Below, in pieces: positions 1 to 64,000 of a stretch of DNA of 64,000 nt. Source of the DNA: Gemmatimonadales bacterium. GTDB taxonomy: Bacteria > Gemmatimonadota > Gemmatimonadetes > Longimicrobiales > Gaopeijiaceae. The translations under genes and the position numbers were made by a program. Location of the stretch: positions 1,506 to 65,505 of the forward strand of contig JBJHCE010000003.1 of NCBI GenBank assembly GCA_050485865.1. The letters are read 5' to 3'. A model generated the notes under the pieces. The model saw only the letters and a program-made list of their open reading frames with translations. It was not told where the DNA came from and ran no database searches. How positions within the stretch are numbered: the first letter of the stretch is position 1; each line of letters opens with the position of its first letter.

Positions 1-902
1 CCTTCATCGAGAACGCACGGGAGCGGGGGGACCTCTTCATCGTCCAGCCGTGGGAGGAGTACTCGGAGGCGAACCACGAGACGTGGGCGAGCCTGTATAC
101 CCGGATGCAGGACCGCTGGGAGCGGTATGCGAACCACCGGTTCCTGCAGGGAATCGAGGCCCTCGCCCTGCCGTCGGACCGGGTGCCGCGCCTCGAAGAG
201 GTCAACCAGTTCCTGGCGCCCCTCACCGGGTTCGTCGCGAAGCCGGTGGCCGGGTACGTCCCCGCCTACCTCTTCTTCGACTGCCTGCACCGTCGGGAGT
301 TTCCGACCACGATCACCGTGCGGGACGGCCGGACGCCGGACTACCTCCCGGAGCCCGACATCTTCCACGACATCGCCGGGCACGTTCCCATGCACACCGA
401 CCCGGCCTTCGCCGATACCCTCGTCAAGTTCGGCGAGGTATCGAAGTTCGCCGTGCGGCGCCTGGTGGAGTCCGGGTTCGAGGGAGCGGACCTCCGGGCC
501 CGCCTGGCCTCGAACATGCGGGCCATGGCGCGCTTCTTCTGGTTCACCATCGAGTTCGGTCTGATGAAGGACCACACCCCGGGCGCGGGACCGAACGACC
601 TGCGTGTCTACGGGTCCGGGCTCCTCAGCTCCTTCGGCGAGATCGCCCACTGCATCGAGAGCCCCGACGTGCAGCGCTTCCCGTTCCAGCTGGAATGGGT
701 CGTGAACCAGGCCTTCGAGATCCACCACTACCAGCCACTGCTGTTCGTGGTGGAGGACTTCGATCACCTGTTCGCCGAGGTGAAGCGACTGGAGGAGTGG
801 ATCGCCGAGGGGCGGCTCGACAACGTCGCCCCCTGCGAGCCCGAGATCACCCAGGACGAGATCGAGGTCTCGCTCGAGGCGGCCCGGGCAGCCCTGGCCT
901 GA
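1..902 (+). CDS. phhA: Phenylalanine-4-hydroxylase (aromatic amino-acid hydroxylase), 5-prime end cut by window edge
   Basis: The frame is open from nt 3 (FIENARERGDLFIVQPWEEY...), so the track ATG at 105 is internal. The iron-ligand region PDIFHDIAGHVPMH and the core FWFTIEFGL are typical of bacterial PAH. Confidence 0.9.
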   Translation, partial: FIENARERGDLFIVQPWEEYSEANHETWASLYTRMQDRWERYANHRFLQGIEALALPSDRVPRLEEVNQFLAPLTGFVAKPVAGYVPAYLFFDCLHRREFPTTITVRDGRTPDYLPEPDIFHDIAGHVPMHTDPAFADTLVKFGEVSKFAVRRLVESGFEGADLRARLASNMRAMARFFWFTIEFGLMKDHTPGAGPNDLRVYGSGLLSSFGEIAHCIESPDVQRFPFQLEWVVNQAFEIHHYQPLLFVVEDFDHLFAEVKRLEEWIAEGRLDNVAPCEPEITQDEIEVSLEAARAALA

Positions 903-1136
903 CCCCCGGCCCCGGGGACCGTCCCCCCGATCCGCTCGGGTGGCGGAGTCCGGACCGAACGCGCCTTCCCGAACACGGTTGTTGCCGTTCGGCGAGGTCC
1001 GCCGTATTCTGCGGCGGGCACGGACCGTGCCTGCGCCGATCTTGCGGGGGCGCCCTCATCCCGCGGTTCACATGGCGGCCGAGCGGAGCGGACCTCCCGG
1101 TTCCCGACGCCGCCGAGGAAGTTCAGGGAGTACGGT

Positions 1137-1346
1137 ATGCGTACGACTGGGATCGTGAAGTGGTTCAACGACAGCAAGGGCTTCGGGTTCATCACCCCCG
1201 AAGACGGATCCAAGGACTGCTTCGTGCACCACAGCTCCATCCAGGGCAGCGGCTTCAAGTCTCTCGCCGAGGGCGCCCGCGTCGAGTTCGACGTGGTCCA
1301 GGGCCAGAAGGGTCCCGCGGCCGAGAACGTGGTGCAGCTCGACTGA
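1137..1346 (+). CDS. cspA: Cold-shock protein (CspA family)
   Basis: 69 aa. Carries the KGFGFI (RNP1) and CFVHHSSI (RNP2-like) motifs. A GGGAG Shine-Dalgarno lies about 6 nt upstream, and there is a 235-nt non-coding leader upstream. Confidence 0.95.
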
Positions 1347-1389
1347 GCCTTCCCCTCCGGGACGCCGGAGTCTCCATTTCCACGCGGCT

Positions 1390-1407
1390 CCCCGGCCCAG
1401 GCCGGGG
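1390..1407 (+). terminator. GC hairpin downstream of csp (possible intrinsic terminator without U-tract)
   Basis: CCCCGGCC-ca-GGCCGGGG perfect inverted repeat about 44 nt after the csp stop. No T-run follows it. Confidence 0.25.
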
Positions 1408-1419
1408 GGCCGCTGTGCC

Positions 1420-2157
1420 TTGATCCCACCTCCCGCCTGGACCATGATCGCCGACCTCCCCCCCGATCCGGATCACGACGCTCCCGGGGTCAACGTGCTC
1501 GGATCCACCGGGCTCGTGGGATCCGCGGTCGTGGACCTCCTTCTCCGGCACCCCACCGGCCCCACGGTGCGGGTCTTCCAGCGGCGGTCCACCGGCACTC
1601 GGGTCGGTGACCGGGCCACCGAGGAGCACCTCGTGGACTTCGACCGCCCGGAGGGGTGGGTCCATCGGATCCGGGGGCGCGCCCTCGTGTCTGCCCTCGG
1701 CACCACGCGGAAGGTGGCGGGGAGCCAGGCGGCCCAGAGGAAGGTGGACCTGGACTACCCGCTCGCGGCCTGCCGGGCCGCCGCGGACCAGGGCGTGGGA
1801 ACCCTCGTCCTCGTATCGGCCATGGGGGCAAACCCCCGGGCGCGGGCGTTCTACCCGAGGCTGAAGGGGGAGCTGGAGGAGGAGGTCCGGGCCCTTCCCT
1901 TCTCCGCAGTCCACATCCTCCGCCCCGGGATCCTCGACGGCGAGCGCACCGAGTCCCGTCCCATGGAACGCCTCGGGATCCTCCTGGCCCGGGGTGCGGC
2001 CCGCCTCGGGGCCCCCGCGGCGCTCCGCCCGGTCCCGGCGGTGACCGTCGCCCGGGCGGCCGTCCGCCTCGCCCTCGCACCGCCCCCACCTCCCGGAAAG
2101 ACCTCCGTGCAGGTCCACGAGCAGAGGGACCTCTTCCGCATCGGAGCCCCGGAATGA
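1420..2157 (+). CDS. NAD(P)H-binding atypical SDR / NmrA-HTATIP2-like oxidoreductase
   Basis: N-terminal Rossmann motif GSTGLVGSAVV. ATG 1444 is an alternative start. The stop overlaps the next start (ATGA at 2154-2157). Confidence 0.7.
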   Translation: MIPPPAWTMIADLPPDPDHDAPGVNVLGSTGLVGSAVVDLLLRHPTGPTVRVFQRRSTGTRVGDRATEEHLVDFDRPEGWVHRIRGRALVSALGTTRKVAGSQAAQRKVDLDYPLAACRAAADQGVGTLVLVSAMGANPRARAFYPRLKGELEEEVRALPFSAVHILRPGILDGERTESRPMERLGILLARGAARLGAPAALRPVPAVTVARAAVRLALAPPPPPGKTSVQVHEQRDLFRIGAPE

Positions 2158-2828
2158 CCCCCGAGGCGGGCGTCGAGCGGGGGCCCGAGGATCCGTGGAG
2201 CTCCTCCGACGACGAGACGGTCTGGCCCGAGGCCACCCTCCGGCTGGCCAGGGACCCCCGGTTCGGACCCCTCGTGCGCCGGGCAGGCCCCGTCCGGCTC
2301 CCGCCCCCCGACCCGTGGCCCTTCGAGGCCCTCGCCCGGGCCATCGTCTTCCAGCAGCTTGCCGGAAAGGCCGCGGCCACGATCTGGGGGCGCGTACGGG
2401 CGCTCCTCCCGGGTGAGGTCACGCCCGCAGCCTTCGAGGCGCTCCCCGACGAGGCGCTCCGCGGTGCCGGGCTCTCCCGGCCGAAGTGCGCGGCGATCCG
2501 CGATCTCTCGCACCGCGTGGCCCGGGGCGAGCTCTCCCTCGAGGAACTCCCGGAGCGCTCCGATTCCGAGGTTCTGGAGGCTCTCACCCGGGTCCGGGGG
2601 ATCGGCCCATGGACGGCCCAGATGCACCTCATCTTCCAGCTCCGGCGCCCCGATGTCTGGCCCGTCGGCGACCTGGGGGTACGCACCGGATGGGCCCGGA
2701 TCCACGGACTCGACGCCACCCCGGACGCTCGCGCCCTCGACCCTGCCGCCGACCCCCACCGCCCCTGGCGGAGCGCCGTGGCCTGGTACTGCTGGCGCGT
2801 GGTGGACCTGGGGATGGAGGTGCCCTGA
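2154..2828 (+). CDS. alkA: DNA-3-methyladenine glycosylase II (HhH-GPD family)
   Basis: Helix-hairpin-helix LTRVRGIGPWTAQMHLIF and catalytic Asp context WPVGDLGVR. The start is set at the ATG overlapping the upstream stop. The track ORF from 1656 is an R/P/G-rich over-extension. Confidence 0.85.
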   Translation: MTPEAGVERGPEDPWSSSDDETVWPEATLRLARDPRFGPLVRRAGPVRLPPPDPWPFEALARAIVFQQLAGKAAATIWGRVRALLPGEVTPAAFEALPDEALRGAGLSRPKCAAIRDLSHRVARGELSLEELPERSDSEVLEALTRVRGIGPWTAQMHLIFQLRRPDVWPVGDLGVRTGWARIHGLDATPDARALDPAADPHRPWRSAVAWYCWRVVDLGMEVP

Positions 2829-2844
2829 CCCCCGCTCCACCGGA

Positions 2845-3009
2845 CTAGTGTGGTGTCGCCGAAGTCCTGTGGCAGTCGAGCGCCGCTGCATCCGCTCCAG
2901 CGTCGTTGCACCTCCTCGGCGTAGCGCTGCTATGCCTCGTCGGTGCGCCTAGCTGGAGCGGCGCTTCGTCTCTCTTGGTGCTCACAGGACTCCCGCGGCA
3001 CCACACTAG
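2845..3009. repeat. Nested imperfect inverted repeat (~165 bp) at a convergent gene junction
   Basis: Outer arms are CTAGTGTGGTG...AGTCCTGTG (2845-2871) versus CACAGGACT...CACCACACTAG (2983-3009). Inner complementary pairs are AGCGCCGCT/AGCGGCGCT and CCGCTCCAGC/GCTGGAGCGG. The interior is less GC-rich than the flanks. Confidence 0.6.
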
Positions 3010-3818
3010 CCGCCGCCGAGTCCCACCACCTCGCTCCTCCGCTCCAGCAGGATCACGTCCCTCCACCGACCGCGGAGCTCCCCGATCCGCTCGCGCCGCC
3101 CCACCTCCCGAAAGCCCGCCTTCCGGTGCAGGGCGAGGCTCGCCTCGTTCTCGGGGAAGATCCCGGCCTGGAGCGTCCAGAGCCCCGCGGCCTCGCTCGC
3201 CTGCACGAGTGTGGCCAGGAGGGCCCGCCCCACCCCTCGCCCCCGGGCCCCCTCGGCCACGTACACGCTCACCTCGGCCACCCCCCCGTAAACACAACGC
3301 CCGGAGACCGGCGCGAGGGCGCCCCACCCCACGATCACCCCCCCGATCCGCGCCGCCACCCGCCCTTCGGCCAGGTGCCCGGCATCCCACGCCGCCCACG
3401 GCGGAACCTCGGTCTCGAAGGTGGCGTTCCCTCCCGCGATGCCCTGGGCCAGGATCCGCGCCACCCCCGGCCAGTCCCCCGCCCGGAGGGCATCGACCCG
3501 GAGCTCCACCGGGAGGGGATCCCCGTCGAGGGCAAGGACCCGGTCCAGCCGCACCGGGTGGGGGGCGACACCTCCGAGCGTTTCGAGGCGCAGGTACTCA
3601 ACACCTTCGTGAGTATACACATCGATGATTCGCCCACGCGCCTCCCGCACCGCCCCGTCCTCGTCCAGCACCGCGAGCTCCACCACCCGCCGAAGCGTCG
3701 ATGCCGCCAGGAACCGGTCGTGCACCCCGCAGTCGATGGGGCGGTACGGAGCGTCCCCTGGCGCCTCCCTCGGAGCCCCGCCCGCGGCCCCGCCGGGAGC
3801 CGGCTCCTCCCCGGTCAT
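3006..3818 (-). CDS. Fusion protein: Rof (Rho-antagonist YaeO-like) domain + phosphinothricin/methionine-sulfoximine N-acetyltransferase (GNAT)
   Basis: The N-terminal YRPIDCGVHDRFLAAS...VEYLRLE...VRLDRV parallels E. coli Rof (YQPINCDDYDNLELAC...VEYLVVE...LRLDKI). The C-terminal half has GNATFETEVP...EVSVYVAEGARGRGVGRALL...NEASLALHRKAGF. The start ATG 3818 overlaps the upstream stop (ATGA). Confidence 0.8.
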   Translation of the reverse strand: MTGEEPAPGGAAGGAPREAPGDAPYRPIDCGVHDRFLAASTLRRVVELAVLDEDGAVREARGRIIDVYTHEGVEYLRLETLGGVAPHPVRLDRVLALDGDPLPVELRVDALRAGDWPGVARILAQGIAGGNATFETEVPPWAAWDAGHLAEGRVAARIGGVIVGWGALAPVSGRCVYGGVAEVSVYVAEGARGRGVGRALLATLVQASEAAGLWTLQAGIFPENEASLALHRKAGFREVGRRERIGELRGRWRDVILLERRSEVVGLGGG

Positions 3819-4630
3819 CGGGGTACGAACCGGACTTCGAACATCGTGGGCCACCGCTTCCCGGTCAGGAAGAAGGTGTCGGTCTCGGGGTTCCAGGCGA
3901 TCCCGTTCAGCACCGCCTCCGGGTCCACCGGCCGCCCGCTCCGGGGGTTCAGCGGCGTCGCATCGATCTCTGCCACCACCTCCCCCGTGGCCTTCCGGAT
4001 CCGCACGATCCGGTCGGTCTGGAAGACGTTCCCGTAGATGTAGTCCCCGACGCAGGCCAGCTCGTTCACCTCGTAGAGGGGCCGGTCCGCCAGGGTCACG
4101 GGAACCCGCTCCAGGACCTCGAAGGTCTCCGGGTCGCGCCGCACGAGAAGCGATCCGCCCGTCGTCATCCAGAGCGAGGTCCCGTCGTGGCAGAGCCCCC
4201 AGCCGTTCCCCGCGTACTCGATCCGGTCCAGGACCTCGAAGGTCGCCCGGTCGTAGACCCAGGCCACCCCCTCCTGCCAGGTGAGCTGGATCAGCCGGTC
4301 GCCCACGAGGGCGAGCCCCTCGCCGAAGTACGCCTCCGGAAGGGCGTGGCTCCTCAGGACCGTCCCCGTCTCCGGGTCCACCTCGCGAAGCGTCGAACCC
4401 CCGTAGGTCCCGGTACTCTCGTAGAAGAGCCCATCGTGGAGGAGGAGCCCCTGCGTGTAGGCCCCCGGATCGTGGGGAAGGACCCGGAGGATCTCAACCG
4501 TCTCCCGGGGCACCCCGGAGTCACACGCCGCGACCCCGACCCCGACTGAAACCGCCATCGCCATCGCGGCGGCCCGTGCGACGCCGCCCCGTCCCCCCTT
4601 CCCCCGCCCCTTCCTTGGCCCGTCGATCAC
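3815..4630 (-). CDS. Glutaminyl-peptide cyclotransferase (bacterial/plant beta-propeller type), lipoprotein
   Basis: YTQGLLLHDGLFYESTGTYGGSTLREVD...LTWQEG..WGLCHDG...NGIAW..FFLTGKRWP. The signal ends in lipobox VGVAAC. The GTG at 4630 overlaps the upstream stop (GTGA). ATG 4564 is an alternative start. Confidence 0.85.
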   Translation of the reverse strand: MIDGPRKGRGKGGRGGVARAAAMAMAVSVGVGVAACDSGVPRETVEILRVLPHDPGAYTQGLLLHDGLFYESTGTYGGSTLREVDPETGTVLRSHALPEAYFGEGLALVGDRLIQLTWQEGVAWVYDRATFEVLDRIEYAGNGWGLCHDGTSLWMTTGGSLLVRRDPETFEVLERVPVTLADRPLYEVNELACVGDYIYGNVFQTDRIVRIRKATGEVVAEIDATPLNPRSGRPVDPEAVLNGIAWNPETDTFFLTGKRWPTMFEVRFVPR

Positions 4631-5169
4631 CGGTTCCCCTCGCCTGTTGTCTGGTCTCCCTCGTCCACGATTCCCCCTTCCGGGCGCTCCCATTCGCCGA
4701 GGGCACAGCTCTGCATGGTGGTCTCCCCCCACCGCCCCCGGACCCAGCTCCCGGACCGCCACGAGATCACCGCCGCCGGGAGCCCCTCGGCCCCGGGAGG
4801 CGCGACCCGCACCGCCCCCTGGAGCACCGGACGCCCCCCCGGTCTCGCGGCTGCCCGCCCCCCCCGAAGCGCCTCCGGTAGTCCGGCCTCGAAGGCCATC
4901 GTCAGCGTCCCGTCTCCGGTCTCGTCCAGACGAAGCACCCCCACCCGGGCCTCGGCGTGGCTCGGATGGTCCAGGAGCACCCGGTCGAGCGCTTCCACCC
5001 CGTCGGGCCACGCCCCCGTCCGCACCCGGTACTCCCGGGCCGCCGCCGCCCACACCCCGAGAAGCTCCTCTGCCCCGGACACGAGGTCGTCGCTCGCCGG
5101 AGGCGGGCCACACGCCGCCATGAGCCCGGCGAGGAGCGCCAGGAGCAGCCGCCTCCCCGGGTCACCCAT
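4627..5169 (-). CDS. Hypothetical lipoprotein
   Basis: MGDPGRRLLLALLAGLMAAC lipobox. I recognise no other domain. The start was chosen at the signal peptide (the track ORF begins at 5361). Confidence 0.5.
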   Translation of the reverse strand: MGDPGRRLLLALLAGLMAACGPPPASDDLVSGAEELLGVWAAAAREYRVRTGAWPDGVEALDRVLLDHPSHAEARVGVLRLDETGDGTLTMAFEAGLPEALRGGRAAARPGGRPVLQGAVRVAPPGAEGLPAAVISWRSGSWVRGRWGETTMQSCALGEWERPEGGIVDEGDQTTGEGNR

Positions 5170-5435
5170 CGGTCGGGGGACCACCGGTGGCGGACGGGAG
5201 CGCCTGGCTTCCATGGGGATCGGACCCGGGGTTCGGGAAGGAGGCCCACGCGGGGCCGGAAGGGTCCAACCTACCCCGGGGGCCCCACCCCGATCAACCG
5301 GGGCCGCCCGCCCCGCCGGGGGTGGGCACCAGGGGCGGCTCCCCGCGCCCGAACTGGACACCGCCGCCCGGATCCCGTAGATCGAAGGGCCGATCCCCCC
5401 GCATCCACCCCGAGAACAACCCCGACGGAGCCCTC

Positions 5436-6824
5436 ATGCCCTTCGCCGTCCGACGCTGCATGCACCCCGGCCTCCCCCTCTTTGTCACGGCGTTCCTTTT
5501 CTGGGGATGCGACGCGCCCGCCGATCCGGAGCCACGGGCCCCGGGCGATTCCGCCGCCGAGGCCGATCCGGGGCCCCCGGAGATCGACGCGCGCTACCGG
5601 ACCGAGGTCGAGGCGCTGATGGAGAACCCGCGGGTGGGCGCTGCCATGGCCTACCTGGAAGCCATCGAGGAGCGGTCGCTGGGGGAGCTCGTGACCCTCA
5701 CCGAGATCCCTGCGCCCCCCTTCATGGAGGAAGAGCGGGCCCGGGCCTACGCCGAGATGCTCCGGGCCGCCGGCGCGGACTCGGTCTGGATCGACGGGAT
5801 CGGGAACGTGCTGGCGCTCCGGCGGGGGACGGCAGGCGACCGGACGGTGGCGGTGGATGCGCACCTGGACACGGTCTTCCCCCTCGAGACCGACGTGACG
5901 GTGCGGTTCCGGGGCGACACCCTCCACGCGCCCGGGGTGGGAGACGACACCCGGGGACTCATCGTGGTCAGGAACGTCCTCGAGGCCATGGTGGCGGAGG
6001 ATCTGAGGACCGAGGCCGACCTTCTCTTCATCGGCACGGTGGGCGAGGAGGGGCTCGGGGACCTCCGCGGGGTCAAGTACCTCTTCGGGGAGGACGGCGT
6101 GGGCGAGGAGGGGATCCGGATCGACGCCTTCATCGCCGTGGACGGGGGCGACGAAACCCGGGTGATGAACCAGGGGGTGGGGTCGCACCGCTACCGGGTC
6201 ACCTTCGAGGGCCCCGGGGGGCACTCGTGGGGTGCCTTCGGGCTCGTGAACCCCCACAACGCGCTCGCCGCCGCGATCACCCACTTCCTTCCCGGCGCCG
6301 ACGCCCACACGGCGAGCGGACCCCGAACGAGCTACAACATCGGGCGGATCGGCGGGGGGACGTCGGTGAACTCGATCCCCTTCGAGTCGTGGATGGAGGT
6401 GGACATGCGCTCCCTCGATCCGGCTTCGCTCCAGGCGCTGGACGACCTGTTCCAGGATGCGGTGCGTCGGGGGCTCGACGACGAGAACGCCCTGAGGCGG
6501 CGGGGGGCCGAGCTCACCGTGGATGTGGACATGGTGGGGAACCGGCCGGCGGGGACGATGGACCCGGCGAGCACACCCCTGGTGCAGCGGGCGCTGGCGG
6601 TGGTGGCGCGGCATGGCGGGGCGCCCTCGGTGGGGAGCGGGTCGACGAACGCAAACACCCCGATCTCCCTCGGGATTCCGGCGATCACGATCGGCCGCGG
6701 GGGGCGGGGGGGGAACGCCCACGCCCTCGACGAGTGGTGGCTTCCGGTGGACGCACACCTGGCCGCGCAGAATGCGCTCCTGGTCACCCTCGCGGAGGGC
6801 GGGTTTCCGGCCGGAGGCGGGTGA
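5436..6824 (+). CDS. M20-family metallopeptidase (peptidase T / tripeptidase-like), secreted
   Basis: Motifs VAVDAHLDTVF, APGVGDDTRG, GTVGEEGLGDLRG and the dimerisation-domain pattern. The start is at the ATG preceding the hydrophobic leader LPLFVTAFLFWGC. Confidence 0.8.
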   Translation: MPFAVRRCMHPGLPLFVTAFLFWGCDAPADPEPRAPGDSAAEADPGPPEIDARYRTEVEALMENPRVGAAMAYLEAIEERSLGELVTLTEIPAPPFMEEERARAYAEMLRAAGADSVWIDGIGNVLALRRGTAGDRTVAVDAHLDTVFPLETDVTVRFRGDTLHAPGVGDDTRGLIVVRNVLEAMVAEDLRTEADLLFIGTVGEEGLGDLRGVKYLFGEDGVGEEGIRIDAFIAVDGGDETRVMNQGVGSHRYRVTFEGPGGHSWGAFGLVNPHNALAAAITHFLPGADAHTASGPRTSYNIGRIGGGTSVNSIPFESWMEVDMRSLDPASLQALDDLFQDAVRRGLDDENALRRRGAELTVDVDMVGNRPAGTMDPASTPLVQRALAVVARHGGAPSVGSGSTNANTPISLGIPAITIGRGGRGGNAHALDEWWLPVDAHLAAQNALLVTLAEGGFPAGGG

Positions 6825-6836
6825 CCGGGGCGGCGG

Positions 6837-7475
6837 TCAGTCCACCGTGCGCACGCCGTCCAGGCGAACGGGCTGGACGAGCTCCACCGGGGCCGGGTAC
6901 TCCAGGTTCGGGAGCCAGCGGTACCAGAGTGCGCCGGCCGCGGCGACGATGGCGGCGTCCGCACAGGGGTCCCCGGTGCTCTCTTCGAGCTCGGGGGCGG
7001 AAGCGTGGCCGGTGATCCCGACCCGGAGGCGCACCGCTCCGTCCCGGGGGCCGGAGCCGGGAAGGAAGGCGTCGGCGCAGAGGAGCTCCACCTGGAGGCT
7101 CCCGAGGGTCACGCCCTCGTGGTCCAGGAACCGCTCCGCGGGCTGGGTCCGGTAGCTTCCGTCGGCGACCCGGATCGAGGGGGGACCGAAGTGGAGGTCT
7201 ACCTCGACCCCCCCGAGCACGAGGCTTCGGACGGCGGCGTCCCCGAAGTGCGGGTCCGAGGCCACCGAGAACTGGAATCGGGGCGCGAGAATGAAGAAGG
7301 CCGCGTGGGCGAGCAGCGCGATTCCCACCGAGGCCTGGACGATCCTCCGGTCCCTGGCCCGCTGTGCGCGGCGGCGGCGTTCGCGGATCACTTCCGGGGG
7401 GTCGCGGGTGGGCTCGACCCCCGGGGTCTCTTGCCCCCGCTTCGGGGGCTGCCCGGCAGGCGGGGGACCGGTCAT
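6837..7475 (-). CDS. Hypothetical membrane-anchored protein
   Basis: Basic N terminus, one TM (IVQASVGIALLAHAAFFILA) and a soluble C-terminal domain. The start overlaps the upstream stop (ATGA at 7472-7475). Confidence 0.55.
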   Translation of the reverse strand: MTGPPPAGQPPKRGQETPGVEPTRDPPEVIRERRRRAQRARDRRIVQASVGIALLAHAAFFILAPRFQFSVASDPHFGDAAVRSLVLGGVEVDLHFGPPSIRVADGSYRTQPAERFLDHEGVTLGSLQVELLCADAFLPGSGPRDGAVRLRVGITGHASAPELEESTGDPCADAAIVAAAGALWYRWLPNLEYPAPVELVQPVRLDGVRTVD

Positions 7476-8176
7476 CCGGACGCGGCGGCGGTGGCTGCGG
7501 CGACGGCGGCCACCACCGCGGCCTGGGTGGCGGCCACGGCGGCCCGGGTTGCCTCCGAGATCGGCACCCCCTCGAGTTCGCGGACCTCCTTCAGGCGCGC
7601 CCGGCGGGCGCGAAGGTACCTTCGATCGAAGACGTGGCGGAGAATCCCGCCTGCGTCGGCGAGGGCCAGCACCGAGGGGAGGCGGGGGTCTTCCGTGTCT
7701 GCGCCGTCGAGAACCCGGTGGAGGCCCTCCACGAGACGGGCCTCCGGGTCCGCGTCCACGGTGGGGTAGCGGACCCGCCGGAAGAGCCCGAGGACCCGGC
7801 CCTCGACGCGCTCCAGGAGGCCCCGTTCCACCACCTGCTCGGCGGCGCGGTGGCGGAACCCGCGCTCCGTGGCGAGGCGACCCACCCAGGTGGCGACGGT
7901 GCCCCGCCTGGGCGCGTGGTGGATCCGTTCCAGCGCTCCGTCGAGGAGGGGATCGCCGGTGGGCGAGGGATCGTGGACCTCGAGGAGCTGACGGCCGAAC
8001 CGCCCCGGGACCACGGTGAGGCGCTCTTCCAGGACGAGCTCGGTGATCACGGCGCCTGCGATGGCGTGGGAATGCATGGAGGAATGGAAGGTCCCCTTCT
8101 CGTCATGGACGGCGAGGAGAACCACCGCCTCGTACATGCGGAGGGGCGAGGGCCCTGCCGGGCGCCCGGGGCTCAC
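7472..8176 (-). CDS. GPP34/GOLPH3-family protein
   Basis: The pattern LLAVHDEKG......AIAGAVITELVLEERL....G..LLD is characteristic of bacterial GPP34-domain proteins. It is translationally coupled on both sides. Confidence 0.65.
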   Translation of the reverse strand: MSPGRPAGPSPLRMYEAVVLLAVHDEKGTFHSSMHSHAIAGAVITELVLEERLTVVPGRFGRQLLEVHDPSPTGDPLLDGALERIHHAPRRGTVATWVGRLATERGFRHRAAEQVVERGLLERVEGRVLGLFRRVRYPTVDADPEARLVEGLHRVLDGADTEDPRLPSVLALADAGGILRHVFDRRYLRARRARLKEVRELEGVPISEATRAAVAATQAAVVAAVAAATAAASG

Positions 8177-9150
8177 CCTGCACTCCCGGGTCCGAGGAGC
8201 CAGTCCACCACCGAGTCCATCACGTACCCCACGATCAGGGTATGTCCCTGCGCCTCCTCGACCCGGTACTCCACCCTCCGCCCGGCGCCTTCCGCGGCCT
8301 GGACCGCAGCCCCGATCCGCGCAGGCGGGATGATGGGATCGAGCCCCCCGGCGATCACGAGAAGGGGTGGAAGCCCTGTACCGGAAGCCGCCTCACCCCC
8401 GCCGCAGACCCCGGCAAGACATGCCACCGAGGCGATCCGGTCCGGGCTGCGGAGCGCCATGGACCAGGCCGCCGCCGCCCCCATCGAGTGACCGAGCAGG
8501 TGGACCCGCCTCCGGTCCACGCGGTGGGACGTCTCGACGAAGGCAAGGATCCGCTCGAGGGCCTCGGGGTCCGCGGCAGCGGCGGGCGTGGTGGGGGAGA
8601 CGAGCACGAAGCCCCGTTCCTCGGCCAGGGCGGCAAGGCGCCCCGCGCCGTAGGCCTCGACGAACATGTGCTCGTTCCCGCCGGCACCGTGGAGGGCCAC
8701 GATCACCGGGAGAGGGTCCGGACCCGGGTTTGCCGGGCCATGGACGCGGACCCGGATGGGCCCGCGGGAGCCTTCCACCACCTGTCCGCGCTCGGCGATC
8801 GCTCCCGAAGCGGCCCTTGCCTCCGCAACCTGGGCCTGCCGGCGGTCCGCGTCGGGCTCGATCCGGGCCACCAGGGCGTCCATGGCGGCCACCACCGGGT
8901 CCACCTGGCCCGCGAAGAAGAGGAAGGTGGCCTGGTCGAAGGCCCGGTTGAGCTCTGCCCACGCCTCCGGGGCCGGGGGACGGTCCCGGATCGCGAACTC
9001 CACACGGAGGAGCGCCTCGGCGAGGGCGGGGTCCGGGGCCGCGCCCGTCATGACCTGGGCATGAAGCCGGGGCGTTTCCGCAACGGACGCAGGGAGGAGT
9101 GCGACGAGGATCGCGAGCAACCGGAGGAGCGTGCGGAGGGATCGGGTCAA
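8173..9150 (-). CDS. Secreted alpha/beta hydrolase (esterase/dienelactone-hydrolase-like)
   Basis: Signal peptide, then VIVALHGAGGNEHMF, nucleophile elbow GHSMGA and a C-terminal GH motif (EAQGHTL). Confidence 0.75.
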   Translation of the reverse strand: MTRSLRTLLRLLAILVALLPASVAETPRLHAQVMTGAAPDPALAEALLRVEFAIRDRPPAPEAWAELNRAFDQATFLFFAGQVDPVVAAMDALVARIEPDADRRQAQVAEARAASGAIAERGQVVEGSRGPIRVRVHGPANPGPDPLPVIVALHGAGGNEHMFVEAYGAGRLAALAEERGFVLVSPTTPAAAADPEALERILAFVETSHRVDRRRVHLLGHSMGAAAAWSMALRSPDRIASVACLAGVCGGGEAASGTGLPPLLVIAGGLDPIIPPARIGAAVQAAEGAGRRVEYRVEEAQGHTLIVGYVMDSVVDWLLGPGSAG

Positions 9151-9321
9151 GAGAGGCGTCCTTGCGGGCAGGCGGGGCGGGGCTTCGGGATTCGATACTC
9201 CGCATTACCCCGCACGGATCCAGGGATCCCCGTCCCACCCCCACCCGGAGCCGCGGTTTCGTTATCTTCCCCGGTCACCCCGAACCGGGGCCTTTCCACG
9301 CCATGCCGCCCGACCGAGCCC

Positions 9322-10614
9322 ATGACCCGTACGACCCAGGACCCTTCCGCGTCTGCTTCCTTCGAATCGCTGGGGCTCTCCCCCGAGCTCCTTCGCGCCG
9401 TCCAGGACATGGGATTCACCGAGCCCACGCCGATCCAGCGGCAGGCCGTCCCCCCCGGACTCGCCGGACGGGACCTCCTGGGGTGCGCCATGACCGGAAG
9501 CGGGAAGACCGCCGCATTCCTCCTCCCGGTCCTTCAGCGGCTGAGCGGGAAGCCCCGGGGGACCACGCGCGCCCTGGTCCTGACCCCCACGCGCGAACTC
9601 GCCGCCCAGGTGGAGGAAGAGCGCCGGGCCCTCTCGAAGTACCTGAAGGTCTCCGGGGCGGCCATCTTCGGCGGCGTTGCCATGGGTCCCCAGGAGGACG
9701 CCCTCCGCCGGGGCGTCGACGTACTCGTGGCAACACCGGGGCGCCTCCTCGATCACCTCCAGTACGACTACGCAACCCTCGACGGGATCGAGGTCCTCAT
9801 CCTGGACGAGGCGGACCGGATGCTCGACATGGGGTTCCTCCCGGACATTCGCCGGGTGCTGGGCCAGCTCCCCAGGGGTCCCCGGCAGACGCTCTTCTTC
9901 TCGGCCACGATGCCCCGCCCCATCGTGGAACTCTCCCGCGAACTCCTGAAGGACCCGGTCCGGATCGACGTGGAGCGGAAGCAGGCCCCGGCCACGGGGA
10001 TCACGCAGGCGCTCTGGCCCGTGCCGGCGCACCTCAAGCCCGCTCTCCTCATCGAGCTCCTCAACCGGGACGAGATCGGAAACGTGATCGTGTTCTGCCG
10101 CACGAAGCACCGGGCAAACCGGCTCTTCGAGAAGCTCGAGAAGGCGGGGATCCCGGCGGCCCGGATCCACGGAAACCGGAGCCAGGCCCAGCGCACGAAG
10201 GCCCTCGAGGGCTTCAGGAGCGGGGCGTTCCGCGTGCTCTGCGCCACCGACATCGTGGCCCGGGGAATCGACGTGGAGGCGCTCGACCACGTGGTGAACT
10301 TCGACGTTCCCGCCCAGCCCGAGGACTACATCCACCGGGTGGGGAGGACCGCCCGGGCCGGTGCCACCGGAGAGGCGTATACCCTCGTGAGCCCCGAGGA
10401 GGAGAGCGAGGTGCGGGCCATCGAGCGGGCCGTCGGAAGGAGCGTCCCCCGGAGGCGCCTCGAGGGCTTCGATTACTCGGCCCAGCCGGCGGACCGCTTC
10501 GAGGTCCCGGTGCAGGAGCGGATCGCCGCGCTCCGGGAGCAGCGCAGGAAGGACCGGGAGCGAAAGAAGGCCCGGGAGGAGCGGCGGCAGCAGGGGGGCG
10601 GTGGGCGCCGCTGA
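9322..10614 (+). CDS. rhlE: DEAD-box ATP-dependent RNA helicase (RhlE-like)
   Basis: Q motif FTEPTPIQ, Walker A AMTGSGKT, PTRELA, DEAD (LDEADRM), SAT, HGNRSQAQR and HRVGRTARAG, plus a basic tail. The track ORF start (8242) is a 360-codon over-extension antisense to the hydrolase gene. Confidence 0.95.
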   Translation: MTRTTQDPSASASFESLGLSPELLRAVQDMGFTEPTPIQRQAVPPGLAGRDLLGCAMTGSGKTAAFLLPVLQRLSGKPRGTTRALVLTPTRELAAQVEEERRALSKYLKVSGAAIFGGVAMGPQEDALRRGVDVLVATPGRLLDHLQYDYATLDGIEVLILDEADRMLDMGFLPDIRRVLGQLPRGPRQTLFFSATMPRPIVELSRELLKDPVRIDVERKQAPATGITQALWPVPAHLKPALLIELLNRDEIGNVIVFCRTKHRANRLFEKLEKAGIPAARIHGNRSQAQRTKALEGFRSGAFRVLCATDIVARGIDVEALDHVVNFDVPAQPEDYIHRVGRTARAGATGEAYTLVSPEEESEVRAIERAVGRSVPRRRLEGFDYSAQPADRFEVPVQERIAALREQRRKDRERKKAREERRQQGGGGRR

Positions 10615-10617
10615 GCC

Positions 10618-11040
10618 TCACCCCCCGGGGCCGTAGGTGTGGCCGTCCCACCTCCAGCTGGCCTGACCGTTCAGCCTGAGGTTCCGCCACCCACCCGTGG
10701 AGCCGGTCTCGAGTTCGGTCATCCAGACCCCGGGCACCCGGAAGACCTCGCCCCAGGTCCCGTCCTCCCCCTTGCGGAGGATGAACAGGCAGGGTGCTTC
10801 GCCGCCGCAATGGAAGACACTCTCGAGGGCGCCCAGGATCTCCGGGGCGCCGTCGTCGTCCAGGTCCGCGAAGGCGGCGGAAAGGGACAGGTGGGCCCCC
10901 GCTTCCCGGGCCTCGGTGAAGGCAGCTGTCAGGGCCTTCGTGGCCTCCTCCACGGCCCGGGCATCGGAGAGGGCAACCTGCGCGGGCAGGGGGAGGCCCC
11001 ACGCCACCGCCGCGGCGAAGATCAGGATGGTCCGCATCAT
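10618..11040 (-). CDS. Small secreted hypothetical protein
   Basis: Signal peptide MMRTILIFAAAVAWGLPLPAQ. The start overlaps the upstream stop (ATGA at 11037-11040). Confidence 0.6.
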   Translation of the reverse strand: MMRTILIFAAAVAWGLPLPAQVALSDARAVEEATKALTAAFTEAREAGAHLSLSAAFADLDDDGAPEILGALESVFHCGGEAPCLFILRKGEDGTWGEVFRVPGVWMTELETGSTGGWRNLRLNGQASWRWDGHTYGPGG

Positions 11041-12560
11041 CCCTCCGAAGGTTGGACGTTCGCGTTCAGCCGGAACAGGTTCTTCGGGTCGTATCGATCC
11101 TTCACCCGCACGAGCCGCGCCAGGTTCTCCCGGTAGTTGGCCTGGACCTGGGCCTGCGAGTGGGTGGGCTCAAGGTCGTTCACGTAGAAGCCGTAGGTGA
11201 AGGGGTCGATGGCCTCCCAGTAGTTCCGGGCCCACGCCCGGTGCCCGGACCCGTCCGTACCATGCGGATAGCTCGTGATGCAGAGGAGGTTTCCGAGCAC
11301 GTCGCGCTGGGAAAAGGCGGTGGCGCTCGTGGGAACGCGGGCGATCGCACCTCCGGACTGCTGGGCGAAGAGCACGGTGACCCGCCCCGGGTGCGGCTCG
11401 AGCCCCTCGGCGGCGATCCGGGCGAGCTCCGGGGGGAGGGCGTTGATGAACCCACCCTTGAGGTACTGCCCCATGGCCCGGGGGTCGGCGATGTCGCCCG
11501 AGCGCTGCACGTCCTGGTAGTCTGCCCGCGCCACCGTGTCCACCATGGGGGGGCCCAGGCGGTCGAGGGGGCGGAGGGCACGTTCCGCCTCGGACACGGG
11601 GCCCGAGAAGCAGGTTCCGAAGCCTGCGACGCCGGGCTCGCCCCCCGGCGGATGCACGATGACCGGGTCGATCTGGAGGGTCTCGGGCGCCTCGGGTGCC
11701 ATCTCACCCCAGAGCTCGAGGACCTCGCGGGCGCGGGCCACCGGCCAGTAGCGGTCGCCGGCCACCACCTGGCGGTCGAAGGGGTGGAGCTGGAACTCGA
11801 AGCCCGTGACGACGCCGAAGTTCCCGCCCCCGCCCCGGACCCCCCAGAAGAGATCGGGCTCTTCCTCGGCGCTCGCGTGGCGAAGGACCCCGTCGGCGGT
11901 GACCACGTCCACCGAAACCAGGCTGTCAATGGAGAGTCCGAACCTTCGGCCCAGGCGCCCGAACCCCCCTCCGGTCACGAGCCCGCCGGCCCCCGTGTGC
12001 GACACGGTTCCGAGGGGAACGGCGAGGCCGTGGGCGAGGCACTCGTGGTCCACGGCACCGAGGAGGGATCCCCCGCTCACCCAGGCGCGCCTCCGACGCG
12101 GATCCACCCGGACGGCCCGATAGGCCGAGAGATCCAGCACCATTCCCAGGTCGCAGGTGGACTGCCCCGAGGGACTGTGCCCCCCGCACTTCACGGCCAG
12201 GAGGAGTCCGCCCTGGTCCCGGGCGAAGTCCACGGCCCGCTGGATGTCGACGGCGCCCGTGGGCTGGACCACGAGGGCCGGGCGGCGGTCGAAGTCGGGG
12301 TTCAGGACCCGCCGCGCGTCGTCGTACCCATCGGCGCCGGCCAGGAGAAGGCGTCCGCGGAGGGCCCGGTCGAGCTCCGCCACGTCCGCCGCCCGGAGCA
12401 CGATCTCCCGGCCGTCGCCGGTGATCGCCGGAATGTCGTCGTGGCGGCCGGGCGAACGCCTCGGGCGAAAGGGGGGAGGCGCGGCGTGGAGCCCGGCAGG
12501 GGGAAGGCCGAGAAGGGCGAGGCCGGCCAGGGTCGACCGCAGGAAACTCCGACGCTTCAT
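11037..12560 (-). CDS. FAD-linked oxidase (PCMH/BBE-type) with twin-arginine signal
   Basis: Tat motif KRRSFLRS. FAD-binding PCMH region (VVQPTGAVDIQRAVDFA...AVKCGGHSPSG). C-terminal BBE-like YRENLARLVRVKDRYDPKNLFRLNANV. Confidence 0.85.
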   Translation of the reverse strand: MKRRSFLRSTLAGLALLGLPPAGLHAAPPPFRPRRSPGRHDDIPAITGDGREIVLRAADVAELDRALRGRLLLAGADGYDDARRVLNPDFDRRPALVVQPTGAVDIQRAVDFARDQGGLLLAVKCGGHSPSGQSTCDLGMVLDLSAYRAVRVDPRRRRAWVSGGSLLGAVDHECLAHGLAVPLGTVSHTGAGGLVTGGGFGRLGRRFGLSIDSLVSVDVVTADGVLRHASAEEEPDLFWGVRGGGGNFGVVTGFEFQLHPFDRQVVAGDRYWPVARAREVLELWGEMAPEAPETLQIDPVIVHPPGGEPGVAGFGTCFSGPVSEAERALRPLDRLGPPMVDTVARADYQDVQRSGDIADPRAMGQYLKGGFINALPPELARIAAEGLEPHPGRVTVLFAQQSGGAIARVPTSATAFSQRDVLGNLLCITSYPHGTDGSGHRAWARNYWEAIDPFTYGFYVNDLEPTHSQAQVQANYRENLARLVRVKDRYDPKNLFRLNANVQPSEG

Positions 12561-12718
12561 GGGACACCTCCGGAGGGAGGGTCAGGTAGATGCGCACGGC
12601 GGGGGCCCGGGGTGCACGTGAAGCCACACACCGGGTAACGCTACTCCGGGCGGCAGCAACGCACCAACTAGTCGTTCGCACCGGTCCTGCCTCCGGAGAT
12701 GGGTTGCCCCCGGCTTCG

Positions 12719-13564
12719 TCAGGGCACCAGGTCGCGGAGGGACAGCAGGGTCGTGAGGAGGCGCCGCAGAGGCCCGGTGGGGGCGAGGAGTTCGTCCGGG
12801 GGGGCCGCCGGGATCCGGGTCCGGAGTGCGGCGCACCCGGCATCGCCGTCGCCGGCCCGGTGCCAGCAAGCGTTCGCCTCGATGCTGCCCCCGTCCCCGG
12901 GATCGAGGGCAAGACGGAGCCAGGACGCGGTCTCGACCTGGGCCCGGGCGGCCTCCGGGGCGACGAGAAGGACGAGGCCGTGCCCCGCCGCCTCCTGGAT
13001 CAGCGCCTTCACCCGGTCCCGGTCGAGGCGGGGGTCGCCGAGCTCGAGGACCACGGGAACCCTGGGAGGCGGGAGGAGCGGGTCGGCACCCCGGGGCGCC
13101 GCGACCACGTCCCCTGCCGACACGGAGACCGTGACCCCGGGGAGAAGGGACCCGATGTCGTGGGCCCCCACCGGGGATCCGACCCGCCCCCGGAACTCCA
13201 CCCACGCCGAGTCGCCGGGGAGAAGGGTCCGGGCCCCGGGGGCACACCGACGCTCGACCCCGTCGATCCGGAGGGATCCGTCGTACTCTGTGGCGCACGG
13301 ATCCTCGGCGAGTTCGACGGGCTCCGCACCCGGGTTCCAGACGCTCCAGCGCAGGATCACCATGCCCCCGGGCGCCGGCGGAACCGGCCGAACGGAGCGA
13401 AGGTGCACCAGGCCGTCCGGGGTACGCGTCACCCGGTGGAGCGAATCGTCCGCCCCGCCCGCTCCCGTGGGTCCCTGGGCCCCGCCGGCGGCGGCGAGGG
13501 GACCCAGGGCGCACAGGAGGGCCGTGGAAAAGACGGCGGCGCGGAGCATTCCGAAAGGGGCCAT
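12719..13564 (-). CDS. Secreted hypothetical protein
   Basis: Signal peptide MAPFGMLRAAVFSTALLCALGPLAAAG and a balanced amino-acid composition, unlike the two competing frames over the same DNA. Confidence 0.55.
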   Translation of the reverse strand: MAPFGMLRAAVFSTALLCALGPLAAAGGAQGPTGAGGADDSLHRVTRTPDGLVHLRSVRPVPPAPGGMVILRWSVWNPGAEPVELAEDPCATEYDGSLRIDGVERRCAPGARTLLPGDSAWVEFRGRVGSPVGAHDIGSLLPGVTVSVSAGDVVAAPRGADPLLPPPRVPVVLELGDPRLDRDRVKALIQEAAGHGLVLLVAPEAARAQVETASWLRLALDPGDGGSIEANACWHRAGDGDAGCAALRTRIPAAPPDELLAPTGPLRRLLTTLLSLRDLVP

Positions 13565-13673
13565 GCGGCGTCGGGTCGAAGGGCGGGCCCGGGGGCGAGG
13601 CGGACCCTTCCAAGGTATGCCCCCCGCCCCCGCCCCGAAACCGCCTTCCTTCGAACGGAGGGCCGGCCGCGCG

Positions 13674-14915
13674 TCAGAGGCCGTGCATCGTGAACCGCCG
13701 GGCGAGCACGTGCCGGGCCGGGGAGGCGAGGAGCCCGCGCACGAGCGCCACGCGGAGCGGATGGAGGATGCGGAGGGGGGGTCGCCCCCCGAGGCGCATG
13801 TTCTGCTCCGCGCGTGCCGCCGCTCCCTCGGCCCGGCGGCGGGCCTCACGCTCCCAGCGGGGGAAGACGGCCTCGGGAGCGGCGTCCCCTGCGAGCACCC
13901 CTGCCGCCTCGCGAACCGCCGCCCCGGCGTTCAGCCATCCCACGTTCATCCCCTGTCCACCGATGGGGCTCACCACGTGGGCCGCGTCGCCAAGGAGGAG
14001 CACCCTTCCCTTCCGCAGGGAGCCCGCGAGGCCCCGTTCGGCGTGGAAGCGCGACGCATTCAGGCAGGCCCCCGGATCGAGGCGCACCCCCGCCCGCCGC
14101 CGCACGCCGTCGGCGACGATGCCCGGGATCTCGAGGCGCTCCGGGTCCCCCGGCAGCCCGCCGGCGGAAGGAAGCTCCACGACCCACCGCCGAAGCCCCG
14201 GCCCCGCCGGAAAGGACTCCACGAGCCCCTCCGGATGGAGGTGGATCCCCGCCTCCGAGGGGGTGAACCCACACCCCTCCGCCGGGAAGTCTCCCATGAC
14301 CCAGCTCCCCGGGTAGCGGTGTTCGTGAAACGGAATCCCCAGGGCCCCGCGGACCCGGCTTCTCCTCCCGTCGGCGGCGAGGACCAGGGGGGCGCGCCGG
14401 AGCTCCTCCCGCCCCGCGCGACGAACCCTGAGAACCACCCCGTCCGCTCCCGCGCCGCCCCCGTCATCCTCAACACCCAGGACCTCCGATCCCCACCCGA
14501 GGCTCCCCGGGGCCCGGGCCTGGAGCGCCTCGGCGAGGAGTTCCTCGGTGCGCCACTGTGGAAGGGTGAGTACGAAGTCGAAGGGATGCGGAAGACCCCG
14601 GAAGTCCAGGACCCCGAGGCGGGCGCCCCCCTTCCCCACCGCGTACCCCCGGCGGATCGGCGTACCCTCCCGGAGGAGCGCCGCCACGAGCGACGTCCCG
14701 TCCGCAACCGGCGCGTCGATCCCGGAAAGGAGCCGGAGTGCCGGCGGATGGATCCCGAGGGCCCGGGTTCGCCGGTCCCGCCGGCCCCCGGGGTCCCGCT
14801 CCAGGACCCGCACGGGCACCCCCTTCGCCACCAGGAGGAGTGCCGTCACGAGCCCCACCGGTCCCCCTCCCACCACCAGGACCTCCCGGTCCCGGACTCC
14901 TCTTCCAGGGGCCAT
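13674..14915 (-). CDS. FAD-dependent aromatic monooxygenase (SrsC-like hydroxylase)
   Basis: GxGxxG dinucleotide fold VLVVGGGPVGLVTALLL, ADG motif LVLAADGRRSRVR, and LLGDAAHVVSPIGGQGMN. The start shares one nucleotide with the upstream stop (TGATG at 14913-14917). Confidence 0.85.
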   Translation of the reverse strand: MAPGRGVRDREVLVVGGGPVGLVTALLLVAKGVPVRVLERDPGGRRDRRTRALGIHPPALRLLSGIDAPVADGTSLVAALLREGTPIRRGYAVGKGGARLGVLDFRGLPHPFDFVLTLPQWRTEELLAEALQARAPGSLGWGSEVLGVEDDGGGAGADGVVLRVRRAGREELRRAPLVLAADGRRSRVRGALGIPFHEHRYPGSWVMGDFPAEGCGFTPSEAGIHLHPEGLVESFPAGPGLRRWVVELPSAGGLPGDPERLEIPGIVADGVRRRAGVRLDPGACLNASRFHAERGLAGSLRKGRVLLLGDAAHVVSPIGGQGMNVGWLNAGAAVREAAGVLAGDAAPEAVFPRWEREARRRAEGAAARAEQNMRLGGRPPLRILHPLRVALVRGLLASPARHVLARRFTMHGL

Positions 14916-15652
14916 CACCCTTCCTCCCGGTCGAAGGTGGCGAGGAGGCGGAAGGGCACGCCCCTCCGCACCCGCCACCGAGGCGGTGCGAGGGCTGCGA
15001 GCTCGGGAGCGGTGAAGCTCCTCCGGATCGATACGAGGCCGTCGGCCCGGATATAGGAATCCCGGAAGAACGGTGCGGTCACGGCTCCGAACAGGAGGAA
15101 CGCCCCCCGGGACCGCCGGATGTCACTTACCAGGGCCCGCCGCGTGGCGAGGCGCCCCAGCATGTCCATGAAGTCGGGCACCGCGGCATCCTCCAGGTGG
15201 TGTAGGACGTGGTTCGAAAGGGCGAGATCGAACCTCGCGCCCCGGTCCGCCAGCTCCTCCCCCCGAGCCACTTCGAACCGGAGCGATCCCCCTTCGGCGC
15301 CTCCCCCCCCACGGGCAAACGCGATGGCCCGGGGATCCGGATCGACCCCGAGCACCCGGACCGCCACGCCCGCCCGATTCGCCCTCCAGAGAAGATCCCG
15401 CGCCAGGTCGCCGCCCCCGCACCCCACGTCCACCACCTCGAGGGGGCGGCCCCGGGGCTCCGCCTCCCGCGCCAGCGGAAGGACGAAGCGCCGGAAGAGC
15501 CGGCCGGCACCCGAGATCCACCGGTTCACGATCGCGAAGTCCCGGTAGGTGGCCCGGAGCCGGTCCGGGTCGCAGTCCGGTCGATCCATCCACTCCACCA
15601 GATCCGGTGCCCGCCGGCGGAACCCGCCACCGGCGATGCCTCCCGCGGTCAT
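14915..15652 (-). CDS. SAM-dependent methyltransferase (SrsB-like position)
   Basis: Motif I VVDVGCGGGDLA and post-I LGVDPD. The ATG 15652 overlaps the PKS stop (ATGA at 15649-15652). Confidence 0.8.
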   Translation of the reverse strand: MTAGGIAGGGFRRRAPDLVEWMDRPDCDPDRLRATYRDFAIVNRWISGAGRLFRRFVLPLAREAEPRGRPLEVVDVGCGGGDLARDLLWRANRAGVAVRVLGVDPDPRAIAFARGGGGAEGGSLRFEVARGEELADRGARFDLALSNHVLHHLEDAAVPDFMDMLGRLATRRALVSDIRRSRGAFLLFGAVTAPFFRDSYIRADGLVSIRRSFTAPELAALAPPRWRVRRGVPFRLLATFDREEG

Positions 15653-16800
15653 CCGGGCCTGTCCTCGCCCTCGCCCCGACCCTCGGCGGAATCCCGAACG
15701 CGGAACAGGCCGGACTCGAGGGTGAGCCCCGGACCGAAGGCCATGGCGAGAACGCGGTCCCCCGGGGCCGCCTCCCCCCTGAGGATCGCGTCGAGAACGA
15801 AGAGCACCGTCGCACTGCTCATGTTCCCGTAGCGTCGAAGCACCTCCCGGGACGCCGCCAGCGCCGCTCCGGAAAGGCCCATGGCCTCCTCCACCCGGTC
15901 CAGGATCGCCCGCCCCCCGGGGTGCACCGCCCACCACCGGACCTCGTCGGGCGCGAGCCTCTCGGGTGCAAGGACCCGCTCCACCAGCGGCCCCACGCCC
16001 CGGCCCACGAGCTCCGGCACGTAGCTTGACAGGCGCATGCGAAACCCCCGGTCCCCGATCGTCCAGGCCATGTCCCCCTCCCCCTCGGGCGCCAGGGTCC
16101 CCCGAAGCGCCTCGAGCTCGAGCACCGGGCCCGGGCCCCGGGGCGCCCGGGCACTCACCACCACACCCGCCCCACCGTCGGCGAAGATCGCCCCCGCCAC
16201 CAGGTCGTCCGTGTCCGCCGTGAACTGGAGGTGCAGGGTGCAGAGCTCCACCGAAAGCACGAGGACGACGGCCTCCGGGTCGGACCGGCAGAACGCCTGG
16301 GCCAGCCGGAGTCCCTGGAAGGCGGCATAGCACCCCATGAAGCCCACGTGCACCCGTACCGTGGAGCCCGGAAGACCCAGCGCGCGGACCACATCGTAGT
16401 CGGGCCCCGGCGCATAGAACCCGGTGCAGGACAACGTGATGACATGGGTGACCTCATCCGCCGCGAAAGACCCCTCCCCACCCACGAGCCCCTCCGCGAG
16501 CTTCACGAAGAGCTTCCGCGCCTCCCGGGCGTAGACGGCGTTTCGCGCCCCCGTTCCCGGGGTCGGGAGGCGACCGCCCTCCGCGTCGAAGAAGAGCCGG
16601 TCGCGCTCCCCTTCACCGAAGTCATCCACCACCGAATGCCGCCCCTCGATCCCCGAGTTCCGGTAGAGGCTCCGGATCATCCGCCGAACGGCCGGACGCC
16701 CCTCCACGTGCGCCTCCATCAGGGCGCCGGCCTCGTCCTGCGTGTACCGGGTCGGGGGTACGGCGGTGGCGAACCGATGGAGGAGGAGGGGGCGCGGCAT
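15649..16800 (-). CDS. Type III polyketide synthase (chalcone/stilbene synthase superfamily)
   Basis: The Cys-His-Asn triad contexts are present: ITLSCTGFYAPG, WAVHPGGRAILD and YGNMSSATVLF. Confidence 0.9.
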   Translation of the reverse strand: MPRPLLLHRFATAVPPTRYTQDEAGALMEAHVEGRPAVRRMIRSLYRNSGIEGRHSVVDDFGEGERDRLFFDAEGGRLPTPGTGARNAVYAREARKLFVKLAEGLVGGEGSFAADEVTHVITLSCTGFYAPGPDYDVVRALGLPGSTVRVHVGFMGCYAAFQGLRLAQAFCRSDPEAVVLVLSVELCTLHLQFTADTDDLVAGAIFADGGAGVVVSARAPRGPGPVLELEALRGTLAPEGEGDMAWTIGDRGFRMRLSSYVPELVGRGVGPLVERVLAPERLAPDEVRWWAVHPGGRAILDRVEEAMGLSGAALAASREVLRRYGNMSSATVLFVLDAILRGEAAPGDRVLAMAFGPGLTLESGLFRVRDSAEGRGEGEDRPG

Positions 16801-16840
16801 GGGCGGGGCCGAAATGGCTGCAGGAAGGGTGTAAAGGGCC

Positions 16841-16853
16841 TCACCCTACCCTT
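16841..16853 (-). promoter_or_regulatory. Shared 13-mer AAGGGTAGGGTGA (minus strand) containing a TANNNT-type hexamer, upstream of the PKS operon
   Basis: An identical 13-mer recurs at 47318-47330 in the same orientation and at a similar distance (41 versus 47 nt) from a minus-strand start codon. Confidence 0.3.
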
Positions 16854-16985
16854 GTCCCCGAATCCGGGTCCCGCTCCTCCCGGAACCGGAACCTCCCGTG
16901 CCGCTTGCTCCTCCGACCCCCTCCGGGGCATCTTGCCGCACGGGAGCCCTCCCCCCGCCCGACCCCCACCAACCGGAGGTCCGCC

Positions 16986-17207
16986 ATGTCCCTCTTCGGA
17001 TTTCACCGCTTCCTGATCGCGGTGGCCGTGGTTTTCTGCCTGGGGTTCGCCGCCACCCAGGCACTCGGACTCGGGGGCGTCGCCCGGGCGCCCTGGGTCG
17101 CCGTGGTCTTCGCGGCCCTCGGGCTGGGGCTCCTCCTCTATTTCTTCCGGATGCGGCGGGTGCTGGGCTACCCCGCGGACCGGGAAGACGGGAAGCGCCC
17201 GGCGTAG
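16986..17207 (+). CDS. Small two-TM membrane protein
   Basis: 73 aa with two hydrophobic helices (FLIAVAVVFCLGFAATQAL and WVAVVFAALGLGLLLYFF). It is the only plus-strand gene between two minus-strand operons. Confidence 0.5.
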   Translation: MSLFGFHRFLIAVAVVFCLGFAATQALGLGGVARAPWVAVVFAALGLGLLLYFFRMRRVLGYPADREDGKRPA

Positions 17208-17238
17208 ACCCGGGCGTCCCCGCGCCCCTTGGAAGGAC

Positions 17239-18195
17239 TCACCCGGTCTTGTCGAACGGGTCCGCCGCCAGCGCTTCCCTGAGCCGGGGGTGCCTTTTCC
17301 AGAGGTACCAACCCATCCCGACCACGGCGAGGAGGTTCCCCACCGCAATGGACCACCAGGCCAGGGGCCCGAGGAGGAACTCGGCGACCACGGCCAGGAT
17401 CGCGAGGAAGAAGGCCTCGAAGGCCACGAAGAGGAGGACCGCTCCCAGGAGGAGGGGCGGCGTCTTCTCCGACTGCCACACGATGGCCGAGGCAAGGATT
17501 CCCACCGCGAGAAACGCCCCCACGTGGAGGACCGTGTAGCCGAGGACCGTCCACGCCGTCACCTCCACGGCATCGACGCTCGACACGCCGAGAAAGACGG
17601 CGGAGCCGAGGGCCCCCGGGGTGAAGAAGAGCTCCCCCCGCACCGCGTCGAAGAGGAAGAACCAGAAGGCCACGATCCCGGCGCCCACGAGCCCGGCCGT
17701 GACCCCTTCCCGGACGATGCGGTGGTCGGCCATGGCCTCCCACCAGGTCACCGGCCGTGCCTCCCCCGTCAGGTGCAGGTACCCCATGAGCGATACGCCG
17801 GCAATGAGGTTCCCCGCCATGACCTCGAGCCACCCGAGCTCTGCCGCCACGTCCATGCCGGTGACGTAGACCGAGAGGTAGAAGACCGCATCGAAGAGGA
17901 TGAACCCGAGGACGAGGCCGATGAGCACCCCAGGCGCCACCTCGAGCTTCCGCACGAGCCACGTCGCCCCGACCCCAACCACGATCCAGGCCGCGTAGTG
18001 GACGAGGGTGTAGAAGCCGATGGGGATGGCCCCCCGGGCCAGGTCCTCCACCCCCAGGAGGGAGTGGGCCAGGAGGGCCGGGGTCCGGAAGGGCTCCCCC
18101 CGGGCCGCATCCACGAGGAGGAACCAGAGGGCCATGGCGGTGGCACCCACGGCCCCGGCCACTGCTCCACGCACCCACAGCTTCGATTCGTTCAT
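17239..18195 (-). CDS. Eight-TM membrane protein with internal 4+4 TM duplication (unknown family)
   Basis: The two halves align (WFLLVDAARGEPFRTPALLAHSLLGV versus WFFLFDAVRGELFFTPGALGSAVFLGV; YTLVHYAAW versus YTVLHVGAF). The start overlaps the upstream stop (ATGA at 18192-18195). Confidence 0.7.
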   Translation of the reverse strand: MNESKLWVRGAVAGAVGATAMALWFLLVDAARGEPFRTPALLAHSLLGVEDLARGAIPIGFYTLVHYAAWIVVGVGATWLVRKLEVAPGVLIGLVLGFILFDAVFYLSVYVTGMDVAAELGWLEVMAGNLIAGVSLMGYLHLTGEARPVTWWEAMADHRIVREGVTAGLVGAGIVAFWFFLFDAVRGELFFTPGALGSAVFLGVSSVDAVEVTAWTVLGYTVLHVGAFLAVGILASAIVWQSEKTPPLLLGAVLLFVAFEAFFLAILAVVAEFLLGPLAWWSIAVGNLLAVVGMGWYLWKRHPRLREALAADPFDKTG

Positions 18196-18383
18196 GGTCC
18201 GTCTCCCGGCGATGCGGACCCCGGCAAGGACGGTTCCGCCGCCCCGGTGTCCTGGTGGCCGTTCGCCTCCCGCCAGCGGAGGTACACGAGGATCCCGATC
18301 CCCAGGGTGAGGAGAATGGGGACCGAGGCCACGAGGACCCCGCCCCAGAACATCCCCAGCATCAGCCCGTCGTGGTGGTCCAC
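18192..18383 (-). CDS. 63-aa single-TM protein at the tail of the cox operon
   Basis: TM segment GMFWGGVLVASVPILLTLGIGILVYL. It lies 9 nt after the CoxIV stop and is coupled to the next gene. Confidence 0.5.
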   Translation of the reverse strand: MDHHDGLMLGMFWGGVLVASVPILLTLGIGILVYLRWREANGHQDTGAAEPSLPGSASPGDGP

Positions 18384-18392
18384 CGGGTCACC

Positions 18393-18713
18393 TCACCGGA
18401 ACTCCTGGATCACGACCAGGATCAGGATCGCGATCAGGGGAAGGGGGATCGCCGCGAGGATCCACACCCGTCGCTCCTCGAAGCGGAGGTGCATGTAGTA
18501 GAGGGCCACGAGAAGGGCGCTCACGAGGGAGATCGCGACGAGAAGGGTGATGGAAAGCCACTTGGGCATCCCGATGAGGGAGACCCCCACCTTCGCGAAC
18601 ATGAGGACGGCGAGGACCCCCCAGATCATCATGTAGGGTGGAGGGGCGTGCGCCGGGGCCGGGGGGGCTCCCCCCTCCCCTCCTCCCGTGGACGGTTCGG
18701 CGTGCTGCATCAC
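18393..18713 (-). CDS. ctaF: Cytochrome c oxidase subunit IV (prokaryotic COX4-type)
   Basis: About 100 aa with three hydrophobic helices. Its position directly after subunit III and the pattern Y..IW..L..LT..EV-like fit this family. Confidence 0.7.
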   Translation of the reverse strand: MMQHAEPSTGGGEGGAPPAPAHAPPPYMMIWGVLAVLMFAKVGVSLIGMPKWLSITLLVAISLVSALLVALYYMHLRFEERRVWILAAIPLPLIAILILVVIQEFR

Positions 18714-18720
18714 ATCCCCC

Positions 18721-19347
18721 CTAGATCAGGTAGACGATGGTGAAGAGGACGATCCAGACCAGGTCCACGAAGTGCCAGTAGAGACCCATGGCCTCGACGC
18801 CTCCAAGGCGTTTCGAGGTGAAGTCGCCGCGGCGGGCCCTCAGGTAGATCCATACGAGGCAGAGGACCCCGATGGATACGTGGAGCCCGTGGAACCCGGT
18901 CATCAGGTAGAAGGTCGAGCCGTAGAGGGGCCCACCCGCGGCGGCGAAGGCGGCGGCGTTCGGGACGAAGCCGTCGTGGACCAGGTGGATGTACTCGTAG
19001 ACCTGCACGCCCACGAAGAAGCTTCCCAGGAGGATCGTGGCGAGGAGCCACCGCTGGAGCCCCTTCTGGTCGTCGTGCTCGATGGCGGCGAAGGCCTTCA
19101 CCATCGTGACCGAGGAGCAGATCAGGATGAAGGTGTTGAAGGCGGTGAGGGGGACGTTCAGCACCTCGCCGGGGGCGGCGAAGTGGTCCGGGTGGGCAAA
19201 GCGCAGGATGATGTACGCCCCGATCAGCGAGGTGAAGAACATCACCTCCGAGAGGAGGAACACCCACATTCCGAGCTTCGCGTTGTACATGTCGAGGCCC
19301 CGTTCGGGGCGGCGGCCCCCGATCGGGAGGACGGCGGCGTGGCTCAT
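18721..19347 (-). CDS. ctaE: Cytochrome c oxidase subunit III
   Basis: LGMWVFLLSEVMFFTSLIGAY, YLMTGFHGLHVSIGV and YWHFVDLVWIVLF. ATG 19347 overlaps the CoxI stop (ATGA). Confidence 0.9.
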   Translation of the reverse strand: MSHAAVLPIGGRRPERGLDMYNAKLGMWVFLLSEVMFFTSLIGAYIILRFAHPDHFAAPGEVLNVPLTAFNTFILICSSVTMVKAFAAIEHDDQKGLQRWLLATILLGSFFVGVQVYEYIHLVHDGFVPNAAAFAAAGGPLYGSTFYLMTGFHGLHVSIGVLCLVWIYLRARRGDFTSKRLGGVEAMGLYWHFVDLVWIVLFTIVYLI

Positions 19348-21179
19348 GGCGCACCTCCGGGGGCTCCGGCGGGGGCCGGTTCGGGTGGGGGCGGGGGTGG
19401 GCCGCCCGATGCGGGTCCCGGCGGGCCCTCGCGGACGGCCTCCGGGGGCTCGTCCTGGGGGAAGAAGTCCAGGGCGCGGCCGGGCACGCTGTACTCGTAC
19501 GGCCCGCGGTGGACGAGGGGCCAGGTGGGGAAGTTTCCGTGCGGCGGAGGCGAGGGCACCGTCCACTCCAGGGAGTTCGCCCGCCAGGGGTTCGCCTCGG
19601 CCTTCTTCCCCCACCACATCGACAGGAGGAAGTTCGCCGCGAAGATGAGCTGCACGGCGAAGAGGGCGAAGACCGCGTTCGAAATGAAGACGTTCGTTCC
19701 CTGCAGGGGAGCGAGGAAGTCGTACTGGGTCGTGTCGTAGAGGCGGCGCATCATCCCCTGGAGCCCGAGCGAGTGCATCGGGAAGAACACCAGGTTGTAG
19801 AGGACGAAGGTGGCGAAGAAATGCACGTATCCCCAGGTCCGGTTCATCATCCGCCCGAACATCTTCGGGTACCAGTAGATGATCCCGGCGAAGATCGCGA
19901 AGAGGCTCCCGCCGAAAAGGACGTAGTGGATGTGCGCGACGATGAAGTACGTGTCGTGGATGTGGATGTCCACGGGGCTCGACGCCATGAAAATCCCCGA
20001 GAGTCCCCCGATGATGAAGAGGGACACGAAGGCCGCCGCGTGGAGGAAGGGGACGTGGAAATGGATGCTCCCCTTCCAGAGGGTGCCGAGCCAGTTGAAC
20101 ACCTTGATCGCCGAGGGGACCGCGATCACGAGCGTCGTCACCATGAAGGTGGTGCCGAGCATCGGGTTCATCCCGCTCATGAACATGTGGTGTCCCCACA
20201 CGATCCAGCCGAGGAAGGCAATGGCGATGATCGCGAGCACCATGGCGTGGTAGCCGAAGATCGGCTTCCGGGCACCGTTTGCGAGGACCTCCGAGACGAT
20301 CCCGAAGGCCGGGAGGATCAGGATGTAGACCTCCGGGTGGCCGAAGAACCAGAAGAGGTGCTGCCAGAGCAGGGGCTCACCCCCGTGCTCCGGAAGGAAG
20401 AAGGTGGTCCCGAGGGTCTGGTCCGTGAGGAGCATGATGAGCGCCCCCGCCAGGATGGGCATGGCGAGGAGCGCCAGAATCGCGGTGACGAAGAGGGCCC
20501 AGACGGTGAGAGGGAGCCGGAACCAGGTCATTCCCGGGGCACGCATGCTCACGACCGTGGTGATGTAGTTCACCGCTCCCGTGATCGAGCTGAAGCCCAG
20601 GATGAAGAGGGACAGGAGCCAGAGCTGCTGCCCAAGGTAGACCCCGGTGTACTCCCCCGATGCCGAGAGGGGGGCGTAGGCGGTCCATCCGGCACCCGCC
20701 GCTCCGCCCTCCACCAGGAAGCTCGCGAGCATGATGAATCCTGCCGGTACCGCAAGCCAGAACGAGAGCGCGTTCAGCTTCGGGAAGGCCATGTCCGGCG
20801 CCCCGATCTGGAGCGGGATCAGGAGGTTCCCGAAGACCCCCACCAGGAGGGGCATGATCGCGAAGAAGATCATGAAGGTCCCGTGCATGGTCACGAGACT
20901 GTTGTAGAACTCGGGGAGGATGATGCCGCCGGGCGCCATCGTGTCGGGGAGCCCGCCTCCTCCCGGAAGCGGCTGTCCGGGAAAGGCCAGCTGCCACCGC
21001 ATGATCACCGCCAGGAGCCCGCCCAGGAGGAGGAATACGAGGCTCATGACCAGGAACTGCTTCGCGATCATCTTGTGATCGGTGGAGAAGATGTAGGTCC
21101 GGATGAAGCCCGGCTCGTGGTGCCCTTCTCCGGCGAACCCCCCGATGTACCAGTCGGAGGCGGGTTTCGTGGCGCTCAT
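19344..21179 (-). CDS. ctaD: Cytochrome c oxidase subunit I (A-family haem-copper oxidase)
   Basis: STDHKMIAKQF, WFFGHPEVYILILPAFG (CuB His/Tyr region), GHHMF, and HDTYFIVAHIHYVLFGG (haem a/a3 His). It has a proline-rich C-terminal tail. ATG 21179 overlaps the CoxII stop. Confidence 0.95.
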   Translation of the reverse strand: MSATKPASDWYIGGFAGEGHHEPGFIRTYIFSTDHKMIAKQFLVMSLVFLLLGGLLAVIMRWQLAFPGQPLPGGGGLPDTMAPGGIILPEFYNSLVTMHGTFMIFFAIMPLLVGVFGNLLIPLQIGAPDMAFPKLNALSFWLAVPAGFIMLASFLVEGGAAGAGWTAYAPLSASGEYTGVYLGQQLWLLSLFILGFSSITGAVNYITTVVSMRAPGMTWFRLPLTVWALFVTAILALLAMPILAGALIMLLTDQTLGTTFFLPEHGGEPLLWQHLFWFFGHPEVYILILPAFGIVSEVLANGARKPIFGYHAMVLAIIAIAFLGWIVWGHHMFMSGMNPMLGTTFMVTTLVIAVPSAIKVFNWLGTLWKGSIHFHVPFLHAAAFVSLFIIGGLSGIFMASSPVDIHIHDTYFIVAHIHYVLFGGSLFAIFAGIIYWYPKMFGRMMNRTWGYVHFFATFVLYNLVFFPMHSLGLQGMMRRLYDTTQYDFLAPLQGTNVFISNAVFALFAVQLIFAANFLLSMWWGKKAEANPWRANSLEWTVPSPPPHGNFPTWPLVHRGPYEYSVPGRALDFFPQDEPPEAVREGPPGPASGGPPPPPPEPAPAGAPGGAP

Positions 21180-21913
21180 CGGCCTTCCTCGGCGTCGGGT
21201 TCGGGTGCGGGTTCGGAAGGCGCCTGGGCGCGCTGCCCACGGGCCTCCTCGCGGGCTGCGATCCGCTCCGCCTCCCATGCGGCGAAGTCGGCCTCGGACA
21301 GGGCGATCACCCGGCCGTCCATCCGGAAGTGTCCGACCCCGCAGAGTTCGGCGCACCCGAGGGAGTAGTCGCCCGCTTCGGTGACCTCGAACCAGATCGG
21401 GATCGTCATTCCGGGGACCGCGTCCTGTTTCACCCGGAAGGCGGGAACGAAGAAGGAGTGGATCACGTCGGCCGCGGTGAGGTGCACGACGACGGGGCGG
21501 TTCACCGGCACGTGGACCCGGTTCAGGAGGGTGAAGTCGGCATCGGTCCCGAACACCCCGTCACCTCCGGCGTAGCGCGCCTCCCATTCGAACTGCCGGG
21601 CCTCCACGTGGATCTCGTAGGCCCCGTCGGGAAAGCGGGCCGGGTCCTTCACCTCGTCCCAGACGCTCTTGCTCATGAGGCCGAGGGCCACGACGATCAC
21701 GAAGGGAACCGCGGTCCAGGCGATCTCGGCCTTCGTGCTCCCGTGGATGTAGGCCGCCGGCACCCCCTCGCGTCTCCTGTAGCGGAAGAGGAACCAGAAG
21801 AGGAGAAACTGGGTCAGGAGGAACACGACCCCGGTGATCACGAGGATCAGGTAGTACAGCCGGTCGATGTCGGCGGCGTAGGTGGTCACCGCCGTGGGAA
21901 GGGTCCAGTCCAT
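21176..21913 (-). CDS. ctaC: Cytochrome c oxidase subunit II (CuA; no fused cytochrome c domain)
   Basis: Two N-terminal TM helices. CuA ligands are in DVIHSFFVPAFRVKQD and CAELCGVGHFRM. There is no CxxCH anywhere in the protein. Confidence 0.9.
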   Translation of the reverse strand: MDWTLPTAVTTYAADIDRLYYLILVITGVVFLLTQFLLFWFLFRYRRREGVPAAYIHGSTKAEIAWTAVPFVIVVALGLMSKSVWDEVKDPARFPDGAYEIHVEARQFEWEARYAGGDGVFGTDADFTLLNRVHVPVNRPVVVHLTAADVIHSFFVPAFRVKQDAVPGMTIPIWFEVTEAGDYSLGCAELCGVGHFRMDGRVIALSEADFAAWEAERIAAREEARGQRAQAPSEPAPEPDAEEGR

Positions 21914-21917
21914 CCGG

Positions 21918-22691
21918 TTACGCTCCGGCCCGGAAGGTGAAGGAAACCGAGGCCGTCTCGCCGGTGGTCACCGTGACCCGGGCTTCCTGCGTGCCCAGGT
22001 CCGGGTGCCAGGCTTCGAGGAGGTACTCTCCGGGGGGGAGCCGGGCCAGGTTGAAGGTTCCCGCCTCTCCGGTCACCGCGTGGTAGGGGTGGGGGAGGAT
22101 GCCCAGGTAGGCGCCCATCCACCCGTGAACGTCGCAGCGCAGCGGGATCATCACCTCCGGGAGGGGGAAGGTCCGATCCGTGTCCATGTTGACCGGCTGG
22201 CTCACGTTGAAGCCCCGGTTCGTGCTCGGCGTGGCGTTGATGTTGTGCATGAGTCCGTCGGAGTTCCGGAGCGTCACCGTCTGGTTCGTCATCGCTCCCG
22301 CTACCCGTGGGACGTACCGGCACGCCACCTGGTCGATGAGGACGGCCTCGGCGGGGACGGGGAATTCCATTCCCTCGAGCCCCTCCTTCACGTAGACGAA
22401 GACGTCGGCCAGGTGACCGCCACGGACCTTCACGTTCTCCCGGACGGGGGGTTCGTCGTAGCGCTCGAAGCAGGCGCGCTCGCTCTCCATGTCGATGGGC
22501 TCGGGCGCAGGCGGAGTCCCCTCGAACATGACCATGCCGGAGACCGAACCGGCGGTGGCCACGTCGAAGGGCATCTCGGTGACCTGCCGGGCTGCGGGCG
22601 CGGCGTCGTCCCCGCCTCCGCAGGCGGCGACTCCGAGGGCCAGGGCGAGGGCGGCGAAGGGGAGCGTGCAGCGGTGGGTCAGGGTGTTCAT
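21918..22691 (-). CDS. Cupredoxin-like lipoprotein with C-terminal carboxypeptidase-regulatory-like beta-sandwich
   Basis: Lipobox LALGVAAC. A type-1 copper-like ligand set is present: H in DGLMHNINA plus C-x2-H-x2-M in RCDVHGWM. The C-terminal GTFNLARLPPGEYLLEAW is CarboxypepD_reg-like. Confidence 0.6.
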   Translation of the reverse strand: MNTLTHRCTLPFAALALALGVAACGGGDDAAPAARQVTEMPFDVATAGSVSGMVMFEGTPPAPEPIDMESERACFERYDEPPVRENVKVRGGHLADVFVYVKEGLEGMEFPVPAEAVLIDQVACRYVPRVAGAMTNQTVTLRNSDGLMHNINATPSTNRGFNVSQPVNMDTDRTFPLPEVMIPLRCDVHGWMGAYLGILPHPYHAVTGEAGTFNLARLPPGEYLLEAWHPDLGTQEARVTVTTGETASVSFTFRAGA

Positions 22692-24313
22692 GGGTCCTCC
22701 GGGGTCGGAGTTGGGGTGATGCGTTCACGTCGCTGGGCCCGGGCCACCACGAGGAGGCCGAGCCCGCCGGTGAGAACCATCGCGAGGAGGGGAGCCACGA
22801 AGACCGTGGGCGGGGTCTCGGGCTCCAGGTGGATGAAGAACCAGGAGCTGATGGAGCCCCGGGTCCCGTCCTCCCCGTTGTCACCGTCCCAGGCCTGGAA
22901 GGCGATGGGGATCGAGACCCCCTCCACGAAGGTGAGATCGGCGTCGGGATCCGCGGGCTCGAGGGGGCGACGAAGGAGGAGCTCCCATCGGCCGTCATCC
23001 CAGCGGGCCTCGGCAGAGATCCCGGCGCCGGGAATGTCCTGGACGTCGCGGACCCCCCGGGCCCGGGCCCGGACGGCGGTCCCGGGGCGATCGCTGGACC
23101 ACTGCCAGAGGAGGACCGGACTGCGGGCATCGCCCTTCAGGAAGTACGGCCGGTCCATACCCCGGGGGAGTTCAAGGGGGAGCTGAACGGTGATCCGGTC
23201 CGGCCGGGGGCCGGGCTCCGGGGGTTCGCCGTCGTGGGGCTCCATGACCTCGAGGACCCGGGCCTGGAAGTCTGCCCAGAGCGGGTCCGGGCTCCGGGAC
23301 CGATCGTGCCAGGCCAGGTGGAGAACGAGCTCGGCCCCGTCGTGGAAACCCCGGACCTCCACCGCGTTGATCGAGGGATCGAACCAGCGGGGCGCCACGA
23401 TGATCTGGGCCACGAGGGGAATGTGGAACGCCTCGGCCTCGCCCCATCGCGGATCGTCGAGCCCGGTGGGGAGAGTTCCGCCGTCGAGGCGGGGAATCCG
23501 GATCACCTCCCGGATCCGGGGCTCCCGCTCCGGCGAGAGGCTCCGGACGTAGTGGGCAAGGCTCCAGAGTTCGTCGGCGGTGACCACCCCCGCGTCCACG
23601 AGATCGGCGGACGAGGGCATCGGGGTCCCGTCGAGCCCGGTGAGGATCCGCCGGTGGATGTCCTCCACCGAACCCCCTCCGTCGAACCTCCAGTTCCTGG
23701 TGAGGTCAGCGGCGCGAATCGGATAACCCCAGTCATCTTCCAGGGTGGGCGCACTCGACCCGGCACCCCGCCCGGAGTCACCGTGGCACTGCCAGCACTC
23801 GATTCGCTGGAAGACCTCCCGACCCTCGGCGATCCGCTCGGCACTCGCCCTGGGCGCCCGACCGAAGGGGAGGGGGTCGGGCTGCCCGAAGGTCTCGAAC
23901 CCCGGGTAGAAGGTCTTCAGGTACGCCACGAGGGCGTCCCGGTCCCGGCGGGAGAGGTGACGCTCCCACCCGGGCATGGAGGTCCCGGGCATCCCCTTGT
24001 CGATGACGCGCAGGATGTCTGCGTCGGTGGGAAGCTCCCCCCCGGCGGTGGTCCGGACCTGGTAGACCCCCCGGGTGAAGTCCCTCGGGCGGGGAAGCAT
24101 GGTGCCCGCAGCCGGGCCCAGACCGTCGCCCTCGGCCCCGTGGCACGAGGCACACCATCGGTCGTAGAGCTCCCGCCCCCGGTCCAGGTCCTGGGCCTCG
24201 GCCCCTCCCGCCCCGGCGGCGGCCGCGGCCAGGAACCCCGCGCAGGCCAGGCGGCGGCCGGCGGCCGCAGGGATCCGCCACCTGGAAATGGACCCGCCCC
24301 TCCGCATCTCCAT
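22688..24313 (-). CDS. Di-haem cytochrome c fused to an EB_dh-type (ethylbenzene dehydrogenase gamma-like) haem-b domain, C-terminal TM anchor
   Basis: Two CxxCH motifs (CASCH, CWQCH). The distal domain has LHLAWHD...VQLP...GM..PYF...LWQW...W.LLLRRPL...IAFQAWDGDNGE..G..SISSW. TM VFVAPLLAMVLTGGLGLLVVA. The ATG shares one nucleotide with the upstream stop (TGATG at 24311-24315). Confidence 0.7.
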   Translation of the reverse strand: MEMRRGGSISRWRIPAAAGRRLACAGFLAAAAAGAGGAEAQDLDRGRELYDRWCASCHGAEGDGLGPAAGTMLPRPRDFTRGVYQVRTTAGGELPTDADILRVIDKGMPGTSMPGWERHLSRRDRDALVAYLKTFYPGFETFGQPDPLPFGRAPRASAERIAEGREVFQRIECWQCHGDSGRGAGSSAPTLEDDWGYPIRAADLTRNWRFDGGGSVEDIHRRILTGLDGTPMPSSADLVDAGVVTADELWSLAHYVRSLSPEREPRIREVIRIPRLDGGTLPTGLDDPRWGEAEAFHIPLVAQIIVAPRWFDPSINAVEVRGFHDGAELVLHLAWHDRSRSPDPLWADFQARVLEVMEPHDGEPPEPGPRPDRITVQLPLELPRGMDRPYFLKGDARSPVLLWQWSSDRPGTAVRARARGVRDVQDIPGAGISAEARWDDGRWELLLRRPLEPADPDADLTFVEGVSIPIAFQAWDGDNGEDGTRGSISSWFFIHLEPETPPTVFVAPLLAMVLTGGLGLLVVARAQRRERITPTPTPEDP

Positions 24314-25113
24314 CAGTGCTCCTCCCAGGTACGGGGCGAGAGCCCTGCCTGGCGGTAGAGGAAGAGGGTCACCGCCCAGATCTCGTCGGCGGTCATGAAG
24401 TCCTCCCAGGCGGGCATGGCCGAGTTCCAGGGGGCACCCTCCCGGGGAAGGCCGGCCCCTCCCTTCGCGATCCGCCAGAAGACGTAACTCTCGGTGAGCT
24501 GGGCGATCGTTCCTCCGCCGCGGAGGGGGAGGGGCGCGGGGTTGAAGCCGTGGGCGTAGTGACCCTGCCCGTCCAGGTAGTCGCCGTGGCAGGGCATGCA
24601 GTTCCGCGTGTAGAGGGCGAGCCCCTCGGCGTAGGCCTCGTCCTCCCGCCCCGAGCCGCGTATGGGGTTCTCGAGCCCGTCCAGGCGGATCGTCTCGCCG
24701 CGGAAGGTGATCTGGGTGGGAGGCGCGGGGTGGACGGACCTGAGCCCCGCGGGGGCCGAGACCTTGGGGCGGACCGTGTCGTAGGTCATGAAGCCCACGA
24801 GGAGGGGGAGGGCCACCAGGACCGCGAGGCGCACCCGACGCCGCTCCGGAAGGATCAGGGTCTCCCGGATGGGGCGCTTGAAGGCCTTCCACCGGTCCTC
24901 GTTGTCACTCACCCAGACGAGCACCCCGAGGAGGACGGAAAGCATGTACTGGATCACCACGCTCCGGGGGACCGGTGCGCTCGAAACCCCGACGAGGGGG
25001 GGGAGGTACGGGATCCCCCAGCGGACCAGGGCGTAGGCGAGGAGAAGGACCGCTGCGCCCTGGGCGAAGGGGGTCCGGGGCCAGAGGCGGAAGCGCCGCG
25101 CCGGGGCGTTCAC
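24313..25113 (-). CDS. Membrane-anchored mono-haem cytochrome c (three N-terminal TM helices)
   Basis: Single CMPCH, with the distal Met candidate in NSAMPAW. The GTG start overlaps the upstream stop (GTGA at 25110-25113). Confidence 0.8.
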   Translation of the reverse strand: MNAPARRFRLWPRTPFAQGAAVLLLAYALVRWGIPYLPPLVGVSSAPVPRSVVIQYMLSVLLGVLVWVSDNEDRWKAFKRPIRETLILPERRRVRLAVLVALPLLVGFMTYDTVRPKVSAPAGLRSVHPAPPTQITFRGETIRLDGLENPIRGSGREDEAYAEGLALYTRNCMPCHGDYLDGQGHYAHGFNPAPLPLRGGGTIAQLTESYVFWRIAKGGAGLPREGAPWNSAMPAWEDFMTADEIWAVTLFLYRQAGLSPRTWEEH

Positions 25114-25907
25114 CGGAGCCCCGCCAGGTAGCGCACCACGGCCTCGAGCTGGGCCGCGGTGAGGCGCTCACCGAAGTAGGTGGGCATCACCCCCACGAGC
25201 TCCTCGTACCCCGGGGACACCACGGCCGGGGGGTCGAGGATCGCGCGGCGGAGTTCCTCGGGGGTGCGGCGGGCCCCGATCCCGTCCAGGGCCGGGCCGA
25301 GCGCGGTCCCCTCCCCTGCCAGCACGTGGCACATCACGCACTGCTCCCGTACGAAGGTCTCCGGGTCGTCGGCGCCGGCGATGCCGACGGCTCCGGGCGC
25401 TCCGGCGGCGGGGACGCCGGGGCTCGCATCGGTGTCGGGAATGTCCGCTGCCGTCACGGTGATCTCCCCCCCGAGGCTTTCCAGGTAGGCCACGAGGGCC
25501 CAGATCTGCGCCGGGGCCATGGTCCGGTCGGCAGGGGGCATGATCGGCTCGTACCCCGGGACCATGTGCTCCTGCGGGCGCACAAGCGCCTGGTAGAGGA
25601 ACTCCTTGCACGACATTCCCGGGACCCGGTCGCCGCAGCGGGCCCCGATGGGTCCCTCCCCACGGAAGTCGGTGGAGAGGTTCGGCCCCCGGGCTCCGGG
25701 CGACTCGGCGTGGCAGGCCAGGCATCCGCCGCCCCCCCGGTAGAGGGCGGCCCCGGCTTCGGCCAGCTCCTCCGGGGTCACGTCGGCGCCGAAGGCCACG
25801 TCCAGGGGCACCTCCGACTCCACCTGCGGGATCACGTTCGCCACCAGGGTGAAGAGGATGATGGTCCCGGCCACGACCCCCGCCACCTTGAAATCCACCG
25901 CCGACAT
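25110..25907 (-). CDS. Membrane-anchored di-haem cytochrome c
   Basis: N-terminal TM VAGVVAGTIILFTLVANVI. Two CxxCH motifs (CLACH, CVMCH). The ATG abuts the stop of the CydA-like gene (TGA|ATG). Confidence 0.85.
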   Translation of the reverse strand: MSAVDFKVAGVVAGTIILFTLVANVIPQVESEVPLDVAFGADVTPEELAEAGAALYRGGGGCLACHAESPGARGPNLSTDFRGEGPIGARCGDRVPGMSCKEFLYQALVRPQEHMVPGYEPIMPPADRTMAPAQIWALVAYLESLGGEITVTAADIPDTDASPGVPAAGAPGAVGIAGADDPETFVREQCVMCHVLAGEGTALGPALDGIGARRTPEELRRAILDPPAVVSPGYEELVGVMPTYFGERLTAAQLEAVVRYLAGLR

Positions 25908-27716
25908 TCAGGCCTCCCGGGGGTTCGGATGGAGGGGCGCGGTCGAGGGGGCCGCCGCGGGCTGGGGCTTCACGATCATCCCCCCGATCCAGAAGACGAA
26001 GGAGATCATTCCGAGGAAGATCAGGACGCAGGCGCTGATCACGATGGCCGCGTATCCGAGCGCCGGGGTCGCCGCGTGGGGCGAGGTGTCGCGCATCACC
26101 TCCCAGATGTGCCAGTGCTGGCGAATCCCGCTTCGGGCGAACCCCATGAGCCCCATGAGCCAGGTGAAGGTCACGACCAGCACGAAGAGGGCGTACTGGG
26201 CGCGCTCGGGCATCTCTCCCCAGCGGATCGCCCCCCGGGATTCGGCCTTCCGGGTCAGGAGGAGGTCCAGGACGACCACGGCCACGATGGAGCCCAGCAC
26301 CCAGAGCACCTGGTAGACCGAGAATCCGATCCGGACAATGGCCTCGACGAAGTAGCCGTAGACCCCGTAGAAGAGGACGACGGCAGCACAGATCGCGAGC
26401 ACGATCCCCTGGGCGATCGTCCCCTCCCGGGCCCACGACACGGTGGGAATCTTGTTCGCCCGGCGGTACATCAGGAAGGACAGGAAGGTGGTGAGGATCA
26501 TGAGGTTCACCGCCGTGTTCTTGGCACTCATGACCCCGAGCACCCCCAGGAAGGGGTGGTGCGTCCCCCCCATGGCGGCGAGCTCCTCCCGGTCCGCGAT
26601 CATGGAGTGGGGGGTGGCCCACACGATGAAGCCCACCACGAGGACGGCGAGCATGTACTTCGTGTACGGAGCGAACCGCTCTCCTCCGGGGATGCGACCG
26701 AGGCCGATCCAGAGGTAGTAGTTGCCCGCGAGGAAGAGGATCCCGATCAGGAAGGCCTGCACGATCCAGAGCCAGCTCATGAAGCCGCCCATCATCGTGA
26801 CGCCCATCTGCTGGTTGTACTCGTAGATCTCCCGCCCCAGCCAGTAGCCCGCGAAGGGGAGCACGAGGAAGACCGCGATGGCGATGAGGTTCCCCACGTA
26901 CGCCATCCAGTCGTAGTGGGCGCGCTCCTCCGGGGTCTTCGCCTTGAGGAATCGGTACGCCGCGTAGGCCGCCACCACCGCCCCACCGAACACGGCGTTC
27001 GCGATGAGCCGGTGGATGTTGATGGGCATCCAGGTGGCGTTCGCGAAGGCGCTCCAGAAGAGCACCTCCCGGGGGGAGGTGTCGGGGGTCACGTACCCCG
27101 GGGGGCTCATCATGTAGGTGAGCCAGGAGTTCGCGATGAACATCACGATCGTGCCCCAGATGTTCAGGAGGATCCCGAGCCCCCAGTGTCCGATCTTGGC
27201 CCGACCGGCCTTCCACCGGTCCCACGTGTAGTAGTAGGTGTAGAGGGTGGCCGTCTCGAAGAAGAAGAGACCGGCGTAGAAGTACATGGAGTAGCCGAAG
27301 ATCTCGGCCAGGTATCCCCAGAGCGTGGGGTAGAGGGTCACGAGGAGGAAGAGGAGGAGCCCGCCCCAGAGGGCCGTGGCGCTGTAGGCCACGAGGAGGA
27401 GGCGGGTGAATTCCCGGGCGAGCCGGTCGTACTTCTCGTCCTTCCCCCAGATCGCGATCGCCTCGGCGATCACCGCGAACATCGGCACCCCGAGCACGAA
27501 GGCGGCGAACATGAGGTGCACCTGCGCCGCCACCCACACGGCGATCCGGCTCCCCACCAGGGGAAAGTCCCGCCCGTACTCCGCCACCCGGTACTGGTAC
27601 TGGAAGCCCTGGGCGGCGAGGGGCTCGGCAAGGATCACCACGAGGGCCACCCCGGCGGCGAGGGCCGCGAGCGCCCACGCGATCCGGGCCTTCCCGCCCT
27701 GGCTCCGGCCCGTCAT
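25908..27716 (-). CDS. CydA-like protein (cytochrome bd subunit I superfamily), extended to about 13-14 hydrophobic segments, no CydB partner
   Basis: Aligns to the E. coli CydA N-terminal half: AAQVHLMF (His19 context), FFFETATL (FFLESTF), TWDRW (GWDR), IGHWGL (His126 context), ANSWLTYMMSP (ANGWMQNP) and NIHRLIANAVFGG (His186 context). ATG 27716 overlaps the radical-SAM stop. Confidence 0.8.
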   Translation of the reverse strand: MTGRSQGGKARIAWALAALAAGVALVVILAEPLAAQGFQYQYRVAEYGRDFPLVGSRIAVWVAAQVHLMFAAFVLGVPMFAVIAEAIAIWGKDEKYDRLAREFTRLLLVAYSATALWGGLLLFLLVTLYPTLWGYLAEIFGYSMYFYAGLFFFETATLYTYYYTWDRWKAGRAKIGHWGLGILLNIWGTIVMFIANSWLTYMMSPPGYVTPDTSPREVLFWSAFANATWMPINIHRLIANAVFGGAVVAAYAAYRFLKAKTPEERAHYDWMAYVGNLIAIAVFLVLPFAGYWLGREIYEYNQQMGVTMMGGFMSWLWIVQAFLIGILFLAGNYYLWIGLGRIPGGERFAPYTKYMLAVLVVGFIVWATPHSMIADREELAAMGGTHHPFLGVLGVMSAKNTAVNLMILTTFLSFLMYRRANKIPTVSWAREGTIAQGIVLAICAAVVLFYGVYGYFVEAIVRIGFSVYQVLWVLGSIVAVVVLDLLLTRKAESRGAIRWGEMPERAQYALFVLVVTFTWLMGLMGFARSGIRQHWHIWEVMRDTSPHAATPALGYAAIVISACVLIFLGMISFVFWIGGMIVKPQPAAAPSTAPLHPNPREA

Positions 27717-29053
27717 GCCTTCCCTCCCCGCCCGAGGAAGAAGGGGAGCCGCTTCGAGAAGTCCACCGGCATCTCCTCCCGGACCCGGGCCATCAGCGCC
27801 TCGTCCACGACCGCCACCCCCCGGTCCCGGGCAAAGCGCTCCACCCGGTCCACCACCACCCCCCGGACGAAGCTCGGAATCCGCTCCACCCGGGCCCGGG
27901 CGCCTTCGGTCCAGGGGAGTGCCGGCTCGGGGATCGAGGCCCCGTAGGTGACCGACGCGCGCGGGCGGACAAGGGGCTCGTCCCCGTCCGGCTCGTACGC
28001 GCACGAGAGGTCCGGCCCGAGGAGGTCGCCGGTCTCGGCAAAGGCCCGGGCGCGACACCCCCCGCACACCTCCCGGTACGCGCACCGCCCGCACTTTCCG
28101 CCGGGCGTTCCTTCACGAAGGGCCTGGAACACCGCGGAAGTGCGCCAGATCTCGCCGAAGGAGGCCTCCGCCAGGTCCCCCGCCTCCACCGGGGAGTAGG
28201 GACAGGGCGTCACCTTCCCCTCGGGAGTGATGCGGCAGTACTGGAGCCCGCAGGGACACCGGGTCCGGTAGTTCAGGAGGGGGGAGTCCGGCTCCCCGGC
28301 GTGGGCGAGGCGCATGAGCTGCGGCTGGCACTTCGAGCGAACCAGCATCCGGCCCCGGAAGCGGGCCTCGAGGGCCAGGAGCTCCTCCAGGACCTCCTCG
28401 TTCTCCGCGGGGGAGAGCCCCTGCATCCCCGACCCCCGCCCGGTGGGAACGAGGAAATAGAGGTTGAAGGCCACGGCACCCATTTCGGCGGCCCAGGCCA
28501 CGAGTCCCGGGAGCTCGTCCCGGTTTCCCCGGGTGAGGCTCGTCTGCACGATGAAGTCGAGGCCGTGGCGCCCGAGTCGCTCCACCGCGGCAAGGGTATC
28601 GGAGAGGGCGCCCGAGCCGTGGCGAAAGCGGTCGTGGTACGCGGGGCGGAGCGAGTCCACGCTCACCGCCACGCCCTGCACCCCCGCTTCCATGAGCGAC
28701 CGGATCCGGGTGTCCGTGAGACGCGTTCCGTTCGTACCCACCACCACCGTGGCGCCCCCTTCCGTGGCCCGGGAGGCGAGAAGCTCCAGGTCGTCGCGAA
28801 GGAGGGGCTCCCCGCCGGAGAGGATCAGCATCGGCGCGGGGCTCACCTCCAGGATCTCTCCGAGGATGCGGAGGCATCGGTCCGTCGGGAGCTCGTCGGC
28901 CGCGGCGTGCCAGGACCCGGCCGCGATGTAGCAGTGGGCGCACGCCAGGTTGCAACGCTTCGTCAGGTTCCAGGCCACCACGTGGGGAACGGGCGGGGCA
29001 GGCTCCGACACCGGCGTGGACGGCGCTTCGTCGAGCGCCCGGGCGAGGCTCAC
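27713..29053 (-). CDS. Radical SAM/SPASM enzyme of the NirJ/AhbC/AhbD (tetrapyrrole side-chain) type with a C-terminal PCP_red-like domain
   Basis: CNLACAHCY (CxxxCxxC), SGGEPLL, NLYFLVPTGRG, and a Cys-rich tail CPCGLQYC...PCPY...GKCGRCAYREVCGGCRARA. The C terminus is LPWTEGARARVERIPSFVRGVVVDRVERFARDRG. The GTG start overlaps the upstream stop (GTGA at 29050-29053). Confidence 0.8.
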   Translation of the reverse strand: MSLARALDEAPSTPVSEPAPPVPHVVAWNLTKRCNLACAHCYIAAGSWHAAADELPTDRCLRILGEILEVSPAPMLILSGGEPLLRDDLELLASRATEGGATVVVGTNGTRLTDTRIRSLMEAGVQGVAVSVDSLRPAYHDRFRHGSGALSDTLAAVERLGRHGLDFIVQTSLTRGNRDELPGLVAWAAEMGAVAFNLYFLVPTGRGSGMQGLSPAENEEVLEELLALEARFRGRMLVRSKCQPQLMRLAHAGEPDSPLLNYRTRCPCGLQYCRITPEGKVTPCPYSPVEAGDLAEASFGEIWRTSAVFQALREGTPGGKCGRCAYREVCGGCRARAFAETGDLLGPDLSCAYEPDGDEPLVRPRASVTYGASIPEPALPWTEGARARVERIPSFVRGVVVDRVERFARDRGVAVVDEALMARVREEMPVDFSKRLPFFLGRGGKA

Positions 29054-31035
29054 GCCTCCTCCTCCATGAATCGTTCCACCGCCGCCCTTGCCTCGGCGGG
29101 TGTCGCCGTCTTCATGTCCACCGGGCACTTCTCGACCTGGGCCTCGACATCGCGGATCGGACACCGGGTGACCCCCTGGGCCTTCGCCTCCTCGATGAAT
29201 TTCCTCATCTCGGGCGAGAGCCCGTCCACCCCCTCGGCCGCGGCCTTGAGCTGCTTCGTCTGGAGCTCGCGGAACATGACGAGCATGGTGTCCATGTCGA
29301 ACTCGTCGGCCTCGATCATGGCCTGCTTGTTCTCGTCCATGACCCGGGTCGTGACCCGCCAGAGGTCGTGTTCCTTCGCGAAGCGCTCCACGGTGTTGCG
29401 GGCCAGGGGGCGCGCGATCAGGGGCACGGCCCGAAGGCGTTCGAAGGCTTCCGCGGTCCAGACCACCGGGTCGGTGGCGGTACGCTCCCGGGACTGGCTA
29501 TGCCCCGTGTAGGGGCACGCCACGGTCACCGTGGGGACCTCGGGCTCGGGGTCCGCGTCCACCCCTTCCACCACGGTCCGCCGCATCGCCTCCTCCGCCT
29601 TCACCTCGGCCAGGGCAAGCTCTTCGGCGGTCCCGATCCCCATGATCATCTGCATGTGGGTGGGAAGGAGCTTCCGGATCGCCTCGTCGAGGCGGTCGCC
29701 GGTCACGGTGGGAAGCGCATGTCCCCCGTTCCCGTACTCCTCGAGGACGAACTCCTCCACCGCCTTCCGGGCGATCCCCAGGGCGAAGGGCGGCACCCGG
29801 AGGATCCGCACCTCGGCGTCGGGGGCCCACTCGAGCCCCTGTTCCCCGTCTTCCTCGATCCAGGGGATCTCGTCGGGGCGGACGTCGGTGGTCCCCACGA
29901 GGAGCACGTTCGCAGGCGTGAGGCGGCAGAGGTTCTCGGCCTGGGAACCCAGATCGGTGCCGTCGATCCGGTGCCCCCCGTGCCGCGCCATCACGACGAG
30001 CGAGGGGTCGAGCTCCTCCACCCACTGGAGGATGCACTGGAAGGGCTTCCCGATCAGGATCTGGGTCTCCACCTCCACGTCGGGGAACTCGGAGGCCATG
30101 ACCTGCGCCCGCTTGAGGTTCGCCTGGCAGAGCTTCAGGAGCCCCTTGTCGATGATGTTGTTGTGAAGGGCTTCCTGCTCCTCGAACTTGAAGACCTTCG
30201 CGGCCTGCGCCGAGAGCACGTCCTTGATGTTGCCGAAGACGACGTGGTGATACTCCACGTCGAAGGCGGAGCAGACGTGGAGCTTCGCCCCGAACTCCCG
30301 GGCGAGTTCGAGGGCCACCCGCATCGCCTTGTACGCGTAGGAGGAGCCGTCCACGCATACGATCCAGGATCCGCCCTCGAGCGGTCGGTCGTTCCGGACG
30401 ATCAGGGTGTCCCGTTCGACCTTCCGGATGACCCGGGCGGTGACGCCCCCGAGCTGTGAGAGGGGCTGGAGGCCGATTCCGTGGGCGCCGATGCAGAGGA
30501 GGTCGTATTCACGACCGCTCTCGCCCGCGAGCTTCTCGTCCTGCTCCTCGTCCTCGGCCACGATCCGTCCGTCCGCCCCGAGGCGAACGTCGCTCCGGAC
30601 CGTCGTACCCCCGTCGTACTTGTCGGCGATGTTGGGATCGAAGCCGATGAGACTGGGAAGGCGCCCCGCTCCCCGGTTCGCCTCACGGATGATCTCCTCG
30701 TAGTTGATTCCCTCGAGGAGCTGCCGTGCAAGGGGGACTCCGGCCTCCCGGCACCGCCGTTCCGTCTGGTCCAGGAAGGAGTCCGAGATGAGCTGGAGCC
30801 CCTTCTCGATCAGCTTGTCGTGGACCTTCCGCTGCCGCCGGATCTCTTCCGGGGTCTGGAACTGTGCAGGGAGACCGGTTTCGAGCTGCCGGAACCGGAC
30901 GTCGTGAAGCCGGGCGGCGTAGACGTGGTTTCCGGTGATCCGGCCGTCGGACCTGCGGCAGAGCTCCACCGCACGGTTCACGGCCCAGCTGGAATGGTCG
31001 GAGTTGTCGACCGGAACGAGGACTTCGCGGTACAT
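29050..31035 (-). CDS. Tandem universal-stress-protein (USP) domains fused to two PCP_red-like domains
   Basis: USP-1 is MYREVLVPVDNSDHS...LLCIGAHG...VIRKVERDTLIV. USP-2 is WIVCVDGSSYAYKA...VVMARHGGH...GSQAENLCRLTPANVLLV. These are followed by EWAPDAEVRILRVPPFALGIARKAVEEFVLEE and VVWTAEAFERLRAVPLIARPLARNTVERFAKEHD. A GAGG Shine-Dalgarno precedes ATG 31035. Confidence 0.8.
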   Translation of the reverse strand: MYREVLVPVDNSDHSSWAVNRAVELCRRSDGRITGNHVYAARLHDVRFRQLETGLPAQFQTPEEIRRQRKVHDKLIEKGLQLISDSFLDQTERRCREAGVPLARQLLEGINYEEIIREANRGAGRLPSLIGFDPNIADKYDGGTTVRSDVRLGADGRIVAEDEEQDEKLAGESGREYDLLCIGAHGIGLQPLSQLGGVTARVIRKVERDTLIVRNDRPLEGGSWIVCVDGSSYAYKAMRVALELAREFGAKLHVCSAFDVEYHHVVFGNIKDVLSAQAAKVFKFEEQEALHNNIIDKGLLKLCQANLKRAQVMASEFPDVEVETQILIGKPFQCILQWVEELDPSLVVMARHGGHRIDGTDLGSQAENLCRLTPANVLLVGTTDVRPDEIPWIEEDGEQGLEWAPDAEVRILRVPPFALGIARKAVEEFVLEEYGNGGHALPTVTGDRLDEAIRKLLPTHMQMIMGIGTAEELALAEVKAEEAMRRTVVEGVDADPEPEVPTVTVACPYTGHSQSRERTATDPVVWTAEAFERLRAVPLIARPLARNTVERFAKEHDLWRVTTRVMDENKQAMIEADEFDMDTMLVMFRELQTKQLKAAAEGVDGLSPEMRKFIEEAKAQGVTRCPIRDVEAQVEKCPVDMKTATPAEARAAVERFMEEEA

Positions 31036-31418
31036 CGGCACCTCGGGCCTTGAGCCTGAGCACCCCCGCAACCGGCCCCAGGGCGGGCAGGGGCCCAGGA
31101 TCTGGGCCATACCCGTCCTCAGGAGCCCCGGGACAAGCCCGGGGACCCACGCTCCGCCCTCGGCGGAGCACGGACGCTGCGACCGGCACGAAGGGGACGG
31201 GACGTTCCCGCCCACTCACGCTCAAACCGGGCATCCACGCGTTGTGCTCGCTTCTGCCCGACGACCGCCTCCCTCCGGGAGGGGGCGGACCGTGACCGAG
31301 GTTTGCTGTTGTCGCTTCGGGAGGGGGCCCTGTCTGCAGGTCGTGCGAGGCACATCGTGCCGGGACCCGCGGGCTGCACCCGTCCCCGGGGACCGTCCCC
31401 GGGGTGTGCGACGACGCC

Positions 31419-31448
31419 AACATAGAGGACCCTTTCCGGGGATGTCAA
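31419..31448 (-). promoter_or_regulatory. Sigma-70-like promoter candidate TTGACA-N18-TATGTT
   Basis: Minus-strand TTGACA (31448-31443), an 18-nt spacer and TATGTT (31424-31419), inside a locally AT-enriched patch. It would give a ~375-nt leader before the USP gene start at 31035. Confidence 0.4.
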
Positions 31449-31479
31449 CGGAAATGTTCTTTTCCGCTCCATGCGCGGT

Positions 31480-32223
31480 TCATCCGCGGAGTCCCGCGAC
31501 CCGTCCCACGAGCCCTCGAGCCGCCAGGAGGGAGATCCCCGCCAGGAGCAGGGTGGAGAGTGCGGGGCCGAACCAGTGGACGAGGGCCGCCGCCCCTGGA
31601 ACGGTCCCGGTGGCGCCTGGCGGCCCGCTCGCCACCCGGAGGAGCTCCCGATGAAGGGGGCCGAAGGGAAGGAGCGCCTCGAACCGGGCTCCCCAGCCCC
31701 CGGCCTGCGCCGTGCGGAACACGCCGGACCCGTGGAGGAGGAAGAGGGTGGCCACCGCGGCGAAGAGGGCGCCCTCCGCCATGGACCGCGCGGCGGAGGC
31801 GACCCACAGTCCCACGAGGTTCGCCGCCGCGAGGGCAAGGGCGAGGGTCGCGGCAAGGACCAGGAAGTCGCGGGCTCCGCCACCCGACAGGGCCACGATC
31901 AGGATCACCGATGGCGAGAGCTGGACCAGGTCCACCCCCACCTGGGCCGCGGTCCGCTCGACCACGAACCGGCCCGGCGGAAGCCCGGTCATGACGACCC
32001 TGCCCAGGAAGCCCGATTCAGCATCCCGGAGCACCGGGATCGCGGAACCCATGGTTCCGAAGAGGACGAAGAGCACGGCGTAGACCGCTGCCGCGTGGAA
32101 CGCAGGTGCCGCACCGAGCGCCAGCGGAACCACGAGAAGAAGGGGCACGCCGACGTTCAGGGCGAAGAGGCGCTTCCGCCGAAGCGAAAGGCGCCACTCG
32201 AGCCGTGCCAGGGCGCCCCTCAC
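31480..32223 (-). CDS. ABC-2-type transporter permease
   Basis: About 6 hydrophobic helices. The GTG start overlaps the ATPase stop (GTGA at 32220-32223). Confidence 0.65.
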   Translation of the reverse strand: MRGALARLEWRLSLRRKRLFALNVGVPLLLVVPLALGAAPAFHAAAVYAVLFVLFGTMGSAIPVLRDAESGFLGRVVMTGLPPGRFVVERTAAQVGVDLVQLSPSVILIVALSGGGARDFLVLAATLALALAAANLVGLWVASAARSMAEGALFAAVATLFLLHGSGVFRTAQAGGWGARFEALLPFGPLHRELLRVASGPPGATGTVPGAAALVHWFGPALSTLLLAGISLLAARGLVGRVAGLRG

Positions 32224-33230
32224 GGTGCCCCTCCCCCCGCCCCGTGCCCGTCCTCCGTCGGATCCGGCGACCCACGGCCCGGCACCGGTCCGGTGACCCC
32301 GGTCATATCCTCCAGGACCGCCTCCAGCCCTGCCTCCCGGACCCGGACCTCGGCCACGGCGACCCCGGACTCGAGCAGCCGTGCCAGGAGTCCCGGGAGG
32401 ACGGTCTCGAGGGGAACGCCGCCGGGGTCGGTCCGGAACTCCAGGGATCCGTCGGCTCGCCTTTTCTCGAGGGTGACCCCGGGAAGGTCGATTCCGCGCT
32501 CCCACCCCGGCTCCTCCACCCCCTCGGCAAGGGTCACGAAGACCCGGGTGCGACCGTGCATCCTCTCGAGGAGTCCCGAAGGCGGTGCGTCCGCCAGGAC
32601 CCGCCCCCGGTGCAGGACCACGACCCGGTCGAACCCCGGTGCCAGTCGAGCCAGGTCATGCGTCGCCACCACGATCGCCGTCCCCGCCCCGGCTTCCTCC
32701 CGCGCCGCTTCCTCCAGGGCCGTCACCCCCGAGTGGTCGAGCCCTACCGTGGGCTCGTCCAGCACCAGGAGGCCCGCCGCGCTCCCGAAGGCCTCGGCAA
32801 GGACGAGGCGCCGCCGCATTCCGGAGGAGTACGACTCCACCGACCGGTCCGCCACATCGGACAGCCCGAAGGCGTCGATCCAGCGTTCGACGTGCCCCGG
32901 ACCTCTCCCCCGGAACGCCTGGAAGGCCCCGAGGTGCTCCCGCCCCGTGAGGGCGCCTGCGAAGACCGGTACGTCGGGAGCCATGGCGATCCGGCGGCGC
33001 AGCGCCGGGAGCTCGGAGCCTCGCGGCGGCCTGGACGCCCCGAACCACCGGATCTCCCCGCCCGTGGGCGAGAGCGCGGTGGCAAGAAGGCGGAGGAGGG
33101 TCGACTTCCCGGCGCCATTCACCCCGACCACGGCCACCCGTTCTCCCGCCGCCACCCCCAGATCGATCCCCTCCACCCCGGCCTCCCCCCCGGGCCACCG
33201 CAGCGCAAGGTCTCGGGCCTGGACGACCAC
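32220..33230 (-). CDS. ABC transporter ATP-binding protein (ABC-2/DrrA-like with C-terminal extension)
   Basis: Walker A GVNGAGKST, signature YSSGMRRRL, Walker B LLVLDEPTVGLD and H-loop ATHD. The GTG start abuts the upstream TAG stop. Confidence 0.9.
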   Translation of the reverse strand: MVVQARDLALRWPGGEAGVEGIDLGVAAGERVAVVGVNGAGKSTLLRLLATALSPTGGEIRWFGASRPPRGSELPALRRRIAMAPDVPVFAGALTGREHLGAFQAFRGRGPGHVERWIDAFGLSDVADRSVESYSSGMRRRLVLAEAFGSAAGLLVLDEPTVGLDHSGVTALEEAAREEAGAGTAIVVATHDLARLAPGFDRVVVLHRGRVLADAPPSGLLERMHGRTRVFVTLAEGVEEPGWERGIDLPGVTLEKRRADGSLEFRTDPGGVPLETVLPGLLARLLESGVAVAEVRVREAGLEAVLEDMTGVTGPVPGRGSPDPTEDGHGAGGGAP

Positions 33231-33677
33231 CTACATGCCTTCCAGGCCCAGGTCGGTCCGGGCCCGATCCATGACCTCCGGCGAGATCGTCCCGATCCCA
33301 TGCTCCCGGGCGTAGTCGGTGTAGATCCGCTTCACCATTCCGCGAACGAACCCCGGCACCCCCTGGAGGCGGAGCACCGCCTCCTCCGTCCAGATCACCG
33401 GGATCGGCGTCGTCGGAGCCGACGTGTCGACGAAGGCATCACTCCGCCCGCCATCGAGGGAGCCGCGCACCGTTTCGAAGGGCTGGGCAGGGACCTCCCT
33501 CCCGCCGACCTTCACCCCCATGGTGCTCACGAGCTGGGTCTCCATCGGGTTCGTGAGCAGCGCCATTTCCCTTGCACACCCGGGGCACCGGAAGAGGGTG
33601 GCCATCGTCCCGTCGCCGGGGAGGCGCCGCTCGGCGTAGGCCATGACCTGGTCGCAGGGGATGCAGAGGAATTTCAT
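33231..33677 (-). CDS. Zn-ribbon + PCP_red-like domain protein
   Basis: N-terminal CIPC...CPGC ribbon. The C-terminal domain is VIWTEEAVLRLQGVPGFVRGMVKRIYTDYAREHG. The ATG overlaps the Mrp stop (ATGA at 33674-33677). Confidence 0.7.
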   Translation of the reverse strand: MKFLCIPCDQVMAYAERRLPGDGTMATLFRCPGCAREMALLTNPMETQLVSTMGVKVGGREVPAQPFETVRGSLDGGRSDAFVDTSAPTTPIPVIWTEEAVLRLQGVPGFVRGMVKRIYTDYAREHGIGTISPEVMDRARTDLGLEGM

Positions 33678-34609
33678 GGTCCCTTCTCCTCGCCACCCGG
33701 CGCCGGGGGCGAGGCACCGACTCCAGGGTCCGTTCCTCCGTCGCCGGCCGCCCCCAGCGCGGCCAGGAGCTTCGCTGCAAGGCCCTCGAAGCGGGTCGAG
33801 TCCGGAGCCCCTGCATCGGTGCTGGAGCCGGCACCGGGGTCCAGGGGAATGGATGCCCAGAGGGGGAGGCCGTAGCGAAGGCGAAGGCCTTCTCCCCCTT
33901 CGCCGGGGAAGAGGGCGTGGATCTCCCCGCATCCGGGACAGCGGAACCCGTCCATGTTCGACACGAGTCCCGTGATCGGGACGCCCGCCTCGACCACGAG
34001 CCGGAGCGAGCGGGCCACGACCGCCTCGGAGAGCGTCCCCGGCGTCGTCACCACCACCGCGGCGTGAAGCCCGGGAACGAGCTCAAGGAGCCTTGCGATC
34101 TTGTCCGTTCCGGGCGGAACGTCCACGAGCAGCAGGTCCAGCTCGCCCCACGCCACGTCCCCCAGGAACTCACGGAGGGCCGAGGTCTCGACCGTGCTCT
34201 GCCACAGGTGCCCATGGCCCCCGGGTCCCCGCCAGCGAAGGGGAGCATCGTCCCCTCCCTGGAGAAGCTCCATCGAGATGACCCGGACCCCGGATGCGCC
34301 CGTGGCGGGCTCGATCCCGCCCGAGCCCTCCCCGAGCCTCGCCTCCCGTACCCCGAGCATCCGCGCCATGGAAGGGCCGTTCAGGTCCGCATCCACCACC
34401 CCCACCCGCTTCCCCGCCCCGCCAAGCGCCGACGCGAGTCCCGCGGTCACGAAGCTTTTCCCGACCCCCCCCTTCCCACTCACGATGGCCACGATCGCCC
34501 CGACCCGGGCGAGCCGGCCGGCCAGGCGGGCGTGCTGGTCCAGCACCTGCTCGAGGAGCCCGGAGCCGGTCTCGTGCTCCACCTCGTTGTACGTCCGGAA
34601 CGGGCGCAT
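33674..34609 (-). CDS. Mrp/NBP35/ApbC-family Fe-S cluster carrier ATPase
   Basis: Deviant Walker A SGKGGVGKS, DADLNGPS, and the CPGC cluster-bridging motif (FRCPGCGEIH). Confidence 0.9.
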   Translation of the reverse strand: MRPFRTYNEVEHETGSGLLEQVLDQHARLAGRLARVGAIVAIVSGKGGVGKSFVTAGLASALGGAGKRVGVVDADLNGPSMARMLGVREARLGEGSGGIEPATGASGVRVISMELLQGGDDAPLRWRGPGGHGHLWQSTVETSALREFLGDVAWGELDLLLVDVPPGTDKIARLLELVPGLHAAVVVTTPGTLSEAVVARSLRLVVEAGVPITGLVSNMDGFRCPGCGEIHALFPGEGGEGLRLRYGLPLWASIPLDPGAGSSTDAGAPDSTRFEGLAAKLLAALGAAGDGGTDPGVGASPPAPGGEEKGP

Positions 34610-34623
34610 CCGGAACCCCCGGG

Positions 34624-34869
34624 TCAGGGTGCGAGGAGACGGCCTTCGCCGTCGTGCAGGGTGATGGCGTCGACCGGGCAACTCCGGCACACCCGAACGA
34701 GGGCGTCGCGATCCAGCGCTCCGATCCCATCCCGGAAGACCGCGATCCCGTCGGCGTCGAGGGCAAAGGCCCCGGGCGCCGCATCGAGGCAGTCTCCGAA
34801 CCCGACGCAGATCTGCCGATCGATCCGGGCAACGAGGGCCCCGATCCTGCGCTCCTCGATTCCTTCCAC
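34624..34869 (-). CDS. Small ferredoxin (single cluster, probably 3Fe-4S type)
   Basis: 81 aa. CVGFGDC (C-x2-F-x2-C, middle ligand missing) and a distal CP (CRSCPVDAI), resembling the Fer4_13/15 family. Confidence 0.75.
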   Translation of the reverse strand: MEGIEERRIGALVARIDRQICVGFGDCLDAAPGAFALDADGIAVFRDGIGALDRDALVRVCRSCPVDAITLHDGEGRLLAP

Positions 34870-35032
34870 GGGCGGCTCCCGAAGCGGGTTGGCGACGAAG
34901 GGGGAAGCCCGTTCTCGAGGGCCCCGGACCCAACCTGCGCAGGAGCCGTGCGCTCAGGCAAGAGACGTGTTCGCCGCGCTTCGAGCGTATTCACGGTGGC
35001 GCAGGGGCGCTGTTGCCCCCAGAATCCGCTTC

Positions 35033-35698
35033 ATGAGCGTTCTCGAAGTGCCCCGTTCCCGTCCCCGGAAAGGGGTGGTCGCCGGCGTCGCCCTGGGCGT
35101 CGGAGCCCTGGCCGTGGCCTTCGTGGGCTTCTCCCTGGCGCGTCCAACCCCGGAGACCTTCCTCCCCTCCCCGACGGTGCCCCTTCCGGCCCCGCCGCTC
35201 CAGCCGGGGCAGCACAGCCTCACCGTCGACGCCTCGGACCCGGACCGATGGGTGCACGTCTCGCTCCGGCACGGAACGGTGGTGGAACGGCCGGCACCCC
35301 TCGACTGGGACCTGGCGTTCAGGCGGTTCCAGGTCATCGTGAACGGCGGCGAGGGATTCGCCGGAAGGGCGGCCATGACCTTGCTTGATGCACCGGGGCT
35401 CGAGGGGATCGAAGCCGATGCGCTCGCGCGGGTCCCGCCCGACCACTTCGTCCAGACCCGTGTCCGGAGCGACTCCACCCTCGCGGAGCTTCCCCGGTGG
35501 TACGACTACTCCTTCCTGTCGCACCTCCTCACCCCCCGCCCGGGCGTGTACGCGGTTCGCCTGGCCGACGGAGGGCACGCCCTCCTCGAATACCGTGGGT
35601 ACTACTGCCCGGGACCGACCCCCGGATGCGTCACCTTCCGCTTCCTCCTCCCGGAGGAGGGGGAGGCAAGGGATCCGGCTCCGCCTCCACCTCCGTGA
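35033..35698 (+). CDS. Membrane-anchored HmuY-like domain protein (tentative)
   Basis: N-terminal TM VVAGVALGVGALAVAFVGF. The signature DWDLAFRRFQVIVNGG is one I associate with the HmuY family. The track ORF start (33917) is an antisense over-extension. Confidence 0.5.
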   Translation: MSVLEVPRSRPRKGVVAGVALGVGALAVAFVGFSLARPTPETFLPSPTVPLPAPPLQPGQHSLTVDASDPDRWVHVSLRHGTVVERPAPLDWDLAFRRFQVIVNGGEGFAGRAAMTLLDAPGLEGIEADALARVPPDHFVQTRVRSDSTLAELPRWYDYSFLSHLLTPRPGVYAVRLADGGHALLEYRGYYCPGPTPGCVTFRFLLPEEGEARDPAPPPPP

Positions 35699-38345
35699 CA
35701 TCCCCGAGGGGGAGGGAAACCCGGGTCCGCACCAGGAGCCGGTCGCTCCGGGTGGCGGGATTCGGCATCAGCCCGGGCGGGCGCCGGAAGGCCTCCGCGC
35801 CGAGGATCCGTGCCGGGTCCAGGTGCTCCTCCAGGATCACGAACTCCAGCGCCTCGAGCCCTTCGGGGACCTCCACGTCGAGGAGGAGCGCTCCCTCCCG
35901 GCTCCCCGCCGCCGGATACCCCTGGTGAATGACCCGGGTCACCGGGCGGCGTGCTCCCACCGCCCCGGTGGGCCCGGTGGGTACGGCCTCCCCGGCCACC
36001 GCAACCACCCGCGGGCCACCGTCCTCGGGGTGGTCCAGGACCAGGTGGACGAATCCGCCTCCGATCCCCCCTTCCACCGCCACCCGCACCACCCGGGCGA
36101 GGGAGCCCGCCACCTCCCCTTCCACCCGGACCTGGGTCGCGGGGAGCTCGGGGATCGGAACCGGGCGCTCCACGTACCCATCGGACAGGGAGAAACGCCC
36201 CGCCCCCTCCGAGGACGCGAAGGGCCCGTGCAGTTCGGCCATGGCCTCGAACCCGGAATCCTCACGGCTGAGCCGCAGGGCGAGGTCCTCCTCCCGGTCC
36301 ACCGCGTAGAGAAGGGTGGACCGGAGGGGCCGCTCGGGGCCCGGGCCTCCGAGAAGGAGCCCGCCGGCGAAGAGGGCCCCGGACACGACGAAGGCCACCC
36401 CGGGTGCCCACCACCGGTTCGGCTCCCCGGCCCCGTCCAGCGCAGGCAGGAGGGCGGCAAACCCCACCGCCGAGAGGAAGGCAAGGCCGATCCAGGCCCG
36501 GAGGCTCAAGGCCACCCATAGCCCCTCCACGAGGGGCACGACGATGGCGAGGGCCGGGAGGGCGGCCGCGAGGAGGAGAATCCGTGCCCAGACCGGGAGC
36601 GGGGCACGGGTTCCTCCCCCGAAGAGGGACGCCGCTGCGACCCCCACGACCGCGGCCAGCGCCGGAATCTTGAAATCGAGGCTCATGAGGGGGGCGACAA
36701 GAGCCGTGGCGAGCGCAAGCCCCACGGGGAGGACCGCGGCCCCTGCGGCGAGGGGAGCGAGGGGAAACCACCTTCGCATCACCCCGAGGAGGGCAAGGAA
36801 CACGCCGGCCCACGCGGCAAGGAGGGCGGCCATGTACCATCCCTCCCCGTAGACCACCGGCGTCATCGTCCCGAACTCGGGGTGAAAGCGGGGAAGTACC
36901 CGCAGGAGCCCCCAGGCGGAAAGGGCGAAGAGCCCGAAGGAGGCGAGGACGAGCCCGGACCCCGCCACCACGCCGCCCAACCCCGCCCGCCTTCCCGACC
37001 CACCGCCGGCGCCCCTCCGGAGGACGAGGGCCGCTGCAAGCCCCCAGAGGAGGAGGACACCCAGGGCAACCGGGACCGCGAAGCCCACCGGGTACCCGAT
37101 CCACCCCACCACCACCGGGGCCACGTACACCCGGTCGGGGGCGTTCACCTGGGCCAGGTCCTCGTCGCCCAGCGCCCGGGTGATGGCCAGAAGGCGGGTT
37201 CCCATGTGCTGGATCGAGCGTTCCGACACGTTCTCGGGACGATCGGTGGGCTGGTGGTAGGTCCAGGCCCCGTCGATCCCCGAGAAGTTCAGCCCCTGAA
37301 CCCCCGCCTCCCGGAAGGGGGTGAAGTCGGTGTCATTCGGCAGCCTCCGGTAGACCTCCACCGAGGTCGAGCCGGGTACCGGTCGAGGATCCACCCGACG
37401 CACCACGTCGAGGATCCACCCGTTCTCCGCCCCGGTCTCGAAGAGGTACACGGGGCCGCTCCCCCCGCGCATCTCGGCATTGAGCACGACGCGGACCTCG
37501 TCCATCCAGGGGTGCGCATCGACGAACGCCCGGGCCCCGAGGAGCCCCACCTCCTCGGCATCGGTGAGAAGGAGGATCACGTCGTTTTCCGGGCGCCCCC
37601 CGGCCAGGAGCGACCGGGCCACCTCCAGGATCGCCACCACCCCCACCCCGTCGTCGCCGGCGCCCCACGACAGGATGCCCGCGTCGTAGTGGGCAACGAG
37701 GAGGATCGCCCCCGAGGGGTTCGTCCCGGGGATCCGGGCCAGGAGGTTCCGTACCGTCACCGCGTGGACGCTCCCGGAGGCGGCCTCCGCCCCCGTGCCG
37801 GCGCCCCCCCCGCGCCGGAGCGAGACCGTGGTCTGCACGTGCGGATCGAGCCCCAGCTCGTGGAGCCGCCGGAAGAGGAGCTCCCGCGCCCGGTCATGCT
37901 CCGGCGCCCCCACCGGCCGGGGCCCCCGGGCGAGCTCCACCAGATCATTCATGGCCCGGGCCGAGGAAAACGCCGTGTCCGGAGCGTTCGCCGGGACCGG
38001 CGCCGGCAGCGCCCGGTACCCGCTCGCCCCCCACCCGCCCGCGAGGAGAATGACCACGGTCAGAAGCCCCACCGCCCAGGACCCCCGGGGCGGTCCGGAG
38101 CCGGGGGGCGCCGGCCGTCCCCTCCTCCCTCCCGACGACGGCGGGGGTGGTGGCGGTGGCGGAGCCACCGCGGTGGGGCCGGCAGGCCTCCGCCCCGGAG
38201 GCGCCCCCTTCCCCTCCCCCTCGAGCTCCCGCAGGAGCTCCTCCTCGTCGAGCCCGGCGATCCCGAGCTCCTCATCACTCGGAAGCTCCGGGAGGTCAGG
38301 AAAGCGGTCGTCGTCTCGGTCCACCCGGTCCCCCCCGTTGGTCAC
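35631..38345 (-). CDS. M28-family metallopeptidase fused to a polytopic membrane domain and large C-terminal domain (ERMP1/Pff1-like architecture)
   Basis: Acidic, proline-rich N terminus and a TM helix. M28 core ILLVAHYDAG...GAGDDGVGVV...LLLTDAEEVGLLGA...WTYHQPTD, then about 8 hydrophobic helices. The GTG start overlaps the upstream stop (GTGA at 38342-38345). Confidence 0.75.
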   Translation of the reverse strand: MTNGGDRVDRDDDRFPDLPELPSDEELGIAGLDEEELLRELEGEGKGAPPGRRPAGPTAVAPPPPPPPPSSGGRRGRPAPPGSGPPRGSWAVGLLTVVILLAGGWGASGYRALPAPVPANAPDTAFSSARAMNDLVELARGPRPVGAPEHDRARELLFRRLHELGLDPHVQTTVSLRRGGGAGTGAEAASGSVHAVTVRNLLARIPGTNPSGAILLVAHYDAGILSWGAGDDGVGVVAILEVARSLLAGGRPENDVILLLTDAEEVGLLGARAFVDAHPWMDEVRVVLNAEMRGGSGPVYLFETGAENGWILDVVRRVDPRPVPGSTSVEVYRRLPNDTDFTPFREAGVQGLNFSGIDGAWTYHQPTDRPENVSERSIQHMGTRLLAITRALGDEDLAQVNAPDRVYVAPVVVGWIGYPVGFAVPVALGVLLLWGLAAALVLRRGAGGGSGRRAGLGGVVAGSGLVLASFGLFALSAWGLLRVLPRFHPEFGTMTPVVYGEGWYMAALLAAWAGVFLALLGVMRRWFPLAPLAAGAAVLPVGLALATALVAPLMSLDFKIPALAAVVGVAAASLFGGGTRAPLPVWARILLLAAALPALAIVVPLVEGLWVALSLRAWIGLAFLSAVGFAALLPALDGAGEPNRWWAPGVAFVVSGALFAGGLLLGGPGPERPLRSTLLYAVDREEDLALRLSREDSGFEAMAELHGPFASSEGAGRFSLSDGYVERPVPIPELPATQVRVEGEVAGSLARVVRVAVEGGIGGGFVHLVLDHPEDGGPRVVAVAGEAVPTGPTGAVGARRPVTRVIHQGYPAAGSREGALLLDVEVPEGLEALEFVILEEHLDPARILGAEAFRRPPGLMPNPATRSDRLLVRTRVSLPLGDVTEVEAEPDPLPPPPPGGGSGR

Positions 38346-39130
38346 GTCCCCTCTGGTCCCACCCCCTGGCCCCCGGGCTTCCCCCCGCCGGCCAGGTACT
38401 CGGCAAAGGCGTCGGGGAGGGTGCTTCGACGGATCCCGTCCATGGCCCGCTCGAGGTCGTACTCGACCCGCACCACCTCCACCTCCGCCTCGCCCCCACC
38501 AAGCTGGAGGATCACGTACCCGGCGCGCCAGTCCCCATCCTTCGGTCGCCCCACCGAACCGGTGTTCACGAAGTGCACCCCGTCCACCACCCGGTGCCAG
38601 GGAAGGTGCGTGTGCCCGAAGGCCACCACGTCGCCGGCGCGCACCCCCGCCCGCTCGCCCATCTTCCGGCAGAAGTCGTCGGAGCGGTCCTCGGTCCAGT
38701 AGAGGGTGTTGAGGGTCGGCGCCCCGTGCACGAGGACGAGGGTGGGCCCGGCCTGGTGCCCCCCCAGGGGCCTCAGGTCCATCCGGAAGGGGAGCGCCCC
38801 GAGCCACGCCTTCGAGGCCCCGGAGGTGTGCTCCACCGTCCAGGCGTACGAGAGGTGGGAGAGCTCCTCCTGCCTCGGGTCCTCGTAGCGGCACCCGCAG
38901 TGCTTGTACCCGGTGGCCGTGGTCGAGTCGTAGTTCCCCGCCACGCCGGGGATTCCCTCCTCCCGGAGCCGCGCCACCACCTCGTTGGGCCAGGGGGCGT
39001 ACCCCACCAGGTCCCCCAGGTGGTAGACCGCGTCCACCCCACCCCGGGCCGCCCGCCCCGAAAGGTCTTCGAGCACGGCCTCGAGCGCCGGGAGGTTCGC
39101 ATGAATGTCGGAAATGAGGGCGATGCGCAT
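38342..39130 (-). CDS. Metallophosphoesterase (YfcE/MJ0936-like)
   Basis: MRIALISDIHAN, HLGDLVGY, GNYD and FGHTHLPW motifs. Confidence 0.85.
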   Translation of the reverse strand: MRIALISDIHANLPALEAVLEDLSGRAARGGVDAVYHLGDLVGYAPWPNEVVARLREEGIPGVAGNYDSTTATGYKHCGCRYEDPRQEELSHLSYAWTVEHTSGASKAWLGALPFRMDLRPLGGHQAGPTLVLVHGAPTLNTLYWTEDRSDDFCRKMGERAGVRAGDVVAFGHTHLPWHRVVDGVHFVNTGSVGRPKDGDWRAGYVILQLGGGEAEVEVVRVEYDLERAMDGIRRSTLPDAFAEYLAGGGKPGGQGVGPEGT

Positions 39131-39182
39131 GGGAAAAGGCTCCGGTCGGCTGGGTCGAAGGGTCAGGGGCGCGTGCGGGGCG

Positions 39183-40310
39183 TCAGCCCGTTCCCGGGGC
39201 GGAGACCGCCGCATCCCCCGAAGGAAGCGCCCCGTCCTCGGCAGGGAAGTGCTCACGGGTCCGGTTCGCCACCCCCACCAGGAAGAGCATGACCGGGACC
39301 TCCACGAGCACCCCCACCACGGTGGCGAGCGCCGCCCCGGAGTTCAGCCCGAAGAGGACGATCGCCGCCGCCACCGCGAGCTCGAAGAAGTTCGAAGCCC
39401 CGATGAGCGCCGCCGGGGCCGCCACCGAGTGCTTCACCCGCCAGAGGCGCGCCCACCCGTACGCCACCGCGAAGATGAAGAGGGTCTGGATCGTGAGGGG
39501 CACCGCGATCAGCCCGATGTGGAGCGGGTTTGCGAGGATCGTCTCTCCCTGGAAGGAGAAGAGGAGGACGAGGGTGAGGAGGAGCCCCACCATGGGGAAG
39601 GGCGCGATCCGCGCGAGGAACACCTTCCCGAACCATTCGATGCCCCGCGTCCGCACGATCCACTGCCGCACGATCACCCCCGCCGCCAGCGGGATCACGA
39701 TGTAGAGGAGGACCGAGAGGAACACCGTGTCGTACGGCACCGTGATGTCGCCGAGCCCCAGGAGGAGGAGCACGATGGGCGCAAAGGCGAAGAGCATGAT
39801 CACGTCGTTCAGCGCCACCTGGACGAGGGTATACGCCGCATCTCCCCTGGTCAGGTAGCTCCACACGAAGACCATGGCAGTGCACGGCGCCGCCCCCAGG
39901 AGGATCGCCCCGGCCACGTACTCCCGCGCGAGCCCCGCCTCGATGAAGGGCGCGAAGATCACCTGGAGGAAGAGCCAGGCGAAGAGGAACATCGTGAAGG
40001 GCTTGACGAGCCAGTTCACGACCAGGGTGATCGTGATCCCCCGGGGCTGGCGGCGCACCTCGAGGAGGCTCCCGAAGTCGATCTGCACCATCATCGGGAA
40101 GATCATGGCCCAGATGAGGAGCGCCACCGGGAGGTTCACCTCCGCCACCGTGTACCGCGCGAGCGTCTCCGGGACCGCGGGGACGAAGTGCCCGATCGCC
40201 ACCCCGGCCGCGATGCAGAGGGCGACCCAGACGGTCAGGTACCGCCCGAAGAGGTCGAGACCCTTGCCTTCGGGCTCCGGCGGGCGGGGGTCCGAGGAGA
40301 TGCTCTTCAT
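39183..40310 (-). CDS. acr3: Arsenite efflux transporter ACR3
   Basis: [25 protein letters not shown] and [13 protein letters not shown] (conserved Cys) motifs with about 10 TM helices. The ATG overlaps the arsR stop (ATGA at 40307-40310). Confidence 0.9.
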
Positions 40311-40684
40311 CGGGATGCGAACGAGCCGGCCGGAACCGGGCGGGGGGGAATGGAGGCGGGGCTCTCCCCGGAGAGGCGGGCCAGGAGGCCCCCGACCCGG
40401 GCGAGGGCCCTCCGGTCGGCGCAGTAGCTGACCCGGGGGCCCTCCACCTCGCCCCGGACGAGCCCCGCCTCGCGAAGGACCTTCAGGTGCTGGGAGACGG
40501 TGGACTGGGCGAGGGGGAGATGGTCCACGATGGCACCGGCGAAGCATTCCTCCTGCTCCAGGAGGAAGCGGAGGATCCGTACCCGGGCGGGGTGCCCCAG
40601 GGCCTGGGCGAGCCGGGCGAGCTCCTCGTCGGGGTCGGCAAGGGGCGGGACGGGAGTTCCGGGGGGGCAGCTGCGGGGGGTCAT
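40307..40684 (-). CDS. arsR: ArsR/SmtB-family transcriptional repressor
   Basis: wHTH region [15 protein letters not shown]...[14 protein letters not shown]. An upstream ATG at 40747 would add an R/P-rich 21-aa extension, so the start is uncertain. Confidence 0.8.
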
Positions 40685-40807
40685 GGGCCTCGTGGGTGGC
40701 GGTTCGCGGGAGGGCGCGGGGCGCGTCCGTGCGCGTTCATCGGCCATCTACGATAACCGAACGTGCGCCGCTCCGGGAGGCGGTCCGGGGGCCCCGGGTC
40801 CCGCCGT

Positions 40808-43096
40808 TCAGAAGGGCCGGGCACGACCCCGGCCGAGGGAGAGCGGCGGGTGCGAGATGATGAGCACCGGGCACGGGCTCTCCCGGACCATCCGGGCCAG
40901 GAGTTCCCCCATCCGGCTCCGCCCGCCACGGGGCCGCGTGATCCCGAGTACCAGGAGGTCGAAGGTGCGGGCGCGCTCCACGATGGCGCCGATGGCGTCT
41001 GGGGCCCGAACCACCTCGGCGTCGCCCCGCCCCCGGGCCTCGTCCCGGACGTAGGTGGCCAGTGCGCTCCGGGCCCGGTCCTCGGCCGCGATCGTGGCCT
41101 CCGGGGCGAGGATGTGGAGGAAGGCCAGGTGCTCGACCCCCTTCCGCGACAGCGTCCCGATGACCCGGGCCCGGAGGAGGTCGTGGTCGTTGTGGCCGCT
41201 CAGCGGAATGAGCACCCGGCGTACACCGTCCAGGTCGAAGGCCTCCCCGGCGTGGAGGAGGGCCACATCGCAGGGAAGCCGCTCGATGAGGCGATCGATG
41301 GGGTGCTCCGGGGTTCCGGCGGCTTCCGCGGCCCGCTCCCCCCCGGGGGCCTGGGCGAGCCCCAGGAGGACGCTCTTCACCTCCTCCTCGCGGGTGACCC
41401 GGGCGATCTCCGCCCAGGGGTTCTCGGCCACCGTGAGGAGGAGCTCGGTCTCGATCCCCTCCCGGCGGGTCCGGATGAGGGCATTCGAGAGGGCCGCGCC
41501 CCCGTCCTCCATGGCCTTCCGGACCCGGGCCTCCTCCGTGTCCTTCCCCGCCACCACCACCTGGTGGAGGAGGATGCGCCCCGTTCCGGTAGGGGCCAGC
41601 GCGCTCGCCACCGAGGCGAGCCCCCCGGCGCGGGACGGGTTCGCCAGGGGCACGAGGACGGTACTCCGGCTTCCCCGGAAGCGCGGCACCAGGGGGTCGC
41701 CTCCGGCCACCGCCGCATCCAGCGCCTCGGCGCGGCTCGACAGGAACCCGGCGTAGACGAAGGTCCCCACCGCCATCCAGACGAGGAGGAGGAGCCCCGC
41801 CGCCGGCACCGTGGCAAGCTGGAAGACCACGAGGAGCCCGCAGGCGGCGGCACCCACTGCGGGGACCAGGGGAAAGAGGGGGGCCGCGAAGGCCCACGAG
41901 ACCCGCCCCCCGGCCCGCTTCCGCACCTGCCACGCGCTCACGTGGGTGATCCCGAAGGTCACGAGAAAGATGAGGGAAGCCGCGGCGCCGGCCGCCGCCA
42001 GGTCGGGCACCACGAGGATCAGGAGCCCGGCACTCCCGCACACGAAGGCAATGGCCGCCACTGGCGCCCCGGTGGTACGGTGCGCCTGCTCCAGGACCCG
42101 GGGGAGGGTGCGGTGCCGTGCCATGGCGAGGGCCACGCGCGATCCCGCCAGGAGGTTCGCCCGCAGCGCGGTCAGGGTCGAGAGGATCGCCGCCACCACC
42201 ACGAGCCAGAAGCCGAAGGCCCCCAGGTACGACGAGGCCGCCACCGCGAAGAGCGTTTCCGGGTAGGCCCGGGCCACCTCCGCCGGCGAGGTGGCCCCGG
42301 CCGGAAGCCCCACGGTGGTCACCACGAGGAGGAGGGGGAGGTAGATGGCAAGGGCGAGCCCGAGGCTCGCGAACATGGCCCGGGGAACGGTCTTCCGGGG
42401 ATCCTTCACCTCGCCCGCCACTCCGGCAATGAGCTCGAAGCCCTGCATCGTGATGAAGGTGAAACCCATGGCCGCGAGGACCCCCGCGAACCCGGTCTCA
42501 AGGAAGGGCGACAGGGGTGCCAGGGCCTCCGACGGACCCCGCTGGACGATGGCGGCGAGCCCGGCGGCGATCAGGATCCCGAAGACCGCGAGTTTCCCCA
42601 CGTTCTCGAGCTGCCCGCCCGAGGGGGAGCCCTTGAGGAGCAGGGCGCCGTAGACCCCGGTGGCCGCGAGGGCAAGGAGGAGCATCAGGGCCCGGGCGGA
42701 GCCGCTCCCCGGGGCGACGAGATGGGCGAGGCCGCCGGGCACGAGGGGCTCGAGGGCGGCCACCGCGTAGGCCGCGAAGCCCAGCGCGTACAGCACCGCC
42801 GCCACCACGTGAGCGAAGGTCATGACCCATCCGACCCCGAAGGCGGCGCGCACCGAGAAGGCCCGGCGGGCGTAGACGTACTGTCCGCCGTTTTCCGGGA
42901 AGGTGGTGGCGAGCTCGGCAAAGGCGAGGGCCGTGAGAAAGGCCACGACCCCGTTCAGCGCGAAGGCCAGGATGGCGGCGGGGCCCGCCTCCGCCACCGC
43001 CACGCCTCCGAGCACGAAGACACCGCCCCCCACGATGGCGGCCACGCCGATGCCCGTGGCGCCGACGAAGCCGATGGAGCGTCCGCCGGAGGGGAT
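40808..43096 (-). CDS. APC-family amino-acid/polyamine permease fused to tandem C-terminal USP domains; start codon uncertain
   Basis: TM1 motif RSIGFVGATGIGVAAIVGGGVFVLGG, about 12 TM helices, then two USP-like domains (TVLVPLANP..., VLIPLSGHN...PCPVLII). The track start (GTG 43045) falls inside TM1. See the finding on an ATC codon with a GGAGAG Shine-Dalgarno at 43096. Confidence 0.7.
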   Translation of the reverse strand: MPSGGRSIGFVGATGIGVAAIVGGGVFVLGGVAVAEAGPAAILAFALNGVVAFLTALAFAELATTFPENGGQYVYARRAFSVRAAFGVGWVMTFAHVVAAVLYALGFAAYAVAALEPLVPGGLAHLVAPGSGSARALMLLLALAATGVYGALLLKGSPSGGQLENVGKLAVFGILIAAGLAAIVQRGPSEALAPLSPFLETGFAGVLAAMGFTFITMQGFELIAGVAGEVKDPRKTVPRAMFASLGLALAIYLPLLLVVTTVGLPAGATSPAEVARAYPETLFAVAASSYLGAFGFWLVVVAAILSTLTALRANLLAGSRVALAMARHRTLPRVLEQAHRTTGAPVAAIAFVCGSAGLLILVVPDLAAAGAAASLIFLVTFGITHVSAWQVRKRAGGRVSWAFAAPLFPLVPAVGAAACGLLVVFQLATVPAAGLLLLVWMAVGTFVYAGFLSSRAEALDAAVAGGDPLVPRFRGSRSTVLVPLANPSRAGGLASVASALAPTGTGRILLHQVVVAGKDTEEARVRKAMEDGGAALSNALIRTRREGIETELLLTVAENPWAEIARVTREEEVKSVLLGLAQAPGGERAAEAAGTPEHPIDRLIERLPCDVALLHAGEAFDLDGVRRVLIPLSGHNDHDLLRARVIGTLSRKGVEHLAFLHILAPEATIAAEDRARSALATYVRDEARGRGDAEVVRAPDAIGAIVERARTFDLLVLGITRPRGGRSRMGELLARMVRESPCPVLIISHPPLSLGRGRARPF

Positions 43097-43224
43097 GTAA
43101 GTCTCTCCGGAATCAGAACCTGGGTCGGTGGCTATGAGGTGCTGCCTGAAGTTCGGAGGGGGTGGGGTCCGCCGGGGGGCCGGCCGGCAATATGGCCCCC
43201 CGGCCCCCCGCCCTCAACCCGGCG

Positions 43225-44202
43225 TCAGGGCCCCCCGCGGAAGGCCCCCGGAAGCTGGACCCCCTTCACCACCGCGCGGATCGCCTCCATGGCCTGCCGC
43301 TCCACCGGCCCCAGGTCGGCGAGCATCCGGTCCGCCACGCGCTCCCACCCTTCCCGGTCTCCGGTGCGCGCTGCGGCATCGAGCTCGGCGGCTGCGGCAT
43401 CGAAGCGCTCCATACGGGCCGCCAGCACCTCGCGGGCCTGACCCCGGAGCTGGAAGATCGCCGCTCCCCCGCCCCGCGGGGCCTCGGGCTCGGTGAGCTG
43501 GTTCACGAGGGAGAAGGTCGAGGCCACCCGCTCGAGGCGCTCCACCGCGTCATCTCCGTCGATCCAGCAGGCGTCCGGAGGGGTGATCCCGCGCCCCATG
43601 AGCGGAAGGAAGAAGTTGTTGCCGGCAAAGGGCCCGTACGGCGATGGGATGAGCCACACGTGGAGCATGTGGAGCGTCTGCCCGGCTCCCCCGAGCTCCG
43701 GGTGATCGTGCCAGGCGGCGAGCTCGCTCTCGAAGGCCCGGGGCATTTCCGCGTCCACCGGACCCACGAAGGCATAGGCCATCCCCACGAGGCGCTCCTC
43801 GCCATCCACCGGCGCGAACATCAGGTGATCGGGCTCTTCCAGCCGGATCCCGGCCCGCATCCGCCCGGCATGGATCCAGTGCACCCCCATGGTCGGGATG
43901 TTTCCGAACTGGGGCCGGAAGCCGGCCCGGGCGGCGGCCTCAGGGGTCGAGAACGCCGCCACTCCCTCCTCCAGGCGAAGGATCATGGAGCGGTCCCGCT
44001 CGGAGAGCCCGCTCCAGGGCGGCGCCGCGAGGGTCGTGCACTCGACCGGGCCCCCGTGGTGGTGGGCGTGGGCGTCACCGTGGCCCTGGTGGTCGTGGTG
44101 GCCATGGTCCTGGGCCCTGGCATCCACGGCCACGAGGAGGCCGAGGGCGCCCACGGCCAGGGCCGCCAGCACAGGGGAACTCCGGTGGGTCCGCATCGAC
44201 AT
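43225..44202 (-). CDS. Secreted His-rich protein, paralogue of the 56148-56789 product
   Basis: Signal peptide followed by QDHGHHDHQGHGDAHAHHHGG. It shares the blocks MGVHWIH, EPDHLMFAP..GEERLVGMAYAF and LHMLHVWL with the other ORF. Confidence 0.65.
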   Translation of the reverse strand: MSMRTHRSSPVLAALAVGALGLLVAVDARAQDHGHHDHQGHGDAHAHHHGGPVECTTLAAPPWSGLSERDRSMILRLEEGVAAFSTPEAAARAGFRPQFGNIPTMGVHWIHAGRMRAGIRLEEPDHLMFAPVDGEERLVGMAYAFVGPVDAEMPRAFESELAAWHDHPELGGAGQTLHMLHVWLIPSPYGPFAGNNFFLPLMGRGITPPDACWIDGDDAVERLERVASTFSLVNQLTEPEAPRGGGAAIFQLRGQAREVLAARMERFDAAAAELDAAARTGDREGWERVADRMLADLGPVERQAMEAIRAVVKGVQLPGAFRGGP

Positions 44203-44360
44203 CGACTCCTGGTTCAGGGAACGACATGGGTCGTCACGGGGACGACTGGCGGCGAATCTTCGTTAGAAGGCGCATCCGCGCGACGAAATCCTTGCCCTGT
44301 TCGGCGGTCGGGCACACCGTAGGGCACGCACGGCTCGTTCCCCCATCCGGATTGATCCCC

Positions 44361-44633
44361 ATGAAGCGATTCCTCATCGAGCGCAACATTCCCGGCGCCG
44401 GGAGCATGACCCCCGAACAGCTCCGCGCCGCCTCGCAGAAGTCCTGCTCCGTCCTCCTCGGCCTGGGTCCCCAGGTCCAGTGGGTCCAGAGCTACGTGAG
44501 CGGCGACCACATCCACTGCGTCTACCTGGCCGAGACCGAGGATCTGGTCCATGAGCACGCCCGGCAGTCGGGGTTCCCCGCCGACCGGGTCATCGAGATC
44601 TCGACGGTCATCGACCCGACGACGGCCAACTGA
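44361..44633 (+). CDS. DUF4242-like small protein
   Basis: 90 aa, MKRFLIERNIPGAGSMTPEQL....S........VQW..SYV..D...CVY.A pattern. The start is at the internal ATG preceded by a non-coding-looking sequence. Confidence 0.6.
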   Translation: MKRFLIERNIPGAGSMTPEQLRAASQKSCSVLLGLGPQVQWVQSYVSGDHIHCVYLAETEDLVHEHARQSGFPADRVIEISTVIDPTTAN

Positions 44634-46002
44634 GGGCCACCGCACCCAGGGGTTCCGGGGTCGCCTCCCCCTCGGGGGGGATCGCCTCCGCGCCCCTTTC
44701 CTCCCGTTCCGGTTCCGGGGCGGGCCAGGGTACCGACGTGCCCTCGTAGACCGAGGTCTCGAAGGGCACCGCGTGGAGCACGACGGCAGGCCCGGACAGC
44801 GCCCCCCGTTCGATCACCAGCGCGAACCCCCCGTAGAGGTCCACGAGGGTCGCGCCCGCAGGAAGGGCAAGGACGCCGAGCTGGACTCCGCCGGGGTCGA
44901 AGACGTCCCAACGCTCCCCGCCACGGAGGGCCCCCCGGCGAAGGGCCGCGAAGCTCCCGTCGGCGAAGACCTGAACCCCCACCCAGGGAGAGACCCACTC
45001 CGGAATGGGAACCGAGGCCAGGTGGGCCCGAACCCCCTCGACCACCATCTCGGGGTGATCCCCGGACGCGAGCACGGCCTCCAGGTCACTTCTCCGGGCA
45101 CGCCGGGCCGGAAGGTTCGCCTCCACGCGGAAGGAGGTGCCGCCGTCGTCCACCACCCTGAACCCCGGGAGCCCGGTGGGGTCCGTCCCCACCACCCGTG
45201 CCCCCCGGTACCCGACCCGTGCGCCCTCGAGGAGCGGCACCACGAGGCTCATCCCACCCTCGAACAGGAAGACAGCTCCCTGGTCCTCGAAGACCAGGCG
45301 GGGCTCCCCCGCCGGGCCGTCGAACGCCCAGACCCGCGTCGTGTCCTGGACGAATCGGACCCCGTCGGCCCGGGGGGGACCCAACCGGGGAAGATGCGCG
45401 CGGAAGCTCCCGTCAGGAGAGAGGTCGCGGACCCCGGGTGAAAGGGGGAACCCCTCGCCGAAGGGGACCACCCGGAGGAGGCTGCCCGACGGGTCGAACA
45501 CCGTGAAACGGCGCCGCCGCACGTCCCACACCCAGAGCCGGTCCCCCTCATCCATTCCCACGGGGGCCGCATCCACGAACTCCCCGGGGCCCTCGCCGTG
45601 CCCACCCACCGTGTAGAGGTGCCGCCCGTCGCGGGCCCGGAAGATCCGGACCTCGTTCGCGAGCCCCTCGCCCACGATCACGAAGGCGCTCCGCTCCACC
45701 CCGTCGGGGCGCCGGCGCCCGGGTTCAAAGCGCGCCGACGACACCTGCCCGAAGAAGTCCGGGGCCGCCGGATCCTCGCTTCCGACCCGGATGTGCTCGG
45801 TCTCCGCACCCAGCACGACCTCGACGAACTCCGGCGCCGGCGCCCGGTTCCGGACCACGCGAAGCCCGTCCTCGTCCGTCACGAGGAGGTGCGGTTCGTC
45901 GAGGAGGACCTCGACGTGCCCCGGCCCACCCTCAGCTTTGGAGCAGCCGGAAAGGGCGAGAGCAACGGCAACCAGGACGCGGGAAGCGCGCGCAGCACTC
46001 AT
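44608..46002 (-). CDS. Lipoprotein, probable 6-bladed beta-propeller
   Basis: Lipobox LALSGC and repeated blade-like segments (IFRARDGRHLYTVGGHGEGPGEF, RLWVWD, FTVFDPSG). A 26-bp convergent overlap with the DUF4242 gene. Confidence 0.6.
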   Translation of the reverse strand: MSAARASRVLVAVALALSGCSKAEGGPGHVEVLLDEPHLLVTDEDGLRVVRNRAPAPEFVEVVLGAETEHIRVGSEDPAAPDFFGQVSSARFEPGRRRPDGVERSAFVIVGEGLANEVRIFRARDGRHLYTVGGHGEGPGEFVDAAPVGMDEGDRLWVWDVRRRRFTVFDPSGSLLRVVPFGEGFPLSPGVRDLSPDGSFRAHLPRLGPPRADGVRFVQDTTRVWAFDGPAGEPRLVFEDQGAVFLFEGGMSLVVPLLEGARVGYRGARVVGTDPTGLPGFRVVDDGGTSFRVEANLPARRARRSDLEAVLASGDHPEMVVEGVRAHLASVPIPEWVSPWVGVQVFADGSFAALRRGALRGGERWDVFDPGGVQLGVLALPAGATLVDLYGGFALVIERGALSGPAVVLHAVPFETSVYEGTSVPWPAPEPEREERGAEAIPPEGEATPEPLGAVALSWPSSGR

Positions 46003-46078
46003 CGGGCGACCTCGGGCGTTCGGGGAGGGGGCCGGAGGTGGCCCCGGAGCGGCCCATCCGGGCCGCCCCCGATTCTGA

Positions 46079-46732
46079 TTAAGCCCGCCCCCCGCCCTTC
46101 GCAAGCCCCTCCCCCGGGAGCGCGTCCCGGCCCGGAAGCCCGAAATGCCCCGCGATCACCGCCGCCGCCTCCCCGGGCTCGAGCTCGGTGTTGTCCAGCA
46201 CGAGGTGGTCCTGCCAGGGGAACTCCCCCGGGCGCGACCGGAACCGGTGACGCCGCTCCGCCTCCAGGAGTCGCCCCTCCGACGCCTCCACGTCGCGCTT
46301 GGATGCCTTCTCCCGAAGCCGCAGCTCCGTCCGGTTCCGGACGAGGCGCGTCTCGAGATCCGCCTCGAGCTCCACGAACACCGCCCGCCCCCCGCGGCCC
46401 GTGAAGAGCCCCACCAGTTCCCCCAGGAAGCCCCCGTCGCCCGGGGCGTCGAAGTCCCAGACCCAGGTAAAGACGAGTCCCGGGATCCCCGCCCGCGCCG
46501 CCTCGTCGATGACCGCCCGCCGGAACCCCCGCACGAGCCGCACGAAGGGGTCCGACCCGAAGGGGAAGATCCCGAGCACCGGCTCGATGGCCATGTGGTT
46601 GTGGAAGAGGGGAAATCCCGTCCGCTCCGAAAGCGCCATCCCCGTCGCCATCTTCCCCACCGCAGGGGGCCCCAGGAGCACCACGAGGGTCCCGGCGCGC
46701 TCCTCCTCCGCCCCGGGAGCGCCCCCGCTCAT
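46079..46732 (-). CDS. P-loop kinase/AAA_33-like ATPase
   Basis: Walker A LLGPPAVGKMATG. The ATG overlaps the upstream stop (ATGA at 46729-46732). Confidence 0.6.
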   Translation of the reverse strand: MSGGAPGAEEERAGTLVVLLGPPAVGKMATGMALSERTGFPLFHNHMAIEPVLGIFPFGSDPFVRLVRGFRRAVIDEAARAGIPGLVFTWVWDFDAPGDGGFLGELVGLFTGRGGRAVFVELEADLETRLVRNRTELRLREKASKRDVEASEGRLLEAERRHRFRSRPGEFPWQDHLVLDNTELEPGEAAAVIAGHFGLPGRDALPGEGLAKGGGRA

Positions 46733-47271
46733 GGTCCCCCGCCTCCTTCATCGCTGCTCACCGCGTAGAGCGCGAGCTCCCACGCCCCCCCCTCCGCCCC
46801 CCCTTCCGCCCCCCCCGCCCGGCGCCACACCGCGGCATACTTCCCGGCATACCGCACCGGCCCCCCGGGCCCCGCGAAGGTGTTCACCGTCGTCCCCACC
46901 CCCCACGCAAGATCCCCCGAGGCGCTGCGCTCGAGGGGCCCCGGCTCGGCCTCCGACCCCTCGAGAAACCGGAAGAGGTTCCCGTAGAAGCCCCGGAGCG
47001 CCTCCCTCCCCCGCAGTTCCGGCATCCCTGCCACCTGGAGCACCGCGTCGGGAGCGAAGACCGCCGCCACCCGGTCGGCGTCGCGGGCGGCCATGGCGGC
47101 CAGGAACTCGGCCTGTCTCGCCTCGAGTCCCTCGCCCCCTTCCGGCTCCCCCGACCGCGAAACCACCGCTCCCACCACGAGCGAGCCCGCCACCAGCCCG
47201 GCCACGCACATTCCGCGCACGAGCCCCATGGACAGGCCCCCGGTCCGCAGGCGGGAGGGGAAGGTGGTCAT
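46729..47271 (-). CDS. NTF2-like (SnoaL/DUF4440) protein with N-terminal anchor
   Basis: Hydrophobic leader, then FLAAMAARDADRVAAVFAPDAVL...GREALRGFY...KYAAVWRR, typical of SnoaL-like folds. Confidence 0.6.
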   Translation of the reverse strand: MTTFPSRLRTGGLSMGLVRGMCVAGLVAGSLVVGAVVSRSGEPEGGEGLEARQAEFLAAMAARDADRVAAVFAPDAVLQVAGMPELRGREALRGFYGNLFRFLEGSEAEPGPLERSASGDLAWGVGTTVNTFAGPGGPVRYAGKYAAVWRRAGGAEGGAEGGAWELALYAVSSDEGGGGP

Positions 47272-47317
47272 CGGGATCTCTCCGGTGGGGGTCGGGGGGC
47301 GCCATCCTCGGGCCCCT

Positions 47318-47330
47318 TCACCCTACCCTT
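47318..47330 (-). promoter_or_regulatory. Second copy of the 13-mer AAGGGTAGGGTGA (minus strand)
   Basis: Exact match to 16841-16853. It lies 47 nt upstream of the minus-strand start at 47271. Confidence 0.3.
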
Positions 47331-47410
47331 CTCCCCTCCCCGCCGCCAGCCACCCCGGTCCCGGGTACCGCCCCGGGCCCGCACCTCCGCATCCCCGATC
47401 GGGAATTTCC

Positions 47411-47440
47411 TTGACGGGAGCCCTCCGCGCCCGGTACGCT
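47411..47440 (+). promoter_or_regulatory. Promoter candidate TTGACG-N18-TACGCT upstream of the S9 peptidase gene
   Basis: Preceded by the AT-richer GGGAATTTCC. The -10 fits TANNNT. About 55 nt upstream of ATG 47497. Confidence 0.3.
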
Positions 47441-47496
47441 GCCGGGATTCCTCACCCCCTCCAGCTCCACCGACCCACAGACCCACCGGAGGCAGC

Positions 47497-50376
47497 ATGC
47501 GACTCCGTGTCCCCCGCCGGCGAGGCGCCCCCCGGGCCTCGCACCCCGTCCTGGCCCTCGGCCTCCTCCTCTTCCTCGCCCCTGCGCTCGCCCTCGAGGG
47601 GCAGCAGAAGCGGGCGCTGGACCACGAAGACTACGACCGGTGGAACCGGATCCAGCAGGAGTCGATCTCGCCCGACGGAACATGGCTCCAGTACCGTCTC
47701 GTTCCCGGTTTCGGAGATGCGACCCTGGTCGTCAGGTCGGTGGGGTCGGAGCGCACCCTGGAGATCGAGCGGGGCCGCGATGCCCGCTTCACGCGCGATT
47801 CGCGCTACCTCGTCTTCCGCATCGATCCGACGCAGGCCGCGCGCGACGAGGCCCGCGACAACCGGAACACCCCGGCGCCGCTGGATTCCCTCGGTGTGCT
47901 GGACCTCGCGAGCGGCGAGATCACCCGCACACCCCGGCTCCGCGGTTTCACCCTTCCCTCCGAATCCACCGCCTGGGTGGTGGTGCAGCGCGAGGCGGAG
48001 CGGGAGCGGCCGGCAGAGGAACCCGGGGAACCCGAGGAGGAAGAGGCGGGCCCCACCCGGGACCGTCCCGCCGGGCACCCCCTCCACTACATGAATCTCG
48101 CCACCGGCGAGGAGCGGGTCTTTCCCGGGGTCACCGCCTTCCAGGTGAACGACGACGGGACCCGGGTGGTCTTCGCCCAGACGGCCCGGAACGGCAGGGA
48201 CGACGGGGTCTACCTGGCCGAGGCCGGGTCCGACGCGGTCCGGACCCTCATGGCGGGGGAGGGGCTCTACGTGCGCCTCACCCTGGACCGGGAGCAGGGG
48301 CAGGTGGCCTTCCTCTCGAACACCGAGACCTGGGCGGGCGACGACCCGGAGCATGCCCTCTACCTGGCGCCGCTTGCGGGCGGCGGGGAGGCGCGGAAGG
48401 TGGCGGGCACGGGCTCACCCGGAGTCCCCGAGGGCTGGATCGTGAGCGACAACACGGGGGTGACCTTCTCCCACTCGGGCGAGCGCCTCTTCTTCGGGAC
48501 CATGCCCCGCCCCGCCCCCGAGCCCGAGGAGAAGGACCCGATGCTCGAGGCGGTGACGGTGGACATCTGGTCCTGGCACGACGACTTCCTCCAGCCTCAC
48601 CAGCTCCAGGCGCTGAACCAGGAGCGGCGGCGCACCTACGAGGCGGTGGCCCACCTCGGGAGCGGCCGGATCGTGCAGCTCGAGGACCCGACCCTTCTCT
48701 CGGTTTCGGTGGCGGACCGGCGTGACGCCGCCGTGGCCCTGGGGCAGGACGAGCTCCCGTACCGGCAGCGGGTGTCCTGGGACACGCGCTTCGTGGACCT
48801 GTACCTGGTGGACGTGAACACCGGCGCCCGGGAGCTCCTCGTGGAGGAGATCCGGAACTCGGGCTCCATGTCGCCCACAGGCCGTTACGTGACCTGGTGG
48901 GACGGGGTCGCCCTCGGGTGGATGGTCATGGACCTGGACACGCGGAGCGTGGTGAACGCCACCGCACGGATCCCGGTTCCGGTGCACAACGAGCTCGACG
49001 ACCGGCCGGGGCCCAAGGGCTCGGCGGGCACGGCGGGGTGGACCTCGGATGACCGCCACCTGGTTGTGCAGGACGCCCACGACCTCTGGCTCGTGGATCC
49101 CACCGGCCGGGAGGCCCCCCGCAACCTGACCCAGGGGTACGGGCGGGCGAACGACCTCCGCCTCCGGATCGTGCGCATGGGATGGGACGACCCGGCCATC
49201 CCCCTCGACGAGGAGATCATGCTCTCGGCCTTCGACCGGCGGACCAAGGCCGACGGGTACTACCGGGTCCGCTTCGACCGGAACGAGGCGCCCCGCCGGG
49301 TGGTCATGGAGGACCGCTCCTTCTCGACACCGCAGAAGGCGGAGGACGCCGACGTCTACCTCTTCACCCAGCGCACCTTCCAGGACTTCCCCGATCTCTG
49401 GGTGTCGAACACGGACTTCGGCGAGCGCCGCCGGATGAGCCACGCGAACCCACAGCAGGCCGAAATCAACTGGGGGACGGCGGAGCTCATGGAGTGGACC
49501 TCCGCCGACGGCGAGCTCCTCCAGGGGATCCTCTACAAGCCCGAGAACTTCGACGCGTCCGAGGAGTGGCCCATGATGGTCTACTTCTACGAGCGCTCCT
49601 CCGACGGACTCCACAGCTACTTCATCCCCGGCACCGGAACCTCGATCAACCGGAGCTTCTACGTGAGCCGGGGCTACCTCCTCTTCGTCCCTGACATTCC
49701 GTACAAGGAGGGGTACCCGGGCGAGAGCGCCATGAACGCCATCATTCCCGGCATCACCGCCATCGCGGACCGGGGGTATGTGGACCGGGCCCGGATCGGG
49801 GTGCAGGGGCACTCGTGGGGCGGCTACCAGATTGCCTACATGGTGACCCGCACGAACATCTTCGCCGCCGCCGAGGCGGGGGCGCCGGTCACGAACATGA
49901 CGAGCGCGTACGGGGGAATCCGGTGGGAGAGTGGCCGGGTGCGTCAGATGCAGTACGAGACGGGGCAGTCCCGGATCGGGGCGACCCTCTGGGACGCCCA
50001 GCACCGCTACATCGAGAACTCGCCCCTCTTCTCGGCCTACAAGGTGGACACCCCCCTCCTCATGCTCCACAACGACCGCGACGGCGCGGTGCCCTGGGAG
50101 GAGGGGATCCAGTTCTTCGTGGCGCTCCGGCGCCTGGGCAAGCCCGTCTGGCTCGTGAACTACAACGGCCAGGGGCACGGGGTGAGCGGCCGGTATCCCC
50201 AGCTCGACTGGACGATCCGGATGCAGCAGTTCTTCGACCACTACCTCCTCGATGCCCCGCCCCCGGTCTGGCTCGTGAACGGGGTACCGGCGCTCGCCAA
50301 GGGGCAGACGCTGGGGCTCGACCTCGTGGAGACCCCGGTGAGCGTGGACCAGGGAGGCGGCGGCGGAGGCGACTGA
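47497..50376 (+). CDS. S9-family serine peptidase (prolyl oligopeptidase/DPP-like) with long N-terminal propeller region
   Basis: Signal peptide, nucleophile elbow GVQGHSWGGY, and downstream LMLHNDRDGAVP and GQGHG (Asp/His region). Confidence 0.85.
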   Translation: MRLRVPRRRGAPRASHPVLALGLLLFLAPALALEGQQKRALDHEDYDRWNRIQQESISPDGTWLQYRLVPGFGDATLVVRSVGSERTLEIERGRDARFTRDSRYLVFRIDPTQAARDEARDNRNTPAPLDSLGVLDLASGEITRTPRLRGFTLPSESTAWVVVQREAERERPAEEPGEPEEEEAGPTRDRPAGHPLHYMNLATGEERVFPGVTAFQVNDDGTRVVFAQTARNGRDDGVYLAEAGSDAVRTLMAGEGLYVRLTLDREQGQVAFLSNTETWAGDDPEHALYLAPLAGGGEARKVAGTGSPGVPEGWIVSDNTGVTFSHSGERLFFGTMPRPAPEPEEKDPMLEAVTVDIWSWHDDFLQPHQLQALNQERRRTYEAVAHLGSGRIVQLEDPTLLSVSVADRRDAAVALGQDELPYRQRVSWDTRFVDLYLVDVNTGARELLVEEIRNSGSMSPTGRYVTWWDGVALGWMVMDLDTRSVVNATARIPVPVHNELDDRPGPKGSAGTAGWTSDDRHLVVQDAHDLWLVDPTGREAPRNLTQGYGRANDLRLRIVRMGWDDPAIPLDEEIMLSAFDRRTKADGYYRVRFDRNEAPRRVVMEDRSFSTPQKAEDADVYLFTQRTFQDFPDLWVSNTDFGERRRMSHANPQQAEINWGTAELMEWTSADGELLQGILYKPENFDASEEWPMMVYFYERSSDGLHSYFIPGTGTSINRSFYVSRGYLLFVPDIPYKEGYPGESAMNAIIPGITAIADRGYVDRARIGVQGHSWGGYQIAYMVTRTNIFAAAEAGAPVTNMTSAYGGIRWESGRVRQMQYETGQSRIGATLWDAQHRYIENSPLFSAYKVDTPLLMLHNDRDGAVPWEEGIQFFVALRRLGKPVWLVNYNGQGHGVSGRYPQLDWTIRMQQFFDHYLLDAPPPVWLVNGVPALAKGQTLGLDLVETPVSVDQGGGGGGD

Positions 50377-50443
50377 CACCCGCCGGACCGGTCCCGGGGG
50401 AGGGGGGGCGCGACGCGCCCCCCCTCCCCCTTTCGTTCCTCCG

Positions 50444-51127
50444 CTAACGGGTCCCGTAGATTCGCCGCATGTCGGGGCGCTCGGTGGCCAGGTAGTGGAC
50501 CCAGATGTAGAGGTGGTTGAAGAGTGCCGCAGCCGCCCCCGCCACCGAGCCCAGGGCCAGCGCGGGCACCCAGAGCGCGAGGAACCCGAACACGTACATC
50601 GCGTTCGGGGTGTACCGGAAGATCCCCTCGCGGACCAGGGGGAGGTCCCGCCAGGCCGGGTCGAAGTGGTCGGCCCCCATGGCCCGCCGGAAGCCGAAGT
50701 GGCGGTGTACCGAGTGGAAGAGCCACCCCGCGGGGATCGCGGCCGCAAGCGCAAGCCCCCAGAGGAGCCAGGTGGGCGCCGCGAGGGTGCCGGCGTTCGC
50801 CACCGAAAGGGCCAGGATGCTCACCACCCGGCCGATCCCGAAGACCGCGAACCCCGCCGCGTAAACCCCGAAGGCGCGTGCCCCGAGTACCCGCGAGAGC
50901 GCCCCGGCGTGAAGCTCGACCCGCCAGCAGAACGCCACGAAGGCCTGGTGCGCCACCGGGACCGCCACCGCTGCGGCGAACCACCACCCCGCGCCGATCC
51001 CGAAGAGCGCGCCTTCGCGGACCGCCCCGAACCCCCCGACGTATCCCGCCGCGCCCGCGAAAAGGGCGAAACCGGCCAGGTGGATCCCCTGCCCCTCGAA
51101 GAGCCGCCGCCGGAGGGGGGCGCTCAC
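50444..51127 (-). CDS. Membrane methyltransferase of the PEMT/ICMT superfamily
   Basis: About 5 TM helices and C-terminal GIFRYTPNAMYVFGFLALW (the G.Y..vRnPmY-type motif). The GTG start overlaps the upstream stop (GTGA at 51124-51127). Confidence 0.65.
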   Translation of the reverse strand: MSAPLRRRLFEGQGIHLAGFALFAGAAGYVGGFGAVREGALFGIGAGWWFAAAVAVPVAHQAFVAFCWRVELHAGALSRVLGARAFGVYAAGFAVFGIGRVVSILALSVANAGTLAAPTWLLWGLALAAAIPAGWLFHSVHRHFGFRRAMGADHFDPAWRDLPLVREGIFRYTPNAMYVFGFLALWVPALALGSVAGAAAALFNHLYIWVHYLATERPDMRRIYGTR

Positions 51128-51588
51128 CCCTCCGCTTCCAGGTGCTCCGCCAGCGCGTCGAGGTCCTTCGCGCACGCCTTCCGGTAGGGGATCACCATCA
51201 GGCGGCCGAGGAACCCCGGAATCCCGCCGAGCCCCCGGATCTCGCCCACGAGGGCCACGTCGGTGCCTCGCTCGGTGGGCTCCAGGCGGTACTCGAAGAG
51301 GAATTCACCCCGCCCGCTCGACCCTTTGCTCCCGTCGACCCGCAGGCCCAGCACCCGGGGCCGCTCGAAGGTCACGACCTCGAACTCCTCGGTGGCCTCG
51401 GACCCGAACATCTTCCGGGTCTCTCGCCAGCGGGACCCTGCACACACCGGCCCATCGTCCAGGAGCTTCATCGCGACGAGCCCTGGCATCCAGGCCCCGG
51501 CTCCCTCGAGATCGACCATCGCATCGAAGACCCGCTCCGGGGGCGCCTCGATCTCGCGCGACACGTCGAATCGCACCGCCATCCGCAC
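51124..51588 (-). CDS. SRPBCC (START/polyketide cyclase-like) protein
   Basis: 154 aa. The opening I.AP.ERVFDAMVDLEGAGAWMPG and alternating beta-strand pattern are typical of the SRPBCC superfamily. Confidence 0.7.
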   Translation of the reverse strand: MRMAVRFDVSREIEAPPERVFDAMVDLEGAGAWMPGLVAMKLLDDGPVCAGSRWRETRKMFGSEATEEFEVVTFERPRVLGLRVDGSKGSSGRGEFLFEYRLEPTERGTDVALVGEIRGLGGIPGFLGRLMVIPYRKACAKDLDALAEHLEAEG

Positions 51589-51760
51589 CTCCCGCTGAGG
51601 GTGACTGTCCCGGGATCAGGCCACCGGTAGCGCGACAAGATGGCTCCGAACCCCCACCGAGCGCCAGCGGCACCCGCGCCCCTCGACATCATGGCGGGAG
51701 TCCCCACCCGGCAGTACCCTTCCCTCCTTGCCGGTCCCCCCGAATCCCGGAGCCGCCCCC

Positions 51761-52384
51761 ATGCGCGAACTCGCATCCCCTCCCGTGAGCGGTCCCCGCC
51801 ACACCGCCCCCCGGGCCCGCCTCGCGGGCGCCCTCCTCCCCCTCCTCGTCCTTGCCGCCGGATGCGAGGCCGGGGCGCCCGCGGACGCCGGCCGCGCCGC
51901 CCCGGCCACCCCCGCCGCATCCCAGGAAACGGACCTTCGGGTAGCCCAGGCGATCGAGGTGGCCGAAGACTTCCTCCGCGCCCTTTCCGCCCGGGACGGA
52001 GCCTGGCTCGAGCGGCTCTCCCTTCCCGGCGGGTCGGTGCACGCGGTGACCCTCGAGGGCGACGGCGGCCTCCGGGGGATCTCCTCCCGCCCCATCGAGA
52101 ACGACGTGGTCTCGATTCCCCGGAACCCGAACGCCCTCTTCGAGCGGATGTGGGAGCCTGTGGCCATGGTCCACGAGCGGATCGCCATGGTCTGGACGCC
52201 CTACGACTTCTGGGTGAACGGGGCGTGGAGCCACTGCGGGATCGACATCTTCACCCTGGTGGACACGGAAGACGGCTGGCGGATCAGCTCCATCACCTAC
52301 ACGGTGGAGCGGGAGGGCTGCCCGGAGTCGCCCCTTCCGCCTCCGACGTCGGAGGAGCTGGGGGTGGCACCGGACGAGGGCTAG
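51761..52384 (+). CDS. NTF2-like lipoprotein
   Basis: Lipobox LVLAAGC and an NTF2/DUF4440-like body (AEDFLRALSARDGAWLERL...WTPYDFWVNGAWSHCGIDIFTLV..EDGWRI). Confidence 0.55.
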   Translation: MRELASPPVSGPRHTAPRARLAGALLPLLVLAAGCEAGAPADAGRAAPATPAASQETDLRVAQAIEVAEDFLRALSARDGAWLERLSLPGGSVHAVTLEGDGGLRGISSRPIENDVVSIPRNPNALFERMWEPVAMVHERIAMVWTPYDFWVNGAWSHCGIDIFTLVDTEDGWRISSITYTVEREGCPESPLPPPTSEELGVAPDEG

Positions 52385-52427
52385 ACCGCCCCGGGCGCCC
52401 CCCCACGCACGGTTTGGCCCGTGCGCG

Positions 52428-55376
52428 TCACCCCCCGGCCCCCTCCACCCGGGCGAGCCCCTCCTCCGCCATCCGGATGTTGATCCGGTCCTTCGTGAAC
52501 CCCCCGAAGCTCGCCCACCCCCGGTCCGCGGCCCGCCGGTAGTGGGTGGCCGCGTGCTCGTGCTCCCCCAGGAGCTCGAAGGCGCGCGCCCGGAGGAGTT
52601 CGTCGAAGGTCCGCCACCCAAGGGCCATCACCCCCGACGGAAACGCCCCCTCGAGAGACGCGAGGGCGGCGGCCCCGTCGCCCGCCATCACGCGCCGCCC
52701 GGCCTCGAGGAGCATGTCCCCCCCGTGCGCCAGCATGTGCGTCGGATCCGGGTGCGGCGGGTAGGCCGCCCCCACCGCATCCACCAGGTCCTCCCACCCC
52801 CGGAGCGCCGCATGGAGCTGGAGGTTCACGCGGTGGATCGTCCGGTCGGGCTCCCCGAAGGCGTCGGGCCGGATCGCCGCAATCGCCTCCTGGAAGCGCT
52901 CCCGGCCCCGGGCCGTGTCCCCCACCCTGAGGTCCGCCTCGGCCAGCGACTGGAAGACGCTCGTGGCGTTCCGGTAGCGCCCCGTGGCCAGGTACACCTC
53001 GAGCGCACCTTCCAGCGCCGGGACCGCCCGCTCCACGTCGCCCGCGAGGACGTCCAGGCTCCCGCAGACCTCCCGGTCATCGGCCTGGGGCTCCGGCGGG
53101 AAGCCTGCGGCGTAGAGCGCATCGCACGCCGCCACCACCCCCGCCCGGTCCCCGAGCCAGAAGGCCCGCGCCACCTGCCACCGGGCGTGGTGGGGCGCGA
53201 AGGCCTCCCCCTGGGCCAGCGCCATGAGCGCATCGCCCCGCTCCATGTCGCCGAGCACCAGCGTCAGCACCGAAGCCGCCCTCAGCGTCCTCCGTCGCTC
53301 CGGGTCGAGCTCCAGCGCCTTTTCGAACGCCTCGAGCCCCCCCTCCGGGTCGAAGAGCCAGGAAGTCCGGTTGTTCCCCAGGTTCGCCCACGCGATGAAC
53401 TCGTCGGGAAAGCGCCCCACGATCCGCCGGTAGAGCTCCTCGGCCCGGTGCGCGTCGTACTCCACCTCCGAGGCCCGCGCCGCCTCCACGAGCCACCGCT
53501 CCCGGTCGGGGAGCCGCCCCCGGTGGAGCCAGGCCTGCTCCAGGTGGTGCGCGGTGCGCTCGAAGCGAAGCGTGTTCACCCCCGCCGCCGCCGCAAGCCG
53601 GTGCGCCATGGCGAACTCCGGATCCACCTCGATGGCCGCCTCGAGCCAGCGGAGCCCCTCCTCCGGGTCATCCTCCATGGTCCGTTCCCCCCGGGCGTAG
53701 TAGCGGAGCGCCTCGAGCGACGGCGTCGTCACCTCGGGGAGGGGCCGGCTCTCCGCCAGCGACTCCGCCGATTCCCCGAGCCGCCCCCGCACCTCGCGCG
53801 AAAGCCGCTCCACCGCGCCCAGGAGCCCCCGCTCCCCCGCCGAGGTCCGTACCGCGAAGAGCTCCTCTCCCGACCCGGGGTCGATCCCCCGTGCCCCCAG
53901 CACGTAGCGCGTTCCCACCCGGGCCACCGTGGTCTCGATCACCGCCCCTGCTCCGGCCCGCTCCGCCACCTCCCGGGCCACCGCCCCCTCCACCGGGGTA
54001 TCCACCGGCGTCCCCATCCGCTGGAGCACCCCCTCCACCCGCGCCCGGGGCACCACCCGCACGAACCCCGTCTGCTGGAGGTCCACGACCAGCGCCTCCC
54101 GGGTGGCGAGCGCCAGGTCGCCCACCTCCCCCGCCCCGCCGAAGTCGCTCACCACGACCTCTCCCCGGGGTGCGAAGGCCCCCCCTGCCGACCCCCGCGC
54201 CTCGAGGACCCGGGGCGCCTGCCGGGCCAGGAGCACACCGCCCACCACGAGGAGGATGAGGAGAACGAGGGCCCCGCCTGCCAGCACCATCGTTCGTTTT
54301 CCGGGATGCGACGCCCCGGGCCCCGGCCCGACGGGGCCGGCATGGGGGCGCCCCTGGGCCCGGAGCTCCGCCTCCACCGCGCGGGCGCTCGGGGGGCGCC
54401 CGTCCGGATCGGGGTCCAGGAGGCGGGCCACGAGCCCCGAGAGCGCCGGCGGCACCCCGGGGCGGAGGCCCGCCACCGCGGGGGGCGGACCCTTCGCGAT
54501 GGCGACCGCCAGGGTCCTCCGGTCCCGTCCCTCGAAGGGCCTCCGCCCGGCCAGGAGCTCGTGGAGGACGACGCCGAGGGCCCAGAGGTCGCTCCGGGGG
54601 TCCGGGGCCCGCCCCGCGAGCTGCTCGGGGCTCAGGTAGGCCGGGGTGCCGGAGGCGGGTGCAGGTTCCGCCGCCCCGACCCCGAGGGCGCGCGCCACCC
54701 CGAAGTCCACGATCTTCACCCGGTCCGCGGCATCGAAGACGAGGTTCTCGGGCTTCACGTCCAGGTGGAGGATCCCGGCCTCGTGGGCCGCGGCGAGCGC
54801 CGAGGCCACCTCGGCCCCGATCCGGACGGCCTCCTCCACCGTGAGCGGGCCGTCCCGGAGCCGGTCCCGCAGGGTTCCTCCCGGGTAGCTCGCCATGGCC
54901 AGGAAGGTGCGCCCGTCGGGGGTCTCGCCCACCTCGTAGACGGTGCCGATTCCCGGGTGGTCGAGGGCCGAGGCGGCCCGGGCCTCGTCCAGGAGGCGCC
55001 CCCCCCTCCTGGGACCCCGGGGGAGCAGCTTCACGGCGACAGCGCGGTCCAGGACCGGGTCCCGGGCCAGGTAGACCGATCCCATCCCCCCCGAGCCGAG
55101 GCGCCCCTCGATCCGGTAGCGCCCCACCGTGTCCCCGGGCACGGGGCCGGGAAGCTCCAGGAGCTCCGCCCCCTTCCCCGCCTCGAGGGCCGCCCCGAGC
55201 AGGCTCAGGCGGTCGGCGCCCCGCTCCACCACCTCGTGGGCGGCGAGGAGGGCGCGGAGCCGCTCCCGGAGCACCGGGTCATCGGGAAGGGCCCTCGCGA
55301 CGAAGGCATCGCGCGCGCCGGCCGGAAGCTCGAGGGCCTCGGCAAAGAGGGCCGAGAGGCGGTCCGCGTCGCTCAC
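52428..55376 (-). CDS. Ser/Thr protein kinase (non-RD) with TM helix and periplasmic TPR-rich sensor region
   Basis: GSGGMGSVY, AVKLL, HLDVKPENL (Leu replaces the RD arginine), DFGVA and GTPAYLSPE. TM MVLAGGALVLLILLVVGGVLLA. The GTG start overlaps the sigma-factor stop (GTGA at 55373-55376). Confidence 0.85.
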   Translation of the reverse strand: MSDADRLSALFAEALELPAGARDAFVARALPDDPVLRERLRALLAAHEVVERGADRLSLLGAALEAGKGAELLELPGPVPGDTVGRYRIEGRLGSGGMGSVYLARDPVLDRAVAVKLLPRGPRRGGRLLDEARAASALDHPGIGTVYEVGETPDGRTFLAMASYPGGTLRDRLRDGPLTVEEAVRIGAEVASALAAAHEAGILHLDVKPENLVFDAADRVKIVDFGVARALGVGAAEPAPASGTPAYLSPEQLAGRAPDPRSDLWALGVVLHELLAGRRPFEGRDRRTLAVAIAKGPPPAVAGLRPGVPPALSGLVARLLDPDPDGRPPSARAVEAELRAQGRPHAGPVGPGPGASHPGKRTMVLAGGALVLLILLVVGGVLLARQAPRVLEARGSAGGAFAPRGEVVVSDFGGAGEVGDLALATREALVVDLQQTGFVRVVPRARVEGVLQRMGTPVDTPVEGAVAREVAERAGAGAVIETTVARVGTRYVLGARGIDPGSGEELFAVRTSAGERGLLGAVERLSREVRGRLGESAESLAESRPLPEVTTPSLEALRYYARGERTMEDDPEEGLRWLEAAIEVDPEFAMAHRLAAAAGVNTLRFERTAHHLEQAWLHRGRLPDRERWLVEAARASEVEYDAHRAEELYRRIVGRFPDEFIAWANLGNNRTSWLFDPEGGLEAFEKALELDPERRRTLRAASVLTLVLGDMERGDALMALAQGEAFAPHHARWQVARAFWLGDRAGVVAACDALYAAGFPPEPQADDREVCGSLDVLAGDVERAVPALEGALEVYLATGRYRNATSVFQSLAEADLRVGDTARGRERFQEAIAAIRPDAFGEPDRTIHRVNLQLHAALRGWEDLVDAVGAAYPPHPDPTHMLAHGGDMLLEAGRRVMAGDGAAALASLEGAFPSGVMALGWRTFDELLRARAFELLGEHEHAATHYRRAADRGWASFGGFTKDRINIRMAEEGLARVEGAGG

Positions 55377-55912
55377 TCCCGCACCTCCCCGGGTCCGCCC
55401 CCGCCGAGCGCCTCGTGGAGCCAGGCCCGGGCCAGGGCCCAGTCCCCCTTCACGGTACGGGGCGAAACCCCGAGCGTCTCGGCCGTTTCCTCGACCCCGA
55501 GCCCCCCGAAAAACCGGAGTTCCACCACCTGGGCCAGGCGGGGATGCTCCTTTTCGAGGGCGCCCAGGGCCCGGTCCAGGTCCAGGAGCTCGGCGGCGCA
55601 CGCCTCCGCCGGAAGGGTCACGTCCGACAGGGTCACCTGCACCGGGTCGCCGCCGCGCTTGAGGGCGCCCCGGGCCCGGGCCGCATCCACGAGGACGCGC
55701 CGCATGGCCCGGGCCGCGGCCCCGAAGAAGTAGGCGCGCTCCCGCGACACGATCCCCGGATCGCCGGCCAGCCGGAGCCAGGCCTCGTGGACGAGCTCCG
55801 TGGTGTGCAGGGTCGGGTTCCCGCCCTCCCGGGAGCGGTGCCGGTGGGCGAGGGCCCTCAGTTCGTCGTAGAGGAGGTCGACGGCCGGGCCGTCGGGACC
55901 TTCGGTGTGCAT
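55373..55912 (-). CDS. ECF sigma factor of the kinase-associated type (TIGR02999-like)
   Basis: LLYDELRALAHRHRSREGGNPTLHTTELVHEAWLRL opening and region 4 LRFFGGLGVEETAETLGVSPRTVKGDW. Confidence 0.8.
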   Translation of the reverse strand: MHTEGPDGPAVDLLYDELRALAHRHRSREGGNPTLHTTELVHEAWLRLAGDPGIVSRERAYFFGAAARAMRRVLVDAARARGALKRGGDPVQVTLSDVTLPAEACAAELLDLDRALGALEKEHPRLAQVVELRFFGGLGVEETAETLGVSPRTVKGDWALARAWLHEALGGGGPGEVRE

Positions 55913-56147
55913 CGTGCCTCCGGCGGGTTCGGCCCCAGGGCAGGATCGGGGGTCGGCGCAGGGTAGCCCTCCGGGTGGGGTCGAGCAAGCGCGGAGCACG
56001 GCCCGGGAGGGGGGCGTTGCCCCTCCTTCCCGATTCTTCCGCATGAGGGGATGAGAGGCACCCCGTGCCACCCCGGACGCGGAGGGGAGGATCTCCGACC
56101 CCACCCTCCACCCAACCCCACCCCGCACCCGAACGGAGGATGCACCC

Positions 56148-56789
56148 GTGAAGAACCGCCGCCCCACCCTCACCCGACTCGCCGCCGCCGGCCTCGCCCT
56201 GGCCCTTTCCGCCGCCACCGTGGCCTGCCACGGCACCCCGGTGGACCAGGAGGGCGCCCTCCTCCACGCGACCGCGGCAGACCACGCCGCCCACGCCGCC
56301 CAGACCGGTGTCCGCGGTCCCCAGGGCCCGAACGCGAGCGCCCCCGACCTTGCCCGGATCCGCGCCGCCACCGCCCTGTACCAGCAGTTCGACCGCGCCG
56401 TGGCCGACGGGTTCATCGACCCAAGCGAGGAACTGGAGTGCGTGGCCCACCCCGAGCTCGGTGCCATGGGGATCCACTTCGTGAACTTCGAGCGCTACGG
56501 CACCCCCACCGTGGATCCCTCCCGCCCCGAGATCCTCCTCTACGAGCCCGGCGAGAACGGACGGATGCGCCTCGTGGGCGTCGAGTTCGCCGTGAACGCC
56601 GAGGCCTGGTACGCCGCGGGGAACACCGCCCCTCCCTCGGTGGCCGGGGTCGACTACGACCCGCCGAACCCCGAGGCCGGAAACCCCCTGGTGCAGAGCT
56701 CCTACACCCTCCATGTCTGGACCTGGCTCGACAACCCGAGCGGAATGTTCTTCCCCTTCAACCCCAGGGTGCGCTGCCCTGCACACTGA
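56148..56789 (+). CDS. Secreted lipoprotein, paralogue of the 43225-44202 product
   Basis: GTG start and lipobox SAATVAC. Shared blocks are MGIHFVN, RPEILLYEPGENGRMRLVGVEFAV and YTLHVWTWLDNPSGMF. Confidence 0.65.
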   Translation: MKNRRPTLTRLAAAGLALALSAATVACHGTPVDQEGALLHATAADHAAHAAQTGVRGPQGPNASAPDLARIRAATALYQQFDRAVADGFIDPSEELECVAHPELGAMGIHFVNFERYGTPTVDPSRPEILLYEPGENGRMRLVGVEFAVNAEAWYAAGNTAPPSVAGVDYDPPNPEAGNPLVQSSYTLHVWTWLDNPSGMFFPFNPRVRCPAH

Positions 56790-56851
56790 CCCGCCCCCGG
56801 TGCGGCGCTCCCCGGCTCACCCCGCCCGGGGGCGCCCGCCGGGCCCCCGCG

Positions 56852-57685
56852 TCACCCCACCGTGGCCACCGTCATCCGGTAGCGGTTCTCCACCGCCGCC
56901 GTGCCGTCGGTGGCCCGGTTGTAGCGGCTGAAGATGTCGTGGAGCTCGGCGGCAAGCTCCGCCCGGGCCCCTTCGTCGAGTCGCCCCGCCGTGCGCACCG
57001 CGGGGCCGAAGAAGGTGAGAAAGACCTCCACCGCGTGCTCCACCGACCGGAAGTACTGGACCGACACCCGCTCCTCGCTTCGGATCGCGGTGGTCCCGCC
57101 CCCGAGGAGTGCCTCGAGCCCCTCGTCGGTCCCCCACCGGAGGGGCGACGAGAGCCCCGGGGGCGGAGGCGCGTACCGGGCGTTCAGTCTGAAGAAGTCG
57201 CCGCTCCACCCTTCGCCGATGGGCGAGGCGAGCCCGATCGTTCCCCCGGGGCGACATACCCGAAGCATCTCCGCCGCCGCCCGCTCCTGGTCCGGCACGA
57301 AGTGCACCCCGTAGATCGAGAGCACCTGGTCGAAGTGGTTCGCATCCCAGGGCAGGTCCTGGGCATCTCCCACCCGGAAGTCCACCTGGAACCCCCAGGC
57401 GGCAGCCCGCCGCCGCGCCCGCTCGATGAGGGCGGGCACGTAGTCGATCCCCGACACGTCGCAGTACCGCCGCGCCGCCACGAGGGCCGCGGTCCCGCTT
57501 CCGCAGGCCACGTCCAGGACCCGCGCCCCGGCGTGGGGATCCACGGTGCGCACCAGGTCCTCGCCCATCCAGGCGTTCTGACGGGAGATCTCGTGGAAAT
57601 CCCCGGTGGCCCAGGTCTCCTGCTGGGTCCGGGTGATGCGGGCGAAATCGACGGGGGGCTCGGGTGCGGCGGACGGATCGTTCAT
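56852..57685 (-). CDS. Class I SAM-dependent methyltransferase
   Basis: Motif I VLDVACGSGTAA and post-I GIDY, then RVCRPGGTI. The start is set at MNDPS (57685). Confidence 0.8.
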   Translation of the reverse strand: MNDPSAAPEPPVDFARITRTQQETWATGDFHEISRQNAWMGEDLVRTVDPHAGARVLDVACGSGTAALVAARRYCDVSGIDYVPALIERARRRAAAWGFQVDFRVGDAQDLPWDANHFDQVLSIYGVHFVPDQERAAAEMLRVCRPGGTIGLASPIGEGWSGDFFRLNARYAPPPPGLSSPLRWGTDEGLEALLGGGTTAIRSEERVSVQYFRSVEHAVEVFLTFFGPAVRTAGRLDEGARAELAAELHDIFSRYNRATDGTAAVENRYRMTVATVG

Positions 57686-57772
57686 CGGGCTGCTCCACTC
57701 CTGCGCTCGGGGAACCTCGGGCGTCCCTTGCAGGTGGCCCACCCCCACCCCCCCGCGCAACCTGTGCCATCA

Positions 57773-57792
57773 TGTAGTCACATGTTACTACA
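57773..57792. promoter_or_regulatory. 20-bp AT-rich near-perfect palindrome TGTAGTCACATGTTACTACA (operator-like)
   Basis: 18 of 20 positions are self-complementary around a central ACATGT. It sits in the most AT-rich patch of this intergenic region, about 90 nt upstream of the methyltransferase start and 27 nt after the upstream stop. Confidence 0.45.
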
Positions 57793-57818
57793 ATTCCGCT
57801 GCACCTTCCCCTCCCCCG

Positions 57819-58472
57819 TTACCGCACCCGCACCGCCATTCCGAACTGCACCCGGGTGAAGGAGACCTTCCCGCAGTGCGCCCAGGTGTCCATGACGCAC
57901 CCCTCGTATTCGACCCCGAAGCGCCGCACCGTGAGGCTCATCCGTGCCCGCGAACCCGGTACCTCGGACTCCTCGATCAGGTAGAACCAGCTCCCGGTGG
58001 ACACCGGCCCCCGGGACGCATCGAGCGGTTCCTCGACCCGCCCGCTGCTCTTCCCCTCCTGGCTCACCTCGAAGCGGTGCCGCGCGAACCCGTACCCTGC
58101 ACCCACCCGGAGCCCGAAGACCGCCGGCGTCACGAGCACCGGCGCCACCTCGAAGCTCGTCCCCAGGCTCCGGCGCACCACCCGCTCCTGCACGCACTCC
58201 AGCGCCTCCGGCCAGTAGAGGGCGCAGGTGGCCGCCGCCTCGCTGGACCGTCCCCACTCCCGCGCCGCACTCGCCTGGACCCGGAAGTAGGGTGCCAGGG
58301 CCCGCACCGGGTGCACCGAGATCCACCCCTCGACCCCGGGCCCCCCGGGCATGGTCTGGAGGCTCGATTCACCCCGGAAGACCCCGAGCCCCAGCTCCTG
58401 CGCCTCCGCACCGTCCGGCACGCCGGCGGCGGCAACCGCGAGGCAGGCGACGAGGGCCGGAAGAATGCGCAT
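57819..58472 (-). CDS. Secreted hypothetical protein (possible small beta-barrel)
   Basis: Signal peptide MRILPALVACLAVAAAGVPDGAEAQ and alternating hydrophobic strands. The upstream ATG at 58514 is an alternative start. Confidence 0.5.
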   Translation of the reverse strand: MRILPALVACLAVAAAGVPDGAEAQELGLGVFRGESSLQTMPGGPGVEGWISVHPVRALAPYFRVQASAAREWGRSSEAAATCALYWPEALECVQERVVRRSLGTSFEVAPVLVTPAVFGLRVGAGYGFARHRFEVSQEGKSSGRVEEPLDASRGPVSTGSWFYLIEESEVPGSRARMSLTVRRFGVEYEGCVMDTWAHCGKVSFTRVQFGMAVRVR

Positions 58473-58661
58473 CCCGGCATGGGCAGGGCGTTTCCTTCGG
58501 GAGATGCGGGACATGGCGGGCGGGGGTTCGGGGTCCGGATACCCGCGGGCGCCAGGCGGCGCGTGCGGGAGCTGCTCCCGATGTGAACGAGCGAAGGGTC
58601 CGGAACGAGACGTCGCCCGCCCTGCGCCCGCCTTCCCGCGGGGCGGGAGTCCCCGGGCCCG

Positions 58662-59369
58662 CTACTCGCCGAGGAGCGCTTCCACCTCCCGGTGGGCGTC
58701 GAGCTCCCGGAGGCGCTCCTGGACCCGGGTCAGTGCCTCGCGGAGCCGCCCCTGGTCCGCGGAGACGACCCCCTCGAAGAGCTCGGCGGCGGTGTCCAGG
58801 GCCTCGTCCATTCGCGCGTCGAGGCGGGTCTCGAGGGCGTCGGCCCGGGCCCGCCTGCGCTCGGCGCCAGGGCCGTCGGCACGGGCGGTGCGAAGGAGGC
58901 GGACCACCTCCAGGTCGCGGGCGGTGCCGTGCATCAGCTCCAGGAGCTCCTCGGCGGCCGTGGTGGCGTGGGTCCCGGCCCCGGCGTGGGCGAGGATCCT
59001 CCCCACCAGGGCCTCGGCGGCGGGAAGGCGGGGATCGAGGGCGGCGCCGGGGCCCTCCGCTCCGTCGGCTCCCATGACCGGTGCCCCCAAGGCCGCGAGC
59101 GGTACCCGCCCCGTCTCCTCCCATTCCTCCACCAGGGCCCGGGCCCGGCGCACCCGGGCCGACGGCGGGTAGATCCATGCCACCCCGAAGGGGAGGAGCC
59201 CCACCGCGAAGATCGGAAGCCCCGCCGGAACCCCGAGCGCACTCAGGGCAAGGACCCCGAGGGTGAGTCCGCCCACCCCGAGCCCCAGCTTCTGCCGGAA
59301 CCGGTGGACCACCCCTTCCGCCTCCTCCACCACGGCGGGGAGGCTCGACTCCGAGTCAGGTCGGGCCAT
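58662..59369 (-). CDS. Two-TM membrane protein with coiled-coil C-terminal domain
   Basis: TM helices LGLGVGGLTLGVLALSALGV and IFAVGLLPFGVAWIY, with a heptad-like tail (LREALTRVQERLRELDAHREVE). It overlaps the upstream gene by 14 nt. Confidence 0.5.
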   Translation of the reverse strand: MARPDSESSLPAVVEEAEGVVHRFRQKLGLGVGGLTLGVLALSALGVPAGLPIFAVGLLPFGVAWIYPPSARVRRARALVEEWEETGRVPLAALGAPVMGADGAEGPGAALDPRLPAAEALVGRILAHAGAGTHATTAAEELLELMHGTARDLEVVRLLRTARADGPGAERRRARADALETRLDARMDEALDTAAELFEGVVSADQGRLREALTRVQERLRELDAHREVEALLGE

Positions 59370-59727
59370 GGTCGGCTCGTACCGGCTCGGCCCGGGGAGC
59401 CCGCCCCGCCCTTTCGAGCGCCCGGGCCTGCCGCTCGAGTCCCTCCTCAACCCGGAGCCGCTCCGCCGCGGTGGTGCGGTCCACGTGGCCCAGAAAGCGC
59501 TCGATCAGGTCCCCGCTCCCCGTGACCCCGGCGCGAACGCTCCGCATCCCCGCGAAAAGGACGGGGACGAGGCCGATCACCACGACCACGAAGGGGCCGA
59601 GGCCCTCGTCCAGCCGGTTCAGGCTCCACACGAGGGTGAGGGCCGCCAGCGCGAGGGCGGCCACCCCGACGGGGACCGCGGTGCCACGAACGAGGAGCTG
59701 GACGGGGTGTGCGGGTGCCGAGGGCAT
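59356..59727 (-). CDS. Two-TM membrane protein
   Basis: TM helices AVPVGVAALALAALTLVW and FVVVVIGLVPVLFAG. The start was chosen at MPSAPAH (the track ORF starts at 59793). Confidence 0.45.
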   Translation of the reverse strand: MPSAPAHPVQLLVRGTAVPVGVAALALAALTLVWSLNRLDEGLGPFVVVVIGLVPVLFAGMRSVRAGVTGSGDLIERFLGHVDRTTAAERLRVEEGLERQARALERAGRAPRAEPVRADHGPT

Positions 59728-59794
59728 GGGGGTCGGGTGCACCGGGGTGGGGGCGGCGGAGGAGCGGGGGCGCGGAGGGGGCGTTCGCGGCAAC

Positions 59795-60613
59795 CTAGGT
59801 GGGGCGGGGGCCGGGGTCCAGTGTCGGATCGGGTTCAGCGCCCGGGGCGCGGGGAGGGGCGCCGAGGCTCCGGGGACCCAGGTACGCGCGGCGGAAACCG
59901 TGGTGGAGGCGGGCCTCGTCGGGGGTACCGAGCCAGTGGCTCGTCCCGGCGGTGACCCAGATCACGAGGTCCGACACGGAGAAGACGTCGTCCACGTCGT
60001 GCCCGGAGGTCACGACGGCGCACCCCGAGTCCCGGAGGCGCCCGAGGGCGTGCGCCACGAGGGGGCGGTCCTTCGGGGCCACCCCGGCAAAGGGCTCGTC
60101 CACGAGGAGGCAGGCGGGGGCCCGGACGAGGGCGAGGGCCAGCGAGGCGCGCTGCCGTTCGCCCCCGGACATCCGGGGCGGGCGGTGGTCGAGGAGGGGG
60201 CCCAGGGCCAGGGTCTCCACCGTCTCCTCGACGCGCTCGGCCCCTCCGTGGGCCCTGACGAGGGCGGCGAGGTGCTCGCGGAGGGTGAAGAGACGAGTGA
60301 GGGCAGACCCCTGGGCGCCGTACATGAGCCCGGAACGGGCGAGGCGGGCCAGCGACGGGCGCTCCTGGTAGACCCCCCGCCAGGCGACGCGGCCGTAGTC
60401 CGGGCGGAGGAGTCCCGCGGCGATGCGGAAGAGGGTGGTCTTCCCTGCCCCGTTCCGGCCCATGAGGGCGGTGATGCGACCCGGGGTGGCGTGGAAGGCG
60501 GCGGACTTGAGGACGGTATTCCTGCCGAAGGACTTGCCGATGCCATCGGCCTCGAGGACCGGGGCGAGGTCCGGGGCCGGGACCGGGGCGGGGGCGGATC
60601 CGGGCGCCGTCAC
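59795..60613 (-). CDS. ABC transporter ATP-binding protein (LptB/LivF-like)
   Basis: Walker A GRNGAGKTT, signature MSGGERQR, Walker B LLVDEPFAGV and H-loop SGHD. The ATG overlaps the upstream stop (ATGA at 60610-60613). Confidence 0.85.
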   Translation of the reverse strand: MTAPGSAPAPVPAPDLAPVLEADGIGKSFGRNTVLKSAAFHATPGRITALMGRNGAGKTTLFRIAAGLLRPDYGRVAWRGVYQERPSLARLARSGLMYGAQGSALTRLFTLREHLAALVRAHGGAERVEETVETLALGPLLDHRPPRMSGGERQRASLALALVRAPACLLVDEPFAGVAPKDRPLVAHALGRLRDSGCAVVTSGHDVDDVFSVSDLVIWVTAGTSHWLGTPDEARLHHGFRRAYLGPRSLGAPPRAPGAEPDPTLDPGPRPT

Positions 60614-60894
60614 CGGAAGAGGAGCTCGAGGAGGAGGGGGAGCGGGAGGGCGGCGAGGGCGATTCCGCGCCTGGGGATCCCCAGGTTGCCGAGAAAGACG
60701 TCCTCGCCCCGCCTTCGGGCGTCGAGGACGATGGTGGCCACCACGACGAGGAGGACCGCGGCGGCTTCGAGCGCCGACACCCGGACGAGCCCCGCCACCG
60801 CGAGGACCGCCCGGAGCCCCACCCAGACGACGAGCCCGCGGAGGAGGTAGCTCCTCCGGATGCGGGGGAGGCGGAAGATCCGGAGCGCGTGCAT
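60610..60894 (-). CDS. Small three-helix membrane protein
   Basis: 94 aa. Hydrophobic segments LLRGLVVWVGLRAVLAVAGLV, AAAVLLVVVATIVL and GIALAALPLPLLLELLF. Confidence 0.45.
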   Translation of the reverse strand: MHALRIFRLPRIRRSYLLRGLVVWVGLRAVLAVAGLVRVSALEAAAVLLVVVATIVLDARRRGEDVFLGNLGIPRRGIALAALPLPLLLELLFR

Positions 60895-60936
60895 GCGGCG
60901 GGTGGGGGTGCAGGTGCGGGTTGCGGGTGGGCCGGG

Positions 60937-61488
60937 TCAGACCCGGACCAGGCAGCGGAAGCCCCGGGCCGCGTAGTACGAGTCGGCGCCGTTGTGGTAG
61001 ATCCAGGTGCGACCGAAGCGGTGGTCGCCGAAGACCGCGCCCCCCCGCGCGCGGACGTCGTCCGGGGTGCGGAGCCAGCTCGAGGTCTTCGTGTCCACCG
61101 GGCCCAGCGACTGCAGGTAGTGGTACTCCTCCTCGGTGAGGAGGGCGGCACCCATGCGGCGGGCCTCCTCCTCGGCACTCCCCTCGGGGGGGAACTTCTT
61201 CCGCGCGAGGCGCGCCTCCTCATCGTAGCAGAGGCTCCGGCGCCCCGCCGGGGTCTCCCGGGCACAGTCCACGAACACGAAGGCGCCGGTCGCGGCGTCG
61301 ATTCCGACCACGTCGGGCTCCCCCCCCGTCTCCTCCAGCGCCTCCAGGGTGCGGAGTTTTCCGGGGTCCGCTTCGAGCCGTGCCCGGACGTTGGCCCAGT
61401 CGAGCCCGGGGTGGCGGTGGGCGTTTGCGCGAAAGCGGGCCTCGAGGGTCTCGAGAATCGCGGGGGGCGCGGAGGGGGCTGGGGTCAT
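60937..61488 (-). CDS. DUF4256-like protein
   Basis: L..LE.RF..N..RH.G..W..V...L......L..L..ME.TGGEPDVVG and the C-terminal NGA.SYY..RGFR pattern. The track ORF is over-extended to 62094. Confidence 0.65.
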   Translation of the reverse strand: MTPAPSAPPAILETLEARFRANAHRHPGLDWANVRARLEADPGKLRTLEALEETGGEPDVVGIDAATGAFVFVDCARETPAGRRSLCYDEEARLARKKFPPEGSAEEEARRMGAALLTEEEYHYLQSLGPVDTKTSSWLRTPDDVRARGGAVFGDHRFGRTWIYHNGADSYYAARGFRCLVRV

Positions 61489-61678
61489 GTGCGGGTGGGT
61501 GCGGGGTCGAGGAATTGCGGTGGATTCGGTGGGAACCGGGGGCGCCAACGTAGGGGGTGGAGGGGCAGGACCGACAGGGGTGCGCCCGCCGCCCCGTGAA
61601 TCCTTTTCGGAATGCACCCGTAGGAGGGAGAACACCGAGTTTCCGAATCCTTGCGCTCCACCGGAGTTCATTTCCCCG

Positions 61679-63160
61679 ATGCGAACCCTTATCGCGGTAC
61701 CTGTGGCGGCCGCGCTCCTTCTCTCCCTCGCGCATGCCGGCGAGACGCGGGCAGCCACCGTGCACCCCCACCCCGATCTGACCCGGGTCACTTCCGATAC
61801 CGCCTCCCTGCCGGGAAGCTGGCAGGGAACCCTTTCGATCGGGGGAACGTCGCTGCGCCTGGTCCTCCACCTCGTTCGGGGCGACGACGGAGCCCTCTCC
61901 GCCACCCTCGACTCTCCCGACCAGGGGGCGCGGGGGATCCCCGCCGGCTCGGTGCGGTTCGCCGAGGGGCTCCTGACGGTGGAGATTCCGGCCGTGGGCG
62001 CGCGCCTCGAGGCCGAGCCCGTGGACCGGGACCACATGAGCGCCCGGTTCCACCAGGGGACCTCGGACTTCCCCCTCGAGCTCGTTCGGGTCACGGGTGA
62101 CCTGGCCCCCGCACGGCCCCAGAACCCCGAACCTCCCTTTCCCTACCATGCGGAAGACGTGGAGTACCCGAACCCGGGAGCGGGCATCACCCTGGCCGGG
62201 ACCCTGACGGTGCCGGAAGGGGCGGGCCCCTTTCCCGCCGTGGCGCTCATTTCGGGGTCCGGGGCGCAGGACCGGAACTCCGAGGTCTTCGAGCACAAGC
62301 TCTTCCTGGTCCTTGCCGACCACCTGACCCGTCGCGGGATCGCCGTGCTCCGGTCCGATGACCGGGGGGTGGGGGCGTCGGGAGGGGACTTCGCCTCGGC
62401 CACGTCGGCGGATTTCGCCACCGATGCCGCGGCGGCGGTGGCGTACCTCCGCACCCGCCCCGAGGTGGACGCCTCCGCCGTGGGCCTCGTCGGGATGAGC
62501 GAGGGAGGGCTCATTGCCCCCCTGGTCGCCGTGGAGCACGGCGGGGTGGACTTCCTCGTGCTGATGGCGGGGCCCGGAGTGAACGGAGGCGAGGTCGTGC
62601 TCCGGCAATCCGAGCTCATCTCCCGTGCGAACGGAATCCCGGAAGAGACGATCGCCCGGAACCTTGCACAGACGGGCGAACTCTTCCGGATCCTTCGCGA
62701 GGAGGAGGACGCGGCGGTCCGGAACGAGCGCCTCGCCGCGGCCCTTCGGGCCACCTTCGAGGGGCTGACCCCGGAGGAGCGCGCTGGAACCGGGATCCCC
62801 GCCGGACAGGAGGAAGCCTGGGTCCAGCAGCAGGTGGCCCAGCTCGGAAGCCCCTGGTTCCGGTACTTCCTTCTCCACGAGCCCGAGCCGGTGCTCCGGC
62901 AGGTGCAGGTGCCCGTGCTCGCGCTGAACGGCTCGCTGGACCTCCAGGTCGAGACGGCGCAGAACCTTCCGGTGATCGGGCGGGCGCTCCGCGAGGGTGG
63001 AAACCCGGACTTCACCACCGAGGAGCTCGAGGGGCTGAACCACCTCTTCCAGACGGCCCGGACGGGGAGCCCCGTGGAGTACGGCCAGATCGAGGAGACC
63101 ATGTCGCCCCGGGCCATGGAGCGGGTGGCGGCGTGGATCCTCGAGCGGTTCGGCAGGTAG
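61679..63160 (+). CDS. Secreted alpha/beta hydrolase
   Basis: Signal peptide, ISGSGAQDRN, nucleophile elbow GMSEGG, and LNGSLDLQV plus GLNHLF (Asp/His region). Confidence 0.8.
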   Translation: MRTLIAVPVAAALLLSLAHAGETRAATVHPHPDLTRVTSDTASLPGSWQGTLSIGGTSLRLVLHLVRGDDGALSATLDSPDQGARGIPAGSVRFAEGLLTVEIPAVGARLEAEPVDRDHMSARFHQGTSDFPLELVRVTGDLAPARPQNPEPPFPYHAEDVEYPNPGAGITLAGTLTVPEGAGPFPAVALISGSGAQDRNSEVFEHKLFLVLADHLTRRGIAVLRSDDRGVGASGGDFASATSADFATDAAAAVAYLRTRPEVDASAVGLVGMSEGGLIAPLVAVEHGGVDFLVLMAGPGVNGGEVVLRQSELISRANGIPEETIARNLAQTGELFRILREEEDAAVRNERLAAALRATFEGLTPEERAGTGIPAGQEEAWVQQQVAQLGSPWFRYFLLHEPEPVLRQVQVPVLALNGSLDLQVETAQNLPVIGRALREGGNPDFTTEELEGLNHLFQTARTGSPVEYGQIEETMSPRAMERVAAWILERFGR

Positions 63161-63175
63161 GGGCGGAGCCCTCGG

Positions 63176-63970
63176 CTACCCGGCCACGAGGGCGAAGTGG
63201 AGGCCGACGGGGTCGCGGACCGCGGCGTAGCTGACCGCTCCCTCGCTTCCCCGGGCCACTTTCACGACACTCCCCCCCTCTTCCTCGACCCGGCGGAGGC
63301 TCTCGGACAGGTCCGCCACCGTCAGGTAGAGGAGCCAGACCGGGGGGAGCCCGGTGTTCGCGCCCCGGGCGTGGCAGACGCCGCCCACGGCGTTTCCGTG
63401 TTCGCCCAGCATGGCGTAGTCGGCGTAGCCCTCGTCCCCGTCGGTCATCTCGACCTCGTGGACCGTCGACCCCACCACCGAGCGGTAGAAATCCCGGGTC
63501 CGGTCGGCGTCGGGTACGGTGAGGTCAAGCCAGCCGATCCGGCCCACCGGGGTGTCCGGGGCGGGCGCCCCGGGGCCCCCCACCGGAATCGCCTCTGCAG
63601 GCACCACCGGTATGAGTCCGAAAGCCGCCCCGTTCGGGTCCTGGAGCACCGCCCACTGGCTTCGCCCCTCGTCGTCCTTCGCGTGCGTGAGGACCGCGGC
63701 GCCGAGCGCTTCGGCCCGCTCCACGCTCGCCGCCACGTCCGCCACCTGGACGTGGGGCATCCACTGCCGCGGAAGCCCTGCGTACTCGGGGGAATCGGCG
63801 CCGAGCCCGATGATGGGGAGGCCCAGGTTGTTCATCAGGTCCTCCCGCCAGAGCGGGGCCTCGCCGGTGGAGAGGACCCGGGCGTAGAAGCGGACCTCCG
63901 CCTCGTGGTCCGGAACGGCCACGTCTGCGCTCAGCACGGCGCCGACCCCCGGAAGGAACGGCGCGGTCAT
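63176..63970 (-). CDS. VOC-family (glyoxalase/bleomycin-resistance-like) two-domain protein
   Basis: Two repeats of the beta-alpha-beta-beta-beta module (FYARVL...W.PHVQV.D and FYRSVVG....V.LYLTV.DL). Confidence 0.7.
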   Translation of the reverse strand: MTAPFLPGVGAVLSADVAVPDHEAEVRFYARVLSTGEAPLWREDLMNNLGLPIIGLGADSPEYAGLPRQWMPHVQVADVAASVERAEALGAAVLTHAKDDEGRSQWAVLQDPNGAAFGLIPVVPAEAIPVGGPGAPAPDTPVGRIGWLDLTVPDADRTRDFYRSVVGSTVHEVEMTDGDEGYADYAMLGEHGNAVGGVCHARGANTGLPPVWLLYLTVADLSESLRRVEEEGGSVVKVARGSEGAVSYAAVRDPVGLHFALVAG

Positions 63971-64000
63971 GATCCGCCCTCCGGCTGCGCTCTCGGTTCG

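Follow-up and report, generated by a model that had tools for sequence, protein, structure and literature searches.

A PCP_red-fused, AhbD/NirJ2-like radical-SAM/SPASM protein translationally coupled to a CydA-like gene in a Gemmatimonadales bacterium

The AhbD enzymes of methanogens and sulfate-reducers contain a full SPASM motif, CX20-33CX17CX36-37CX2CX5CX2CX17-35C (Fix et al. 2023, PMC10452713). In organisms that use the coproporphyrin pathway, AhbD replaces ChdC and is found without the other AHB enzymes (PMC13564367; PMC7242693). The OR-N “bd-like” oxidases have been proposed as the terminal oxidases of Nitrospira, Nitrospina, the anammox bacteria and Ca. Manganitrophus, and their users include nitrite oxidisers, anammox bacteria and manganese oxidisers, as well as Gemmatimonadota. 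The published OR-N families were derived solely from sequences and their gene neighbourhoods (10.1101/2021.01.16.426971). A PCP_red domain forms the C terminus of BchB in DPOR, and the DPOR literature that we examined makes no statement on its role there. We know of no context in which the function of this domain has been established.

Here, we describe a gene cluster that is located in the window, a stretch of 64,000 nucleotides from a Gemmatimonadales bacterium, and contains the following features.

18393..21913, minus strand: aa3-type haem-copper oxidase genes, contiguous with the cluster (profile matches)
18393-18725, minus strand: COX4_pro of the aa3-type oxidase
18721-19347, minus strand: COX3 of the aa3-type oxidase
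19344-21179, minus strand: COX1 of the aa3-type oxidase
21176-21913, minus strand: COX2, position kept in 62 of the best 80 Gemmatimonadota loci
21918..22691, minus strand: lipoprotein with a CarboxypepD_reg domain (Pfam)
22688..24313, minus strand: dihaem cytochrome c with an EB_dh domain (ethylbenzene dehydrogenase gamma-like, haem b; Pfam)
24313..25113, minus strand: membrane-anchored cytochrome c, cytc2 (Pfam; synteny)
25110..25907, minus strand: membrane-anchored cytochrome c, cytc1 (Pfam; synteny)
25908..27716, minus strand: CydA-like membrane haem protein of the OR-N2 type, 602 aa, about 13-14 TM helices (PF01654)
27713..29053, minus strand: radical-SAM, SPASM and PCP_red protein, AhbD/NirJ2-like, 446 aa (Pfam and NCBIfam profiles)
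29050..31035, minus strand: tandem USP and two PCP_red domains (USP-PCP), 661 aa, directly upstream of the radical-SAM gene (Pfam)
31419..31448, minus strand: sigma-70-like promoter match TTGACA-18-TATGTT (consensus match only)
31480-~32223, minus strand: ABC-2 permease (profile match)
32220-33230, minus strand: ABC ATPase, drrA-like
33231..33677, minus strand: small Zn-ribbon (CxxC...CxxC) and PCP_red protein, 148 aa (Pfam)
33674..34609, minus strand: Mrp/NBP35-type P-loop Fe-S cluster carrier (PF10609)
34624..34869, minus strand: single-cluster ferredoxin, 81 aa (Fer4_15/Fer4_13)

The open reading frame of the radical-SAM gene is genuine, with a GC content of 0.73/0.53/0.90 at the three codon positions. 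Direct reading of the sequence showed that its GTG start (29053-29051), which is preceded by GGAGGAGG, shares bases with the TGA (29052-29050) that ends the upstream USP-PCP gene, giving GTGA. In the same way, its own TGA (27715-27713) and the ATG (27716-27714) that starts the CydA-like gene form ATGA. The radical-SAM gene is translationally coupled to the CydA-like gene, and the overlap of its stop codon with the start of a haem-protein gene, as described in the original prediction, is confirmed. The strings CNLACAHCY, NLYFLVPTGRG and GKCGRCAYREVCGGCRARA, which had been quoted as hallmarks, are all located in the translation. The protein belongs to the radical SAM/SPASM superfamily, with a Radical_SAM domain at residues 29-175 (PF04055, 84.6 bits) and a SPASM domain at residues 266-324 (PF13186, 37.1 bits). 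The radical-SAM cluster is provided with C34, C38 and C41 (CX3CX2C), and the SPASM region contains eight cysteines arranged as C242-X23-C266-X17-C284-X36-C321-X2-C324-X5-C330-X2-C333-X17-C351, a spacing that equals the full eight-cysteine AhbD motif (PMC10452713). All 11 cluster cysteines are invariant among 20 and among 55 diverse members of the clade. The AF2 model of the protein was confident (pLDDT 87, pTM 0.87), and a Foldseek search with this model retrieved the SPASM enzymes PqqE, SkfB, SuiB and anSME with a probability of 1.00.

The best NCBIfam matches were NirJ2 (273.9 bits) and AhbD (273.1 bits, with positions 1-339 of the profile aligned), both over the full length, while the cut-off of both equivalogs, TIGR04055 and TIGR04545, is 500 bits. 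Other members of the clade score similarly, such as P0251 with 279.5 bits against the AhbD profile. The matches to NirJ (TIGR04051, 169.5 bits, cut-off 515, with the best stretch restricted to residues 25-210) and AhbC (TIGR04546, 139.9 bits, cut-off 650) were partial. The peptide-maturase profiles MftC (138.9 bits, cut-off 265), PqqE (102 bits, cut-off 381) and WgkB (121 bits, cut-off 650) all scored below their own cut-offs and below AhbD and NirJ2. The original prediction of a tetrapyrrole-type radical-SAM/SPASM enzyme is thus borne out, and the best profile match is not to a peptide maturase. Of the enzymes proposed as kin (AhbC, AhbD and NirJ), the protein most resembles AhbD (and NirJ2), and NirJ and AhbC match it only in part. 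The proposed phylogenetic placement led to a clade of its own, below every curated equivalog cut-off. That the protein reaches only about half of the AhbD and NirJ2 cut-offs and belongs to a separate clade argues against equating its function with theirs.

The C-terminal domain, which had been likened to the C terminus of protochlorophyllide reductase subunit B, is a genuine PCP_red domain. It covers residues ~381-427, and its match to PF08369 (residues 381-423) scores 42.4 bits, compared with a gathering cut-off of 32.5. A profile built from the window's three PCP_red copies matched residues 460-510 of ChlB (2xdq_B) with an E-value of 4.7e-10. The AF2 model of the domain superimposed on the NMR domain 2kru with an rmsd of 1.3 Å over 53 columns and on ChlB 2ynm_D with an rmsd of 1.1 Å, with weak Foldseek E-values in both cases. 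Both the score and the three-helix fold of the BchB C terminus are consistent with this assignment.

To learn how widely this architecture is distributed, we used the best 80 genome-contig matches, all Gemmatimonadota species loci, for the synteny counts, and a representative search, a profile search and a metagenome scan for sampling beyond this phylum. The profile search matched about 7,000 sequences at E <= 1e-30. The clade is large and essentially monophyletic, is separated from true NirJ2 and from AhbD-like sequences, and contains members from Gemmatimonadota, Nitrospirota, Nitrospinota, anammox Planctomycetota and Binatia. Its members invariably carry one to four PCP_red domains behind the AhbD-like core, and the automatic JGI annotation of clade members is “AdoMet-dependent heme synthase”. 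As judged from sequence, the protein appears to be a member of a distinct and widespread AhbD/NirJ2-like radical-SAM/SPASM subfamily that acts on tetrapyrroles. Neither the fusion nor the module was found in the literature on radical SAM enzymes with bd-like oxidases, on PCP_red, on AhbD in anammox bacteria, Nitrospira or Gemmatimonadetes, or on haem biosynthesis in anammox bacteria.

The usual partners of the clade are the USP-PCP protein, the Zn-ribbon-PCP protein and the Mrp Fe-S carrier. The USP-PCP gene is present in 78 of the best 80 Gemmatimonadota loci, and orthologs with 32-37% identity adjoin the radical-SAM gene in eight loci (L083, L085, L086, L100, L110, L112, L168, L170). In P0492, the USP-PCP and radical-SAM proteins are fused into a single protein. 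The Zn-ribbon-PCP ortholog adjoins Mrp in L083, and the order Mrp, Zn-ribbon-PCP, radical SAM was observed in L089, L093, L096, L097, L108, L109 and L116; because other PCP_red domains cross-match and raise the counts of the Zn-ribbon-PCP gene, these counts were used only where Mrp was adjacent. The best NCBIfam match of Mrp was MrpORP (198.7 bits, cut-off 450). The ferredoxin is kept in 60 of the best 80 Gemmatimonadota loci, and the ABC pair, of which the ATPase scored 107.9 bits against CcmA (cut-off 131.6), is an insert that only part of the loci have (53-54 of the best 80). The promoter match lies upstream of the USP-PCP gene, where the cluster has its only intergenic gap (one found, 0.0 expected). 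The Rfam scan of the window gave no matches.

On the oxidase side, the CydA-like gene matches PF01654 (81.2 bits, E-value 7.3e-23) and contains the invariant residues H67, Y147, E154, Y161, Y163, H177, H235 and M396, which are offset by 32-36 from the OR-N2 signature (Supplementary Table 6, 10.1101/2021.01.16.426971). The profile match, the number of TM helices, the signature residues and an operon with an EbdC-like subunit all place it in OR-N2, and the dihaem cytochrome c-EB_dh gene agrees with the published description of the OR-N2 operon (10.1101/2021.01.16.426971). The CarboxypepD_reg lipoprotein recurs next to CydA-like genes in L087 and L169. A possible cupredoxin-like Cu motif was noted in the lipoprotein solely by eye. 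The order USP-PCP, radical SAM, CydA-like, cytochrome c, cytochrome c, cytochrome c-EB_dh is kept in 78 of the best 80 Gemmatimonadota species loci. OR-N2-type CydA-like/cytochrome c/EB_dh clusters often adjoin genes of the fused clade, and in other phyla a CydA-like gene was located within 10 kb of the radical-SAM gene in nine loci (L083, L085, L087, L100, L110, L116, L168, L169, L170). None of these module or oxidase neighbours was present in about 50 control loci with unfused AhbD-like genes.

Among the open reading frames scanned in the window, there was no nirS, ahbA/B/C, d1 or other haem-synthesis gene, in agreement with the original prediction. Ferrochelatase, ChdC, HemN and other hem genes are likewise absent from the window, nirJ1 and nir genes from the window and all loci examined, and HemY from the window and most Gemmatimonadota loci. 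Seven loci of phyla other than Gemmatimonadota have a gene for a HemY-type porphyrinogen oxidase directly behind the radical-SAM gene, namely L085 and L084 (304 and 257 bits against TIGR00562, cut-off 97.85) as well as L100, L110, L112, L113 and L170, and the two frames overlap by 4 nt in L110, L112 and L170. The 496-aa gene behind the fusion protein in L084 was considered as a CydA-like candidate but rejected, since it is this HemY (TIGR00562). In L168, a gene for HmuY, a haem-binding family, is located directly downstream of the radical-SAM gene.

The best explanation, in which we place moderate confidence, is that the radical-SAM protein is an O2-independent tetrapyrrole propionate decarboxylase and works as a haem b synthase for the respiratory complexes transcribed with it. 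The haem of the adjoining bd-like oxidase is probably made or delivered by this protein. By analogy with the family, the [4Fe-4S] cluster at CX3CX2C would cleave SAM to give the 5'-deoxyadenosyl radical, and two auxiliary [4Fe-4S] clusters on the eight-cysteine SPASM region would remove electrons from substrate oxidation. As in AhbD, the predicted reaction would turn coproheme into protohaem (haem b). The other possibility is that coproporphyrinogen III, one step earlier in the pathway, undergoes this chemistry and that the product passes to HemY. The three-helix PCP_red domain, which also occurs in two neighbouring proteins, probably either ties the enzyme into a small complex of accessory proteins or takes part in tetrapyrrole hand-over. 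Plausible roles for Mrp and the ferredoxin are the provision of Fe-S clusters and electrons. The module would be co-transcribed with the OR-N2 oxidase, its cytochromes c and the aa3 oxidase, and supply their haem. Several observations argue against a haem synthase. Besides the low profile scores and the separate clade, the window lacks any hem gene, and HemY is also missing from most Gemmatimonadota loci. The steady linkage to one oxidase family and the three dedicated partners exceed what would be expected from a housekeeping need, and the presence of an O2-independent enzyme within an oxidase operon is not self-explanatory.

A rival explanation develops the idea in the original prediction of a cluster-specific haem modification or an unusual cofactor. 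Starting from haem or one of its precursors, the enzyme would make a non-canonical tetrapyrrole specifically for the OR-N2 bd-like oxidase, such as a coproheme decarboxylated in part or a haem with another side-chain modification, with the PCP_red proteins as carriers. We regard this as possible but unlikely. It is favoured by the tight linkage to CydA-like genes of the OR-N2 type, which recurs in at least four phyla, the separate clade below the AhbD and NirJ2 cut-offs, the dedicated partner proteins with one natural fusion (P0492), and the fact that no haem determination underlies the OR-N families. NirJ and AhbC also show that the family is capable of differing side-chain chemistry (PMC7242693). 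However, no second modifying enzyme is kept in the cluster, six loci contain the clade but no CydA-like gene within 10 kb (L082, L084, L086, L088, L092, L112), and the coupling to HemY suggests mainstream porphyrin synthesis. The absence of ahb and nir genes had been taken as a sign of a special haem modification, but this does not follow, because AhbD-type enzymes are known without the other AHB enzymes (PMC13564367; PMC7242693) and because relatives in the clade directly precede HemY, an ordinary enzyme of late haem synthesis. The suggested association with haem d was abandoned, as no feature ties the radical-SAM protein to it. Haem d is a hydroxylated chlorin rather than a decarboxylation product, and its hydroxylation chemistry differs from radical-SAM decarboxylation. 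A cluster-specific cofactor is possible but the less parsimonious reading, and nothing that we found requires a modified haem. Slightly less likely still is the extension of this idea to the whole module, in which Mrp, the Zn-ribbon-PCP, USP-PCP and AhbD-like PCP_red proteins, and sometimes HemY, would form a dedicated assembly line that makes a non-canonical haem, for instance an iron porphyrin with partial decarboxylation or another change in its side chains, and inserts it into the OR-N active site as the cofactor.

A variant of the haem-synthase explanation, with the same chemistry but another substrate, is that the enzyme converts coproporphyrinogen III to protoporphyrinogen IX for HemY and replaces HemN/HemF of the protoporphyrin pathway non-orthologously. 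The phyla involved are mostly Gram-negative, in which the protoporphyrin pathway is usual, and consecutive steps of a pathway are commonly co-translated, as would be the case in the loci with overlapping radical-SAM and HemY frames and, by adjacency, in the other four. The chemistry of AhbD has also been called analogous to that of CgdH/HemN (PMC7242693). However, the closest characterised relatives, AhbD, NirJ and AhbC, all use iron-containing tetrapyrroles, and the coupling to HemY does not separate the two substrates, because the HemY family also includes CgoX, the coproporphyrinogen oxidase of the coproporphyrin pathway. We consider this variant improbable. A role as a protein or peptide maturase that, like most SPASM enzymes, cross-links or otherwise modifies its target, here a neighbour such as the USP-PCP protein, a cytochrome or the CydA-like subunit, is very improbable. 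In its favour are the SPASM architecture and the nearest solved structures, PqqE, SkfB and SuiB, which are RiPP/peptide enzymes, partly because no AhbD or NirJ structure was found in the PDB by sequence or by fold. Against it, all peptide-maturase profiles score far below the tetrapyrrole ones, the 4-nt overlaps on both flanks of the radical-SAM gene preclude an adjacent gene for a precursor peptide, and the HemY, HmuY and PCP_red neighbours all suggest tetrapyrroles.

The analysis identifies a conserved accessory module around an AhbD-like enzyme that travels with the OR-N oxidases, and makes the identity of the OR-N haem and its route of synthesis a testable question. Regardless of the oxidase, it reveals a large and uncharacterised branch of putative haem synthases, which may be the missing O2-independent enzymes that complete haem synthesis in several phyla. 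The orphan PCP_red domain also gains a second biological context.

Compared with the known systems, the oxidase genes resemble the OR-N2 family described by Murali, Gennis and Hemp: the CydA-like protein has about 14 TM helices and the His, Met, Glu and Tyr signature, and its operon encodes several cytochromes c together with an EB_dh subunit that is EbdC-like. An accessory module of radical-SAM, PCP_red, USP or Mrp proteins is mentioned neither in the OR-N2 paper nor in its supplements. The PCP_red domains are similar in sequence and fold to the C-terminal ~50 residues of BchB/ChlB in DPOR and to the stand-alone proteins 2kru and 2l09 (Asr4154), and the signature W-T-x-E-A...IP-x-F-V-R-G is kept. 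Unlike in DPOR, they are joined to radical-SAM, USP and Zn-ribbon proteins, in non-phototrophs. NirJ and AhbC are likewise members of the radical-SAM superfamily that acts on tetrapyrrole side chains, but the matches to them are much weaker and mainly confined to the N-terminal half, and the context of d1 or siroheme is missing. NirJ2, the AhbD-like paralog of the Firmicutes-type nirJ1/nirJ2 clusters, is the joint best full-length profile match, but a true NirJ2 (P0295) scores 533 bits whereas the protein studied here stays below 500 and has no nirJ1 or nir genes nearby. With AhbD, it shares the N-terminal CX3CX2C motif and the full eight-cysteine SPASM motif with equal spacing. A late haem-synthesis gene (HemY) adjoins the radical-SAM gene in the seven loci of relatives named above but is absent from the window, and the protein may, like AhbD in published reports, be present where the other AHB enzymes are missing. 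It differs from AhbD in its score (273 bits, cut-off 500) and its separate clade, in the one to four PCP_red domains that are always added in this clade, and in its dedicated USP-PCP, Zn-ribbon-PCP and Mrp partners and its location in respiratory oxidase operons.

The gene of interest encodes a radical SAM enzyme with an additional C-terminal domain, and is hereafter called rSAM. The gene and its domains are:

27713-29053, minus strand: rSAM, 446 aa
Residues 29-175 of the protein: Radical_SAM domain (Pfam)
Residues 266-324 of the protein: SPASM domain (Pfam)
Residues 381-423 of the protein: PCP_red domain (Pfam, 42.4 bits; cut-off 32.5)

The G+C content of the window is about 72%, and homologs of its genes are assigned to Gemmatimonadota/Longimicrobiales. 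The G+C contents at the three codon positions of the ORF (0.73/0.53/0.90) are typical of genuine coding sequence at this base composition. A protein identical to that of the window (P0001) is present in a public collection. As read directly from the sequence, the ORF overlaps its neighbors at both ends: the GTG start at 29053, which is preceded by the Shine-Dalgarno sequence GGAGGAGG, shares bases with the TGA that ends the upstream gene (GTGA), and the stop codon, TGA at 27715-27713, shares bases with the ATG that begins the downstream gene (ATGA). The latter gene (25908-27716) encodes a homolog of cytochrome bd subunit I (PF01654, E 7.3e-23), here called CydA-like, which contains the signature residues of the OR-N2 type. 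The ORF, its domains and its coupling to the CydA-like gene are thus as described in the original prediction, and the three sequence strings quoted there are all found in the protein.

The highest-scoring NCBIfam profiles are NirJ2 (TIGR04055, 273.9 bits) and AhbD (TIGR04545, 273.1 bits), both matched over their full lengths, followed by TIGR04053 (241 bits), NirJ (169.5 bits, N-terminal half), AhbC (139.9 bits), MftC (138.9 bits) and PqqE (102 bits). None of the NCBIfam matches reaches its curated cut-off, which is 500 for AhbD and NirJ2, and on these scores rSAM belongs to no curated equivalog family. The radical SAM cluster is coordinated by C34, C38 and C41, and the SPASM cysteines are arranged as C242-X23-C266-X17-C284-X36-C321-X2-C324-X5-C330-X2-C333-X17-C351. 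This eight-cysteine arrangement has the spacing of the full AhbD motif, which in M. barkeri AhbD provides the ligands of two auxiliary [4Fe-4S] clusters (PMC10452713). None of the eleven cysteines varies in two alignments, one of 20 and one of 55 diverse relatives.

The AlphaFold2 model of the protein is confident (pLDDT 87.2, pTM 0.87), and the three helices of the PCP_red domain are well defined (383-390, 394-410 and 418-427). Among solved structures, its fold is closest to those of the SPASM enzymes PqqE, SkfB, SuiB and anSME. No structure of AhbD or NirJ was found by searching the PDB by sequence and fold. The PCP_red profile matches ChlB (2xdq_B, 460-510, E 4.7e-10), BchB (3aek_B, 474-521) and the stand-alone structures 2kru and 2l09, and the fold superimposes on 2kru with an rmsd of 1.3 Å and on 2ynm_D with an rmsd of 1.1 Å. 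The assignment of this domain thus holds at the levels of both sequence profile and fold.

The rSAM gene is located in a tightly packed array on the minus strand. It is preceded by genes for a ferredoxin, an Mrp Fe-S carrier, a Zn-ribbon protein with a PCP_red domain (ZnPCP), an ABC ATPase, an ABC-2 permease and, after a gap, a protein with two USP and two PCP_red domains (USP-PCP). It is followed by genes for the CydA-like protein, two cytochromes c, a diheme cytochrome c fused to EB_dh, a CarboxypepD_reg lipoprotein, COX2, COX1, COX3 and COX4. Further features in and around the array are:

31480-33230, minus strand: ABC ATPase and ABC-2 permease pair, between ZnPCP and USP-PCP
31419-31448, minus strand: sigma-70-like promoter match (TTGACA-18-TATGTT), a match to the consensus only
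21918-22691, minus strand: lipoprotein with a C-terminal CarboxypepD_reg domain
15649-16845, minus strand: type III polyketide synthase, upstream of the oxidase cluster and unrelated to the rSAM finding
11037-12581, minus strand: BBE/FAD-binding oxidase, likewise upstream and unrelated

The promoter match, upstream of the USP-PCP gene, is in the sole intergenic gap of the 16.5-kb cluster (one observed, 0.0 expected in shuffled sequences). Of 80 Gemmatimonadota loci, 53-54 carry the ABC pair and the others lack it. Its ATPase scores 107.9 bits against the heme exporter CcmA, below the cut-off of 131.6; that the pair exports heme for the Sec-exported cytochrome c-EB_dh fusion is a speculation. 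By eye, the N-terminal part of the lipoprotein contains an H...C-x2-H-x2-M arrangement (LMHNINA...LRCDVHGWMGAY) that resembles a type-1 copper site, and similar CarboxypepD_reg genes adjoin CydA-like genes in the Scalindua-type loci L087 and L169. Eight sizeable ORFs in the window have coding-like codon G+C and match no Pfam family at E <= 0.001: 2925-4037 and 12672-15056 on the plus strand, and 17239-18387, 43225-44262, 44608-46155, 46079-46747, 57819-58661 and 58662-59504 on the minus strand. The ORF at 17239-18387 directly follows the COX4 gene.

A homology search covering 1.84 billion representatives showed that all full-length matches above about 280 bits carry one to four PCP_red domains after SPASM, while matches below about 275 bits are ordinary proteins of AhbD/NirJ2 size (about 340 aa) that lack PCP_red. 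In a rough neighbor-joining tree, 35 of 37 fused sequences formed one clade, separate from the bona fide NirJ2 P0295 (533 bits) and the AhbD-like P0291 (414 bits) and P0294 (403 bits). The clade has members in Gemmatimonadota, Nitrospinota, Nitrospirota, anammox Planctomycetota (Brocadia, Scalindua, Loosdrechtia) and Binatia. They are named "AdoMet-dependent heme synthase" by the JGI pipeline and merely "radical SAM protein" by NCBI.

Among the best 80 Gemmatimonadota species loci, the gene order is kept wherever the contig permits, with USP-PCP and CydA-like each present in 78, the first of the two cytochromes c in 71, ZnPCP in 65, Mrp in 63 and COX2 in 62. Outside this phylum, USP-PCP and rSAM are paired in L083, L085, L086, L091, L092, L096, L100, L102, L104, L110, L112, L116, L164, L168 and L170. 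The 1066-aa protein P0492 (L084, 10001-13201) unites the two adjoining window genes in one polypeptide (USP, PCP_red, Radical_SAM, SPASM, PCP_red). Mrp and ZnPCP adjoin rSAM in L083, L089, L093, L096, L097, L108, L109 and L116. CydA-like genes occur no more than 10 kb from rSAM in L083, L085, L087, L100, L110, L116, L168, L169 and L170, corresponding to eight of the 14 distant loci in which each flank extends for 5 kb or more (L087 via Pfam annotation) plus L170; these are clear orthologs, with 39-51% identity to the window protein. None was found within 10 kb in L082 (Brocadia), L084, L086, L088, L092 or L112. About 50 loci around unfused AhbD-like genes, which served as a control, contain none of these neighbors.

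Some of these loci contain other genes. The module in a Nitrospinota MAG (L083, 11845-19970) is located beside a NarJ-like chaperone, a molybdopterin oxidoreductase, a Fer4_11 subunit, a 176-aa protein, CydA-like and a cytochrome c, and this cluster is NXR-like. In L100 (4320-6716) and L112 (4215-6584, 7514-8251), both outside Gemmatimonadota, USP-PCP, rSAM and HemY come after genes for a HEAT-repeat protein of about 790 aa and a CarboxypepD_reg protein, and L112 additionally carries an FGE-sulfatase-like gene in this region.

Several loci hint at a link between rSAM and heme synthesis. In L085 (Nitrospirota) and L084, it is directly followed by a HemY-type protoporphyrinogen/coproporphyrinogen oxidase (TIGR00562, 304 and 257 bits, respectively; cut-off 97.85), and HemY-like genes are also placed directly after it in L100, L110, L112, L113 and L170; in L110, L112 and L170, the two reading frames overlap by 4 nt. 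The order in L110 and L170 is, on a single strand, CydA-like, cytochrome c, cytochrome c-EB_dh, USP-PCP, rSAM and HemY. In L168, a gene of the HmuY heme-binding family (11981-12685) is located directly downstream of rSAM, and genes with a weak Pfam match to DUF420 (CtaM-like) are located directly upstream of USP-PCP in L086 (8123-8797) and L168 (8137-8787). In six marine Gemmatimonadota loci, a weak HemY-like gene (25-27% identity) occurs upstream of the ferredoxin gene at a distance of about 2 kb; none was found in the window.

AhbD converts the two propionates on rings A and B of coproheme to vinyls, by a chemistry analogous to that of HemN/CgdH (PMC7242693). The most economical reading, for which we see about an even chance, is that the fused clade performs an AhbD-type, oxygen-independent oxidative decarboxylation of coproheme and resides in respiratory operons as a source of heme b. 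The substrate may alternatively be coproporphyrinogen III, ahead of HemY, and with this HemN-like variant included, a role in heme b supply becomes fairly probable. Mrp and ferredoxin would then serve the three Fe-S clusters of rSAM, and PCP_red may be a shared docking or tetrapyrrole-handling domain.

The original prediction instead proposed a cluster-specific heme modification or an unusual cofactor, since no other ahb genes are in the window. This does not follow, because AhbD substitutes for ChdC in organisms with the coproporphyrin pathway in which every other AHB enzyme is absent (PMC13564367; PMC7242693). Still, the linkage to the OR-N2 family across phyla, the separation of the clade from NirJ2 and AhbD-like sequences, the sub-threshold scores for curated families and the dedicated partner proteins together exceed the needs of a housekeeping enzyme, and the OR-N families have been defined from sequence and genomic context (10.1101/2021.01.16.426971). 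We consider a cluster-specific, unusual heme for the OR-N2 oxidase unlikely, albeit worth keeping in mind. Heme d was rejected as the product, no feature supporting it. A peptide or protein maturase is very improbable; the best profile matches are NirJ2 and AhbD and not an unrelated peptide-maturase family, as the proposed tetrapyrrole-type enzyme would have it.

The enzyme class is the one originally guessed, and its probable chemistry is already known; rSAM is best filed as an AhbD/NirJ2-like tetrapyrrole radical SAM enzyme whose domain architecture is new and whose accessory module is conserved. Within the literature collection searched, no publication was identified on the fusion, on the PCP_red-sharing module or on its link to a bd-like oxidase. 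The module is widespread and uncharacterized, and makes the cofactors of an unstudied yet ecologically important oxidase family directly accessible to experiment. The accessory genes beside the CydA-like gene are not mentioned in the description of OR-N2 operons by Murali et al. (10.1101/2021.01.16.426971), while the operon in the window is otherwise like those described there, which contain several cytochromes c and an EbdC-like subunit.

Follow-up and report, generated by a model that had tools for sequence, protein, structure and literature searches.

The PCP_red domain (PF08369) maps to approximately residues 473-520 of BchB, and the helix of DPOR that contacts protochlorophyllide is formed by BchB residues 398-420 (PMC12022308). 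An earlier note on the locus considered here held that the domain has no established function outside BchB/ChlB. A full-text literature search was in agreement, since it yielded no relevant paper beyond DPOR; no paper found with PCP_red or PF08369 described the gene module reported below. The closest described respiratory system is OR-N2, one of the families in the cytochrome bd superfamily; in its operons a cydA homologue is accompanied by an EbdC-like subunit and by several c-type cytochromes (Murali et al. 2021, bioRxiv 10.1101/2021.01.16.426971). The text of that paper and the supplements consulted make no mention of radical-SAM (rSAM), USP or PCP_red genes. Among the rSAM enzymes, the nearest are AhbD, which also occurs without the remaining AHB pathway (PMC13564367), and NirJ/NirJ2. 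Tandem USPs are exemplified by Rv2623, TTHA0350 and UspE, and in Nitrospira marina, USP genes beside respiratory operons were induced at low oxygen (PMC8115632).

The sequence comparisons reported here tentatively suggest, with slightly less than even confidence, that an accessory gene set around an rSAM/SPASM enzyme of the AhbD/NirJ clade serves an adjacent complex composed of an OR-N2 cytochrome bd-like subunit, cytochromes c and an EbdC-like subunit.

Four PCP_red domains in a gene array

The window, the 64 kb stretch that was analysed, is Gemmatimonadota DNA with approximately 72% G+C. Exactly four PCP_red domains were present, spread over three minus-strand genes, apparently co-transcribed, that sit in one long same-strand array; at several of its junctions the stop codon of one gene overlaps or adjoins the start codon of the next. 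In the order of the array, the genes and one notable segment were:

34624..34869, minus strand: small single-cluster ferredoxin, the first array gene (PF13459/PF13370)
33674..34609, minus strand: Mrp/NBP35-type Fe-S carrier P-loop ATPase (PF10609, 207.9 bits)
33231..33677, minus strand: protein of 148 aa with a Zn-ribbon (C5, C8, C31, C34) and PCP_red (PF08369, 51.5-53.8 bits)
32220..33230, minus strand: ABC transporter ATPase, an optional insert (PF00005)
31480..32223, minus strand: ABC-2 permease of the exporter, an optional insert (PF01061; putative start at the in-frame GTG at the ATPase stop)
29050..31035, minus strand: tandem-USP protein of 661 aa with PCP_red copies a and b (PF00582, 114 bits; PF08369, 50.9 bits)
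29053-29238: Cys-Pro-rich tail of the tandem-USP protein
27713..29053, minus strand: rSAM/SPASM enzyme, AhbD/NirJ2 clade, with a C-terminal PCP_red (PF04055, PF13186, PF08369)
25908..27716, minus strand: cydA-like membrane subunit, OR-N2 type (PF01654, 81.3 bits in the correct frame)
25110..25907, minus strand: c-type cytochrome (PF00034 and PF13442)
24313..25113, minus strand: c-type cytochrome (PF13442)
22688..24313, minus strand: fusion of cytochrome c and an EbdC-like heme b domain, EB_dh (PF09459, 59.4 bits, and PF13442)
21918..22691, minus strand: CarboxypepD_reg-domain protein (PF13620)
18393..21913, minus strand: COX2, COX1 and COX4_pro genes of an A-type (aa3-type) heme-copper oxidase, directly downstream (PF00116, PF00115, PF03626)

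The Mrp/NBP35 protein had both the ParA/NUBPL P-loop domain and the CxxC bridging-cluster motif (CPGC). Its gene overlapped that of the Zn-ribbon protein by ATGA, the USP and rSAM genes shared GTGA (rSAM start, GTG), and the rSAM and cydA-like genes shared ATGA (cydA-like start, ATG). The OR-N2 assignment rests on the profile match and the operon layout, in which two cytochrome c genes and the cytochrome c-EB_dh gene follow the cydA homologue. The cydA-like protein also matched the Cyt_bd_oxida_I protein of a gammaproteobacterial locus, L083 (phmmer E 1e-172), and the cytochrome c-EB_dh protein scored 79.7 bits, below the cut-off, against TIGR03477 (DMSO reductase type II gamma subunit). The operon composition was thus that described for OR-N2, but here rSAM appears to be translationally coupled to cydA, and USP to rSAM, by overlapping codons.

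When each segment was scanned alone, the four domains gave the following PF08369 scores, to be read against the Pfam gathering cut-off of 32.5 bits:

33258-33392: Zn-ribbon protein, 53.8 bits
29668-29835: USP copy a, 23.9 bits (E 4.5e-5, model positions 1-30 only)
29299-29466: USP copy b, 40.7 bits
27785-27913: rSAM C-terminus, 46.2 bits

All four peptides quoted in the earlier note were present and are homologues of PF08369. Three segments passed the profile check in isolation, and USP copy a fell below the cut-off yet was significant; all three whole proteins exceeded it. The segments also aligned to each other, with all six pairwise Smith-Waterman scores higher than those of all 2000 shuffles (z 7.7 to 17). 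When the segments were combined into an HMM and the whole 64 kb was searched in six-frame translation, exactly the same four copies were recovered, with nothing further better than E = 0.19; the window thus has no additional gene with a PCP_red domain, BchB included. Besides the low score of USP copy a, two details had to be corrected: the regular expression proposed for the repeat literally matched none of the four copies, because a spacer had been miscounted and the residue classes were drawn too narrowly, and the span given as 29050-33677 left out the rSAM copy, the four copies actually extending from 27785 to 33392 (approximately 5.6 kb).

The C-terminal domain of the Zn-ribbon protein was modelled by AF2 with a pLDDT of approximately 90 and superimposed by Foldseek on 2KRU (rmsd 1.6 Å) and on ChlB (2YNM_D, rmsd 1.4 Å, 38% identity); the fold match rests on this copy, AF2 confidence being not high for the other three. 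The small helical fold and the sequence family are shared with the BchB/ChlB tail and with the stand-alone structures 2KRU and 2L09. In contrast to BchB/ChlB, the present proteins lack the nitrogenase-like body (Pfam found no Oxidored_nitro domain in any of the three), the domain is joined instead to USP, rSAM or Zn-ribbon, and relatives have PCP_red arrays of up to five copies. Identity as a DPOR subunit was rejected: the BchB/ChlB NCBIfam models scored 34-39 bits, over their last 60-75 positions only, against cut-offs of approximately 490-509 (at least 490 for the equivalog TIGR01278).

Conservation and spread of the module

Gene order was retained in approximately 95% of eligible Gemmatimonadota loci. 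The Zn-ribbon-PCP_red gene was present in 66/67, rSAM in 63/65, the cydA-like gene in 55/56 and cytochrome c-EB_dh in 49/50, and a ferredoxin gene lay near the USP gene, mostly upstream, in 62 of the 64 eligible loci. Of 58 related loci, only 13 had the ABC transporter genes. Neither the four Cys of the Zn-ribbon-PCP_red protein nor its VPxFVRGMVKRIY motif varied across 39 orthologues.

USP-(PCP_red)n and rSAM-SPASM-PCP_red occurred together in at least five lineages other than Gemmatimonadota, and a PCP_red-only protein joined them in Chloroflexi, in Nitrospirota, in the Mariprofundaceae-like locus and in the unclassified MAG. The combination recurred in:

L080, Chloroflexi: module adjoins cytochrome c and cytochrome c-EB_dh genes
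L083, L087 and L090, Gammaproteobacteria: module adjoins Cyt_bd_oxida_I and cytochrome c-EB_dh genes
L089, unclassified MAG: module adjoins Cyt_bd_oxida_I and cytochrome c-EB_dh genes
L084 and L088, Nitrospirota
L085, Mariprofundaceae-like: module among molybdenum-cofactor and molybdate-transport genes

Both domain fusions co-occurred beside cydA-like genes in Gemmatimonadota, in the three gammaproteobacterial loci and in L089. In the Nitrospirota loci L084 and L088, no cydA-like gene lay within 10 kb. One Nitrospinota USP-PCP_red gene stood alone. Outside Gemmatimonadota the module was not accompanied by ferredoxin, and by Mrp in Chloroflexi only. The CarboxypepD_reg gene was found with the module in most loci examined, with homologues in L001, L080, L083, L085, L087 and L090.

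The radical-SAM/SPASM enzyme

The rSAM motif CX3CX2C (CNLACAHC; PF04055, 84 bits) and a SPASM domain (PF13186, 37 bits) are shared with AhbD and NirJ/NirJ2, the best-scoring families for all orthologues. For every orthologue tested the top NCBIfam matches were NirJ2/AhbD (273-359 bits), with the peptide maturase models far behind (MftC 123-150 bits, PqqE 102-142 bits). The window enzyme scored 273.5 bits with TIGR04055 and 272.7 bits with TIGR04545, both below the 500-bit cut-off, and this score of about half the AhbD/NirJ2 equivalog cut-off places it in a sister family. AhbD heme b synthase proper (TIGR04545) was rejected, as orthologues from other phyla reached only 300-326 bits of the 500 required, as was the NirJ heme d1 enzyme (TIGR04051; 169 bits against at least 515 required). 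The present enzymes also differ from AhbD/NirJ2 in the added C-terminal PCP_red (four in Gammaproteobacteria) and in that a USP-PCP_red gene invariably accompanies the gene of the enzyme. Annotation of the loci examined showed no genes of the siroheme pathway (AhbA-C).

In Gammaproteobacteria, rSAM and the PCP_red-repeat protein form one 676-aa polypeptide, the C-terminal 325 aa of which are a full-length homologue of the stand-alone protein with four PCP_red copies (39% identity, E 4e-70). The gene directly after rSAM in L083, L087 and L090 encoded an Amino_oxidase/HemY-like flavoprotein (Pfam); the L083 copy scored 227 bits with TIGR00562 (protoporphyrinogen oxidase; cut-off 97.85). A tetrapyrrole connection of the module is therefore plausible, because the best families of the rSAM enzyme are NirJ2/AhbD and because a HemY-type gene follows it in these three loci.

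It is unlikely that the enzyme is instead a protein or peptide maturase, installing for example a cross-link in a respiratory-complex subunit or in the PCP_red-repeat proteins, with PCP_red as recognition or partner domain. The SPASM domain and the small unannotated ORFs near the module in L083, L087 and L090 would suit such a role. So would the fusion and fission of enzyme and small partner, which follow the same logic as PqqE-PqqD and MftC-MftB, although the partner here is a PCP_red array in which Pfam found PCP_red only and no PqqD-type domain. The closest solved structures by sequence were PqqE and SkfB, but there was no AhbD or NirJ structure among the PDB matches, so that ranking against the peptide maturases is impossible from those matches. 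The much higher NirJ2/AhbD scores and the HemY-type gene argue against a maturase, as does the finding that the region upstream of the USP gene has no conserved small ORF, a potential precursor peptide, in Gemmatimonadota.

The tandem-USP protein and the role of PCP_red

The N-terminal 390 aa of the USP protein, which contain both USP domains, had a tandem-USP fold in the AF2 model (Foldseek matches Rv2623, E 3e-15, and TTHA0350, E 4e-14). Of the nucleotide motif G-x2-G-x9-G-[ST], domain 1 showed G183-x2-G186-x9-G196-G; in domain 2, G-x9-G-S was present and the first Gly of the motif was replaced in the window protein. The tandem-USP fold is common to Rv2623, TTHA0350 and UspE. Here, however, there are long helical insertions with His (H37, H44, H72, H263, H291) and Asp invariant across phyla, and the C-terminus bears PCP_red repeats and Cys-Pro (CP) motifs. 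Distant USP homologues carried 1-5 repeats each. Nitrospirota and Nitrospinota members had rubredoxin-like Cys4 knuckles just upstream of a PCP_red repeat, an arrangement that mirrors the separate Zn-ribbon-PCP_red protein here. Three CP motifs were invariant in 18 Gemmatimonadota sequences, although their invariance counts for less because the sequences are highly identical overall, and CPF[AG][NH] motifs occurred in many proteobacterial linkers. These CP motifs resemble heme-regulatory motifs.

The earlier note had proposed a shared docking or tetrapyrrole-handling role. A common role of the three PCP_red proteins was upheld by the synteny, the overlapping start and stop codons and the rSAM fusion in Gammaproteobacteria. 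Tetrapyrrole binding by PCP_red was left unsupported, because the PF08369 region of DPOR is not the pigment-contacting helix. That PCP_red itself is a small tetrapyrrole carrier, the repeats holding heme or a precursor as a buffer or chaperone beyond mere docking, seems rather improbable. Arrays of one to five copies would suit a multi-site carrier, the Arg/Lys-rich domain (FVRGMVKR motif) could pair with propionates, CP motifs flank the repeats in Gemmatimonadota, and the rSAM matches and HemY-type gene provide a tetrapyrrole context; however, the alignments revealed no conserved Cys or His within the PCP_red core, the pigment helix of BchB is a different segment, and 2KRU and 2L09, judged by their entry descriptions, gave no sign of a ligand.

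It is very doubtful that the tandem-USP protein senses nucleotides and thereby regulates the products of the respiratory operon under low oxygen or energy stress, with PCP_red as a tether only and no biosynthetic role for the cluster, for although its fold equals that of the ATP-binding Rv2623 and TTHA0350 and low-oxygen induction is on record for USP genes beside respiratory operons in N. marina (PMC8115632), this leaves the coupled AhbD/NirJ-like rSAM, Mrp, ferredoxin and HemY-type genes unexplained, and the invariant His and Asp suggest more than a generic sensor. Median identity in the Gemmatimonadota loci was 73% for both the USP-PCP_red protein and the catalytic cydA-like subunit, which makes the earlier description as sensor-like questionable and is more in keeping with a core component than with a regulator at the periphery.

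The reading preferred here, held at a little below an even chance from the sequence evidence, is that the module may tailor a tetrapyrrole and deliver it to the bd-like complex, PCP_red being the common docking or hand-off domain. Several observations run against it: 1) SPASM enzymes more often act on peptides or proteins, 2) the cydA-like link is not universal (L084/L088, L085, the Nitrospinota gene), 3) as companions of the module, Mrp and ferredoxin are confined to Gemmatimonadota (Mrp also Chloroflexi), 4) the rSAM enzyme stands at about half the AhbD/NirJ2 equivalog cut-off, and 5) the pigment-contacting helix of DPOR lies outside the PF08369 region.

According to the tailoring and delivery scheme, the rSAM enzyme would act on the side chains of an iron tetrapyrrole in an oxygen-independent manner, a candidate reaction being coproheme to heme b, as in AhbD, or a further tailoring step. 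Mrp would load its [4Fe-4S] clusters, and electrons would come from the ferredoxin and perhaps also from the Cys4 ribbon. The PCP_red domains of the rSAM, tandem-USP and Zn-ribbon proteins would dock the three together, so that substrate or product could move from one to the next without being released and reach the heme-rich membrane complex, a hand-off that the putatively nucleotide-binding USP pair may gate.

The PCP_red copies and the surrounding gene array

The earlier note had proposed that PCP_red, a small helical domain (PF08369) known from the tail of BchB/ChlB, occurs four times in three neighbouring proteins, and the four peptides that it quoted were all found in the window sequence. 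When the segments were scanned singly against PF08369 (cut-off 32.5 bits), three of the four exceeded the cut-off, namely those of the Zn-ribbon protein (53.8 bits), the radical-SAM (rSAM) enzyme (46.2 bits) and the second copy of the tandem-USP protein (40.7 bits); the first USP copy, covering model positions 1-30 of 45, scored 23.9 bits (E = 4.5e-5). All six pairwise local alignments of the segments outscored 2000 of 2000 shuffles, and an HMM of the four segments, searched against the window translated in six frames, retrieved those four copies and no others. A structure predicted by AF2 for the Zn-ribbon protein superposed on the PCP_red structures 2KRU and ChlB 2YNM_D at 1.4-1.6 Å. The regular expression offered for the repeat, however, matched none of the four segments, nor anything else in the six frames. 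The repeat is real at the profile level, where alone it finds support, not as the pattern first written down. The span first assigned to it included the USP and Zn-ribbon copies but left out the rSAM copy at 27785-27913. A fifth copy, in the C-terminal tail of the USP protein (residues ~600-661), was not supported. A large alignment put this tail beneath the last repeat of distant homologues; the tail had no match in Pfam or to the four-segment HMM, and its pairwise scores were at shuffle level.

Proteins nearly identical to those of the window carry Gemmatimonadota annotations. The high G+C content of the window (~72%) made the list of open reading frames, taken alone, misleading. Both strands had long stop-free ORFs in several frames, one of them of 990 aa at 24975-27947 (+), and real genes were told from spurious ones by GC3 > 0.85.

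Genes of the PCP_red module and its neighbours in the window
34624-34869, minus strand: ferredoxin
33674-34609, minus strand: Mrp/NBP35
33231-33677, minus strand: Zn-ribbon-PCP_red protein
32220-33230, minus strand: ABC ATPase
31480-32223, minus strand: ABC-2 permease
29050-31035, minus strand: tandem-USP protein with two PCP_red domains
27713-29053, minus strand: rSAM-SPASM-PCP_red enzyme
25908-27716, minus strand: cydA-like subunit (PF01654, 81 bits)
25110-25907, minus strand: cytochrome c
24313-25113, minus strand: cytochrome c
22688-24313, minus strand: cytochrome c with EbdC-like heme b domain (EB_dh)
21918-22691, minus strand: CarboxypepD_reg protein
18393-21913, minus strand: aa3-type oxidase genes

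Stop and start codons overlapped at the Mrp/Zn-ribbon (ATGA), USP/rSAM (GTGA) and rSAM/cydA (ATGA) junctions and abutted at the Zn-ribbon/ABC junction. The genes are of the kind described by Murali et al. (bioRxiv 10.1101/2021.01.16.426971) for the operon of the OR-N2 type of cytochrome bd-like complex, with cydA, several cytochromes c and an EbdC homologue; the accessory genes go unmentioned in its text.

A gap of ~445 bp without a called gene (31036-31479) lies upstream of the USP gene, and gaps of like size were present in related loci. A precursor peptide or RNA element in this gap was rejected: the sequence was not conserved among 27 loci, a 49-bp match to a single related locus (L020) being the one exception, and Rfam gave no match anywhere in the window. 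The gap is probably an internal promoter region. Elsewhere in the window, three adjacent genes at 13674-16800 (-) encode a chalcone synthase-like polyketide synthase of type III, a methyltransferase and an FAD monooxygenase. They resemble a small gene cluster for a secondary metabolite or an alkylresorcinol-type product and have no evident tie to the PCP_red module. A second, unrelated USP-bearing gene (40808-43045) encodes an amino-acid permease with a C-terminal USP domain.

Conservation within and beyond Gemmatimonadota

A scan of GTDB species genomes gave at least 594 loci with relatives of the USP protein, of which the top 80 were retained. Nearly all of the leading 77 (L003-L079) were labelled Gemmatimonadota, two having other phylum labels, while the last three were Chloroflexi/Anaerolineales. 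Genes were counted in those Gemmatimonadota-type loci, among the best 80 of at least 594, that had enough flanking DNA. The Zn-ribbon-PCP_red gene was present in 66 of 67 eligible loci, Mrp and ferredoxin each in 62 of 64, rSAM in 63 of 65, the cydA-like gene in 55 of 56 and cytochrome c-EB_dh in 49 of 50. The ABC transporter was found in only 13 of 58, so the ABC-2 exporter between the Zn-ribbon and USP genes (31480-33230) is an optional insert in a fixed order. Median identity to the window protein was 73% for both USP-PCP_red and cydA, 63% for rSAM, 59% for the Zn-ribbon protein and 46% for Mrp.

The wider USP-PCP_red family comprised 249 clusters (50% identity clustering, E < 1e-30), and its named sources included Nitrospinota, Nitrospiria, Manganitrophaceae, Mariprofundaceae, Ca. 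Endoriftia and Sedimenticola. In NCBI annotation the USP-PCP_red protein is present in the culturable Sedimenticola hydrogenitrophicus. Among 38 sequences inspected (the window protein and 37 distant members with 28-44% identity), 36 matched PF08369, the number of PCP_red repeats ranged from one to five, and rubredoxin-like Cys4 domains had been added in nine.

In a Chloroflexi locus (L080), two cytochrome c genes, cytochrome c-EB_dh, CarboxypepD_reg, COX2, COX1, COX3, COX4 and DUF420 were followed by an AhpC/TSA-family redoxin, a USP protein with three PCP_red domains, a hydrolase, Mrp, Zn-ribbon-PCP_red and rSAM-SPASM-PCP_red. In three gammaproteobacterial loci (L083, L087 and L090), Cyt_bd_oxida_I, cytochrome c and cytochrome c-EB_dh were divergent from a set of genes encoding, in order, a HEAT protein, CarboxypepD_reg, USP-PCP_red, an rSAM-PCP_red of extended length and a flavoprotein of the Amino_oxidase family. 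A MAG (L089) had two cytochrome c-EB_dh genes, Cyt_bd_oxida_I, several cytochromes c, rSAM-PCP_red, a 313-aa PCP_red protein, USP-PCP_red and a HEAT protein. Two Nitrospirota loci (L084 and L088) had USP-PCP_red, rSAM-PCP_red and a protein with four PCP_red domains, with no cydA within 10 kb, and in a Nitrospinota locus (L086) the USP gene stood alone. In a Mariprofundaceae-like MAG (L085, 1-22214), the PCP_red trio found in L084 and L088 lay among molybdenum-cofactor and molybdate-transport genes, with no detectable cydA-like gene within 10 kb. Its neighbours were MoaA, MoaC, MoaD, MoaE, MobB, ModABC, TOBE, cupredoxins and a Rieske_3-molybdopterin oxidoreductase, and a molybdate ABC transporter separated the USP gene from the rSAM gene inside the module.

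Comparison of these neighbourhoods defined a constant core of USP-(PCP_red)n and rSAM-PCP_red, usually with a PCP_red-only protein, and this core adjoins an OR-N2 complex frequently, but not always. A CarboxypepD_reg protein of ~250 aa was encoded beside the cytochrome c-EB_dh or USP-PCP_red genes in the window (21918-22691) and in L080, L083, L085, L087 and L090, and a CpcE/NblB-like HEAT-repeat protein likewise accompanied the module in Proteobacteria and L089; either could be an additional subunit or an assembly factor. The idea that PCP_red docks to Mrp in every lineage, as BchL would suggest by analogy, was weakened, as Mrp lay close to the module in Gemmatimonadota and Chloroflexi but not in the loci of the other lineages examined.

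The proteins that carry PCP_red

The top NCBIfam matches of all five rSAM orthologues examined, from five lineages, were NirJ2 (TIGR04055) and AhbD (TIGR04545), enzymes of heme d1 and heme synthesis, at 273-359 bits. As these scores were the best obtained but stayed below the equivalog cut-off of 500 bits, the rSAM represents a sister family of the heme-modifying enzymes. Unlike AhbD and NirJ2, it has an extra C-terminal domain. In Gammaproteobacteria the enzyme (676-718 aa) joins the rSAM/SPASM core to a C-terminal, full-length homologue of the stand-alone protein with four PCP_red domains in L085 (39% identity, E = 4e-70), a fusion/fission relationship. An Amino_oxidase-family (HemY-like) gene directly followed the rSAM gene in L083 (14264-15673), L087 (14515-15930) and L090 (14402-15871), and the L083 protein, at 227 bits, exceeded the 97.85-bit cut-off of TIGR00562 (protoporphyrinogen/coproporphyrinogen oxidase). 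Gammaproteobacteria usually rely on protoporphyrinogen oxidases other than the HemY type, which makes the pairing unusual. A tetrapyrrole substrate for the rSAM is the most economical inference.

The Zn-ribbon-PCP_red protein, named only 'PCP reductase family protein' by NCBI, has a clear orthologue in Chloroflexi. In 39 orthologues, four cysteines, the motif VPxFVRGMVKRIY and a C-terminal LGLEGM were essentially invariant, while the linker varied in length. Invariant ends and a variable linker suggest two specific binding surfaces linked through a tether. Homology of the Zn ribbon to the rubredoxin-like inserts of Nitrospirota USP proteins was rejected; phmmer detected none, and the arrangement is only analogous.

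In its structural model the larger protein is a tandem USP resembling Rv2623 and TTHA0350, and its PCP_red units have lower confidence. Its only cysteines outside the USP domains are in three Cys-Pro motifs, CPYTGH, RCPIRD and KCPVD (residues 507, 625 and 637; window 29053-29238 and 29512-29520), which did not vary among 18 Gemmatimonadota orthologues. In many proteobacterial homologues CPF[AG][NH] occurs in a linker between repeats, and Nitrospirota members have Cys4 knuckles in their linkers. These motifs are leads toward possible metal or heme binding, not evidence for it. Both USP domains have a long helical insertion (residues 37-90 and 259-310) in which a motif recurs (H-x-Y-A-A-x-L-H-D-x-R-F and F-K-F-x-E-Q-E-x-L-H); its His, Asp and Arg residues were invariant across all phyla sampled. 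To our knowledge, ordinary USPs have no such insertion.

A proposed role for PCP_red at the OR-N2 complex

The best-supported reading puts the rSAM at the centre of a machine that probably tailors tetrapyrroles and that serves the OR-N2 complex, with PCP_red as the docking or hand-off module common to its proteins. One rival is that PCP_red carries the tetrapyrrole directly. In DPOR, contact with protochlorophyllide in trans is reported for the helix at BchB 398-420 (PMC12022308), but PF08369 aligned to BchB ~473-520, away from that helix. Another is that the rSAM is a protein-modifying maturase; peptide maturase families in NCBIfam scored far lower on the orthologues than NirJ2 and AhbD, themselves below their cut-off. 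A third is a purely regulatory USP protein. The sources name this protein 'universal stress protein', and the equal 73% medians indicate that it is constrained like the catalytic membrane subunit.

A more specific version of the tetrapyrrole reading is, in our judgment, unlikely. The rSAM, together with the HemY-type oxidase in Gammaproteobacteria, would make a non-canonical heme by an O2-independent route, or supply a private heme b pool, the cofactor being specific to OR-N2 bd-like complexes, and PCP_red would be a tetrapyrrole hand-off or carrier domain not recognised before, with its role in BchB as one special case. The molybdenum-gene context of L085 does not fit a heme reading.

The literature searched contained no description of the PCP_red module and no paper joining 'bd-like' and 'radical SAM'. 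Enzymes of the OR-N bd-like type occur widely among bacteria that oxidise nitrite, manganese, iron and sulfur and among Gemmatimonadota. We know of none that has been characterised, nor of any account of their cofactors and assembly, and a conserved, translationally coupled heme-type rSAM with its partners is a concrete handle on both. The module would give PCP_red its first functional context outside chlorophyll synthesis, and the tandem-USP proteins with PCP_red repeats, in all 249 clusters (50% identity, E < 1e-30), would gain a testable role.
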